A stretch of 59,712 nt of DNA, the filler included, from Sphacelaria rigidula (lineage: Eukaryota): assembly GCA_964200075.2 (NCBI GenBank). It is 5 parts of 5 records of this genome, joined end to end, with 100 filler letters (N's around TTAATTAATTAA, not from the genome) between each part and the next. Parts side by side here need not be neighbours in the genome. Positions count along the whole stretch, not along the records: positions 11,965 to 23,827 come from CAXNAA020004406.1; 4 more parts are not named here. One strand, written 5' to 3'. Under the pieces are notes generated by a model, which saw nothing but the letters and a program-made list of their open reading frames with translations, made no database searches and had not been told where the DNA came from. The translations under genes and the position numbers were made by a program. Below are positions 1 to 59,712 of the stretch, piece after piece (position 1 is the first letter of the stretch; each line of letters starts with the position of its first letter).

Positions 1-874
1 CTATATACCGCTTCTTCATCCCCGCCCACTACATACATGTTGACTGCATCCTGCAAGTCATTGGCAGAGGGATAAGCAGAACTCATAACAGTTGCTCCTT
101 TTGTCTTTCCACAGCCCACCTGGTTTTAGGGCGTGGTGAAAATGACCACATGGTAGCATGTACACTCCTTCCCGGCTTTTCCGGTCGACCCTGTGTTAGT
201 GTAAACTTTTACGTTTTAGTAGGGGATTGAGACCCAAAAAACCCACCGGAAAGCTCTGGAACGGTATACTGAGTGCAAGTCATATCATATAACCAAGCTC
301 CGACCGCCCTGCGCTTGGAAACCTGCGAAGGCTTATCTGGGCCAGGGATAGGGTCTCCACACGATCTTTACATTGGCATCATACTCGCCAACAACCCCAG
401 GACTGGTCGCTCGGGTCTGGTCGATAAGTTTCGCCTCGCCGTGATTGGGCAGGTCGCTCGAAGACTTGTTTTTTTTATTATTTCACTAACACAGGGTCAA
501 CCCTGTGTTGGTGGGGGGTCGGTCCCAAAAGGGTGAAGCCTTATCTCAATTTCTGAGCTCAATTTTCGAAATTGTGATTCGAAACTCAGGATAAAGCACC
601 ACAGAGGTAAGCTGAATATAAAAGAAAGTGGGCCTTCAGTATTTTCATTTTTTGGGAGAGGTTCGGGCATTCTAGTAAAAAATGGTAGTTTTCATTCTGA
701 AACGCCCTAAAGCAGTGAAGAAGGAAAAATAATCAACCTGACCCACTATATTTCGTCAATTATGCCCTAGCCACGGCCCACTCAAAGTTTCAATACACCA
801 ACACCACACGTGTGCCGGTAAGTGGCCTGCAAAATACTTTTCCGAATTTCTTCTGACCCCGTCAATAAACGTCT

Positions 875-1133
875 CATTCACCGACCAATATTCAGAGTTG
901 GACCCTGAAATTTGGTATGGACAATGAATAGGGCATCATGAAAACAAATAGCAGTGCTCACAAGTTTTGTTTTTTCAAGAGTAAAGGACATTTTACTGAT
1001 AAATACTAAGTGATTATCGCCCTTCACTCATGAAAAAAGAAAAACTTGTGTGCACTGGTATTTGTTTCTATTATGCCCTATTCATTGTCCATACCAAATT
1101 TCAGGATCCAACTCTAATATTGACCGGTGAATG
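875..1133. mobile_element. Foldback/MITE-like long inverted repeat (~115-bp arms)
   Basis: 875-~988 (cattcaccgaccaatattcagagttggaccctgaaatttggtatggacaatgaatagggcat...) is the reverse complement, with scattered mismatches, of ~1020-1133 (...atgccctattcattgtccataccaaatttcaggatccaactctaatattgaccggtgaatg); ~30-nt spacer. Confidence 0.75.
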
Positions 1134-3256
1134 GGCCTGCAAACTAAAAATTTTCTTCTCGGCTGGCCCAGCTCGTAGCTATTATTTTCAAGCCTCGCTT
1201 GCGAGGGGAAGGCGATAAATGGAAACTCTTAGGCCGTGTCGTATCGAGATGAAAAAAAACGAAACGGGGAAAGGAGCAAGCGTCCAAAAGCAGCCTGTTG
1301 GTTAGTCGGGGCAAGACCCACTCGGCAATCAATCAACATGCTGCGTTTGGACGCTTGTCCTTTTTTCCGCTTTTTTTTGGTCTCGTCAAGATCGAAAATA
1401 AGCAGATGACAGGCATAATAAAGGGGAACTTGACCCTATTATTACTGACCATTACGCCAGATACCACTCTTTCACAGAACCACGTAGGCCCCACACAGTT
1501 CATTCTCCGCTTTCACCGCAACCCTGCTGCATAATGCACGAGTTGAGCACAGGGATACATACACTACCGTATTGCATAACAGCACCATTCAGATGTCGAG
1601 CGACAGGGAGAGTTCATGCTGAAACATGGAGCCGATGATCTCTCGACCAACGCGAGCGCAAGAAAATAATATTCCCGGCTTCACTGTATCTGGTCACTAC
1701 TGCGCCCGTGTGTTCGGACACTGGTTCACTGGCACCGTATCCGTTCGGGAACAGGCACCACCACCCTCTTAGCAGGCATGTCATCTCTTTTTGGAGGGAA
1801 CTGGAGCATCTTACACGGTGGGGCTGGGCGACGGAATTGCGTGGAGGGGTGGGCGACCGAATTACGTAAACGGTCATGGACTGTATGGACAGTACAAAAC
1901 TTCGCGTGGTTCCAAATAATGCATACAGATAGTACAGAGTACTGTACTGTCTGTACTGCACATTGGCCGCTTCGCGAATTTTGTGATCAGGTACCGCTTT
2001 GCGAATTCTACCGCCTCTTCTGGTTCTGCGCTTGTATATTCTCTCGAATCCAAATCGCGCAAAAACGAACGCATTCAAACGAATCAATTTCGGCTCTTTT
2101 TTCCCTTCGTTCGTTTTTTATTTTATCTAACACGCCCTTACGAGATTTTGTAAGTGTGACCGTGACATGGTTGGCCGTGTTGAACACATCACCGGTGCAA
2201 AATAAATGATGACACCTTCAAAAAGTCCAATGACCAAAGAGTTATGCCCCTGTGTTTGATGTTTGTGCCAGGCCCGCTTCGAAAGCACGACAAACACGAT
2301 AACGTTCTGAACATAATCGGCATAGCTGGAACGGCCATTTCCCTTCTGCACGTCGAAATTTGAAGCTCTGTTCAACTCCTGGTGTAGCATGAGTCATGGC
2401 CAGAAATGATAGAAAGTGTCTAGAAACAAAGTCTTACGGTGTTGACAAATCACGGCCGTACACGTGACTTGTCTCACGTTTTTGTTCACAACTCGACAAC
2501 CGCAATGCGGGCGTATGCGAGATCAAGGTGCTTGACCTAGCGGCCATAACGTTTGCAATACGCGGCTTGCATGAGCTGTTCCTCCCCCACTGTTCGCTGA
2601 GCTGCGATTTGTGCACACATATGACATCAACGTGCCGGCACTACAATATTGAAGAGTCAAGTCTGTAACCGCCAAGAAGTGTCGTTTGATTGTCAAGGAA
2701 GTGCCGTTTAAGCAGCGAACACCCTGAGGCCGACGCCTGGATATGAAATTATCCTGCTTGCCTGGCCTGGTTTTGGGGATGATGTTACTCTCAAGACCAC
2801 CGGAATTTCTCTGAAGAGAAACAAAAAGTAGTCCAAAAGTTTCCGGTTAGGAATGTACCGGGGGAGAGACGGGTTGATCCCTCAAGACTTTGGACTCTCC
2901 CAGAGCAAAGGGCTGCGGACTCGTCCCGAGGAAGGATGAGAGGTTAAAAATGATAAAAAAAAGAGGAAGAAAAATACCAAAAGACACGCTTGGTTGGTGT
3001 TACTGGGTACAGTTAGTCACCGTCACCACTGCGGGGGGGGGGGAGGGTATATTGCTACCGTAACTGTACCTAAAACTGTCCCAAAAGTGTTCAGGTTTAC
3101 CTGAACGTGACCCATCGTTTACCTCTATTTTGTATATTCCTTGTTGTTAGAAATTATATTTCTATTCCCCTGCTCACATGGCGTCTGCATCGATCGCTAT
3201 GCAAAACTGTCGGGGTTCGCTGATCGGCTTGCCCTGCGTCGCAACGGCCGTCGCAG

Positions 3257-6200
3257 GAGATGTTGCACGAGCGGACGCACGTGCTGGCCAAGAGGCAGAA
3301 GCTGGTGGGGCTTAGTGTCGGAGGCAGACCTGCCGCAGACGACTGCCCTCTGGAGAAAATCCGGCTCAAGACTCCGCACCGCTTCATACTCATGGGCACA
3401 CCAGAGGTGCGTGCGGAGCCAATCCGGTACCTGCAGTGAAAAATCGGGTCTCAGAATTACAATTGAGAAACTGCGGATCACAATGTTCAAAGTATACGGC
3501 ATACGGTGCACAGATTGGAGCTTCAGTTGTCTTCCACTCTGGAAGATGAAAACACAGGCAAGAAATGAACAGTTATATCGGGGAAAGTTTGAAGGAGTCG
3601 GGGATCCGGTTCTCCGCCTTGGATGCAAAACACGACCCACAAACATTAACCGTACTGCGTAGCACCCAAGCTTTCCTTCATCAATCTGCTAAACGGACAA
3701 ATCAAACCTCCAGCAACCGAAGCAAGATATACACGCAGTAGTAGAGTACGGCTCAGTACAGTTGTGCATATGCTAGTGAGTGCTGCTGGCTCAACCCTCC
3801 GGGCGCCGGAAGTCTCGAATCGTCCCTAGATCACAAACAAAAAACGCGCGGAAATCGGCGCCTTTGGCCATATTGAATACGCCATGTTACGCGGGTGGGG
3901 AGTTCGGGACCCGAATTTCTACGGGAGAGGGTGCTATCGGGGGTAAGTTAGTGGTATGGAAGTACACTAAAACCAAGATAGACCCAGATGGCCCTTTTTG
4001 CTTGCTACTTGAGTAAGGCGATCTGACAATTCCAGCGATTGGGGACGAATCGAGCGCATTTGCACATTTTTGCGACGTACGTCCAACGTGACAATTGCCT
4101 CATTATTGGTGCCACGGGCTTGTGCACGAGTCCTTCATTAAAATCCCCAGTACAACTCCGACTGGATGGGAGCGACGACGGAGAACACTGTGCGGTGTCT
4201 TGTCTCGTATTCCCCAACGGTGACCCTCAGTAGTTCATCGCCCACGCTTCGTCGCACAACACATCGCCCTGGTAAAACACAGGCCAGCAATGACCTCTGG
4301 CCAGCGGTTGTTGGGTCACCATCGCTAATCTTCTCCTTTGCGCCGCCGCTTGCACCTCGTTTCCAGTATGTAATGTCTGCAGACCGCTGCCTCACTGCAC
4401 GCAAACTGTCATCTTCATCCTGCTGTATGCAGGCAGTACAGTCAGTACTGTAGTGTCTGCACTGCACGCTATTCGACTCTGTTTTATATTCTTCTCCATG
4501 CCGACTGTACAAGCAGTACCGTACTATCTGTACGGCACGTTGTTCAAATATTTTCTAGTACAGTACATGGCTGCACATATGCCGCGGGACTGTGAGCCGA
4601 AACGTCGTGCCGGAACGAGGCCCAGCGCTCGGAAGATGATGTATCATTTTTTTTCAGTTTTAGCGAGTACTCGCCGGAATGGAAAGCACGTGGAGGGTTC
4701 TGGCAAAGTATTAGAACAATGAGGCGCGTAGCATTTTTGAACGCTCAGAGTATGTAGATGAGTCCTCCCTACAGTTATTCGTGTATCTCCAGCTCGTCCT
4801 TCGGCCGCAAACTGTGCTGTCCACGGAGACTGCAGGTGTAATGTCGAACTATTTGCGCATCGTAAAGTCACCAAGCCCCCACAGCTCGCAAGGAAACTCG
4901 CGAAAGAGGATGTACAAGTGGCGGGATGCTGAAAATTGAAAAAAAAAATACTCAACCGATCCGCCCCCTCTGACAGCCAAACTTGGTACTTTAATTCCTC
5001 CAGGGTTGAAGAGAGAGCACCTGAAAGCACGCAAGAAATGATCGCCTGGCTCTCAGCGTACGCCCTCTTTTCTTTTAGATCCGTTGACAACCATACATTT
5101 TTCGGAATCTTCATGTCTGCTTTTGTTTTTCTGTTGTCCCCTGGAAATAACGTGGAAAACGGGAACTGCACGGTTTTACTGTTGACCTTTTCGGCTAACC
5201 TCCTACGTTCCTCATGTTCATCTCACTGCCATGACAGCACAGTGAAGGCGCCCGGTATTACCATCACTCCCGAACACGGTTAAAAAATTGTCTGCGAAAC
5301 GGTCGAGTTATTTTCCTTGCGGTATCGTGAACGTGCGTGCCCGAAATCGCATTTTGATAACTGGCATTGCTGGTTTTCGAGGGCGCAAAGCCTTTACAAC
5401 GGGAGTTGGGCAACGACCACGAAGATAAGAAACGACGAAAACTGTACTGAAATTGCGCCAAAACGAGAAAAAAGAAAAGAAAATCGAGGATATGCTCGGG
5501 GGGGAAAAAATCAGCAAAAATGGGTATAAGTGGTTTTGAGTCTGCATTACAGAATGATTCCGGCGTGTCCGCCTGTCTTCGATCCGAAGCCCTCGCGATG
5601 TGTGGCACGATGTTGTCTCTGTTGACCGTTGCGTCTCTCTGGCTTCACCCTGCCGCGACCTGACAGTGTTTTATCTTCGTCCCTGTACCTGGCGTGTGTA
5701 GGCGGAAATTTTCGTCGACCCGGGAGAAAAGGAAGACCTACCTGATGTTTTCGACGGTGGGTTAATTTCATGTCCATGCTTGTTGTGCTGCCATTCGCTG
5801 TTGATTGTTCTCGTTTTCATTTCGGTGGTAGTTTCGGCTGGTGAATGTATCTTCGTTCTTGTTTAGTCGCTGTACGTTTATTTTTTTATTTTTTATTCGC
5901 CTGTAGTTCTTGTTTTGATGTACACAATGTCGGGACGCACCCTTGGTATCATCTGTATCCAGGTTACTGTTGTGCCGTTTGTTATCTTGAAATGGTTGTG
6001 CGATATTTCGGCTCTTCTCGATCATACAGACTTCGATCTGGACGTGTCGCACGCAAGCGACGAATGGAGACACGCCATCGAGAACTCGGAAAATTTAATT
6101 AAATTCTCCGAAAAAACTGAGGTAAGGTTCACATGTCTGCCTTCACCTAACAAAACTGTACATGGGGAGATATCTTCGGTGTTTCATTTTGCGTGGGTCA

Positions 6201-6508
6201 AGTGCGTCTCCCCCCCCTTCCCCCCCCCAGCTGGTATTTCCCGAACTTGTGGATAGGATGAAGTCGTCTTTCCGGGGTGTGGTTACACCTGATATTGCCA
6301 TACCTTTGTGTTGCAAACAGGTGCCATCTAGGACTTGTGTTGCCCAAAACTAGTGGCATCTAGCGTTGCTGAGACTGTTGAGCAGGAGCTATGTCTCTAG
6401 TGGACGCATGTGTTTACTCGGTAGCGTTGTGCGTTTCACCGCGTCGCGGAAGGAGTACTCTCCTCCCGGGCCTGGTTGGTTGCACTCCGTCAGAATAAGC
6501 ACAATTCC

Positions 6509-6564
<56 letters not shown>

Positions 6565-9500
6565 CTTTCGGCCTTCCTCCTGCCCAGCAGTAATGTCGAG
6601 ACCAGGTGACGCCAATTTCGACCGTACATTGCTTTCCTTTTTCGTGCCAACGTTTCGTTTTTGTTCTTTCAGCTTCATTTCATCAACCCACCAAGGGACG
6701 GGAAAGCCCTGCTTGTGCTGGACTTGGATCACACGCTGCTGGACTTCACCTCGAGGGTGAGCGTGTGAGCGTGCTTCCCCTTTCAACGCTGTCGGGTTTT
6801 CAACATTGAATCCCGCGGAGCACACGTGATGTGAATCGTTTAGATCGCAGACACCATCTCAGATACCCTGTTGGCGTTTTCAGTCAAGCTCCAGCCGGTT
6901 CTCTCTCTGCGCGCGTTCTACAGTATGGGTCTCTGTCGCCCCCCCCCCTCCTCCAAGATTGGTACTAGGACTAGGAACGGTTCTCCGTCTGGAAAGGGAT
7001 GCTTGGTCCATGGTCAAACGACCAATGCAAGCAACAGATGAGTACGCCCCACCCCCCCGCCCTTGGCCTGGTTACCGTTTTGTTCTTTGCGCGCTTGCGT
7101 TTTTTTGCGGTAACCATGATGGTAGTCGAGCTAGATCATGTTGTGCGGCGTGGGGAAACTTCAACTACGCACAATGGGGATAATCGTACCGCGTAGTATT
7201 TGAGACACCAATGAGGCAGTGTATAAGCCATGGCTGTCTCTTAATGTGGCGAAAGCAGGAAATGAAGCAACTCAATGCAGGCTGTCATCCAAATGCAAGA
7301 TAATCAGTGGGCTTCGGGTCGAACAATCTTGGCAGGACGTAGTTCACCCTTCATGCGACTCGCCGAACACACCACCACGCTTCGCGCTTGGTGGTTTGAG
7401 TGCGAGCCTGGTCTGGCGAAAACCCGGCGTGCTCCATCCCGGCTTTATGGGGATGCGAGGTCAATGGTCACATGCCTATGGCATGCATGATCATGAGTAC
7501 ATCCCCGCACCCTCAACATTGATGACCATGAGTTGCTGTACTCTACCGCAGCCGGGGGAGATATCTGACAGCTTCACGACCACCGCTGGGTTCGCATAGG
7601 GTGATACATGGAGACCCAAACTGAGCTTGGTCAGGAGATGGCACATGACAAACTACGTATCCAACACCCATCAGCGAACCGTTGTGTAGAGAACTCTGAC
7701 ATCATTTCAGTTCAATTGAGCCACAAAACATGTGGTGCGAGGACGGTAAAGAGCAGCGTCTTTGCCTGCAGATTTCACATCTCGGCTTCAACGTTTCCTG
7801 TTCACCCCCTGCTGTACACATTCCACGAAAACACAAAACACAGGATACGACTCTCCCAGAGCAGATGAAGCGGCCGCACATGGACGCGTTTCTTACGGCG
7901 GTGTACGAATACTATGACCTGTGCGTATGGAGTCAGACATCATGGCGATGGCTTGAGCTTAAACTCACGGAGCTCGGTTTTTTGAGTAACCCCAACTACA
8001 GGTGGAATGTATACGAGAGCTGCTTGCCTGTAAGTGATGTGAAATTTTAATCTCGGGGGGATGTCGGCGTAAACAGGTGAACACGCGAAATTGCAAGGAA
8101 ATTGTTCGAGGAAGAACCGTTTATCGTTGAGGAAAAAGCCATTCGTTAATACGCGAGTGTAACATCGTGCGAGATATCGCTTTAGCTGAAGGCCTGCTAT
8201 CCACAGTGCAGTATGTCTGTGCAGCGCGCAGCGTTCGGAATCAGATTCGAGCGCTTTGTGAAGCAGCAGCGCGACACCCTCCCCTGACTGATGTGAACAC
8301 GCACGACATGATCCGGGCAGGATATGCACGGTGTTGGACAAGACGTCCATGTTTGGGGTTACGAGTACGCTCAAGGGCGGAGAGCAACGCCACCATCAGG
8401 TTAGACAAGTTCGTGCATCCGCCCGACGTTAGCGCTGGAGGTGGCCGTTTATACCACCCTCAAATGACGATAAGAGTATCGGAGAGCTTAGTTTTCGCCA
8501 TCGCCGAAATATTTGATGAACATCGCCGCTGCAAACCCTTTCTTATCATGTCACTTGTGATCTCAACTAGCTGAAAGTTCATGTATTTTTCATGTGTCAC
8601 CGATATTGGGGGTCAAGTTGGGGTCTGTCTCATCACAGTACCGTCGCAACTCGAGTCTTTGTTCACTGCGCGGCCTTCATGAAGTCGAACTCGTTCGCGC
8701 AATGTTGCTTGATACGAAAAGTTTGGCGATCATTAAAGGAGGAAAACGCATTCGCAGGCTCATGTTCCGGCTAGTTGGGCGCGATCTGGTCGGCCATCAC
8801 TTGTTGCTGGGGATTTATTACCGGGGACACTTTCCCGTCGCGCCTCGGTGCATGTAGTGTAGGTACACCAATGGCCAACCAGGGCGGAGGGTTGCAGGTT
8901 CGACTCCAGACATGCATGAGTTAACTCGAGCACAGACAGCGGCGCCCGCCCACAAGAGCCAGTCTTTCGTGGTACTTTATTGAAATAAATGCTCTGGTTT
9001 ATGTTTTTGAAGACGTGGCGACCTGACTAGCAACGGAAAGTTGACGAATCGACGAGGCGCGCGGGTGCTGGTCCTATTTTCGATACCACAATGTAAGGTA
9101 TGTCCCATCGGAGATATGGGTATATCTCTTGAGACCACGGACCCGTGCCGGGAAAAGTGGATAGGGGTCAACAGCCTGCCGAGGATGAAAGATGACCAGC
9201 GCAGTTTCTCGTTCCTGTTGATGAATGTGCCGTGGTGACAAGGGATCTAAAGGGTTGGTGACCGTGTTGTGATGACGAGGGTTCTAGCGAGTTGATGACC
9301 CGAGTTCGTCCCAGAACAAACTATGCCGTGCAATCCTCAGCCACCCCCCAAACATGTGCTTGAGATAGGCGAGAACAAGCGTCAAAACCAGACAGTTTCC
9401 TGCATCGAAGTCACTCTTATGCTTCGATCGTCTTGTTCCCATGCCCCCCCCCCCCCCCCCCCCCCACCCCACCCCCCCCCCCCCCCGCCCACCCCCCCAC

Positions 9501-10362
9501 CCACCAACGGGGTAGCGACCACACNNNNNNNNNNCAAACCTTTTCCTTCACCGAAATCTCCCTTTTTCTTCTGTCGCCTTTTTCCCAAACCCCCCCCCCC
9601 CCCCTGAATCAACGAAACCTCACCGTTCGCAGGTGAAACCGCTCAAAATATTGTGGGATAAACATCCTCGCTGGAACGCAAAAAACACGCTTCACGTGGA
9701 TGATCTCGCGAGGAACTTCGCTCTGAATCCCAAGTGAGCAGTGCTACTGATTCAAACTTGCACGGAACAGGGTCATGCAGCAAATATGCGATTGCTTTTT
9801 AGGGGGTCATGATCGAGGGAAATCCCGAGGGGTACCGCGGATGCCGTTCGTTTTTCAAGTAGTTTGCCCAGAATGTCGCCTACTTCTCACGAGCCTAGTT
9901 AGTCGTCGGTGCGACCTGAGCTTAGCTGCAGCGATACTCATCCTTCAACGGTTTTGCAGCAAGGCTTGATTGCGCTGGACTGTTTCGTCGGGTAAACACC
10001 ACCACCTGAGCGACGGGATTGGCGCGTCGCGCGCTTGACAATATATTCGATTTTTTCGTGGCACGGGGTTGAGCAGCCTGCGTGTTTCCAAATAGCTTCT
10101 ACTCTCTGTACACACTACACTGTGGTGAGCACGGTTTAGATTCAATCACGAGCATCCATCCCCTCCCTCTCTGGCGGAATTCCCTGTTGTTGGCAGATGC
10201 GGCGTGAAGGTCAAGGCTTTCAAAAGAAAAAGTAGCAGCGCGTCAACAGACGATGAACTCATGCTTTTGGCCCGCTACCTGTGCCTGGTGGCCAAGCGAG
10301 AAGATGGCTGGGAAGGGCTTGACCACATGGACTGGAAACGCGAACTCAGAAGGATGGGATGA
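3257..10362 (+). CDS. UBLCP1: Ubiquitin-like domain-containing CTD phosphatase 1 (HAD subfamily IIID), 5'-partial, 8 exons
   Basis: GT-AG, phase-consistent exons: 3257-3406 (EMLHERTHVLAKRQKLVGL...FILMGTPE, UBL domain), 5702-5756 (AEIFVDPGEKEDLPDVFD), 6030-6121 (DFDLDVS...KFSEKTE), 6673-6756 (LHFINPPRDGKALLVLDLDHTLLDF, HAD DxDxT motif), 7844-8001 (MKRPHMDAFLTAVYEYYDLCVWSQTSWRWLELKLTELG), 8321-8399 (ICTVLDKTSMF), 9633-9733 (VKPLKILW...NTLHVDDLARNFALNP), 10197-10362 (CGVKVKAF...DELMLLARYL...LDHMDWK, TGA stop). Collinear with animal/plant UBLCP1 as recalled. First exon/ATG not located. Confidence 0.95.
6511..6563. repeat. (GT)n microsatellite in a UBLCP1 intron
   Basis: Perfect GT run. Similar (GT)/(CA)n runs at ~53080-53138, ~53902-53934 and ~59456-59489. 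Confidence 0.95.
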
Positions 10363-11864
10363 TGCGCGGCTCAAACGGTCGTCTCCATGGTTGTAGTCGA
10401 AATACTTTTAGGTTGTACATGGTGCGTGTTTTCACTGTGTGTTGTTTACCCCTACATTGAATGACATGTTGTAGTTTATCTCCCTAGATGTGATGAGTCA
10501 GCAGAACTATTCGTTGCTTTGTTAGAGGAGAAAGTGAAGCGTTGTATTTGAGTTAGCGTGTGTTCATAAGCCTTCGAAGTGAGTGATCGACCAAAAATAC
10601 ATCTGTTGGAAGGTGTAAAAGCGCTCGCCTGGATACCACTAGCCTGAATCTAGCTATTGCATTATCAGTTGTGCTTGTGTCGTACGGCACAACGGGTGAG
10701 GGAAGATGGTGTGAATGCTGCATTTAGCACACATTTCCGCCACCTCCATTGCTACAAGCTGGGCACCCAGCCAATCAGAGCGCCATGACCCTCAACAAGA
10801 GGCATAAAACATGTTCCACGTAGCAGATGAAAGGGCCCGATACAGCTGGCCGTGCGGATCCCACCCGTGGTGGCTACCTGCCAGTACGAACCTATTCCGA
10901 ATTTGTGCCGCTGGAAAATTCTCTCGCATGCTCTCCGGCGGAGCGTAGCATCGTGAGCCCTGTTGCAAAGCTATTCCTCTTGGTACAGGTGTACGTCTAA
11001 GCATATCCGTGAATTAAACTTTCATATGCCAACTCTCCTACAGTGAAGAAATCCCCGGATGCATCGCAATCACAGGCTGTCAAAACTGCGTTCTGATACA
11101 TACAGCAAATGGTCCAAAGTTGACTGTTGCTGGTGATTCCCGAGGTATATTTTTGTCCTATTTTTTTTATCAAACGGTAGAACTGATGATACTGAGTGGG
11201 GCCGACTCCAAAATAGTGCCCTCGTCCGTGGCGGTTTTCGCCAACGCACGGTGTCGGTCTATTCTTCCAATCATGTGTGTATGTAGTTGGAAAAATCGAA
11301 TTGTTTAGTTTTTACAGAGGTTGCGAAATGTGGTACATGTTGCCACGCCAGGCGACCTCTGTGCAGACGCCAGCCAGTCTAGTAGAGTGACGAAAGCTAG
11401 CTATGAACGGGTTTGCCCGCCGTACTGCCGCCAGCGTTGCTTGAAAGCCACAAGACCTTCACGGTCGGCGGTTGATGGCGTGGGTGTCAAATGCAACGAC
11501 AAGTGGTTGATCATAGAGCACCCTTGTTCTTCTTGGGGTCATATCTCGCCCCAGGTTGTAATGCGTGACCTCCTCACATCGGAATTAATTCTTGGAAGTT
11601 ACTGTACCGAGGTCTTCACGCAGCCAGCGCGTGCTCCAGATTGCAGCATGGACGCACCCCTCTGCACCACGCACCAGCAACGGTTAGATCACCAACATCG
11701 GTATCTTTTTTCACTCCGCATGTCAACGAGGTCTTCACAAGTGTTTGATATCTCATACCCCCCCCTACTCCCCAACCATGACCATGACCCATGAGGCAGT
11801 GTATAAGCCGTGGCTGTCTCTGGAAGTGGCGATACCACAGAATAAAGCAACCAATTGTTGAGAT

Positions 11865-11964
11865 NNNNNNNNNNNNNNNNNNNNNNNNNNNNNNNNNNNN
11901 NNNNNNNNTTAATTAATTAANNNNNNNNNNNNNNNNNNNNNNNNNNNNNNNNNNNNNNNNNNNN
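11865..11964. other. Artificial 100-nt contig spacer (N44-TTAATTAATTAA-N44)
   Basis: Identical spacers at 11865-11964, 23828-23927, 35790-35889 and 47752-47851; the central 12-mer gives stops in all six frames. Confidence 0.97.
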
Positions 11965-14614
11965 TCAGCATGGACGTCCAGGCGTGCTCAGGCGTGGCAC
12001 GAGGCGCAAGATTTGGTGGCGCATGCCGTCGCTTTGTCATATCCCAAGCAGGGGTATGAGGTTCTCATGTTTCCAGACGCATCGGACCTACACTGGGGCA
12101 GCTATATCACGCAGGTGCCCGAGGATGAGCTGGGTGGTATATTGACGGTGGAAGACATGAGCCATGAGCTGATGGGATTTCTCAGCGGAACGTTTCGTGG
12201 AGCGCGGGTTCGGTGGGCTACGGTGGACAAGGAAGGCTATGCAATCGTAAGTACTTTCCGTAGGTTGGAATATCTTCTCTGGGGTGGGGTACATACCTTT
12301 ACCGATCATCGTAACCTCGCATATATTTTTAACCCCGAGGCGTGCGTTGCATCCGTCTCTAAGACTGCTGCCCAGAGGCTCAAGCAATGGAAGGCTGTGC
12401 TCGGGCAGTATGATTACTCCATCAGGCACATTGCTGGTGAGCGCAACTGCTGGGGAGATTCATTGTCAAGGTGGGTAAACGTTCCGGCGGTGTCTGTACG
12501 TGCTGCGGCCGTGTTTGCGAGCGGTCAACCTGATGAAACGCTGCCGTCGAAGGACGCTATTCGTGAGGCCGAAGAGCAGGCTCAAGCCGGGTTTGGAGTG
12601 GTGGATGGTGGAGCCCCTACCTGTGCAGCAGCTGTTTGGCGAGTTTCAAAAGACGGTGGGGGTTTGTTTCGCGTGCATGTAGCACGGCGGAGTGTGTTGT
12701 GGATCCCGCCGCAAACAAAAGAGCTGCGAACACGCTTGATGGTGTGTGCTCACATGAAGGAGGCGGGTCATCGGGGTGTTATGGTGACACTGCAGCGGCT
12801 GCAAGAGTATTGCTGTTGGTTTCAGATGGACGCTCACGTGACGGATTTTGTGAGGAAATGCTTGCATTGTGTGGACTCGAAGGCGGGTGAGATGGTCCCG
12901 CGGCCACTAGGGGAGACAGTGCATGGCACACGGCCCGGTGAGGTGATACATTTTGATCATCTATACGTTGGCGAAAGTGGCCCGCTGGGCGAGAGCGGCC
13001 TGGATGAAGGCGACAGGTACAAGTACATATTTTTAATGATGGATGATCTGTGCAATTTTGCGTGGTTGGAGCCCACCGAGTCTTGTACAGCTGCAGCAGC
13101 TGTGCAGCATCTGCTGGCGTGGTGCAAGGCGTTGGGCCCGCCGGAGGTCTGGGTTAGTGACACCGCATCGCACTTTAAGAACCATGTGATGCGAGCATTG
13201 GAGAAGGCGCTGAAGCTGGACAGGAGGTTCGCGGTTCCAAACTCGCCGTGGTCAAATGGTACGTGTGAAAGGATGATGCGCGAGGTTGTCCGCACTTTGA
13301 AGGCCATGCTGCAAGAAGAGAGGCGCGACGTTCGTGACTGGGTGGGACTGGTGCCTGCCGTCCAGTGGGCATTGAACACGGCATTCCGCGAGCGCTACGC
13401 CAGTACGCCATACCATGTGATGTTTGGACTGTTTTTCAACCCTGGCATCGTCGACAGGCGGCGAGTGGCGACTTGATGTGCTGGATGAGTACATGCTGCG
13501 GGAGAAGGTGGCGTCAGTCGTGGAGGAGCAGCAAGCGTTGCACAAGGAGGTGGCGCAGCGTGTTGAGAAGACCCGTGAACTGCAACGACGTGTCGCTAGT
13601 AAGAGACAGTTGCCAAATTTCATGGTGGGTGACGATGTGTTGGCTGCGAGGGTTAGGCGCTCAGGTACAACGCCAAAACTCGTAAGTACGTGGACAGGAC
13701 CGTGGAGGATCGTGGCAGCGGAGCATCAGCATGTGTACGAGATTCAGAATATCGTAAACGGAGAGGTGAAGGACGCGCATGCCTCCCGTCTACGGTACTA
13801 CGCGGACAAGCAGCTGGCGGTCACTGCGGATCTAAAAGAAGTGTTCCAGTATACGTTTGCGCAAGGAGAATTCGAGATGGAGGCGGTCGTTGACTTGTCC
13901 GAGGCCCAAGACGGTGATGGGTTCGTTTTACACGTGGAATGGGTAGGTTTCGGCAAGGATGAGAGCTCGTGGGAGCCTCTGGAAACCATTTTGGAAGGAG
14001 CCCCGCAGTTCGCACGTTCTGAATTGCGTAGGTTGCGACTAACAAAGCAAGTACGGGCCCGTTTGCTGGCTAAGTATGGGCTCAAGCCCTGATTGATTGG
14101 GTTACCAGCAGTGATTGGTTGTTGGCGTAGTTCATGATTCTACTATGCCATTTGGCGTACGTTGAGTATACCGCTTGGTCATTGTTTGCCTAACATGTTG
14201 GGTAGTTCGTGCTGGTGTGTTATGATTATACTGGGGGGGCCATCGTGATTTGACCTGATGTGGTCTGATGATGCTTGTCTCTTCTTGACATCGTAGGGTA
14301 CTGTCGGTGTCTACTGTTTTGTCAAATTCGGTTCCTACTTCAAGTAGTGCGAGGGTTTGGAGGGTGCTGTAGAGAAGTTCACCTACAGTATCCATCATGT
14401 AGATATGCGGTGGATCCTGGATTGATTGTTTGGAGGATGACTTTTGGATGCGTAACATATCGTGTTCGTGAGGAAGCTCGTAAAGCGTACTTCTGGTTAA
14501 CGAAGACTACCGTTTGTATAACTGCTTGAAGTCTTGAAGTCTCTGGAGCCCGTGACTGGGAGGAAGCCTCTGGAGCAGCACTGTAACCTTGTCCTGATTG
14601 CAGGCAGGTTCACA
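11965..14614 (+). mobile_element. Ty3/Gypsy LTR retrotransposon with chromodomain, 3' half (RNase H-integrase-chromo, PPT, 3' LTR)
   Basis: ORF 12013-13476: RNase H (MFPDASDLHWG, VDKEGYAIV, TDHRNL, GDSLSR), integrase HHCC (CAHMKEAGHRG...CLHC) and D-D-E (HFDHLY, VSDTASHF, NGTCERMMR). After a frameshift at ~13425, ORF 13424-14092 has the GPY/F motif (WTGPWRIV) and a chromodomain (FEMEAVVDL...VEWVGFGKDESSWEPLETI). G-rich PPT at ~14233-14240. 5' part cut by the contig edge. Confidence 0.93.
14244..14614 (+). repeat. Putative 3' LTR of the chromo-Gypsy element (~370 bp)
   Basis: Starts just after the PPT (cgtgatttgacctg, CG instead of TG) and ends caggcaggttcaca (imperfect terminal inverted repeat, CA end), exactly where homology to the 5.36-kb repeat begins. 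Confidence 0.65.
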
Positions 14615-15042
14615 GCACGCGTATTTTCCGCCCTCATGTTCTTTTTGAACCGTGCTCCGATCTGATCGAGCTTTTGTTTCGTCATTGTCGCCTGCATTGT
14701 ATCACCTTCGCCTGACCTACACCTGCTCACCCATAACATCACCGCTGTACCTAACCAGCAATGATCGTGTTCCAGGCATTCTCCATGTCATTTCGGTATT
14801 TTTGTTGCATATTGAATTGGGACTATCAACCCACCATGATCAGTATGTACTTTGTTTCCGGGGTTGCATTTTTACTGTGATCATGGGGATTTGTGGAATG
14901 CACATGCAGTAAAGCTTCTATTTCATTTCGATCTTGTTTGCTTTTCTTTCATCTTACATACTCATATTGTCTGCATCTCCGGGTGTCGTGTCTACCCTAA
15001 CTGTCTTTTGAGCCCCTCGATTGTATTTTGAGTGCTTTGTAA

Positions 15043-15282
15043 TTTTGCGCCGCCGTCGTCTTGCTCTTTTGAGCTGCACTATTTTTCATTTCATGTTCTG
15101 GAATTTTGTCTTTTATTTTGATTGTCTTATCATTTGCGCCGCCGTCGTCTTGCTCTTTCGAGCTGCACTATTTTTCATTTCATGTTCTGGAAATTTTGTA
15201 TTTTATTTTGATTGTCTCATCATTTGCGCCGCCGTCGCCTTGCTCTGTAGAGCTGCACTATTTTTCATTTCATGTTCTGGTA
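15043..15282. repeat. ~89-bp minisatellite (3 units here, 2 units in the second copy at ~20450-20595)
   Basis: Unit tttgcgccgccgtcgtcttgctct..gagctgcactatttttcatttcatgttctgg... recurs at ~15044, ~15133, ~15223 and at ~20451, ~20538. Confidence 0.9.
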
Positions 15283-16989
15283 ATGTTTTTCTTTGACCGT
15301 GCGGGTGTAGGATATCCGCAGCGCCTTGTCTGTTGCTCTGCCTGTACTTATCATGCTCGAGCAGGATGCCGCTTGCAGCCGTTTCATCTACCTGGTTCGC
15401 AAGGCCGAAACGCCGAATTTACTGCCCGGCACATGACATTCCGATCTGCATCACGTGGTATAAAACCGAGCCATATTTTCACGGACTCTCAGACTTTCAA
15501 CGTATACTAACCATGCCCTCTATTACTTCCGCCCTTGTTTCACCTACACTCTTGTCCTGGGTGTGTCGCATCCCGATGAGGGAACCGGCGCTAAACGCCA
15601 TTGCGTTGGGGAGGACACGCAGGAAACGCTGAACGGTTTGCCAATGACGGTATGTTCCGGCGTGGAGTGTCTGCAATTGGGTTTGGTTTAGCTAATCCCG
15701 GGTACCTTTTTATAGCATTCTGTTAGCAGGGTTATTACCTTGGTGCCACTAAACAGGATCCCCATTTCATCCCACACTGGTAATCGATTGTATGGTTTGC
15801 TATTCACCAGGTTGACTTCTTGACGCACCCTGTACCGTAGTTGGATACTACCTTGTTCCTTCGCGGTACCGTAGTTGTATACTACATTGTTCAGTTGCTT
15901 CAAACTTGGTTTTCGATATCATGCTGCCACTCATCTGCCCGTGCATTGCCTTTTCATTACTTATTCAGTACGCAGACGTACGTAGTTCCCTATTTTGCCT
16001 TTCTGCCCTTCATGCCCTGCGTACCATGCAAGTTGACTGCGCGACTATATATCTTGTCTTTGACGGTTCTCACAGGCCCTACATATAGTTTTTAGACAAT
16101 TATTTCGCTCATGTGGTAGCTGAACCCCCTTGGGGGGGGGGCGAAGTACGAGTTCCTACTGTCTTGATGGTCGCTGTACAGCGTGCACACCCTTTGCCAC
16201 AAAACAACGCGGCCTCCTACCATAAAAACACCGCATGATCAGAGAATAAATTCACAAGCTTCTTTACCGAGGTGTTGCTCACCCAACTTTCCCCGGCAAC
16301 GTTTGTCGACTACACGACTTTATACCACAATGCGGTCTCCTCATAATGGCTTAGCTACGATATGGCACACGAACTTGGGACCCGCCTAACAACCATCAAT
16401 GTACAGCTCATGCATATGAGGTCATCTTTCTTGTCATTTCTGTGCTTTGTCTCTGTGTATTTAGTACATCGTATCTCATTATTATATTTTATTCAGCATG
16501 CCTTGTTATTTTATTTTCTCCACGATTATGTATACAGTTTTACAGGAATCGAAGAATTGGGGGCACGGCTGCTGAAATATTCACGGCACTGTACAAATCT
16601 TGGCCTCAGAGATAGAGAGAGTTTGTTTCACCCACATTCTTGGGCGATAGCACCCTACCCGACGACTCGACGCCATGCTACCGTCTGACACGTTTCCCTT
16701 CGAGCTCTGGACTGGCCGTGAGCATTACACACGTACTACAGCTGTATCAAAAGTAAAAAGTCCCTTCCATTTCCGTCCACCTCATCTAGAGCAGTCTATA
16801 GCTGAAGTGTTTGCGTCCCACATTGGAGAGATCGAACTAGAGAATGACACCCACATTCCACCTGACCCCTGAATTTGCCACCGTGTTGGATTGCATTGCC
16901 TGAATTTGCCACCGTGTTGGATTTTCGAGAACTCTACGTTGTTTCAGGCACTGACGGGTGGGGAAAGGGGGAAGACTTCAAGGGGCGGG

Positions 16990-17360
16990 AGGGCATACTC
17001 ATTTGTTTCGAGCATCCAAGTAATTTCCTCAGCTGCTTTCATCTGTACTGTTCCCAACTTCTTCACCAACTTCATTGCACCCAAGTATTTTCTTAGCTGC
17101 TGCCATCCGTACTGTTTCCAATTTCTTCATGAACTTAACCCCTTGCTTTGCTGTGTCTAATGCCAATATCAGGTCATCAATGAATACCTCGAGTAGAATG
17201 GGTGATAACGTACATCCTGGGGCAACTCCTTGCAAAATATAAAAATATTTCGATATTTCCCCGCCTAGCATCATCGCACTTTTGGCACATTTCTGTCATC
17301 TTTACCATCGTCCACACCTTTCGTTTGACCCCAGTTTCCTATAAATTTCCCACAACCCAT
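16990..17360 (-). mobile_element. Degenerate non-LTR (LINE) reverse transcriptase fragment inside the tandem unit (second copy ~22345-22710)
   Basis: ORF 17029-17274(-) reads ILQGVAPGCTLSPILLEVFIDDL (RT QGxxLSP motif) fused directly to KKLETVRMAAAKKILGC (post-RT region), with the YADD segment deleted. Confidence 0.75.
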
Positions 17361-18346
17361 TGCTTCATACTGCGTCATGAGCCTTTTGCACCTTCATCAC
17401 CCCCACAGTTTCTTCTACCCTGCCATCGTACTCGGAGCACCCCGCTCCCCCACGTAGTGATGCCTTAAAGCTTTTGCTCATAGGTGCTACCTCCTGGAAA
17501 GGCTATAGCAGTGCCCAGCTGAAGCGCCAAGTGTATGATTATGGGAATCGCTTCGGCGAGTACGATAGGAAGATGGAGACTGGAAAGAGCTATCTCGCCG
17601 GGAACTCGAGCGCCCTAAGCTGGAACGGAGGAGCCAAGGATAGACTGCAGTCATCGATGTTTACGAGTAGCTGTTGTGTGATGTGGTATATGATATCATC
17701 GCGAGAGGAATGCGGTGATGGAATAAGTGAAAAAGTAGCTCTATATCGCTGGTACCGTACGTTTCAGTCATGAATTTCGGGTGTTCCTGTATTTTTCCTT
17801 TTTGTCGCTTTGTTAGATATTGCTCCCCATTTGGTAACATACGGGTACATGTGTGAGCCAAGGAGCGTGGGCTCTAGTTCCAGTAGAATAGGCGTCAGTA
17901 GTTACAGAAGAGCACCCCTCAAAAGCTGCACTCCTGTAACTATTGATCAGTTCGTGGAAAGGTTGTTTTTGGCGAGGTTCAAGCCCCGCACTACCCCAGA
18001 ATCCAGTCTAACTGATCCGGGGTGTCGACGCGCGATCAAGCTAACTAGCCGATCGTTCTCCAGTCTAACTGAGATCCCGGGAAAACGACAGCGATCGTAC
18101 TAGTCTGCTGTTTCTGTCGTTGGAAAGGGCGTTATAGATTTTTTACCTTTCCTAACGGATGGAGGTTTCCCCTGCTTATCAGGGTTTACCTATTCATTAG
18201 ATCTGCAACGAGTTTTCCCCTGTACTGTAATTCAGCAGGTTTTTCTCGTTTTATCTTCAGGCGTTGATGCACAGGCTTCGTTCTTTTTTCGGCCCCTCCA
18301 GCCCATAAATCCTTTTTGTTTAGCCTTATCTATAAGGCTGGGGGCA

Positions 18347-18750
18347 TGTCATGGATTTATTGGTCATTTTCCAGTCGACTAGGCTTCATGTGTCATACTT
18401 TTGTAATGCTTTGTGTCAGATTATCTACCCATGTTCTCACAGAGCTTTTAGGATTGATCCCAGCACGTACAGCAGCCTGTCGCCGATAATACAAGAAGCA
18501 TTTACGCCATCCATGGATTGCGATATCAGAGGTGTCGCTGGTCTTCGTCTAAAGCAAGCCTGACTTGCCTGCAGCTGGTGTTGCCCCGAGCATGCGCTGC
18601 AGGTGGAGAGTTACTTTGAACCATCTTGCATGCATAATCATCATCGAACTCGGTCGGATCCTGGTGCTTCCATGTCTTTTGAGATGACTACTCGGGTGCC
18701 CACGAACTGGCCCCCTTCACCTCTAGACATCCACCACGTGATTTGTGACA
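18347..18750 (+). repeat. Shared LTR (~404 bp) of the tandem element; second LTR starts at 23703 and is truncated by the contig end
   Basis: TGTCA...TGACA termini, PPT immediately upstream, PBS immediately downstream; 18347-18471 matches 23703-23827. Confidence 0.7.
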
Positions 18751-18786
18751 TGGTGACCAATCCGAGAATCGAACTCGGGTTTCCAC
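18751..18786 (-). other. Retrocopied 3' half of a mature tRNA (CCA encoded) forming an extended primer-binding site; not a tRNA gene
   Basis: Reverse complement = GTGG AAAC CCGAG TTCGATT CTCGG ATTGGTC A CCA: perfect 5-bp T-stem with 7-nt TTCGA loop, 7-nt acceptor strand, discriminator A and CCA. Confidence 0.8.
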
Positions 18787-19419
18787 ACGTGATTTGTGAC
18801 ATGGTGCCCAGCCCGTAAGTTACTTGCGTGCCGATGGTGTCACCCCCGGCGACGTCCCACCAAAGACAACCAAAATATTGTTTTGGGGGGGGGGGTGTTA
18901 TCGCGTCATGGGTTTGATCTGCACTGCAACATCAATGTGCGATGTATCCTGCTTCGGCTCTTGCACTCGTTCGCTCTGTCGTCTACTTACCATACGTACG
19001 TTGAGCATGAGAAGTTGAGCATAGGCTATGTAGTTTGTTCTTGTCCCGTTGTACCCTTTGTTCCTCCCTGGGTTTGCCTCGTGGGTGCCCTGTGCTCCGT
19101 CTTTCCGCCCGCTGCATAATTATACCGTACTCATGCACAAACAGATCATCAGGTGATCAGAACCAGCTTCTCAACAGTGTCGCGCCCTGCAATATGACGG
19201 AGGTAACCAGACGTTCAAAGCACAATGACCTGAGCCGATATATAATTGAATGAAAGGCAACTACGGTCGGTACGAGAATATGTACGAGCATCTGTACGAG
19301 CATCATCAGGAGGTGCTACAATTTTTCATCCCGGCGGACTCGTCATTTTACTTCGGGCTGCATGATGGAGACGGCTAGTCTTCAGGGCTTCTGGGGGCTG
19401 CTGGTACACATGGCCGTGG

Positions 19420-19780
19420 TGTCTATCCATGCTGCTGTGGTGTCTTCGCCACACGGCTGTGTTGTTGTTCTGTGCTGTTGCTCGTCGCTGCCGCGCTGCT
19501 GCTGTGTGTTGCTGCTGCCCGCCGCACGGCTTTGCTGTTGTTTTGTGCTGTTGCTTGCGCTGCCGAACCGCCGTTGTGCCGCTGTTTGTTGAAGCCGTGC
19601 CGGTGTTGCGTTGCCCTTATTGCGGTGCTGCTGCTGCTCGACGCACTGGTGTGCTGTTGCTGCCTGCCGTTGTTGTGTTTCCTTCGTGCGGCTGTGTCGT
19701 CGTTACTGTTGCTGCTTTACCGCTGCCTTTGTTGTTGTTGTTGTTGTTGTTGTTGTTACTGTTGTTGTTGTTGTTGTTGT

Positions 19781-19824
<44 letters not shown>

Positions 19825-19935
19825 GCTGCTGCTGCTGCTATGTTGTTGTTGTTGCTGCTGCAGCTGCTGCTGCTGCTGCGGCTGCTGCTGCTGTTTCCAC
19901 CGTGCCTCCCACTGCCCTGATTTGCTGTTGTCCCG
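19420..19935. repeat. Compound (GTT)n/(GCT)n trinucleotide low-complexity tract
   Basis: Long gttgtt and gctgct runs, purest at ~19730-19892. Confidence 0.95.
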
Positions 19936-22900
19936 CTTGTTGTGTTGCTATTTTTGCCTCTACCACCTACTGTCGGCTGTACTTTTCTCGAATGCTATCG
20001 CATCGCATGTTGTCATGTGCACGCGTATTTTCCGCCCACATGTTCTTTTTGAACCGTGCTTCGATCTGATCGAGCTTTTGTTTCGTCATTGTCGCCTGTA
20101 TTGTATCACCTTCGTCTGACCTACACCTGTTCACCCATAACATCACCGCTATACCTAACCAGTAATGATCATGTTCCAGGTATTCTTCATGTCATTTCGG
20201 TATTTTTGTTGCATATTGAATTGGGACAATCAACCCACCATGATCAGTATGTACACTGAATTCCAGGGTAGGTTGCATTTTTACTGTGATCATGGGGATT
20301 GGTGGAATGCACATGCAGTAAAGCTTCCATTTCATTTCGATCTTGTCTGCTTTTCTTTCATCTTACATACTCATATTGTCTGCATCTACGGGTGTCGTGT
20401 CTACCCTAACTGTCTTTTGCCCCTCGATTGTATTTTTAGTGCTTTGTAATTTTGCGCCGCCGTCGTCTTGCTCTCTCGAGCTGCACTATTTTTCATTTCA
20501 TGTTCTGGATTTTTTTTTTTTTTTCATTGTCTCATTATTTGCGCCGCCGTCGTCTTGCTCTGTAGAGCTGCACTATTTTTCATTTCATGTTCTGGTAATT
20601 TTTTGTATTGTGTTTGGCGCTCGTGATGTTTTTCTTTGACCGTGCGGGTGCAGGATATCCGCAGGGCCTTGTCTGTTACTCTGCCTGTACTTATCATGCT
20701 CGAGCAGGATTCCGCTTGCAGTCGTTTCATCTACTTGGTTCGCAAGGCCGAAACGCCGAATTTACCGCCCGGCACATGACATTCCGATCTGCGTCACGTG
20801 GTATAAAACCGAGCCATATTTTCACGGACTCTCAGACTTTCAACGTATACTAACCATGCCCTCTATTACTTCCGCCCTTGTTTCACCTACACTCTTGTCC
20901 TGGGTGTGTCGCATCCCGATGGGGGAACCGGCGCTAAACGCCATTGCGTTGGGGAGGACACGCAGGAAGCGCTGAACGGTTTGCCAATGACGGTATGTTC
21001 CGGCGTGGAGTGTCTGCAATTGGGTTTGATTTAGCCAATCCCGGGTACTTTTTTTTAGCATTCTGGTAGCAGGGTTATTACCTTGGTGCCACTAAACAGG
21101 ATCCCCATTTAATCCCACACTGGTAATCGATTGTATGGTTTGCTATTCACCAGGTTGACTTCTTGACGCACCCTGTACCATAGTTGGATACTACCTTGTT
21201 CCTTCGCGGTACCGTAGTTGGATACTACATTGTTCAGTTGCTTCAAACTTGGTTTTCGATATCATGCTGCCACTCATCTTCCCGTGCATTGCCTTGTCAT
21301 TACTTATTCAGTACGTAGACGTACGTAGTTTCCTATTTTACCTTTCTGCCCTTCATGCCCAGCGTACCATGCAAGTTGACTTCGCGACTATATATCTTGT
21401 CTTTGACGGTTCTCACAGGCCCTACATATATTTTTTAGACATTTATTTCGCTGATGTGGTAGCTGAATCCCCTTGGGGGAGGGGGCGAAGTACGAGTTCC
21501 TACTGTCTTGATGGTCGCTGTACAGCGTGCATACCCTTTGCCACAAAACAACCCGGCCTCCTACCATAAAAACACCGCATGATCAGAGAAGAAATTTACA
21601 AGCTTCTTGACCGAGGTGTTGCTCACCCAACTTTCCCCGGCAACGTTTGTCGACTACACGATTTTATACCACAATGCGGTCTCCTCATAATGGCTTAGCT
21701 AGGATTTGGCACACGAACTTGGGACCCGCCTAACAACTATCAATGTACAGCTCATGCATATGAGGTCATCTTTCTTGTCATTTCTGTGCTTTGTCTCTGT
21801 GTATTTAGTACATCGTATTTCATTATTATATTTTATTCAGCATGCCTTGCTTATTTTATTTTCTCCATGATTATGTCTACAGTTTTACAGGATTCGAAGA
21901 ATTGGGGGCACGGCTGCTGAAATATTCACGGCACTGTACAAATCTTGGCCTCAGAGATAGAGAGAGTTTGCTTCACGCACACTCGTGGGCAATAGCACCC
22001 CACCCAACGACCCGACGACCCGACGCCATGCTACCGTCTGACACGTTTCCCTTCGAGCTCTGGACTGGCCGTGAGCATTACACACGTACTACAGCTGTCT
22101 CAAAAGTAAAAAGTCCCTTCCATATCCGCCCACCCCATCTAGAACAGTCCATAGCTGAAGTGTTTGCGTCCCACATGGGGGGGATCGAACTAAAGAATGA
22201 CACCCACATTCCACCTGACCCCTGAATTTGCCACCGTGTTTGGATTGCATTGCCTGAATATGTCACCGTGTTGTATTGTCGAGAACTCTCCGTTGTTTCA
22301 AGCACTGACGGGTGGAGAAAAGGGGAAGACTTCAAGGGGGGGAGGGCATACTCATTTGTTTCGAGCATCCAAGTAATTTCCTTAGCTTCTGTCATCTGTA
22401 CTGTTCCCAACTTCTTCACCAACTTCATTGCACCCAAGTATTTTCTTAGCTGTTGCCATCCGTACTGTTTCCTATTTCTTCATGAACTTCACCCCTTGCT
22501 TTGCTGTGTCTAATGCCAATATCAGGTCATCAATGAATACCTCGAGTAGAGTGGGTGATAACGTACATCCTGGGGCAACTCCTTGCAAAATATAAAAATA
22601 ATTCGATATTTCCCCGTCTAGCATCATCGCACTTTTGGCACATTTCTGTCATCTTTACCATCGTCCACACCTTTCGTTTGACCCCAGTTTCCTATAAATT
22701 TCCCACAACCCATTGCTTCACACTGCGTCATGAGCCTTTTGCACCTTCATCACCCCCACAGTTTCTTCTACCCTGCCATCGTACTCGGAGCACCCCGCTC
22801 CCCCACGTAGTGATGCCTTAAAGCTTTTGCTCATATAGGTGCTACCTCCTGGAAAGGCTATAGCAGTGCCCAGCTGAAGCGCCAAGTGTATGATCATGGG

Positions 22901-24849
22901 AATCGCTTCGGCAAGTACGATAGGAAGATGGGGACTGGAAAGAGTTATCTCGCCGGGAACTCGAGCGCCCTAAGCTGGAACGGAGGAGCCAAGGATAGAC
23001 TGCAGTCATCGATATTTACGAGTAGCTGTTGTGTGATGTGGTATATGATATCATCGCGAGAGGAATGCGGTGATGAAATAAGTGAAAAAGTAGCTCTATA
23101 TCGCTGGTACCGTACGTTTCAGTCATGAATTTCTAGTGTTCCTGTCTTATTCCTTTTTGTCGCTTTGTTAGATATTGCTCCCCATTTGGTAACATACGGG
23201 TACATGTGTGAGCCAAGGAGCGTGGGCTTTAGTTCTCAGTAGAATAGGCGTCCGTAGTTACAGAAGAGCACCCCTCAAAAGCTGCACTCCTGTAACTATT
23301 GAGCGGTTCGTGGAAAGGTTGTTTTTGGCGAGGTTCAAGCCCCGCACTACCCCAGAATCCAGTCTAACTGATCCGGGGTGTCAACGCGCGATCAAGCTAA
23401 CTAGCCGATCGTTCTCCAGCCTAACTAAGATCCCGGGAAAACGACAGCGACCGTACTTGTCTGCTGTTTCTGTCGTTGGAAAGAGCGTTATAGATTTTTT
23501 TCCTTTCCTAACAGATGGAGTTTCCCCCTGCTTATCAGGGTTCACCTATTCATTAGATCTGCAACGAGTTTTCCCCTGTACTGTAATTCAGCAGGTTTTT
23601 CTCGATTTATCTTCAGGCGTTGATGCACAGGCTTCGTTCTTTTTTCGGCCCCTCCAGCCCATAAATCCTTTTTGTTTAGCCTTATGTACAAGGCTGGGGG
23701 CATGTCATGGATTTGTTGGTCATTTTCCAGTCGACTAGGCTCCATGTGTCATACTCTTGTCATGCCTTGTGTCAGATTATCTACATATGTTTTCCCAGAG
23801 CTTTTAGGATTGATCCCAGCACGTACANNNNNNNNNNNNNNNNNNNNNNNNNNNNNNNNNNNNNNNNNNNNTTAATTAATTAANNNNNNNNNNNNNNNNN
23901 NNNNNNNNNNNNNNNNNNNNNNNNNNNTAACGGCAGTTATGATCATCGCCTCCGTGCACGTTTTTGGCCGGTTTGGGGGGGGGCTATCTCGGCAGCAGTC
24001 CTTTGTGTGGGACCTTGCGAGGTCGTGATGAAACAAGAATATGGGTGAGGTTGGGTTTTATTTTATTTTTCACTGATTGAGGGCATTTTAGTATGGTAAC
24101 GATGATTTTTTTACGAGAACGCCCGACCCTCGCAAGAAAAATAAAAAAATGAAGGCCCATTTTTTTTTTACTCAGCATACCTCTGTCGTTCTCCATGCCA
24201 AGTTTCAAATCACAAATCTAATACTTGACCTGAAAAATTGAGTTAAGGCCCAAGGGCAATATTCATTTTTCCTCAAAGCCCCCCTAAAAACACGAAAAAA
24301 GATGAAAAAAAACGAAGAAAAAACCCGGGAAAACTAAGTTTTTAATTCGTTATGCACTAGCGGTTCTCCATGCCAAATTTCATAGCACAACTCTCAAAAA
24401 CTGAGACGCGATATCCAGATTTAGGTCATCTAGTGCCTCTGCTCATAATATACTGATTTTAGTATAGAACATTATGTGCGCCATTTCTCAAGATAGATAA
24501 CGAATTAGGTGAAAGTGAGGGTATCTATCGTCTCCCCGTGCTTCAGGGAAGGTCCCCACCAAAAATCGCCATCATCCGCTCGATCGATCGTTCGGGGTTG
24601 CATATAGATTTTAATGTGGACGCTATCTCCGCCAGGTATAGGAATTACTATACATGGGGTTTACTCGACGAGGGAAAATGGGCCCAGATTTTTGAGCAGA
24701 TGGGCACCTTCCCCTTGATCAGATGATGCATACGATATGCGGATCACGGCCCAACTCGTCTGTGTCGTTGAAATATCGCTTTTGGAGCTTGAATCCGTTT
24801 TTAGGCTGGCCCAGCCTGTAGACTGCACACTCTGCTTAACGTTCGTGGA

Positions 24850-26060
24850 GTCCCCCGATGACGAAGATCGTTTGTACGTTCCCCAATAGCATGCCAGCTC
24901 GGGTTTGGCTGGGTGATCTATCAAAGTGTCTACACAGCTGCCAGAAACCCAGGCGAGACTGTTTCTCATGCTTGTTCCTGTCTAACATCTTCGGTGCAGC
25001 AGTTGCTGGCGTGATTTCGCAGCGTTTCGCAGCCGACCCGACAATCCTCTCAGCCTTGGTAGTTCTAGCTGATGCGCCGAAGAAGGAAGATGATCGCCCC
25101 GAATTCCAGACACTGCTGGCGACGGTGCTGTGCGCGGCGTGGATAATGCTGCACGGTAATGACGCAGGCATAGTCTTGAGGTTTCCATGCAGGCTTGGTA
25201 AGATGATGACTGTGGTGAGGTGGTCTGTCAGGAGTTGGGACGAGTACCATCGCGAGCAACAATACAGAAGCCGTCTGTCTATGGGCTGCACGGCTCCCCA
25301 TTGAACGCACGGCACATGTAGGCGGCAGGTCAATGGCACAAGCAGACGGTCGAGTTTGTCTAGTTGGTGATTTTGCCAGCGCAGACGCAAATGTTTTCGA
25401 TGAAAACCAAGCGCCACATCAGCGCTTTGCGGGCATGCCCCCGAAAGTGTACGTGCCAAGTCTACGACGGGCGCGATGCTTCGCTAGCGCTGTATATCCA
25501 GTTGCCACAAGTTTAGGTGGCGAAGGCTGTGCCGTATGGGTGTGGCACGCGAACGCTGTGCCCACAAGATTCCAAGAGTCTTCGCACTGCTCACCACGAG
25601 CTTCCGGTGTGGAGTTGGCTTCACAGCAAGAATCGCAGCGGGCGTAAGACTGTCGTGCAGAGCTGTGCTTCAGATGACCAAATGCGACAGTATGGAGGCG
25701 ACCATCCGCAATCGTCAACCCTGATTCGCGGGTCTTTGCCCAATAGGATGAAACACATCTCTTGGAGCCCCACAGGTTCGGGCATTGGCTACACGAGGAC
25801 CCAGGTGAGGCGGAGGACCCTCGGAACGCTAGATAGACCGCCCTCAGGAGAGCCTGCGTCCCCTGGGTGCTATCTCACGGGACACGGAACGAAGGAAGTG
25901 GTTCGTCTACGGTGGCAAGACGGCTCGCAAAATTGGGTACCTGCGTAGGAACATGACACTTGACGGTCCGAAAAGAGAACAGAGGAGTTCGATAAAGCGT
26001 GGTTACGCGAAGACCTCAACCACTCGTTTCTACCCCGCAAGCAAGAGGATGTTGCGTTGA
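24850..26060 (+). mobile_element. Decayed RTE-like LINE (RT 3' half and C-terminal region)
   Basis: Fragments across frames: LFLSNIFGAAVAGVISQRFAADPTILSALVVL...WIMLHGNDAGIV...LGKMMTV (degenerate LFNIFFAAV...MLYADDAGIV), YGCGTRTL..LRTAHH and VLQMTKCDSMEATIRNR. Many stops and frameshifts. Confidence 0.75.
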
Positions 26061-26279
26061 AAACCGTCAACAGGAGAGCCGCCACCGTTTACACAAAAGC
26101 AACAACAACCCGCGAGGAATCAGATGTGGGAATGATGGAGAAAGTTGCATGCCTCGTTCCTGATGAATGAGAGGGGGCCAAGGCGAAAAGCGATACGCCC
26201 GTGTCCTGTTCCATCGGTTGTCGACTGTGTCGATATCTTTCCGTGGCTTGCACCTCTAGCGATTCTCCCAAGCTGTGCG

Positions 26280-26400
26280 GGTGTATGTGTGTTGCCATCT
26301 CATCTATTCTGGACGTCACTCTACACCTTTTGGTATATGTGGGCGCATCAGCCGGAGTCACGAGAGGCACATCAACACCGGAGTTTCTATTTTTTGCTCG
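26280..26400 (-). mobile_element. SINE 3' fragment (same family as 37790-38133)
   Basis: Shares the core ...ctattctggacgtc..tctacacctt..ggtatatgtgggcgcatcagccgg.gtcac with 28080-28285, 37790-37880 and 58945-59105. Confidence 0.75.
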
Positions 26401-28079
26401 CTGTTTATGCCTTGCCTTATATATAGCTTCCTTTGCCTTTTGTCCTTAAATTCATGCCGTCCTCTTGTTTTCCCTTTCTTCTTTTCCTTCGTTGCCTTAA
26501 TCCCTTCTTCTGTTCTCCTCTCTCCTCTCTTCCTGAGGGACAACCTGATTCACGGGGAACGGTCTAAACTTTTTCATCAGCAAATGCCTTTTGAAATACC
26601 TACCCAGTAGTCACATACATGGCACCATACGGACCGCCATGGACAATTGACGAGGGTGGCGTGAACGGATCCTTGTTGAAGGCCGTAAGGGTGACGCTGA
26701 GGGCGAAAACGTATCAATAAGCGACCTTCGAATTATTCTGAAATTCGAAGTAGGAATTCCCAACTCAATTTTTACCCCCTCTCCAGGCACTTGAAAAGTA
26801 GTGACCGCCGTCAGCTCGGGAATCCAAGGCAAAAAATGATGAGAGAATGGTTACTATGGGGTCTGATTATACCCCAAACCGTGGTATTTCGGTCATGTGG
26901 GGTTTTGGCGTCGTCGGATTCCACTGATGATATGCACAAAAAAAGACAAGGAGCAGCCAGACGGTTTCCCTTGTTTTAGTCGTAGAACAGATCAGATCGC
27001 CCTCAAACGTGGCAGTTTGGTGGGTATAGGTGTTCCAAATGGAAATATATATGTTCTCGCAAATTATTCCAAATTATATATGCTCTATACCGGCTTCCGG
27101 GATCCAGGCATGGAGATCCCCAGCGGCCAGTTCAGAACGTTTCGAAGCAAGAAATTAAAAATGATTCCGTCTCGGGGTAGTCTGAGGAATAGTTGTACGA
27201 AGTTTTGTTGCGAAGCTCGATAAACAGATGCAAGGGGGTCGTTTTCACGTCGAAAAGTCGTTCTATACTCAAATGAACTAATTAGGAGGTTGTACCGGCA
27301 GGGCACACTTGAGCGCACACATCCACAAAATCTCACGCAGGTTGTTGGAGTTGAAATTTGAAGAATTGCGCACATGTACTTTGGGGCACTGCAAACCTTT
27401 GTGGGAATGTTTCGTTTTTTCGCCGCCCATCGAGGGTCCCAGACCGGCATGTGATATAAAAACATCCGCAAACTTTGAGATCGCCGATAACGGGCGAAAA
27501 AGGAAAATGAAAGCATTGTCGTAAAAAAAATGTAATGGTGTACAGTACATGTGTGCAAATTTCCGGAGTCTGACTTCGAAAACCCGCGTGAGGTCTTGCC
27601 GTCGAGCTCATTCGGAGTGTTCACCCTGGAGCAGCCTGTATTAGTTGTTCGAGCCGCATTCGCGCTTGCGTCCCCATTCGACAGAGCTGGGGGATAGAAG
27701 TTCGTAACTATATAGCGTACGCTCCCCAGATTGCTGAGTCGCGATCTGCTTCCACGGCACCACGTTTTGTACATCCTCCTTACCTCGAGCCCTACCGAGG
27801 ACCTATCGAGAGTTGCTCGAGGCTGATACTAGGTTTCAGCGTGGCGTTTTTTTTTCCTGTTTTTTTATCCATTCATTCTCTACCCTGCTTTCTCCTTTCG
27901 TTTTTAATCGCCCCCTTTTCCAGAGTTGTTTCAGAATTTTGCCCGACCATTGACCTCGGGTGTGTCTATCTTGTTACCACGGCTACATTTGTCGCTTTGT
28001 ACTGCACCGTAGCGGGCCGGTACGTCCGCGCGAGAGAGAGACCGTCCATATCATCATGTGCAGTCGTAGCAAAAGTTCG

Positions 28080-28285
28080 ACGTCACGGTCGACAAGGAAA
28101 AAGGACCGCTGAACCCCTCTCGCAATACAAAATAAGGCAAGCGCCGCAGAAGGAAAGTAGAGTACTAGAAAAGAAAAGAAAATCTCCCGAGTTGGCCTCC
28201 CTTCTGTGTGACCCCGGCTGATGCGCCCACATATACCGAAAGATGTAGACTGGTGTCCACAATAGATGGGATGACAACACACACA
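28080..28285 (+). mobile_element. SINE body fragment in opposite orientation, with (CA)n tail
   Basis: gtgtgaccccggctgatgcgcccacatatacc...tagatgggatgacaacacacac is the reverse complement of the family core. Confidence 0.75.
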
Positions 28286-29484
28286 CTGCACTGTAATAGG
28301 TCAGTACGTGCGCGAGAGGGAGAAAGATCATCCATATCATCGTGTGCAGTCCTAGCACACTGTGCTGTGATACCTACTGCCGCATTATACTGGCTATTGT
28401 ACTGTTTCGCTACCTGTTGCTTCATAGTCAAGCGCAACAAAAGCTCCATGCAGACTGCCCAAACACAAACCATAGCGCACCATCGGTGACCATAACGGAG
28501 AGGCGCCTGGTGATGACGTTTTTGCCGTTCTACAGAGCTGAGTGCTCCTGTCTCTGTTCGTCAACTGTTATATCATGGCCATGAAAGTTCACCCGAAAAG
28601 AAATCTGTGTTGTTGGTGCCTCCAGGTCCTCAATTTCGTCGTAGTGTTCCGGTAATGCTGGAACAAAAGTCCAGGTGCCCCTACGCCAAACACCCGACGG
28701 GAGGAACACGCGATCACGACAAGGACCAAACTGATGCTTGTGCCGCTCAGTTTGTTGTATCGGGTAGGACGAGAGCAACTAATGCGTACCACTTTTCGTC
28801 GTACTCCAAAACCGAAAAATACGGACTGACATGAAAAAAGTGCCCCGAAGATGAACTTTTCGGAACAGAACTGTCCAATTATGTCTGATGTACTATCATG
28901 GCCACTAGCCGCTGTAACCCTGGCACGCGGGAAGGTACATGATCGATTAACTGTGTAAATCACACGCCCTGTTGCTCACACGCATGTGCCTTCGGTACTG
29001 CACATGCATCGAGAGAAGAGGCTCGTTGAAGTGGTCGATTCAAATGCGCATTTCGACGAGTCTTCCGCGGGTTTAAAAAAAATCACCGGACATGCGTTTT
29101 TACTCGACGTGCTATGACCCCCCACCTTAACTATGGTATCTCGGCAGTATCTCTGCTGCATACCCGTCGATATGATCATGCGGCAATATATAGCATACTT
29201 CGTTTCCTTAGTCGAGGTGAACCTTTATTTCTTTAGTTCCCGCCAACCCTCCTGTAGGCAGCGGTGGTACACCTGGTGCATCTCCTCGCCGAAATTCAGG
29301 CCATTCTTGGGCAAGACGCCTCCTCCAGACCGTCGAAACGTTTGGTGAGCTTGTCAAAATATGCACAGACGTTACCCGTTCCCTTCGTGAAGCCTGTTTT
29401 TTTTGTTTCACATTCCTGGACTCTGCTTACGATCATGCTTTGAAATCTGGCTCTTCTGCTTTTCGCGTTCGTTTCTTTTCGCAG

Positions 29485-32400
29485 TCTGCACTGGAGTCTG
29501 GTAATCCTGTGCAACCCGAACAACTTCGTGGCGACGAAGAAACCGCAATTGCCCAACCCCCCGCAGGAACCGTCACCGCCACCTCAGCAGCAGCAACAAC
29601 AACAATCACCACGCACAGATGTTGGCGACGCCCCCTCGACTGGTGCAGTTGTCCCGCGAGAAATGGCGTCTTCAATGACAGATTTTGCAGATGAGAAGCG
29701 ACCGTTGCACTTCATGTCACAGGCATGCCAAGTGGACAAACAGGTAGTGTCGCGAGCGGGAGGCGAGCATTCGGCCAGCAACGGCTCGGTTACTCCGCCG
29801 CCACCGACCGAGCCAGCGCCCGCGGCTCACATCAGCATCAGCGCACCCCGGGCATCGGAGACTTGTTCTAGTCATGGTGATGGTGGGTGGCCGGCGTCTC
29901 CGGCATTGGCCAGGTATAACCAGCGGGTGGAAGAGGGGGAAGATAGAGATTCCAGCGGGGGTGAAACGGAATTGGAAGGGCCAGCTGAATTTGCTGTAGG
30001 AAGCGACGGTCATATTCCCAACGGCCACTGTGCGGGTGACTTGGATAGCGACCGTGGTGAGCAAGCCGATACCATGGACCAGGACGAAGGACAGCCGATG
30101 TGCACGGGAGACCTAGTTGGCGGGGGAAAGCCGGGGAGAGGAGGCGGGGATGGTGGTGGGGTTGGAGATCAAACCTCGGGGGTCGTGGATGATGTGGCAG
30201 TTGAGGACTTGATTGTCACTCTCTCACCGCAAAAAGCGGGAGAAATAGAGGAACACAGCACCCTTGATGAAAACGAAGCGAGTCGTGACCTTTCTTATGA
30301 GGACACCTCTAACGGACAACCAGACGACTCCTGGAGTCACGTACGCTCACGCCGACGCCCAGAAGAAGACTTACGAGCTTCAGGCGCCGCCAGCCGTGCA
30401 ATCGAACAATTACCGTACCAGGTACCTTCTGCTGCTGCTGAGGTGACCAATCGTGCCGGGAGAAAGATGCGAAATTGTCGACAAGGCGAACAGGCTGTAG
30501 ATGTACCTCGATGCTCACTCCAGGATATACCAGCCAGTCATGCGGGTCCCACGAAACGACCGGTGAGAAACGTTGTGGGTGTGAATCTTGGCGGCGGTGA
30601 TAGCTCCGGTGCTGGCATGGTGGATTTAACAGAAGTTGGAGAAGACGAAACCCCGATTGAAACCGTTAGGGTGGGCCCTGTATCTTCGAGGACGAGGCGG
30701 TGTCCGCAGGACTCAAGTCCAAGCCTTGCGTCTGAAGGCCCTGCTGCACTGTCTGGCGAGACACCTGTTAATTTATCATCTTCCGGACAGCCACCGGCTC
30801 GTGCTACAGTGGATTCTGCCAATCGCGGTGCGCAGCGGTGCGTGTCGCGTTCTGAAGAACGATCTGGGGGACAATACCTGGAGGATTCTCCGTCATGCGG
30901 GAATGACGACGAATTGGACACAGGCACCGGTGATGGTGAGGAGATCCGTGATGACATTCGTGCTGACATTCGTGCTGGGTGTGCCGCGGGCGAAGCTAGT
31001 AGGTCGTCGTTGATGCACGGGACAGAGACGCCTACAGCCATGCAGGAACGCAGAAGTAGCCTTGGCAGCGTTTCCAACCTAACCGACAAAGGCAATGATG
31101 AGCTTGCGTGCGAGCAAGTTGATGCGATGGACATATCGATGAATGTGCCAACAGATGATGCCGTCCCAGGTACTCTGGAAAGCTCTGTTGTTGATGGCGA
31201 TGCCGGAGGTTCTGGTTTGTGCACAGAAACTCAAGTTGCCGAAGGTGTGGCTAGTGGACCGTCGACGGGAAACGGTGAAGGCGGAGGCTTTGAAAAGGAA
31301 AGATGGGTGGAAGTTCGGGAGCCTGTTGTCGCCAATAGAAGGAAATCGAGAAGAGTGAGTGACAGGGCTCGTGTTGATGCTGGGATGGATGCTGAGATGG
31401 ATGCAATGAACAAGGAACAAATACCGTGCATGTTCATGCTGGATTCTACGAGAGGACACCGATCGCAAGAGGTCTTCAAGATAGTAAGAAAGTGAGTACA
31501 GGAGATGATTCTATTGACAGCATTTCCTTGTAAGGCACGCGTTTCCAGTATATCAGACAAGTCCACGGTAATACTGATGGAGAACCATGACCTGAACAGA
31601 GTATTTCACATCAGAGGTGGTCGACGTGAAGTATGCCATAGGGCATGGTGTGGCACTACAGTCTGTCACGCAAAGCTGTAGGTCCAGCTTTTGACCGGGA
31701 GTCAGAGAGACGGGGCTTGGTTATCCAACGAAGCAAGTACGACCATTCACAGTATTGTACGCACGAACCTCATGAAAAAAGGGGAGCAGGTTCGAAAAAT
31801 CTGCGGTGGCGTGCGACATGAAGCGTGCAAACGACGGCAGATTCCATGCTGCCGACATAAAGTTTCCCGGAGCGTTCGTCTTCCACGCTCAAGCACACCG
31901 GCGTGAGGTCTTTCTCTGGCCTCGTCCAGTAGTAGGGTCTGGCACGTACGTCCGAGTGTAGGTAATATTGCAGCGAGTTGCTCGCTTCTGTGCTGTATGA
32001 GTAACCGGTAGCGGGCATGCATCATCACAGTTCGGTATCTCTTGACCGCTGCCGTCGTTGTCGTGCTTGCTCTTTGTTACTCTTACTGCTGGAGTTTGTG
32101 CGCGTGGATCAGGATCCTAAGGGTATATGACAGAAGTCTCCCAATATATGGCTCTCGCGAACGTGTATCTGTTTGGCATTACAGTTCAGGACAAATTCGT
32201 CGACGGCGCAGCAAAAGCACATGAACCTTCAGCGAGGCCTGCGTTCAGTCACGGGAACATTACCGATGTACATCTATACCTCACCCACAAGGCACGCAAT
32301 TCGGTGTACTAGCCACGTTCTGCCTTCCATCCCTAGAACTGATGAGTCCTGCTTTCGACACACTTTTCACGGGGCATCCTGGATGTAGATGGTGCATTGT

Positions 32401-33952
32401 ATGAAGTACAAAGTAAATGTGCATCGCATATTGCAAGGTTCGGCTCTACCACACTTCACCAGAGATTATCTACCGCAGTTGAATGTTCTTGATGACCTTC
32501 ATGAAGTGCTACTTCCAACGGTCGCGCAGAATGTGGGAAAATCAATCGATGTATTCCACGAGGCTGATACATTGAACGGGTGCTGAATGATGTATACATG
32601 AACGAAGTCGTGCATCCAGAATTTCTCGAGGCCATGGGTAGGTCCGCGCGGGATACCTATACAGTATTTACGGACCAAATACGAACATTTTGTATTGATG
32701 AACACCAAACATGTACTATATGTGGAGTGGAAAGTCGTATAAATTGACGATAGGCAAATGCGCCCCACCCAGCACTCGAACATTCTGATACTTTATCGAA
32801 GTGCAATTTTACGTGCCGCTTGTTTATTTTCCCGCAGGTACGTCGAGGCCGCGTGGAATGACAGTCGACGCGATACTCTGGGACAGGCGGATGTGCGGCC
32901 GTTGACTCTTCCCGGCTGTAGCCCTCAGGTTAAGATTGGTTCTATTTCGATACGGACTACTTGTACGGACAAGAAAAACGTTGTTGTACGAGAAGCTCGT
33001 GGTCCTCGTCGATGAACCATCTACGATGGGAGAGCAATGCCGGGTTTTCTTATATGTCGTGGCTCGGAGCACCACCCGAAGCTGGGGCCCTGGTTCATGA
33101 GGGGTGGTGGGAATGTACCTGTATCCGTCAATATTCAATACCCATCCGCGCTGTATTTCTACCGTCAATCGCGACCAACCGCCTCTTATTTTGACGATCG
33201 AAAGGATGCATGTCATCTGCTGCGATTTGGGTTGGACAGGTTCCACAGCAGAGCAACGACTGCGACTGCGGCGTTTATGTCATTCATTACGCGAAGCTCT
33301 TCCTCAAGAGTGCTCCGACGATAAACAGAGGGTGAGTGAACATTCACCGTATTAACTGCAGCTGTGTGTTTTCCTGGCGTTTTTCTGGTCCACTCCCACT
33401 CGAAATACATTTTTTCGATGCCTGTGCCTGTGGTCACGCGACGGTGACTTCAGCTTCGGATATCTTGTGCTGTCTTTGCGTGTATACTCAAGCACGACCA
33501 TTAGAATCCGCTCATGATTTGTGTAGGTGTAATATCCTATTCGATATGATGTCCTCGTTCCATGAGTGAACCATCGTGTATAAGTTTCACCAGTGAGGGT
33601 GGCCTGTTTGGTGGACGAGTTTTGTCCGGTATTCTTGTCCTTCCCATCACGTCTGATTGACATAGTTGGCGTAGCAAAACGTTTCATCGCAAGAGCATCG
33701 CTCACGAGTAATAGCAGTGGTAGTAGAAGCTGTATGACTCAAGCTCGATGTTTTGACATGAAAATACGCCCCTTTTCGTTTGTTTCGCGGGTTTTTCGCA
33801 GCGTGTTTCATAATAGCGGGAGGGGCGTGTTCAGCAAGAAATGGTTCAAGGAGAGCTGTATCCGTCAAGAACGGCGGAATATCAGGAACACCGTCGAGGC
33901 GCTCCGGTGGGAAGCTTTGCAGCAGCAGCGCAACGGCAGCAGTCCATGCTGA
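29485..33952 (+). CDS. Ulp1-family (C48) SUMO protease, SENP6/7-Ulp2-like, 5'-partial
   Basis: Phase-consistent GT-AG exons: 29485-31491 (LHWSLVILCNP ... long low-complexity insert ... IPCMFMLDSTRGHRSQEVFKIVRK), 32838-32928 (YVEAAWNDS...PGCSPQ), 33240-33331 (VPQQSNDCDCGVYVIHYAKLFL), 33802-33906 or -33952 (KWFKESCIRQERRNIR). Catalytic His 29489, Asp 31442, oxyanion Gln and Cys 33267 are all present. Upstream exons not found; 3' end uncertain (possible tiny terminal exon at 34630-34642). Confidence 0.9.
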
Positions 33953-36900
33953 AGGCTCGTTTCAATATTGCTCGATAGAGGGTGTGAAAGTTAGCACTGT
34001 ATAGGTAAAGCAACCTTTCGGTACGACGTGGCTGGCATCATGACGTGCTTACCACGGGGTGGGTATCGAAAAGCGCCCAAGGTCCACAAGAAAATGGCAG
34101 ATGGTGAGACAGAAATAGACAAGAAGCGAGAGGGAAGCAGGGGGAGGGGGGGGTGTATAATCGACCTATATGAAAATGTCACGCTCGTTCCATCTACCCA
34201 ATGCCCCCCGTTCCATGTTGTCGCAAGGACGATTTTGATGGTACAAAAATACTTGTAGTACGATTTTTTCATGTATGCCGGGTTGATGTCGCTGGTGGAT
34301 TTTCGCGTAACGATTGGGTGTTGCATCTTGTAGCATGCTAGTGTACAAGGTTGTGTTCTGTACGGTATACCCAGAAGTAGGGGGTGTTTGGTTCGGCGAA
34401 CCAGAGCACAGCGGAGCGTGTGACGAATATTACGGGATGGTCCGGTAGGGCATCGAGCCTTGTTCCGAGAAGTCCGGTATGGTTCATAAGGGCATTTATC
34501 GATGTGATATGCCTTTTATTTCTCTGTAAATACCCGAATATCAGCTGGTATACCCTACAGAACATAACCTTGCTGATGTATGTCGCTGCTTTCGTTCTTG
34601 CATTTTGTAATTGGAGAGTATGTGGACAGGACGGCCGCTTAGGTGCGTGCCGGTCTCAAGTAAGAGTTGGTTCTTGAGCTGAGTTGCGTGTCGCCGTTTC
34701 CTTTTTCTACTGTAAAAGTGCCGAGCCTAGGGTGGCGGTACGTATAAAGTTCGTAACACCGATCATATAAGAAATATGAAGAAGCGAAGATCACCTCGAG
34801 CCCGAATAAAATTCATCTCCCCTGCCGCGTACCTTCCTCGTTTCACTCGCACGAAAAAAATTATTCATGGGTCCCCCAGAGACAAGAGGCGGGTAGCGCT
34901 GGCCGGTCAAAGGTGCGTAGATACTTGCCCGAATATGACTGTGCAGATCACAGCACATTTAACAGTGTTTTCGTGAGATTAAGAATCTACGATACGATTG
35001 AGAGCAGGCTTTTCATGGCTTTCAGCTACCGGGTGCGTCTGCATCATTAATGGACAAAACGCTTACCTCGCACATTGGTGCAAAATCCTGCCGGCAAACC
35101 CAACAATGTTTCGGTGAAATCGAGCGTTGAAAGTACGATTGAGAGTGAGGTTTTATTCATAACATGTCTCGCTGGGCCGGTTCCGATAATGAGACGAAAA
35201 GTTTACATGTGTAGCATGTTGGAACATTCCTGCCGCCCGTTACTTGAATGGAATGGCAGAATAATGTTTTTAAATGTTGCGCGCTGGCCCACAGGTTGCA
35301 TTTGTGGAAAAATGCACCGTTCAAGATGTCTACAAAGTAGTGTGAGTCGTGCGGTTCGAGTAAAAGATACGATTTAGCCAGGTTGTGCCCGAATTCATTC
35401 GCAAATGCAGTTGATGCCACCATTCGTCGTGTGGACTTGGAACTCGTGGGTATCTTGAAATCACTTTTCTGTTCAACAATTTCGCCGCAGTTTCCGTCGT
35501 TGTTTTTGAAAGCGCAAGTCATCGCGTGTGATATGACTGCTGATATCCCGCCTTTTCGTGCCGAGAAAAGTCGTGAAACGTGGTGGGACCCTGGATTATG
35601 TTCCATGATCTCACCCTCGATGGCAGCGGATCATATCAAATTCTCTTGCACGAAGCCAATGGAGCGCCTCCCGTCTCTGAGCTGCAGCAAATCGATTTTG
35701 CCAGGGACTCTCGCCAACCGCATCGGATTTCCGAAAATGCACTCGAAACATGTGCCGACGGACCCATCAAGAACAGCTCATAAGCCATCNNNNNNNNNNN
35801 NNNNNNNNNNNNNNNNNNNNNNNNNNNNNNNNNTTAATTAATTAANNNNNNNNNNNNNNNNNNNNNNNNNNNNNNNNNNNNNNNNNNNNTAGACTGAGGT
35901 CTGTGCAGTATAGGAGGAAAACACGATCTCGATCGTTGTTGTTAAGAATTTTATACGTATTCATTTATCTGAATATTTACCGTTTCGTCGCTGAAGAGTG
36001 GGAAAACTGCATACATTGGACCGAAAACGGTCAATAACACCCTCCTGATAAACGGGGTATCAAGTCCGTACCACCCCGAAAACATCAACTTGAGCACTGC
36101 AGTTTGAGCGCGGCCTACGCGTTCTCCCTAAATCTACCGGCGCCAGCAATTTCAAGCTGTAGTGATGAATTGTACTCCAGAAAAACTAAAAAAATAGCAC
36201 AACTACGAATTCTGAAAACTTCTGATGCTGACTTCTATATTCCAGGTGTTTTCTGCTTGTCTACCCATTTGCTTCGTTGTTACATCGTAGTTCTGCAGTT
36301 TTCCATCTTTCAATCATGGCGTGTAGGCTGGTCAGTCGAATGAGGAAGATGGCGAAAATTAATGGTGGGTTATATAAGGTGGAACGCTTGGTGCGGAGCT
36401 GCCGAACGCCAAACCTCGATTCCTTCAAGGCCCTTAAGGCTGAAAAGGCTTCTACCGAACCGAAATTCAAATAGTGTCCTGTCCTGCGTCCTATCCGTCC
36501 GGGCCTCATTACGAAGCTCCGAACCACGCACTTTTTTCTCGAATTGATTCGAAGCCGCGCTGCGCGAAATAACCATCCCATCGCTCTTCTAACATCAATC
36601 GAGACGCCCTCAACGAATTTCAGCTTCATTGGTGCTCATGGCGTTGTGTTTCACTTCTGTCGCTGGGCGCACTCGAGAACACCCCAATTCGACCCCTTTA
36701 GACCAGAGCGAATCTTGATTGAACCCCTCAGACTTGACTGTCGCAACTTCAATGGAGGCGCTTTTGAAGGTTGGGAGCTTCACACGAAGCAACCGGCTCT
36801 CCGAATCACTTAAAACACCCTCAAGAAGGCTCAGCTTCATTGCTGCCTTTTTCGTTGTCTTCGCTTGTGCGTACCGACGCCGTCCGTGGCTGAGGTGGAG

Positions 36901-37789
36901 GGGGTGTCAAAGCACGTGATCCACTTCCCGGTTCATTCACTCGCGAAGCTTTGCATAGGAATAGAGGAGAGAGCAGGCACGAACCGGCCAGGACATCGAT
37001 GCCAACATATATCAAGATGAGTCCTCCCGTCAGACGGTGTAGAACTACAGACATTGCCGACAACATCGCTGCCGAATGCGAGCTTTTTTGGGTGCAGAGT
37101 ATGTGTACTTGTATCGTTGTACTTTTTGTGGTGTACAGGAACCAACCTAATGTGTTTGCCAGAACGGTCTGTATTTGCAACCTTGCACTACTGCACTGTC
37201 TGTGCTTGCAGAGCTGCGCTTGGCACGGCGCTTGGCACGGGGCTTGACAAGCGGATAAGGAGTGTTGACGCCGTACCCTGATGCGATGAATGGATTTTAC
37301 TTCTCCACATTATTCTATGGATTGGCCAATTTCATGGAAGGCAGGCAGGCATGGCATTATACTGTAGTAGAGTCTTTTCGAACCGGCACGCATCATGTGC
37401 GGTTCGATCGTTGGTACAGTAGATGAAAGTTGTACGAACAAGTAGACTTTCGCAACAGCAAGAGGTCAGTGGACTCGGTCTATATACCGATGAAAGGATC
37501 GCTGGGGTTGTGTACTCTCCATTGACGGCGCCGACTCTCGTTTTGGGTAAGTCGTGTCCACACCCACCCGGTGGGTGCCGCTTCAACTCAGTGGTGTGTC
37601 CCTCTACTTACTGACTCCTGTTGTGTGTACGGTCTGTACCGCCCTGTAGACGTTTTTGAACGGGCTCACCTCCCACAGATGGGGGTAACTCAAAGTGAAT
37701 GAAAAGATTTTCGCGCGAAGCGCGATCATGGCCGAGCGTTTAAAAGCCGGCACTCGGCAAAAATTGAGGAACCGTCTGAAATGAGTGGT

Positions 37790-38133
37790 GTGTCACCCCA
37801 TCTTTTCTGGACGCCAGTCTAGACCTTTCCGTATATGTGGGCGCATCAGCCGGGGTCACACAGAAGGAAGGTCAACACAGGATTTTTTTCCTTTTTATTT
37901 GTTCTTAGTTCCTCACCTTCCTTCTGCGGTGCTTGCCTTTATTAATCATCACGAGAGGGGTTCGGCAGCCCCTTTCCCTCGTCGACCGTTAAGTTGAATT
38001 TTGTGTACCCACGACATAGTCGTTCTCCACTGTTGGGCGTGGTGTGAGAAAAAATCTCCAATCGCTTCGAGATTTGAACCCACGACCCAAGCGTCAGAAG
38101 GTTCCGAGGTTACCAACTGAACCACCGGGGCGT
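37790..38133 (-). mobile_element. tRNA-derived SINE, near full length
   Basis: Minus-strand head gccccggtggttcagttggtaacctcggaaccttctgacgcttgggtcgtgggttcaaatctc has Pol III A-box (TGGTTCAGTTGG) and B-box (GGTTCAAATC) but no complete cloverleaf; the body is shared with 3 other copies in the window. Confidence 0.8.
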
Positions 38134-41100
38134 CCCCAAAAAGGATGGAAACATACGCATCACCGTGAATTATCAACGGTTGAACCGCGTCACTGTCGTC
38201 GGTAAACTTCCGATTCCCCGCATTGATGAAGTCTTCGACTCCTTAGGCGAAGGCAAAATATTCAGCACCTTCGACCTCGCTTCTGGATTTTTTCAGAATG
38301 CTATACACCCTGACACAGTCCCACTGACGCTTTTTGCACCTCGTCCGGACTCTATGAGTGACTTCGGATGCCACAAGGCGCCGCCACTGCCCCGATGCTT
38401 TCAACGCTTAATGCAACGCGTCACCGAGGGCCTCGAGCACATCATCATGTACTTGGATGACGCTATCGCTTTTGATGCCTCACCTATTGCACATATACGC
38501 ACTCTACGACGATTTCTCTCTCGCCTACGTACGCACAATTTGAAACTGTCTCCATCCAAAGCTCGCCTTGGCGCGACTGACTTGACTTTCTTGGGGTATT
38601 CAATTTCGCCAGCAGGCCTGCATCCGGATACAAACAAAGTCAAGGCGATGACTGATTTGCCGATGCCAACTAACATTTCTCAACTTCGCTCATTGTTGGG
38701 TGGGCTATCCTTCTACCGCAAATTTTTGCCGAATCTATCGAAACGGATTCGCCCCCTTGCTGAGCTACTCAAGAAAGGAGCCGTGTTTTCTTTCACTATA
38801 GAAATGGAGACGATCACCCGCGAATTACTCAAGACGCTTACCGAAAAGCCCGTACTTTGTTTTCCTGATTGGGAGGCAGTACAAGATGGCTCCCGCCTTT
38901 TCCAACTCCATACTGACGCCACCACAAATGGTTTTGGAGGAGTTTTGAATCAACCTCAGGTTGATGGCTCTGTCCGACCCATCCTTTATATCAGCCGCGC
39001 TACCCTGCCCAACGAGGCCAATTGGAGCCCGCTCGAACTGGAAGGCGGAGTAATCACTTGGGCCATTAAGCGCCTTCGACAATATCTGTTTCACGTGCCG
39101 TTCGAGATCTATACGGATCACGGAGCACTTGAACAACTCGCCAAGGTTGGTGAACAGAACCCTCGTGTACAAGGATGGTTGGAATTTCTAACAGCATACC
39201 AGTATACCACTAAGCACCGTCCAGGCAAATCCAACGGGAACGTGGATCATCTTTCCCGCCTGCCTCTGCTGCCTGCAGCCGCAGATTCCAGCCCGACTTG
39301 CCGTTTAACGGAACCCGATGGACCCGGAATTGACGCAATCAGACGTTTTTCAAGGCCTGTTTACGCCCCCCACCTGCAATACCCGAAAACCGGTATGCAT
39401 ATGGGAGGACCTCACCCTCTACCATATGACGCCGTCTTGGGTGGGTTAAAGCCCACTACCTCCGATTTTGTCGATTTTCGCACTTTCGGTACTCGCGCGA
39501 AACTCTTCGCGGAGACACCCCCAGTCACCCACCTCATCTCCGACAACACGCGCTCCCGGTCTGCCGCCCACACCACCCCGAGTGCCCCGCCGCCACCCAC
39601 AATACCTTCAACCTCTGTGAGCCACTCAGCACAAGTTCCACGGTCCAACACACAAAGCTCCGTGAAAACTTCTGCACCGTGCGCCACGCGCCGCGAACAA
39701 TCTTCGCCGCGCACTGATATAACCCCGCCGCCAGTAACGGCGCCGCAAACACCTCCTACCTCCGAGCACGCTACTGACGACTCGTCCCCTGCTCCCGGGA
39801 CAGATATCGACGTCGGCATTTCTTCCCCGTCGCCTATTCCCCCGCCGCCTGCCCTACCATGTTTGGTCGGCTCGCCACCGGAAGGTCAACTACGCGAGTT
39901 TCTCGCCAGCTATTCCCACCGCGATTGGGCTCGCGAACAGAACGCAGAACCGCTATGCCGCGCAGCCATCCGGTACTTACAACTTGACTGTCCAGTACCT
40001 TTTCCGTCCACACTTCTGGCCCCGGTTGGAACACTGCCACCACCAGTTATTTCTGACGTATACGAGCTCGCGCGTAAAGGTACCCTTTTTACTACGGATG
40101 AAGGCGTGCAAGTACTCGTACGTCGGCCCATGCCCTTGACAGGCGCAATTACCGCCTCAACTACGGGACGCATCGCACGACTACTCAATGACGAACCAAC
40201 GCGCATATATGTGACATTATTTATGCGTCCCTGGGTCATGAAAGGCTGCCACACAGACCTGTCATGTCACCTTGGCGTATCCCGCACCCTCGCGCTCTTG
40301 GTACGCTTCTACTGGTGGGTTGGCATGGAAATTTCAACCCGCTTCTGGATTCGGCGATGCTTTAAATGCCAAGCCCGAAAAACTCCACGACAGACCGTAC
40401 GCTGGCCCGTGATCTCTATGGGACTCCCCGACGAGACCGGCCACCTTGTGTCCTTTGACTACTTCGGCCCTCTCCCGACCACAGATCGCGGCAACACCTA
40501 CATCTTACTCTTTACGGATCGCTTTAGCCGCCACGCGTCCATGTACGCGGTAATCGTCGCAGATTTCACTGCCGCCGGAACGGCCGACATACTGGTCCAT
40601 GATTACATTGAGCACTACGGCTGCCCAAAGCGACTACTTTCAGACAATGGTCAGCAATTTTGTTCAGATCTCTCTGACGAGCTTTACAAGCTCCTGGGCA
40701 TGCGCAAAATTGCCACGAGCGCCCACCACCCGAACGGTAACGGTGGTACCGAAAGAGTTAATCTCACCAAGGCTCAGATGCTCTCTATGGTTGTCAATGA
40801 CCGCCAAAATGACTGGGATCTACACCTCTCGCACATCATGTTGTCCTACAACAACTCGGTTAACGCCGCCACAGGCCTTTCTCCGAGCGAACTCCATCTT
40901 GGGCGTTACCCTCGGCTGCCTATCACCGTGTTTGGGCGCCACACGTTCGACGGACACCAAGAATTGGATCAGGTTCAGATATCCTACAACTAGCTAACGC
41001 ATGCACGACAACGCAAAGCGTTCACCCTCGTGCGCGAACAACACGCTATCAACGCCTCGCGCCTGGAGAGATCTAACACTGCTCTCTACAACCTAATGCA

Positions 41101-43248
41101 CAAACGCCCCAACTGGAAAGTTGGTGATTGGGTTTGGATCTACAACAGTTTGTCGACCATCCGCCAAGGCACCAGCAAGGCAGTCAACGAAACAATTTTG
41201 AAGACAAAATTGTCTCTCGATGGGACAGGACCGTTGAAGATTCTGACAGTCGGACTATCGTCATCATCACCAGATGAAAAACCGGTTGGTACAAACTGCT
41301 CCATCTCGACTTGCCTCGCGACTTCCAGGGCAAAGACACCAAGCCCCGCGTCTCCATGCACAGATGCAAACCCTGCACGAACCCGCATGATACAAGTGAC
41401 ATGCCCAAGTACCTCCCTGCCGGACTCACACAGTATGTTCTCAACAGCTACTCGACCAAGTCCCCGCCCTACCACATTACAACCGACGACATGACGGAAC
41501 AGCGCCTTCGGTTGGCTGTGTCCTCCATTTCCGGCCACCAGAGAAGCCGTGGTCGAGGAGGCAAGATCGCTGCCATCTATAAGACACACTGGCACGGTCT
41601 TCGGAGAGCGTCTAGGGAACGCGAATCCGACCTGCAATTGCACCGTCGTGCAATCCTCCTTTACTGGACGCAATCCCAATATCAGCATCTTGCTCACAAC
41701 AAGAAATATCGCAACATGCGCCGTGGCGTAGCAGCCCGCGAACTTCACCGCAATCAGGGCCCACGCTTTGTCGCCGATGGTTACGAACTTGTACCTTCCA
41801 AGACTTGTAAGACGAAGTTTTTCGCGAACCAGCGACTCCTGCCCAAGGGCAGCTACCTTTGGTTCAAAGGCAGCGACAACCTCTTGTGGTCGGGTCAGAC
41901 CTACTCCACTAACCTGGTTTCGGCCGACACATACATCGTGCGTTTCATCGATGACCCTGGACCCATACAGCTCAAGCTTCGGCCAGCACTATACACCACC
42001 AGCCCATCTGCACCACGCGGGTCCTGGTGTCTCCAGCGCCTCAAGTCCAAAGGACTTCGCCGCGGTCTCCAGCGCAACATCGACCACACCCACGACATCC
42101 ACGCCCCGCTTTGAACCACGCTTCTTTGCCGCGACTGTTGCCCCACCCCCATGTTTTCTCGTAAGCATTGTCTGCCCCTCCCTTCTCCACCAGGATCCTC
42201 TTCTACGACACCACAACAGCGCGACCTACATCGGACGACGAGCAAGAACTACTGACACGACCGCTACCTACGACTACTGGAGCCATATTGTCCCCTTCGT
42301 CTGGCGATCGATCTCGTTGGATCACCTATTTTCAGATTTCCGATCTTGCAGGTTTTTAGCACTTTTGGTTTCCCCCAGGTTAAAGCTCTGCTCCCTGTTG
42401 TACCTTTGGCTTCCACCAGGTCAGAGCTCTGCTCCCTGTTGTACCTCCCTGTTTTCCCCCTTAACGTTTGCTAGGACGCCGAAGCAATTTTTGCTTCTTC
42501 GTTGATCGCTAGCATGCCAAAGTAGTTTGTGCTTCCGCGTTTCGGAGCAGTTTTTTCTGCTCCTCGACACAGTCTATGCTTCCCTTCTTTTGAGGTGTGG
42601 GAGTGGGTACAGGATTGTTGTTACGGGAATGTTAGGTGCGGGAGTGTTCCTTTAGGTATGCTTTAGCCGCTTATGACTTTACGAGTGAAGAAAAACCTTC
42701 GTCTTCGCTGCTTTGAGGACAAATCCTCGCAGCTGTGATAAAGGTTCGTCTGGGCGGATTAGTGTCATGAAGACGCATATTAGCCTGTTGACATGCCGCT
42801 TCAAACCCATTGTCGACTCTGGCTATGGCTTGCTTGTGTTTCGGTAACCAAGGCTGCAGGTCTATTCAGAGTTGGTCGAGCACGAATGTGAACCTGTATA
42901 ATTACAGGGATGATACTGGCTTTGGTCCCACGACCAAAGCTCGCACCATCAGTCACTATCCAACTGCTCCCCTCTGCTAGCCAGCAAAAGGAAGTATAAC
43001 CATCGGTGAGAGATATTAGCTGGTTTGGGTTGGATTGATTGAGTGGGTACTGGAGTCAGAATCAAGATAATCAAGGAGAAGTGAAAAACCTAATGCGTGA
43101 GAACCTCGTCTGATATTTGGGTGCTGAGCAAGTCAGATGGGATCTACAAGTTGTAGCAGCCTGACGGTTGTACGCTTGCCTGCCAAGCTTGTGCCTTGGG
43201 TTGAAAGCTGTGTCCCTTGCATTATATTACCGCTTGCTCCTCATTACA
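38133..43248 (+). mobile_element. Ty3/Gypsy LTR retrotransposon, 5'-truncated and defective (RT-RNase H-linker-integrase-chromo-like; putative 3' LTR ~42619-43248)
   Basis: VPKKDGNIRITVNYQRLN, PIPRIDEVFDSL, FDLASGFFQ and YLDD (RT); HTDATTNGFG, ELE, YTDH, DHLSR (RNase H); CH..CHLG..CFKC, FDYFGP, LSDNGQQF, GTERVN (integrase). Stop at 40991-40993 and frameshift at ~41290. ORF 41311-42114 contains a chromodomain-like segment (SSISGHQRSRGRGGKIAAIYKTHWHG). Purine-rich tract at ~42590-42614; LTR limits tentative. Confidence 0.92.
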
Positions 43249-43452
43249 TGGTCACGTGATATTCTGCATTTCGATCATAAAAAGCTGCTGTCAAAATTTC
43301 AGCGTCCAACTCCTAATATCGCGCCGTGCGTCGCCTGAGCGAGATTCACACCTACTCTTGGCTGACCCAGCTCGTATATACATTTTACCACATCCTGATC
43401 GGCAGTCAGCCGTGTCCACTGATCGACTATCACAGTCGTGTCCACTGATCGA

Positions 43453-43761
43453 CTATCAAAAATGTTTTCGTGAGATTGAGAGTAGAGGGTGCGATTGAGA
43501 GCAAAAAACGCTCAATCAGTTAACGACTTTTTTCAGTTCCGAAATGCCCCTCCACGAGGCCCGATATTCTTTCTGTAGTAGATTGCCACTGAGGCGCGTG
43601 ATATCCCCGAGTACGATATCGACGTGCAGCTGTGAGCACACGGCAGTGATGGAGGCAAAGAAGAGCACATACGGGATGAAAAATCGGCCACGTTGAAGCG
43701 AATGATCAAAGTCACTCTCAATGCGCGCTCTACTCTCGATCTCACGAAAACGTTGTTATCG
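43453..43761. mobile_element. MITE with ~47-bp terminal inverted repeats
   Basis: gttttcgtgagattgagagtagagggtgcgattgagag (left) versus ctctcaatgcgcgctctactctcgatctcacgaaaac (right); related ends at ~34965-35005 and ~47853-47915. Confidence 0.7.
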
Positions 43762-45124
43762 CAGTCGAGTCTGCACTCCATCCTCTCACGGGGGTCATGA
43801 AGGTACGAACAGCAAGCCCAAAAGACGCGGTGATCGGGGTGTGTGGGTGATGGCTGGTAGTGTAGGAAGAAGGGCGAGATCCAAAAAGGACTCCTCCTCG
43901 TGACTTATCACATCATCATACACTCTTGTAGTGGTCTGACCACGAGGTGATACTTGTGTCACTCTCAAGTAAACTTCCAGGCCAGGGGTAGCAGAAAGCT
44001 AGCGGCCGGCCGCAGTGATCGGTTGCAGTCGAGAGGAGTGACCCTTGAACTCGTGAGAAACAGGCCCTTGAGTCCGACCAGTACTGCATCATAGGGCAAA
44101 GCAGGGACTCACTTTCACGTGCAGAAAAGTGCTCTTGACTTGCTTGCAAGCGAGCTGTCTTCAAGTGATGGCTGATAGCTTTGTTATTAGGCTTGGCTAC
44201 TGGTTAACTAGAACCGAAGTTGTTTGGTGGTGGAAGTTGGAAGTGGGACCGAGTGAGTGCGCAACTCATCAAAACTGGAGCAAAACGCTACTATGCGAAT
44301 GGAATACGACCTATTGCACATGCCAAGCGCACTTCGAAACGCCTACTACATATACAGTCGATATTCGCCCTAATATCCCCCTCCTTTGCTCTGTGCACGC
44401 TGCTCATGCAAGACGAGGAAAGTCACAGCTCAAGTCACTCCAAGGGTGATTCACATAAGTCTCTATACCATCAGCCTAATATCACGCCAAAGACGAAGAA
44501 GTCGCAGAATTTCGGGGCTGGGGCTAACCGCGGGAAGAACTCGTCATGAAATCAGAAGATGGGCAAAACCTGGTATTCGGGGGAAAAGCTCTTCGCTTGG
44601 GGAGGGGAAACTCTCACGCCCTTTCAGATCATAGCGACTGCTTTCGCATGTGCCATGTCTTCCCGGGATCTCAGTTTGACTGAAGAACAGATACTACCGA
44701 AAAAAAATGTGACTGTTTTCAGATAGTAACGGCGCTTAGACACCCGTGATCGGATACGCCGATCCTGGGTAGTGTGGGACTCGCAAGGAGCTGACCCACT
44801 AAAATAACCCCAAGAAAGTGTTTACTGGTTGATGGGAGCGCTGCACGCTTTTTCTCCTATCGACCAGTACCCGCTAACCCACTGGACACTGGGGGACTAC
44901 AACGTATATCAACAGTTCAGTGACGATACAGTGTCCCAGCAGGTACTCGGCGCCCACCTTATTGTGCAATGCTCACGCATGACTATTTCTATATACGAAG
45001 GGTGAGGCGCCCTAACATCGGATCAACGTTCACCGAGGACGAAGAGATGTGATTAACGGACTGGGTACCTTAAACAAAGGGTAGGATCAGGTCTACAAAA
45101 TCAACCGCAAAAAACGACACATAA

Positions 45125-45606
45125 GGCCGAATGTTATGGCAAACAGATTTTTGGCCCACGGATTGTTCGCCTTGGGGACATTTGACCCCCTTTTTGACCC
45201 CCAAGCCAGGAAAACCGCCAACACACGTCTCGGATACTTGGCATCACCCCACAGAGAGGGGCCTATTCTGCTTTTCAGATTCGCTTGGCTCCGAGGTTTC
45301 GAGATTGGCCGCTGAACAAAACTCGTGCGCATAAATCTGTATTTGCCGACCCCCGCCAGTTTGGGCAAACTGGCGGGGATCGGCAAGCACAGATTTTTGC
45401 GCACGAATTTTTGTTCAGGTGCCAATCTCGAAAACGTCGGAGCCAAGGGAATTTGAAAAGCGGGCTAGGCTCCTCTCTGTGGGGTGATGAAAAGAGTCCG
45501 AGGCGTGGGTTGGCGGTTTTCCCTGTTTGGGGGTCAAAAGGTGGGTCAAACGCCCCGAAGGTGAACAGTCCGTGGGCCAAAACTCTGTTTGGCATAACAT
45601 CAGGCC
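45125..45606. mobile_element. ~480-bp palindromic MITE (Tourist/PIF-Harbinger-like)
   Basis: Two ~240-bp diverged inverted arms centred at ~45365 (ccgccagtttg-g-g-caaactggcgg); GGCC termini flanked by TAA and TAG. Confidence 0.8.
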
Positions 45607-46419
45607 TAGTCCCCATGGAATGCAAGACCAATAAAAAGGAAAAGAGCGGAGCTAGATCGACCCCGCGAAAACGTAAAGGGGAAAAGAGAAACCGAAAAGT
45701 AGTACTGAAGGAACAAACCAGGCCCGCAACATAAAGGGGGAAGAAAAAAAAAATGAAGCATGAAACAAAAGTAGAAATAACATCCCAGGTCCATGACACG
45801 GAGAAAAAAATCATGGAACCATGAAAACAAATAAAAGGGTCTGACACGAGAAAAAGGATCAAGTCCGACGAACGCAAAAGAAAAAAAAACAGAAGAAAAA
45901 AAACACATGGAATCCAGACCAGAAAACCGGACAGAGGAAAATATGAGGGTTAGCGGGACAAATTCCGCCCCGTACAAAACAAAAGCGAGGCAAAAAAGTC
46001 AAGACTATGTCCCAAAAATCAAAATAAATGTTAAAAACTGAAAAAATAAAAACGGAAACAATAACAAGATACATAACGGAGCTCATGATAACGGGAAAAC
46101 ACGAGTAAAAATGATCCCGAGAAGAGTAGAAAAATACTGCACAGCTGTTCCCTCGAAAAGAGAGAAACAGTACTGAACTACTACTTATTCCTTGAAAAAA
46201 AAAAACTGCTGGTCGCTTCTGCTGTGCAGCACGAAGCGGTCTCCTGCGCTCTCCTTCGTACAATACTCATGCTTTTCTCTGCTGCGTTGATGAACAGGCT
46301 CGCTCGTCTGGGCCACTTGCGGGAGCTCTTTACGTGAAGGTTCCTCGTAGTCTCCGTCGTCTTGTCACTCTCCAGAAGCGTCTGCTGCCGTCAAATTCTT
46401 GTGCTTTCTGCTCAGCTCC

Positions 46420-46960
46420 GTCAAAATCCTCTCAAAATGCGGAAGTTATGGGGAACAAGTTCAGAGCATCGCTGCACGATAGAGGGACATGACGTGCTCG
46501 GGCGGGATGGCATACTTGATGCCTTGGCTGAGCGGTGCAGATGCCAAAGGGCGCGGAACCCATACACTCGTGGAAGCGCGAGACTTTCCAGGACTCCGCT
46601 TCCTGGTAGCCACTCCAAGATTGCTCCATCCAGGGCCTTTCCTCGCTATTTGTAACCTGATTTTTTTTCTGGATTTTGACTCGCGACGGTCTTTCACAGT
46701 GAGAGGTGGGGTTTTAAAGGTTGGCGTCACCTTGAGGTCTGGTGTTCAGGCAAAGTAGGCGAACCCGTCCGCGATTAAAATCTCAGGTGAGGCGGGTAGC
46801 GGAATGCGGTTCAACGTCCGGCGGACTATCTTACGCGTACGTATTTTGTGTCTTTGCATCACCACCTCCAGACATCGTGCCGTCATCGGTCCTTGTTCAA
46901 TTTCCATGTACCGTGTACTAGTGCTGGAGTTCCCTGCCGTTGCCATCCCGGCATTAAGAT
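46420..46960 (-). pseudogene. Possible decayed PIF/Harbinger (DDE_Tnp_4) transposase
   Basis: Frame-hopping remnants ILIADGFAY (cf. GDxAY), APFGICTA (cf. ERAFGILK) and IV..C..HNFRILRG (cf. IVxACxxLHNF) occur in the expected order. Confidence 0.35.
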
Positions 46961-47042
46961 CTCAACTTCCGCATCCATCACCAGTCCTACCTCGCATAGG
47001 TGCTGTTTGCGCTGTTTCACGAAAGCATCCAGCCTTTTTCTC

Positions 47043-47152
47043 CACGGGTGGCCACTGGGGTGCCTGCAACCTCAAATTTGGACGGTACAGACGTTGCACA
47101 AGGTCTGTCACGTCCAAATTTGAGGTTGCAGGCACCCCAGTGGCCACCCGTG
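47043..47152. repeat. 110-nt near-perfect hairpin; diverged inverted second copy at 47605-47699
   Basis: 42 perfect bp (cacgggtggccactggggtgcctgcaacctcaaatttggacg), a 2-nt mismatch, 6 bp, then a 10-nt loop. Confidence 0.9.
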
Positions 47153-48096
47153 TCGGTTCTTCTTGTAAGATAGGTATAAATCAGCACGTCAAGCAATGAC
47201 GCTTCGGAAAGCGATGTCCAACTTCAGTCACCTGCGCAAATGGGTGACTCCCTCCACTCTTAACGCTTTGCCTCTGCCCAGCGAATCTTTCGTGGGACAC
47301 CGGACGTTAGGCGCAATCCGCAGCACTCTACATACGCTACACACAAGAGCAGGTCGTTTTCTCTCGGTAGCGATGCAGCGCCCAAAGCCAGCTACAGCAA
47401 GAAAGTAAAGCCGACAATCATTTATAAGCAACTGCAGCGCAACTAACTGTGTGCTATGGCGATAGAAGCAAAGCCAATGAGCAAGCTGGCAACGTACCAT
47501 GGACTGCTTGCAAACCACTGCGCCGGTGACGTTCGGCACATCCACCGTGCCGCTACTGCGCGCGAGAGGCCAAAACTTCTTCGCAAGATCCGATGCCTCA
47601 TGGTTGGCCACTGGGGTGTCTGCAACCTCAAATTTGGACGTGACAGATCTGGTGCAACGTCTGTAACGTCAAAATTTGTTGCAGGCACCCCAGTGGCCAC
47701 TGTGGCGAAATCACGCCGGCATGGTTGAGTATATAGTGGATCCTGGATGATNNNNNNNNNNNNNNNNNNNNNNNNNNNNNNNNNNNNNNNNNNNNTTAAT
47801 TAATTAANNNNNNNNNNNNNNNNNNNNNNNNNNNNNNNNNNNNNNNNNNNNGAATGATCAAAGCCACTCTCAATCGGATCATCTACTCTCAATCTCACGA
47901 AAAGACTGTTGATACCAGACAGTGAGTTGACGAATATGGCTCTAAACGAGAAACAAAAATAGAGGAGTAGAGATGTATAAATTTGATGTACTGTAGAAAT
48001 AGCCAAGCGCGAGCACTTCCTCGGACATATGTTCTGGATATGGAGCTGGAAACGGGGTAATGGGCCCATTCATCGATTGCTATAAAAATATGTTAA

Positions 48097-48356
48097 TCCT
48101 TGGACCGCGAGGAGGGTAGTCCGTCGGGGTCATGCACACCCTTTCCGAGTGAAGGTGATGCCGATTCAACGGGTGGTCTACTGTTATAACTGTCTCAGGG
48201 TTAAGGTCCGAGAAAATTATTTCTTCTGGCAGTTTCGGACGAAGTAAGGGATCAACCCTTTGACGGCGAGGTTAGATCACCTACTGAATCTGCATCAATT
48301 TCACTTGAAATAAGTATAACTGAACCAGATGGACTACCTGCTTCGCGTTCTAAGCA
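48097..48356. mobile_element. Two piggyBac-type mini-MITE copies (48097-48200, 48256-48356)
   Basis: TTAA-flanked (t)cctt...aggg unit carrying the family core tgatgccgattca; the second copy is inverted and more decayed. Confidence 0.65.
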
Positions 48357-49600
48357 TAAACTGGACTGAATCATGAATCGAAGAGCAAAAAACAACAAGC
48401 TTACAAAGCAGGATGCTCATTGGTCGCCAGGACATGACGCGGCGGGGTGATCAATCAATCTGCTTTTTTTGGACGCGTATTGCTTTGCTCTTCGCTCTTT
48501 TGTCAGCCGGATAAGATGTAGCCTGGATCAAAATGGATGAATATCTCCGAAATGAAAAAACTCCGGTGTGAAACAAAATCTCCGAAGACGGAGAATATCG
48601 GAAATGGAAAACATCTCCGAAGTGCCCATCCTGGAAACGACCCGTCCGAGGCATTACATTTGTCAAAACACACGATGCATCGTGTGGTTGCTTCATCTTG
48701 AACGAGACAAATATATCAACCTTCAGAGAGAATCGTGACGTAAAAGGGAGCTTAGCGACTGGCCAATGTTCAGCTACATGGGCGCGATCCGCTCCGTTCG
48801 ACGGAGAAACCATTCAGTGCTGAGGGAGTAGCAGCAATTTGAAGACTCTGGTGAGCTGTCTGTGGGGGGGGGGGGAAGGGCGGGTTAATGGCCGTCTGAT
48901 GTCGTTTCTAGTCAAAATGGGTTACAAAAACACATTTTTCTTCATGATATTGACCCCTGAAATACCCAAACAAATCACGGTACACCGGTATGCTCAAGTC
49001 CTCTGCCGTGGGCTATTGCGTGTCTCGATGGTAGCTCCAAAATGTGATGCGGTGCGACAAAAACAGTGGAGGGTATGCCTCATATTCTCACGACCGTTTT
49101 TGTGATTTTGTGTCGGCGGGTGAGCCGGTACATACACACAGTCTGGCCCTCTCTCACTCTGCGTCAAGTTGGCCAAAATGACTGTCGATACGAAATCGAG
49201 GTGGTGGCGTACTGTCGATTTCATATTCATAAACATTCCATAGGAGATGATAATGTAGGACCGTCCAGATAACAAAATAATTTTTAATTGTATGCTTGAT
49301 TTTGCACTCATAAGATTTAGTATTCTGAAAAACTCCCTCATTTTCCCTTCCGTTTCCCGCGGCCGGAAATGGAGAAACCGATTCCGACGTCAAGCCTCAA
49401 CGTTCAGAACAGGACGGCTCAATCTGGCTGTAAACTGAGGACGTATCTTGGCACAAACAACAAGACACGATTTATGAAATGAAAACTAAAACCGAAACCA
49501 GACCGAGTTCTGTCGTTGATCCACTGCCCTGATCTAGGGCGCGTTCATCCTACCGTAGCCAATTATTATTTTCCATGGGTAACAATTCTTGTTTCAGACC

Positions 49601-49652
49601 AACCCTAACCTAACCCTAGCCCTAGCCCTAGCCCTAGCCCTAGCCCTAACCC
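49601..49652. repeat. Interstitial telomere-like (CCCTAA/CCCTAG)n tract
   Basis: aaccctaacctaaccctagccctagccctagccctagccctagccctaaccc. Confidence 0.85.
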
Positions 49653-52600
49653 GAACGCAAGCTCAAGGTGCATCGAGAACCCTCGGGCGGGAGAGTGCAG
49701 AGGACGTTGTACAGGCAACGTTTGCATTAGAGTGGCTCAAAATGTCAGAACTCACAGCAACGCCGGAGGCGCTGGATTGGGCCAACGCGCATCCTGCGCA
49801 CGCCGCCCAGCACCTGAGACTGTGTCAGCCCCCAGAAGATCCGAATGAACTGAATGAAATCTGCTTCAACCATGAAAATTGCCGACGGGTTCGCGTAAAC
49901 TCTACTCCATTGCCTGACCGCAACCGAAGTGCTTTCTTTTTTGAAGAAACCGGGCCATATACTGGGCGGCAGCGGAAGTACGGCAATTGTCCTTTTACCC
50001 TTGATTTCAGGATTATTCCTTCCTAACATCCGCTCTCACACACCTGTTCTCCCGTATTTAGCCGAGATATGGAGCACACGTGCCTATAACAGCACACTTC
50101 ACCCTGAGGTGAAAAAACCTTGACAGTGCCACCACCGTTTGTGCTGTGAACGCCGCGCAAAGGTACACTCCCTAGCCTCTTGTACGTACTTTTTCGCGGA
50201 CGGTTTTTTTTTTGTCTGCTCCGAGAATGTTCCGTGTTTCCGCAGGTGCCCAGAATGGCTGATGGAAACATCCCACGTCATGGGTATGACGCGAGAAAAT
50301 ATCTACCCTTTTTGTCGGAAAAACGGTGTAAAGAGCCTTGCATGGTCATCGGGGCGTGTCAGAACACGAGTGTGGAGATGCAAACGTGTGCCTAAAATTT
50401 CAGGGCATACAACATCACCGCGTACGACAACTGCAGTGAAACACGCACACGGTTTATTGCATGGAGGGATAACCTGACAAAACCGGAATACAAGGCAGGT
50501 GCATCGTTCGAGTGCGCTTCGTTCTGGGTGAGCATCAGCAATATGTTCGAGCAGTTGTTGTTGCTGTTGCTGATAATGATGATGTTTTTGACGATGATGA
50601 TGTTGATGATGTGTACAATAGTCTTTCCGCCGATCGGCGCCGAAACAAGCACATCACACGTGGTTGAGTAAGAGACACCGTAACGGCTATCAAGCACTGT
50701 CTGCGGGGAAGTGTAACTATTATCTTGGTCATCGTCTCACACACGTGGACAAATGACCGCCGTTTTGCTACTGGTCGCTATGAGCCTAGATATCTCCATC
50801 ATATTATAATGCCTCAGACGAAGCATTTCCGCTGATGGCGTCATATGGAAATGAAGAATAGAGTTCGATTTTTGATCACAATTTGTGTGAAATTAGTGAT
50901 TGTGGGATTTGGACTTTGGGGGTGTTTTCCCTGAGACATGCGGAGGATACAGGATACGCTCTGAGATCATCTATTTGGTTGCTTTTCTCCTTCACCACTG
51001 TTGTTTTCGGGCCTTCTTGCGGGCTATCCTATCATCGTTCTTGACCTCAACCCTCACCCCACCGACAACAGACCGGGAATTGGGGCTTCCGACCTCCCGG
51101 CGCTTGTACATAGGACGGTGCGGGGTGCGCTGGCAGGCCCGGCACTCTGCCACTTACGTTGCAGAGCACCGGGCAGAGTATCAAGTGAGTGGTCCTGAAG
51201 CGACCGCAAGATTCGAAACCTTGGATGAGACTGAAACGAATACTAAGATGCTGTATAGAGACTGCTAGTATACGAGATAAATATATATGACGGTTGGGAT
51301 GCCAATCCCCACTGATTTCCGTGAAAATAAAAACAGCAAGATGCCGCAAAAATGGGCTAGGCCGCCACTCGTCCCTACCTTTCATTTTGATTGATTGTCG
51401 CATATTCTTGCCCTTTGAACAAAGTTAATTGCGGGAGCGACCGACCGATGATCATCGGGGGCGGGGGGCGTACTGGAACCAAGCGTTTAGTTGACTCTAT
51501 ATACTAGACCATTTTCAGAACATACAAACTAAGATTGGGCTCTTCAACGGCATACAAAGAGAAAAGTAGTTGCTAAATTCTATGCTCTGGTGGCCCCTCT
51601 CACCGCGAAGCTGTTCATTCTTTGAGTCCAAGTGTGTTTACCATTTTACTGCTTTGTGTATTGGACTTTAGTCAGACGAATGTTTACGTGCAGTAAATGT
51701 GAATCTCTAGGTTCGAAACGGTTTGTGGTCAAAAAAAGGGTGAACTGTTTGGCCGCGAAGTAGTCCGTTCGAGTTAACGGATGGATGCCAATACAGTTGT
51801 GTATTGATTTTTGTACACGGTTGCTCCTACGACAGTAGTATAATAGTAGATATCCCACACGCGTCGCCGTCAAAGATATTCTTCACCACACTACATCCTA
51901 ATAAATAGTTAGGACAACGTGATAAATTTGATTCCGCCGCACTGAAGAAAGAATGACGATCTCAGAATCGGCTGAAGTAAAGTCACTGAGGCACGGAGAA
52001 ACGTTATCAAAAAAGAACACAAATCCCATCGTAAATCGAATATCTGCTCGCACGAGAGGCCATCAAGTTCATACCCCACCCCCCACCCGCCCCCCTCCCA
52101 ACGTGGGGCTGACACAAGAACGTCCTGGTTTTGAGTTGTGCACACACCGGTGATTCTTCCGTGGTGCAAGGCTTGATCTATTGGATGGTTGCTGGAAAAC
52201 GGAAATAATACAGTTTCGGCCGAGATATCTCGGCACTTCAGAAGGTGTAAAAAGCAGAAAGCGGCGGAGGAACGGAGGAACGGAGGGAGAGACAGAGTGG
52301 GGAGGAGGGGGGGAGTCAACTTGCGTTTTGTCGGGACCCCTGGGTAACCTGGGTGAAAGCAATACGAAAATCAATTTCTGTATAAGTACAAGTGCGGTGC
52401 GCATTGTGGTAGTTACCGAAACGTACGACAAACGAATCGCCAATCGGGCACAACGGCAAGTTTATTTTGCTTTGTCTGCTCGACAGCACCGCCGACATCA
52501 ACAAGGTCTTCGACGCCTCGAGTTCAAACCACACAGCGGGGAGACGCAAAGGGGGGCAGAAGCTACGAACACCGTCCTGTATTGTATTGAAGCCGCCCAG

Positions 52601-53079
52601 GATGATACTTTGGCATACAGGTGCTTCGGTCCTGCCACGCAGAGGCGATGGTGCTGACGTGTTCGACAGCAGGTACGCTACTGGGCGTTTCTTGTGAAAG
52701 TGGGTTGTGCTATAGAGGGGGTCGTGCGGTTCGGGATGGATGTTCGGCTGATTGACTGATATATTGTTGATAGATTGTCGCACATTAAGTGATGACAATA
52801 CCCGCGGGATCCGGCCGTGGTTACAAGATGAACGTACCCAAGGTTAACGAGGATGTGTGTCATGTAAACACTTTCCCCGCTACGTACTTGAAGTCGACAG
52901 GAATCCACCATATTTAGACCGACACGAGATGTTCGAAACGGGGAGGAATCCCCGTAACCCGGGAGAATTAGAGCAGGGCACCGTAACGCGCTGAGCGGCG
53001 CAGTGGGTCGGACTCTTTTACGGTCACCTTTTGACGGGAACAGTGTCATTGCATTTTGCCTGTCCTGCACTGTCACACG

Positions 53080-53142
<63 letters not shown>

Positions 53143-53166
53143 TCAGTCGATAATGACCGATGTTAA

Positions 53167-53368
53167 CCCTTAGACCGCGATGCGGGTAGTCCATCTGGAT
53201 TACGCATAATTTTTCAAGTGAAATTGATGCCGATTCAGCGCGTGACCTACCCTCGCGGTCAAAGGGTTGACCCTTGGACCGCGAGGTTAGTCTTCTGTTG
53301 AATCGGCATCAATTTCAAGTGAAAAAAAGTATGCATGATTCAGAAAGACTAATCTCACGGTCTAAGGG
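53167..53368. mobile_element. Inverted pair of ~100-bp piggyBac-type MITEs (53167-53266, 53271-53368); further copy at 54236-54332
   Basis: TTAA|cccttagaccgcga...tcgcggtcaaaggg|TTGA|cccttggaccgcga...tcacggtctaaggg|TTAA; ~14-bp TIRs starting CCCTT. Confidence 0.8.
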
Positions 53369-55630
53369 TTAAGGGGGGTTAGAACTGCGCCCGTCGTACC
53401 ACCTCGTCATGATCTCACGCCTACGAACCTGTATCCACTCAGGCGAGGCGGACGGAATCCGTGCATGTACTGTATGCACCTCGACAGCGCCTTGTGAATC
53501 TGCACTACTAAAACCAAGCTTACTTCGGTCCTGATTAAATTTTTGAGTACTTCTGGCGGCGCGGTGCGTGCAGCGCGGCAAGACTCCTTGCGGCGCAATC
53601 TGAAGTTTCACGCAGGGAGCTGCGAATGCGCAGGATGAAACGGTCCAAATATGACAGTTAGCATTGCCGATCTTCTCCTCGCTGCCATCTGTCACTGCTC
53701 ACTCTAGCCCTGTCCCCCTCTCACAGGGCTTGCAGTCAGTGATGAACTCTCAATATGGGAGGGGGGGGGGTATTGACCCACCGAATCGACCGCCTCCTTC
53801 CTAATCTTGCCTTGGCTCGAGATACGGCGGTTCGCCTCCCAGTTTGGGTTATGATTTTTTACGCGATTAGGAATGATGGAATCAATAGGCAGACGAGATT
53901 TGTGTGTGTGTGTGTGTGTGTATGTGTGTGTGTGCAAGCAGAGCCCATCACCATAAGCGTTTAAGAGTAGCATGGCCTTGTATTCGGTTGAAGTCCTTTT
54001 TGGCCATCAACCATGTTGAACCCTTTAGTGCCGGAGGTGTCTAATCGGCATCATTTTCGGTCCGTACCGAGTTGTATGCTACTCTGATACGCGCACATTA
54101 TTTTTTTGTATCATGCTGGGGGGGGGGGGGAGGCTGTTTTATCACACCTCCGGATGAATCAAACTATTGACCAGGGCGTAGGGACTCAACTATGAGCTAA
54201 GTACGTGTCGTATTCGTGTAAAACTACGATCTAAACCCTTTGATCGCGAGGGTGGATCATCTGGGCCATGCACTCATTTTTGATTAGAAATTATGCCGAT
54301 TCAACCGATTACTTACCTTGGCGATCATAGGTTTAATTGAGGTATTTCAAAATCGAGGTTTCGCGGTATATTCAACTGACCGTGAGCTACTGCCAAATAT
54401 ACCGGGAGCCTGGAACTTGGGATACCTCTGATGATGTTGATGATTCCGACAGTATTCTCGAATACCTTTGCACCAAAGATCCAGGGGTGATCCAAATACG
54501 TCCATTATAAACCCGGCTTGCCATCAAGAAACAGGGAGATGAGGAGCTGAGGGTTGACCATCATTTCTGCATACCAGAAGTTACTGAAAAAATCGAGCTG
54601 GAAAATGTATAATCAAGATCTGGGATGCTACCCACGCCAGGCGTGGAAAGAAGTGGGCTACATACTCTACGACAGGTCGCCAGGACTTCGCTGGTGAAAA
54701 AACAAATGTGGTTCAACTCGTGGCTGCGTTGTTGCTGTTGCGTCGAAGTCTCACACATGAGGTCGCTTTTATTGGGCTTTCGTGTTGCGATGCACATAAA
54801 GGAGATACGTTTACGTGCGCGAACTGGTCGACGGTTTTCATGGTTGATCGCAATTTGTTTTTGTCAAACCCGAAGGCTGATCCTAACCCCAACCGCAACC
54901 CGTGGCAAACCGAGAACCCTCACGTGAGGAGGGTAGGCATGACGTATTGGACAAAACGTGCGTTAGCAGGATTCAAAAAGGCGCCGATTCGAGCAAAAAT
55001 GCGTGCTTCGCTCCCTGGCAAGCACCTGGTACCACAAGCCTTCCGAAGATCCGAATGTGATGGACTACTCTGGAAACAAGTATTTTCAACCACGGAATTC
55101 GTCGACTGGTTCGCGCTGACTATTGAAGTGTAAGAGTTGTTCCCAGACTTTTCAGTCGTACAGTAGTGTTTTTTCAAGATGAAGTCGAGAAAATGTGCAC
55201 TGTAGATTTCTGGGTACTCGTATCACGACCTTTTTGTGCATGTATCATGCCCCCCCCCCCTCACCCAATAAGGCAATAGGGGAAGAAAAGAAACTTGAGT
55301 TGGATATAGTCTTGAAATCCCTCGAGTGGCCGCACAGATGGGTGACCAAGTCTGCTATTATGGATCGTTTCTCAAGCCAGCATGATGCCGATTCAGCAAC
55401 CCGTAAAACGGCGAAGGCATTGAAGCCTTGGCCTACCTTCGCGCTTCTTGTTGGCAGGTCGGGTCTGTTCACGGAGTGTTAGTAGAGAGAGGTAAAGGAA
55501 AACTCGTTCAAGTAGCAGGTGCATGATCTCGGACGCGGCGGATACCAGGACACGCTAACCTGAAACAAGGGAGAAACCAAACAAATATGGACGGGAAGAC
55601 ATACGGCAACCACCAATGTCGCAGTAGGAG

Positions 55631-55631
<1 letters not shown>

Positions 55632-55672
<41 letters not shown>

Positions 55673-55810
55673 ACCCACCGGCCGCAGCCCCAAACCCCCC
55701 CGCCCCCACAACACCGGGACGCACCCCCCCCCCCCCCCCCCCCCCAGTCACACGAGTAAGGCAAGCAACAAATGAGTACGCCTCCCCCCCCCCCCCCCTC
55801 TCTTGCCCCC
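55632..55810. repeat. Poly-C tracts (also ~9444-9605)
   Basis: Long homopolymer C runs; the 9.5-kb tract contains 10 Ns, suggesting sequencing difficulty. Confidence 0.9.
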
Positions 55811-57779
55811 TCGAATATCTTGGACGTGGGCGCTGCTGTGCACTATTACATGAGATCTTGAGCACTAGAGGACGTTTGATGTCAGACTGGCAACGGTATC
55901 GGAGAGCGTGACCATGCGTACGATGAACAGGTTGCAATCAGTGCATCACAATACGGACAATCGATAACCCCGACCAGGGCATACCTATAATGTACAATGA
56001 GTATGGTGTCGGTTCAATGCTGACACATTGGCATCATAATTCAGGGTATAAATCACAACACAGGAGTGATGCGACGGTAGAGGTGCACAAATATTTTCTG
56101 AGATTAGAATTGTTAGGAGCCCTTTATCTCATCCACAATACGACCTATGCAATATGTGAGAGTACGCCAGGATTACGGTTCCAATGTGCTAGGGATATCC
56201 CGAATGAATTTGCAAAAGGGGATGCCTTGACTCGTATTTTTGTGCATCGAAAACCGTCAGGAGCCCCTGAACCAGACGAGATTTCGCGCAAGAAGTGCAC
56301 CCCTACCGTAGCATTGCTGACAGGTACTACACTGCACTGCAGTGCCGTCTGCACCAGACAGACGACAACATGACATTGCAATTGGAATCAATCTTTACTT
56401 TTAGCCGGGAAAACAAAACAAAAATCCAACTTATGATACAACAGTACAGCTACGTTCGACTGTTAGCTACGCACGCACGGCTTGGTTTGGCGGATGAGAT
56501 TATTTGAAATACATGTGGCGACGTGTTGGGTCGCCACGGAGCAAATTCAATAGACGGTTTTCAGCGAAGCGGTCATTTTGCAAGGTTGTTTTCTGTAGGG
56601 TGTATCCTGACGTGGGGGAGTTTTGATTGATATACTGAACGATACCGAAATGTGTACCGAACATCTGGGTATGGTTCAACAGGCTGCCGAGCTCCGAACA
56701 CTCCGTTACGGTCCGGAAGCCGGAAGGGGTATTTACCGACTAAAAACCTCTTTTACACTTGTGTAAATACCCTATTGATAACTTCAGCCGGCATACCTAC
56801 AGAACACAACCTTGTTTTTTGCACATAGTGCCAGTGGCCGATCTAGAATCTATCCGTGCTGTCTTAACCCTCGCTGGGTGAATACAGCATGTACGTTTTC
56901 GTGTGTTAGTCGTAGGCTCACACTGCCTTACTCTAGTGTGTGCCGTAGCTGGTCATTCTGTCGGTCAAAACAGGTCGCGCAGGCACCGAGGCCGTCAACA
57001 ATTCCTACGAGCTGGGCCAGCTTGAAAGCGGCTACACGTTGTCCACACGACAGCTTTCCCAGTTTCCCGAATTAACCCGATGTAAGCATATCACTGTGAA
57101 GTGCAGACCAACCTGGTAACACACGGCACCGCCGCTGAATATAAAAAAAAATGAAAAAATATACTGCATAATATATGACCTTAACGACGGACGAAAAAAG
57201 AGAAAATGTCGGGATTCGAGCTCATGACCTCCATAGTTGGAGTCTCCCGTATCACTTGAAATATAGGGGCGCGGCTGTGTCACACAAAACGTTGCAAGCA
57301 CGGCCCAACTCGACGACTCTTGAGCTGAAATTTCACGAAGACCTTCTGCACCCAAGGAAATGATACATCGCGGGAGCAGCTACAGATGATAGTATTTTTA
57401 CTGGACTTGAGACGTTATCTTGTTTTTGCTGAGATTTCAAATCCCCATATCTTCCTTTTTTTTCCCTTTGTTTCTTTGCTGCTCTCGACATGTTCTGCAT
57501 GTCGATCATGATAAGCTGCTGTCAAAATTTCAGCGTCCAACTCCTAATTTTACGCTGTGCGTCGCCTGAGCGAGAAAACTACCCACTGTTGGCTGGCCCA
57601 GCTCGTACTCGTTGGGTACATTGCGATATATGCCGCTGGCTGCGGCATTCACCGTAGGCTGTCGACACCTTTACACGCTCCCCATAAAGTGTTGGGAAGG
57701 CGTCACCTGCATGAGACCAAGAATCTTAACAAACGACCATATACTTATGGTGGGGTAGGGTACGAACAAAGTTAGGTGT

Positions 57780-59310
57780 TTCGGGGTGTCAATACCTTGG
57801 GTAACCTGGACGCCTGAGTACTTTCGACAGTTAATGCCTTGGGTATCCTTGAATACGGAGTCGTTTTTGGCAGTCCGTGCCCTGGGTATCTGGTGTAGTC
57901 AGTACTTGTAGTCAGTACTTGAACTCAGTGTTCTGGATTCCGGATACAACACAGAGTATCTCGGCGATGGATACCCGAAGTACCATCCAGAATAATGAGT
58001 ACGTTCAACAAGGGGCACCCTCGGTACCCTGCAATACTTAGCACTCTCGACAGTCGATACCGTGGGTACGCTCGGGCCCTGAGTATTTTCGGCAGTTGGT
58101 ACCCTGCATATATATCCTGGAATAGGGCGTCTTTCAGCAGGTCATACCCCGATTTCCGGAATATTTGGTACTTGGAGCCAGTCCTGCGGGAACTAGACTA
58201 GCTGTTTCGAGTGTAGGTACCCTAGCGACCGGGACATACCCATTGCTTTCGGTGGTAGATACCCACCCTGGAGTGCAGGGCATGACGTCTGCCGTATTCA
58301 AGTAAGTCTTGCGTAGATACACCGAAAAATCGAGGCGTTTGCGTAGATACACCAAATCCATTATTTTCTCATATATTTTAACGTCGTATTCTTGATGAAA
58401 ACAGTCGAATAGGTTTCGGCTACCATTCTTCATGCCAGATACACAAAATTCAACTAGGTAACATTTTTGCAGGGTAAATAATCTGAACTTACTTGCTGTT
58501 ACCAGACAATTCGGTACATATTATTGTTCGGTATCTTTTGCGTATGTACCTTGGCATACTCAGTATCTTGGGGGTGTCGATACCTCGTCTACCCTGGAAT
58601 ACTAAGTACTTCCGGTGTACACCCTAGGTACCATATGATCCTAAGTATCTTTGGCGGTCGATACCCGGGGAACCCTGAAACAAGGGCATTTTCGGCACCC
58701 GATACCCTGGTTTCCCGGAGTACTGAGCACAAGTACTCAGGACGCCAGGCGCAGCATCGGGGATTCCCGCGGGGCGGGTACTCCAGGTACCCCCGGGCAC
58801 TCGGTAGTTTGGGCATCGTGTACCATAGTTGCTCCGAGCACTCAGTACTTGTACTCAGTACGCCAGTTACAACGCCGGGTATTTAGGGTGTGTGAACCTG
58901 AGGTACCCTGGAGTGTCCAATAGCTTCAGTCATCGGGGCCCCGCGTGTGTGTGTCGTGTGCTATTGCCATCCCATCTATTCTGAACGCCAGTCTACACCT
59001 TTCGGTATATGTGGGCGCATCAGCCGGGGTCGCACATGAGGAAGGTGAACATGAGAGTTTTGTCGTTTGTCTGTTTTAGCACTCCACTTTCTTTCTGCGG
59101 TGTACTCTGGATTGTTGTTGTTTCGGCTGACGATACCCGGGGCATCATAGAACACTGCGTAATTTCGACAGTCGATAAACTTGGTATGCTGGAATACTGC
59201 GTACTTTCGAGATCCTGCTCTTTGCGCCCCTGAAGTACTGGGTGTTCCAGATACCCTGAAACTCATCGAGGGTACTCCAGGGTACGTACCCCTTCACCTT
59301 TGGACAATAT
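57780..59310. repeat. Degenerate ~42-bp tandem satellite in three blocks (~57780-58270, ~58530-58925, ~59130-59310)
   Basis: By-eye consensus gataccctgggtaccctggaatactgagtactttcggcagtc; anchors at 57792, 57834, 57877 and ~57970, ~58014, ~58057, ~58098. Confidence 0.7.
58945..59105 (-). mobile_element. SINE 3' fragment inserted in the 42-bp satellite
   Basis: gccatcccatctattctgaacgccagtctacacctttcggtatatgtgggcgcatcagccggggtc matches the family core. Confidence 0.75.
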
Positions 59311-59454
59311 TTGGTATTTGAAGCACCTCAACGAGCTGGGTCGGCCAAGGTTCCGCCGCCACAGGCCACTAACGATGCGCGGCGCAATTTCCGAATTTCG
59401 GGGTGAAATTTTGATACCAGACAAACAACTCACGGCTCACCCTCGTAGGAATCT

Positions 59455-59491
<37 letters not shown>

Positions 59492-59712
59492 ACCCCATCT
59501 CCGAGCGATGCCCTTTCGTGGGCTATCTTCGACTCCCTTGAATAAGGACACGAAAAACACAGACAGATTATCTTGCGAGGGTAGGCCCGTGTCTTCATCT
59601 GATGTCAAAAGTTCACACACCAAATCGAACAATTGCGCCGCGCGAGTGATGCTACGGTAGGGGTACAGAAATAATTTCTGAGGTTAGAATTGTTAGGAGC
59701 CCCTTATCTCAT

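Follow-up and report, generated by a model that had tools for sequence, protein, structure and literature searches.

A CCA-bearing copy of a tRNA 3' part between an LTR end and a second primer-binding site, a possible product of overlong reverse transcription

Reverse transcriptase normally copies exactly 18 nt of the tRNA that primes it, and the primer-binding site (PBS) that a retroelement passes on is the trace of this step. The locus described here carries, between the end of a long repeat and a PBS-like sequence, a tRNA-derived stretch of about twice that length, and behind it a short piece of the repeat end appears for a second time. This raises the question of how an overlong copy of a tRNA could come to be inherited at such a position, together with a second and apparently older site for the same kind of primer.

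The window, by which we mean the whole stretch of DNA analysed (59,712 bases), consists of five pieces of ~11.86 kb that were joined artificially. Four joints of 100 nt, at 11865, 23828, 35790 and 47752, each consist of 44 N, TTAATTAATTAA and 44 N; the sequence breaks off at them and does not continue across. The site lies within piece 2 (11965-23827), for which BLAST on the window gave no similarity to the other four pieces.

The insert and its tRNA features

The junction is made up of the following features:

18735..18755, plus strand: first copy of a 21-nt direct repeat, formed by the last 16 nt of the long repeat read as an LTR and TGGTG
18751..18786, minus strand (tRNA sense): copy of a tRNA 3' part, directly behind the terminal CA
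18751-18768: PBS1, a perfect primer-binding site, the first 18 nt of the tRNA copy
18786..18801, plus strand: restarted (duplicated) last 16 nt of the LTR, of which the first 1-3 nt (C/CAC) may belong to the tRNA copy
18802..18819, plus strand: PBS2, the primer-binding-site-like sequence TGGTGCCCAGCCCGTAAG, with 12 of 18 letters common with PBS1

The letters read ...CCACCACGTGATTTGTGACA at 18731-18750, TGGTGACCAATCCGAGAATCGAACTCGGGTTTCCAC at 18751-18786 and ACGTGATTTGTGACA at 18787-18801, exactly as the earlier note on this DNA had given them. The exact 21-nt repeat CACGTGATTTGTGACATGGTG occupies 18735-18755 and 18786-18806 with a period of 51, and TGG follows CA at two places, 18751 and 18802. 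A 20-mer of this repeat occurs twice in the window, as against no occurrence in 100 shuffles. The two 51-nt units agree at 21 of 21 positions and then at only 11 of the remaining 30, and this abrupt divergence rules out a simple or a decayed tandem duplication. No second match to PBS1 (within 3 mismatches), PBS2 or the T-arm (within 2-3 mismatches) was found in the window, and the LTR end followed by TGGTG had no match in viral_contigs.

Read as its reverse complement, the stretch 18751-18786 gives, part by part, GTGG (the 3' strand of the anticodon stem), AAAC (a 4-nt variable loop), CCGAG, TTCGATT and CTCGG (the T-arm), ATTGGTC (the acceptor strand), A (A73) and CCA. The T-arm is perfect, with a canonical T-loop, a 5-bp stem and the G53-C61 pair. 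We searched both strands of the window for a pattern of this kind, namely a 5-bp T-stem with G53/C61, a loop TTCRANN, 8 free bases and CCA, and found it at a single place, the site under study, whereas 300 windows simulated with a first-order Markov model yielded 7 sites, a mean of 0.023 per window. Profile searches are consistent with half a tRNA: ARAGORN predicted no tRNA gene in the window, as expected for such a fragment, and Rfam recovered from the 38-nt stretch alone a truncated tRNA-clan T-arm (tmRNA 3' end; E = 8e-4, 11.8 bits, far under the gathering score). In a 251-nt stretch there was no tRNA-clan match and only an unrelated DicF (E = 1.4), and the whole window gave nothing at gathering thresholds. 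The claim that the insert copies the CCA-bearing 3' part of a tRNA, in the orientation of a PBS, is thus upheld, with all features present and a low chance expectation.

Its length had been put at 36 nt. Of these, 35 nt (18751-18785) are certain, and the copy may extend as far as 18788, which corresponds to tRNA position 38, because C or CAC is common to the copy and to the restarted LTR end; the range is thus 35-38 nt. It is no longer than this, because the next letter would put a pyrimidine at position 37. We also considered that the LTR end itself might continue the tRNA and rejected this: read further, the sequence would have C at position 37 and A at 33, a combination that no tRNA is known to show.

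Nuclear tRNA genes of eukaryotes do not encode the CCA, which the tRNA receives post-transcriptionally. Given a eukaryotic host, which is indicated by the retroelement genes and by the labels of the sequencing runs that share words with the locus ('organism A' or 'algae metagenome'), the presence of CCA in the copy shows that the template was RNA. The data support the view that the insert is a cDNA-type copy of the 3' part of a mature tRNA, about twice as long as the normal 18 nt.

Which tRNA this was is a separate matter, given that the anticodon lies outside the copied fragment. A 25-mer covering T-arm and acceptor had no exact match in metagenome_contigs and a 20-mer had none in prokaryotic genome_contigs, while the 21-nt string of variable loop and T-arm was found at 104 loci (2 viral, 102 metagenome). 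At these loci ARAGORN placed the string in 98 tRNAs of 19 anticodon classes, including Glu(ctc) with 20, Pro(cgg) with 19, Ala with 15, Asp with 8, His with 7, Glu(ttc) and SeC with 5 each and Gln with 4, besides others. Being spread over so many isotypes, the string cannot name the primer. The nearest database tRNA is a Glu(CTC) that agrees at 31 of 33 positions, found at 15 loci on long metagenome contigs, where a Pro(CGG) gene is its neighbour; this tRNA is probably of bacterial origin and certainly not from the host. One Glu(TTC) tRNA also has GGTGGAAACCC. A 'His-like' primer, as proposed earlier, is compatible with the fragment but unsupported, given 7 His as against 25 Glu among the 98 tRNAs and a nearest relative of the Glu type.

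The long repeat, its neighbours and the family copies

Whether the insert sits at an LTR boundary depends on the long repeat in front of it and on what surrounds both:

11965..14092, plus strand: Ty3/gypsy (chromovirus-type) pol remnant, identified with Pfam on the translation; it begins at the piece boundary
14615..18750, plus strand: copy 1 of a long direct repeat of ~4.1 kb, identified with BLAST and read as an LTR; it ends in ...CACGTGATTTGTGACA
18820..20010, plus strand: short internal region of 1.2 kb without recognisable coding domain
19729-19893: (TTG)n/(TGC)n microsatellite that closes the internal region
20011..23827, plus strand: copy 2 of the long direct repeat, which starts with TGTCATGTGCACGCG and is similar to copy 1 from 20019

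BLAST of piece 2 on the window aligned 14615-15208 with 20019-20615 at 92.7% identity and 15111-18471 with 20428-23827 at 94.9% identity. Copy 2 ends at the window joint, where 23827 corresponds to 18471 in copy 1, and the repeat is therefore shared over ~3.8 kb; since the joint cuts copy 2, the window contains no partner for the final 280 nt of copy 1, to which the proposed end at 18750 belongs. The termini form a 5-bp inverted pair of the TG...CA type, with TGTCA at 20011-20015 in copy 2 and TGACA at 18746-18750 in copy 1. Copy 1 possibly starts at ~14609, with the variant GTTCA in place of the TGTCA of copy 2. No polypurine tract was found beside either LTR start: no purine run adjoins 20011, only GCAGGCAGG adjoins 14609, and GGGAGGAAG lies 45 nt upstream of 14609. 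Immediately upstream, the two LTR copies are preceded by unrelated sequence, so that two different internal regions are involved.

Of the nine open frames tested in the repeat, eight had no Pfam domain at E up to 1 and the ninth gave a chance-level match only (E 0.14); for repeat and internal part together, 10 of 12 open frames were without a match at the same limit, and the remaining two gave chance-level matches (E 0.14 and 0.066). Long plus-strand open frames arise in the repeat because this strand is A-poor (A 21%, T 32%). The pol remnant, by comparison, contains RNase H, integrase zinc-binding, integrase core and chromodomain segments, and its last third is interrupted by stops and frameshifts. 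The Pfam matches are RT_RNaseH (7.6e-14), Integrase_H2C2 (6.3e-10), rve (1.1e-6; 29.3 bits) and Chromo (4.9e-5; 23.6 bits), the last two under their curated thresholds of 32.6 and 25.1, respectively. The remnant ends at ~14092, upstream of copy 1 and in the same orientation, with ~520 nt between them, which gives the locus the layout pol-LTR-PBS-short internal-LTR. Copy 1 thus stands both at the place of the 3' LTR of an autonomous element and at that of the 5' LTR of a short unit. The designation 'non-autonomous element' in the earlier note is accordingly incomplete: it suits the 1.2-kb internal part without a domain, but does not account for a copy 1 that follows a gypsy pol.

Ten public runs from three studies contain 6-44% of the sampled words of 14000-20100, and there was no RNA run with words of the locus among the runs listed. 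Contigs from four of these runs (X1, X2, X4 and X6) were aligned to 17200-19700 at a likeness of at least 85%, which yielded 3705-4311 contigs in each of the three larger runs and 252 in X6. The repeat family is very abundant and heterogeneous: its contigs number in the thousands, range from 85 to 99% in likeness and show numerous joints and loose ends. In all four runs the summed contig depth is high in copy 1 and lower in the internal region. From bin 18712-18795 to bin 18796-18879 it falls from 9686 to 915 in X1, from 52852 to 6047 in X2, from 16302 to 1491 in X4 and from 70 to 20 in X6, that is ~9- to 11-fold in the first three and ~3.5-fold in X6; since the bins are 84 nt wide and pool all contigs of at least 85% likeness, these sums locate the boundary only roughly and are not copy numbers. 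The fall fits a boundary between LTR and internal region near 18750-18801. No loose contig end at 18750 occurs among the alignments listed. Taken with the inverted terminus and the single-site contig described below, the drop in depth gives TGACA at 18746-18750 indirect support as the LTR end, although the partner copy is cut before the equivalent point.

In one X2 contig, which has a depth of 81.8 and resembles other X2 records listed, position 18735 is linked to 18788 through 2 other letters. This contig shows the single-site form, with PBS2 behind the LTR end. The double-site junction is spanned by none of the contigs listed from the four runs, so that the present assembly is its only source. 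PBS2 also pairs in register with the 3' 18 nt of the tRNA, forming 5 + 4 + 3 bp at -15.8 kcal/mol (-32.6 for PBS1). Among 1000 shuffles of PBS2, 99% pair less well, and so do 99.6% of 2000 18-mers drawn at random from the window; PBS2 could therefore have served as a priming site for the same tRNA or for a close isoacceptor. The single-site copy and the pairing support the view that PBS2 is the older site of the family, with a relation to this tRNA or to a near isoacceptor, and that the 51 nt are an insertion. The earlier description of the second PBS as older and mismatched is in agreement with this.

How the junction may have formed

The explanation that we consider best, and on balance probable, is that reverse transcriptase overshot into the primer tRNA and that a second transfer guided by microhomology followed. 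The setting would be aberrant reverse transcription of a tRNA-primed LTR retroelement belonging to a very high-copy family with a 4.1-kb LTR, associated with a Ty3/gypsy chromovirus. Plus-strand strong-stop DNA would have started at the polypurine tract, run through U3, R and U5 and entered the tRNA still joined to the minus strand. Instead of stopping after 18 nt, ahead of position 58, synthesis would have gone on past the T-arm and the variable loop as far as tRNA positions ~41-38, in the 3' strand of the anticodon stem, adding 17-20 extra nt. The end-point might be due to an unblocked position 58 with a stop before a modified purine 37, or to a primer that was itself a 3' tRNA half, so that synthesis ended where its template did.

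An overlong 3' tail of this kind would be unable to carry out the normal PBS-to-PBS second strand transfer. It may have been extended after pairing over 1-3 nt (C/CAC) with minus-strand DNA in which the final 13-16 nt of U5 were still present, as their complement, ahead of the element's own PBS. The product would be an LTR, a tRNA copy (a new perfect PBS plus 17-20 nt), the last 16 nt of the LTR, the old PBS and the internal region, which is the arrangement found. Of the overshoot and template switch proposed earlier, copying over about twice 18 nt and the restart 16 nt inside the repeat end are borne out, while the microhomology, previously given as CAC, may be C or CAC (1-3 nt). The CCA-bearing copy with its position and orientation, the 21-nt restart and the existence of a single-site copy are observed directly; in what order the steps took place, on which strand, and why reverse transcriptase overshot is what we infer from them.

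In favor of this reading, the tRNA pattern lies exactly behind the terminal CA and in PBS orientation. Against it, the place of copy 1 as the 3' LTR of the upstream pol is unexplained by a simple two-LTR insertion. A further difficulty comes from HIV-1, where plus-strand synthesis is halted by m1A58 and continues into the tRNA if this modification is lost; it is argued that read-through products are dead ends, unable to finish transfer and to integrate (PMC8599865). The overshoot reading needs a rare rescue.

The ~520 nt between a co-oriented gypsy pol and the supposed '5' LTR' make an origin through circles or end-joining a live rival, possible though in our estimate not probable. The tRNA copying would be the same, but an intermediate in which the transfer failed would have been closed by microhomology end-joining into a one-LTR circle or a concatemer, followed by homologous recombination with a resident 3' LTR. 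The right end of the joined molecule would have been the LTR with the tRNA copy, and the left end would have lain 16 nt inside U5, ahead of PBS2; the whole series pol-LTR-junction-short internal-LTR would then have arisen in one go. Such an origin would account for copy 1 standing at the usual 3' LTR place behind an RNaseH-integrase-chromodomain remnant, for the unrelated sequences upstream of the two LTR copies and for a junction with just 1-3 common nt, as end-joining typically leaves. In yeast, cDNA of the retrotransposon Ty1 is known to integrate by recombination and to form tandem arrays in this way. However, ordinary unequal recombination between the LTRs of neighbouring elements gives the same pol-LTR-PBS layout, which for this reason does not point to circles in particular.

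It is improbable, in our view, that two subfamilies, one with PBS1 and an extended tRNA-complementary leader and the other with the PBS2 leader, recombined or switched templates through their common LTR end. The abundance and heterogeneity of the family and the 12 of 18 letters shared by PBS1 and PBS2 would fit such an exchange, but an earlier event that placed the 36-nt tRNA copy behind the LTR would still be required, and there was neither a PBS1-only contig among the contigs listed nor a second PBS1 within 3 mismatches in the window. An artefact or chance, either as an assembly chimera in a high-copy repeat or as a tRNA-like string from local tandem duplication, is very improbable: the region is highly repeated, the window draft-like and stitched and the junction present in this assembly alone, but the chance expectation of 0.023 per window holds for a pattern anywhere and is far less at the exact position, the units diverge abruptly after 21 identical nt, and a chimera would still need reads with a junction from tRNA copy to LTR end.

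Known systems and meaning for the family

Like the tRNA-derived end of plus-strand strong-stop DNA, the tRNA copy follows U5 without a gap and begins with CCA; orientation and first 18 nt agree as well. It differs in its length of 35-38 nt and in having become part of a genome, where the old site and a 16-nt restart of U5 accompany it. In PBS mutants and revertants of retroviruses (MLV, HIV-1), priming by a non-cognate tRNA leads to replacement of the old 18 nt by new ones; here, too, the new site would come from a tRNA by way of the plus strand and the old site is partly complementary to it (12/18; -15.8 kcal/mol), but both sites are kept in tandem. For Ty1, Mules, Uzun and Gabriel reportedly described in 1998 replication intermediates with 'untidy ends', that is, with extra nucleotides at the LTR ends. 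These would likewise be nucleotides added at an LTR end by aberrant reverse transcription, but in unintegrated yeast intermediates and not in a germ-line fossil.

Recombined LTR complexes (LTR-internal-LTR-internal-LTR) and large non-autonomous derivatives of the LARD type are known classes, and the locus shares with them its 4.1-kb LTRs, the 1.2-kb non-coding internal part and one LTR between two internal regions; assignment to these classes is limited, as the joint cuts off the second LTR together with any target-site duplication and the polypurine tract is missing. Helenus / TRIMp3 is likewise a non-autonomous LTR element with tRNA-derived sequence. In that element the tRNA-like part lies inside the LTR, serves as a pol III promoter and is proposed to originate from a SINE insertion (PMC10886601). 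The present locus does not fit this description, given that its copy is the CCA-bearing 3' part, outside the LTR, antisense and at the PBS.

Strong-stop copying of the primer, the m1A58 stop and inheritance of the PBS from the tRNA are known parts. What is unusual is that an overlong tRNA copy, a restarted U5 end and the old site stand next to one another in an inherited genomic product. In the open-access literature, which was the scope of our search and leaves older subscription papers aside, we found no description of a genomic arrangement of LTR, tRNA copy of more than 18 nt, LTR end and PBS. The observation is real and non-random, and the interpretation is partly supported.

The most far-reaching version of it can be put forward only tentatively, and we regard it as doubtful when taken as a whole: that the locus is a germ-line fossil of an overlong strong-stop product, rescued by a microhomology jump and inherited with a fresh perfect PBS ahead of a decayed one, and that the primer was a tRNA without the A58 block or a 3' tRNA half. 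This is a single locus, and its value is that of a lead for a family-wide survey of LTR ends (...GTGATTTGTGACA).

Work in vitro and in cell systems with HIV-1 has dealt with overshoot of reverse transcriptase, and its product is regarded as a dead end (PMC8599865). How LTR elements switch primers is called unknown (PMC10886601). If the germ-line reading is true, it would give LTR elements a definite way to repair their PBS or to change primers, and it would also point to a 3' tRNA half as the primer. A natural, inherited example would show that rescue of overlong products is possible and would allow the primer tRNA of a highly abundant algal family to be read directly from DNA.

Nearest database tRNA

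The best database match to the insert, the tRNA 3'-part copy at 18751-18786 whose 33-nt core was compared with database tRNAs, was a tRNA-Glu(CTC), with 31 of 33 positions identical. The identical tRNA-Glu(CTC) gene adjoins a tRNA-Pro(CGG) gene on 15 metagenome contigs (L003, L007 and 13 further loci); contigs with this pair reach 646 kb, and one of them is labelled human gut. This tRNA-Glu(CTC) is unrelated to the host.

Window build and a second Ty3/gypsy pol

Four evenly spaced 100-nt joints (11865-11964, 23828-23927, 35790-35889 and 47752-47851), each of which consists of 44 N, TTAATTAATTAA and a further 44 N, divide the window into five pieces that are not contiguous with one another and measure about 11.86 kb each. 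Any feature reaching one of these joints is artificially truncated, as is the case for LTR copy 2 (20011-23827). A second pol was found in a different piece from that of the insert:

38078-40993, plus strand, Ty3/gypsy pol, open frame of 971 aa

This frame contains RVT_1, RNase H, integrase zinc-binding and integrase core domains and is better preserved than the pol in the piece that carries the insert (11965-23827). The 38078-40993 pol has no nucleotide similarity to any part of that piece.

Composition and low-complexity tracts

Strand asymmetry is strong across 14000-22000: of its four 2-kb windows, three have an AT skew of about -0.26 to -0.34, and the remaining one (16001-18000) has -0.10. 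The LTR contains 21% A and 32% T. Because of this asymmetry, stop codons are rare on the plus strand, where spurious open frames of 90-145 aa consequently follow one another in a chain. The final part of the short internal region (18820-20010) is taken up by the following tract:

19729-19893, (TTG)41 / (TGC)24 microsatellite

It lies directly upstream of LTR copy 2, in the place expected for a polypurine tract. A G10 run (18884-18893) is located shortly downstream of the second primer-binding-site-like sequence, and very long C homopolymer or C-rich tracts with 20-40 consecutive C are present in two other pieces (9444-9520 and 55630-55750).

Internal structure of the LTR

Two kinds of repeat are found inside both LTR copies:

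15044-15280, 90-nt tandem repeat, copy 1 (2.7 copies)
20451-20616, 90-nt tandem repeat, copy 2 (about 2 copies)
17012-17136, 64-nt repeat, copy 1 (about 2 copies)
22365-22491, 64-nt repeat, copy 2 (about 2 copies)

When contigs of public sequencing runs were compared with 17200-19700 at a likeness of at least 85%, many of them departed from the window sequence at two positions, namely 17291 (50-65 contigs per run in X1, X2 and X4, the three larger runs, plus 13 in X6) and 18401 (34 contigs in X1, among the matches listed), and at each point they have a common continuation. Within the LTR, summed contig depth differs by a factor of about 40 between positions. Given these shared departures and this variation in depth, the 4.1-kb LTR looks like a mosaic of segments common to other repeat families.
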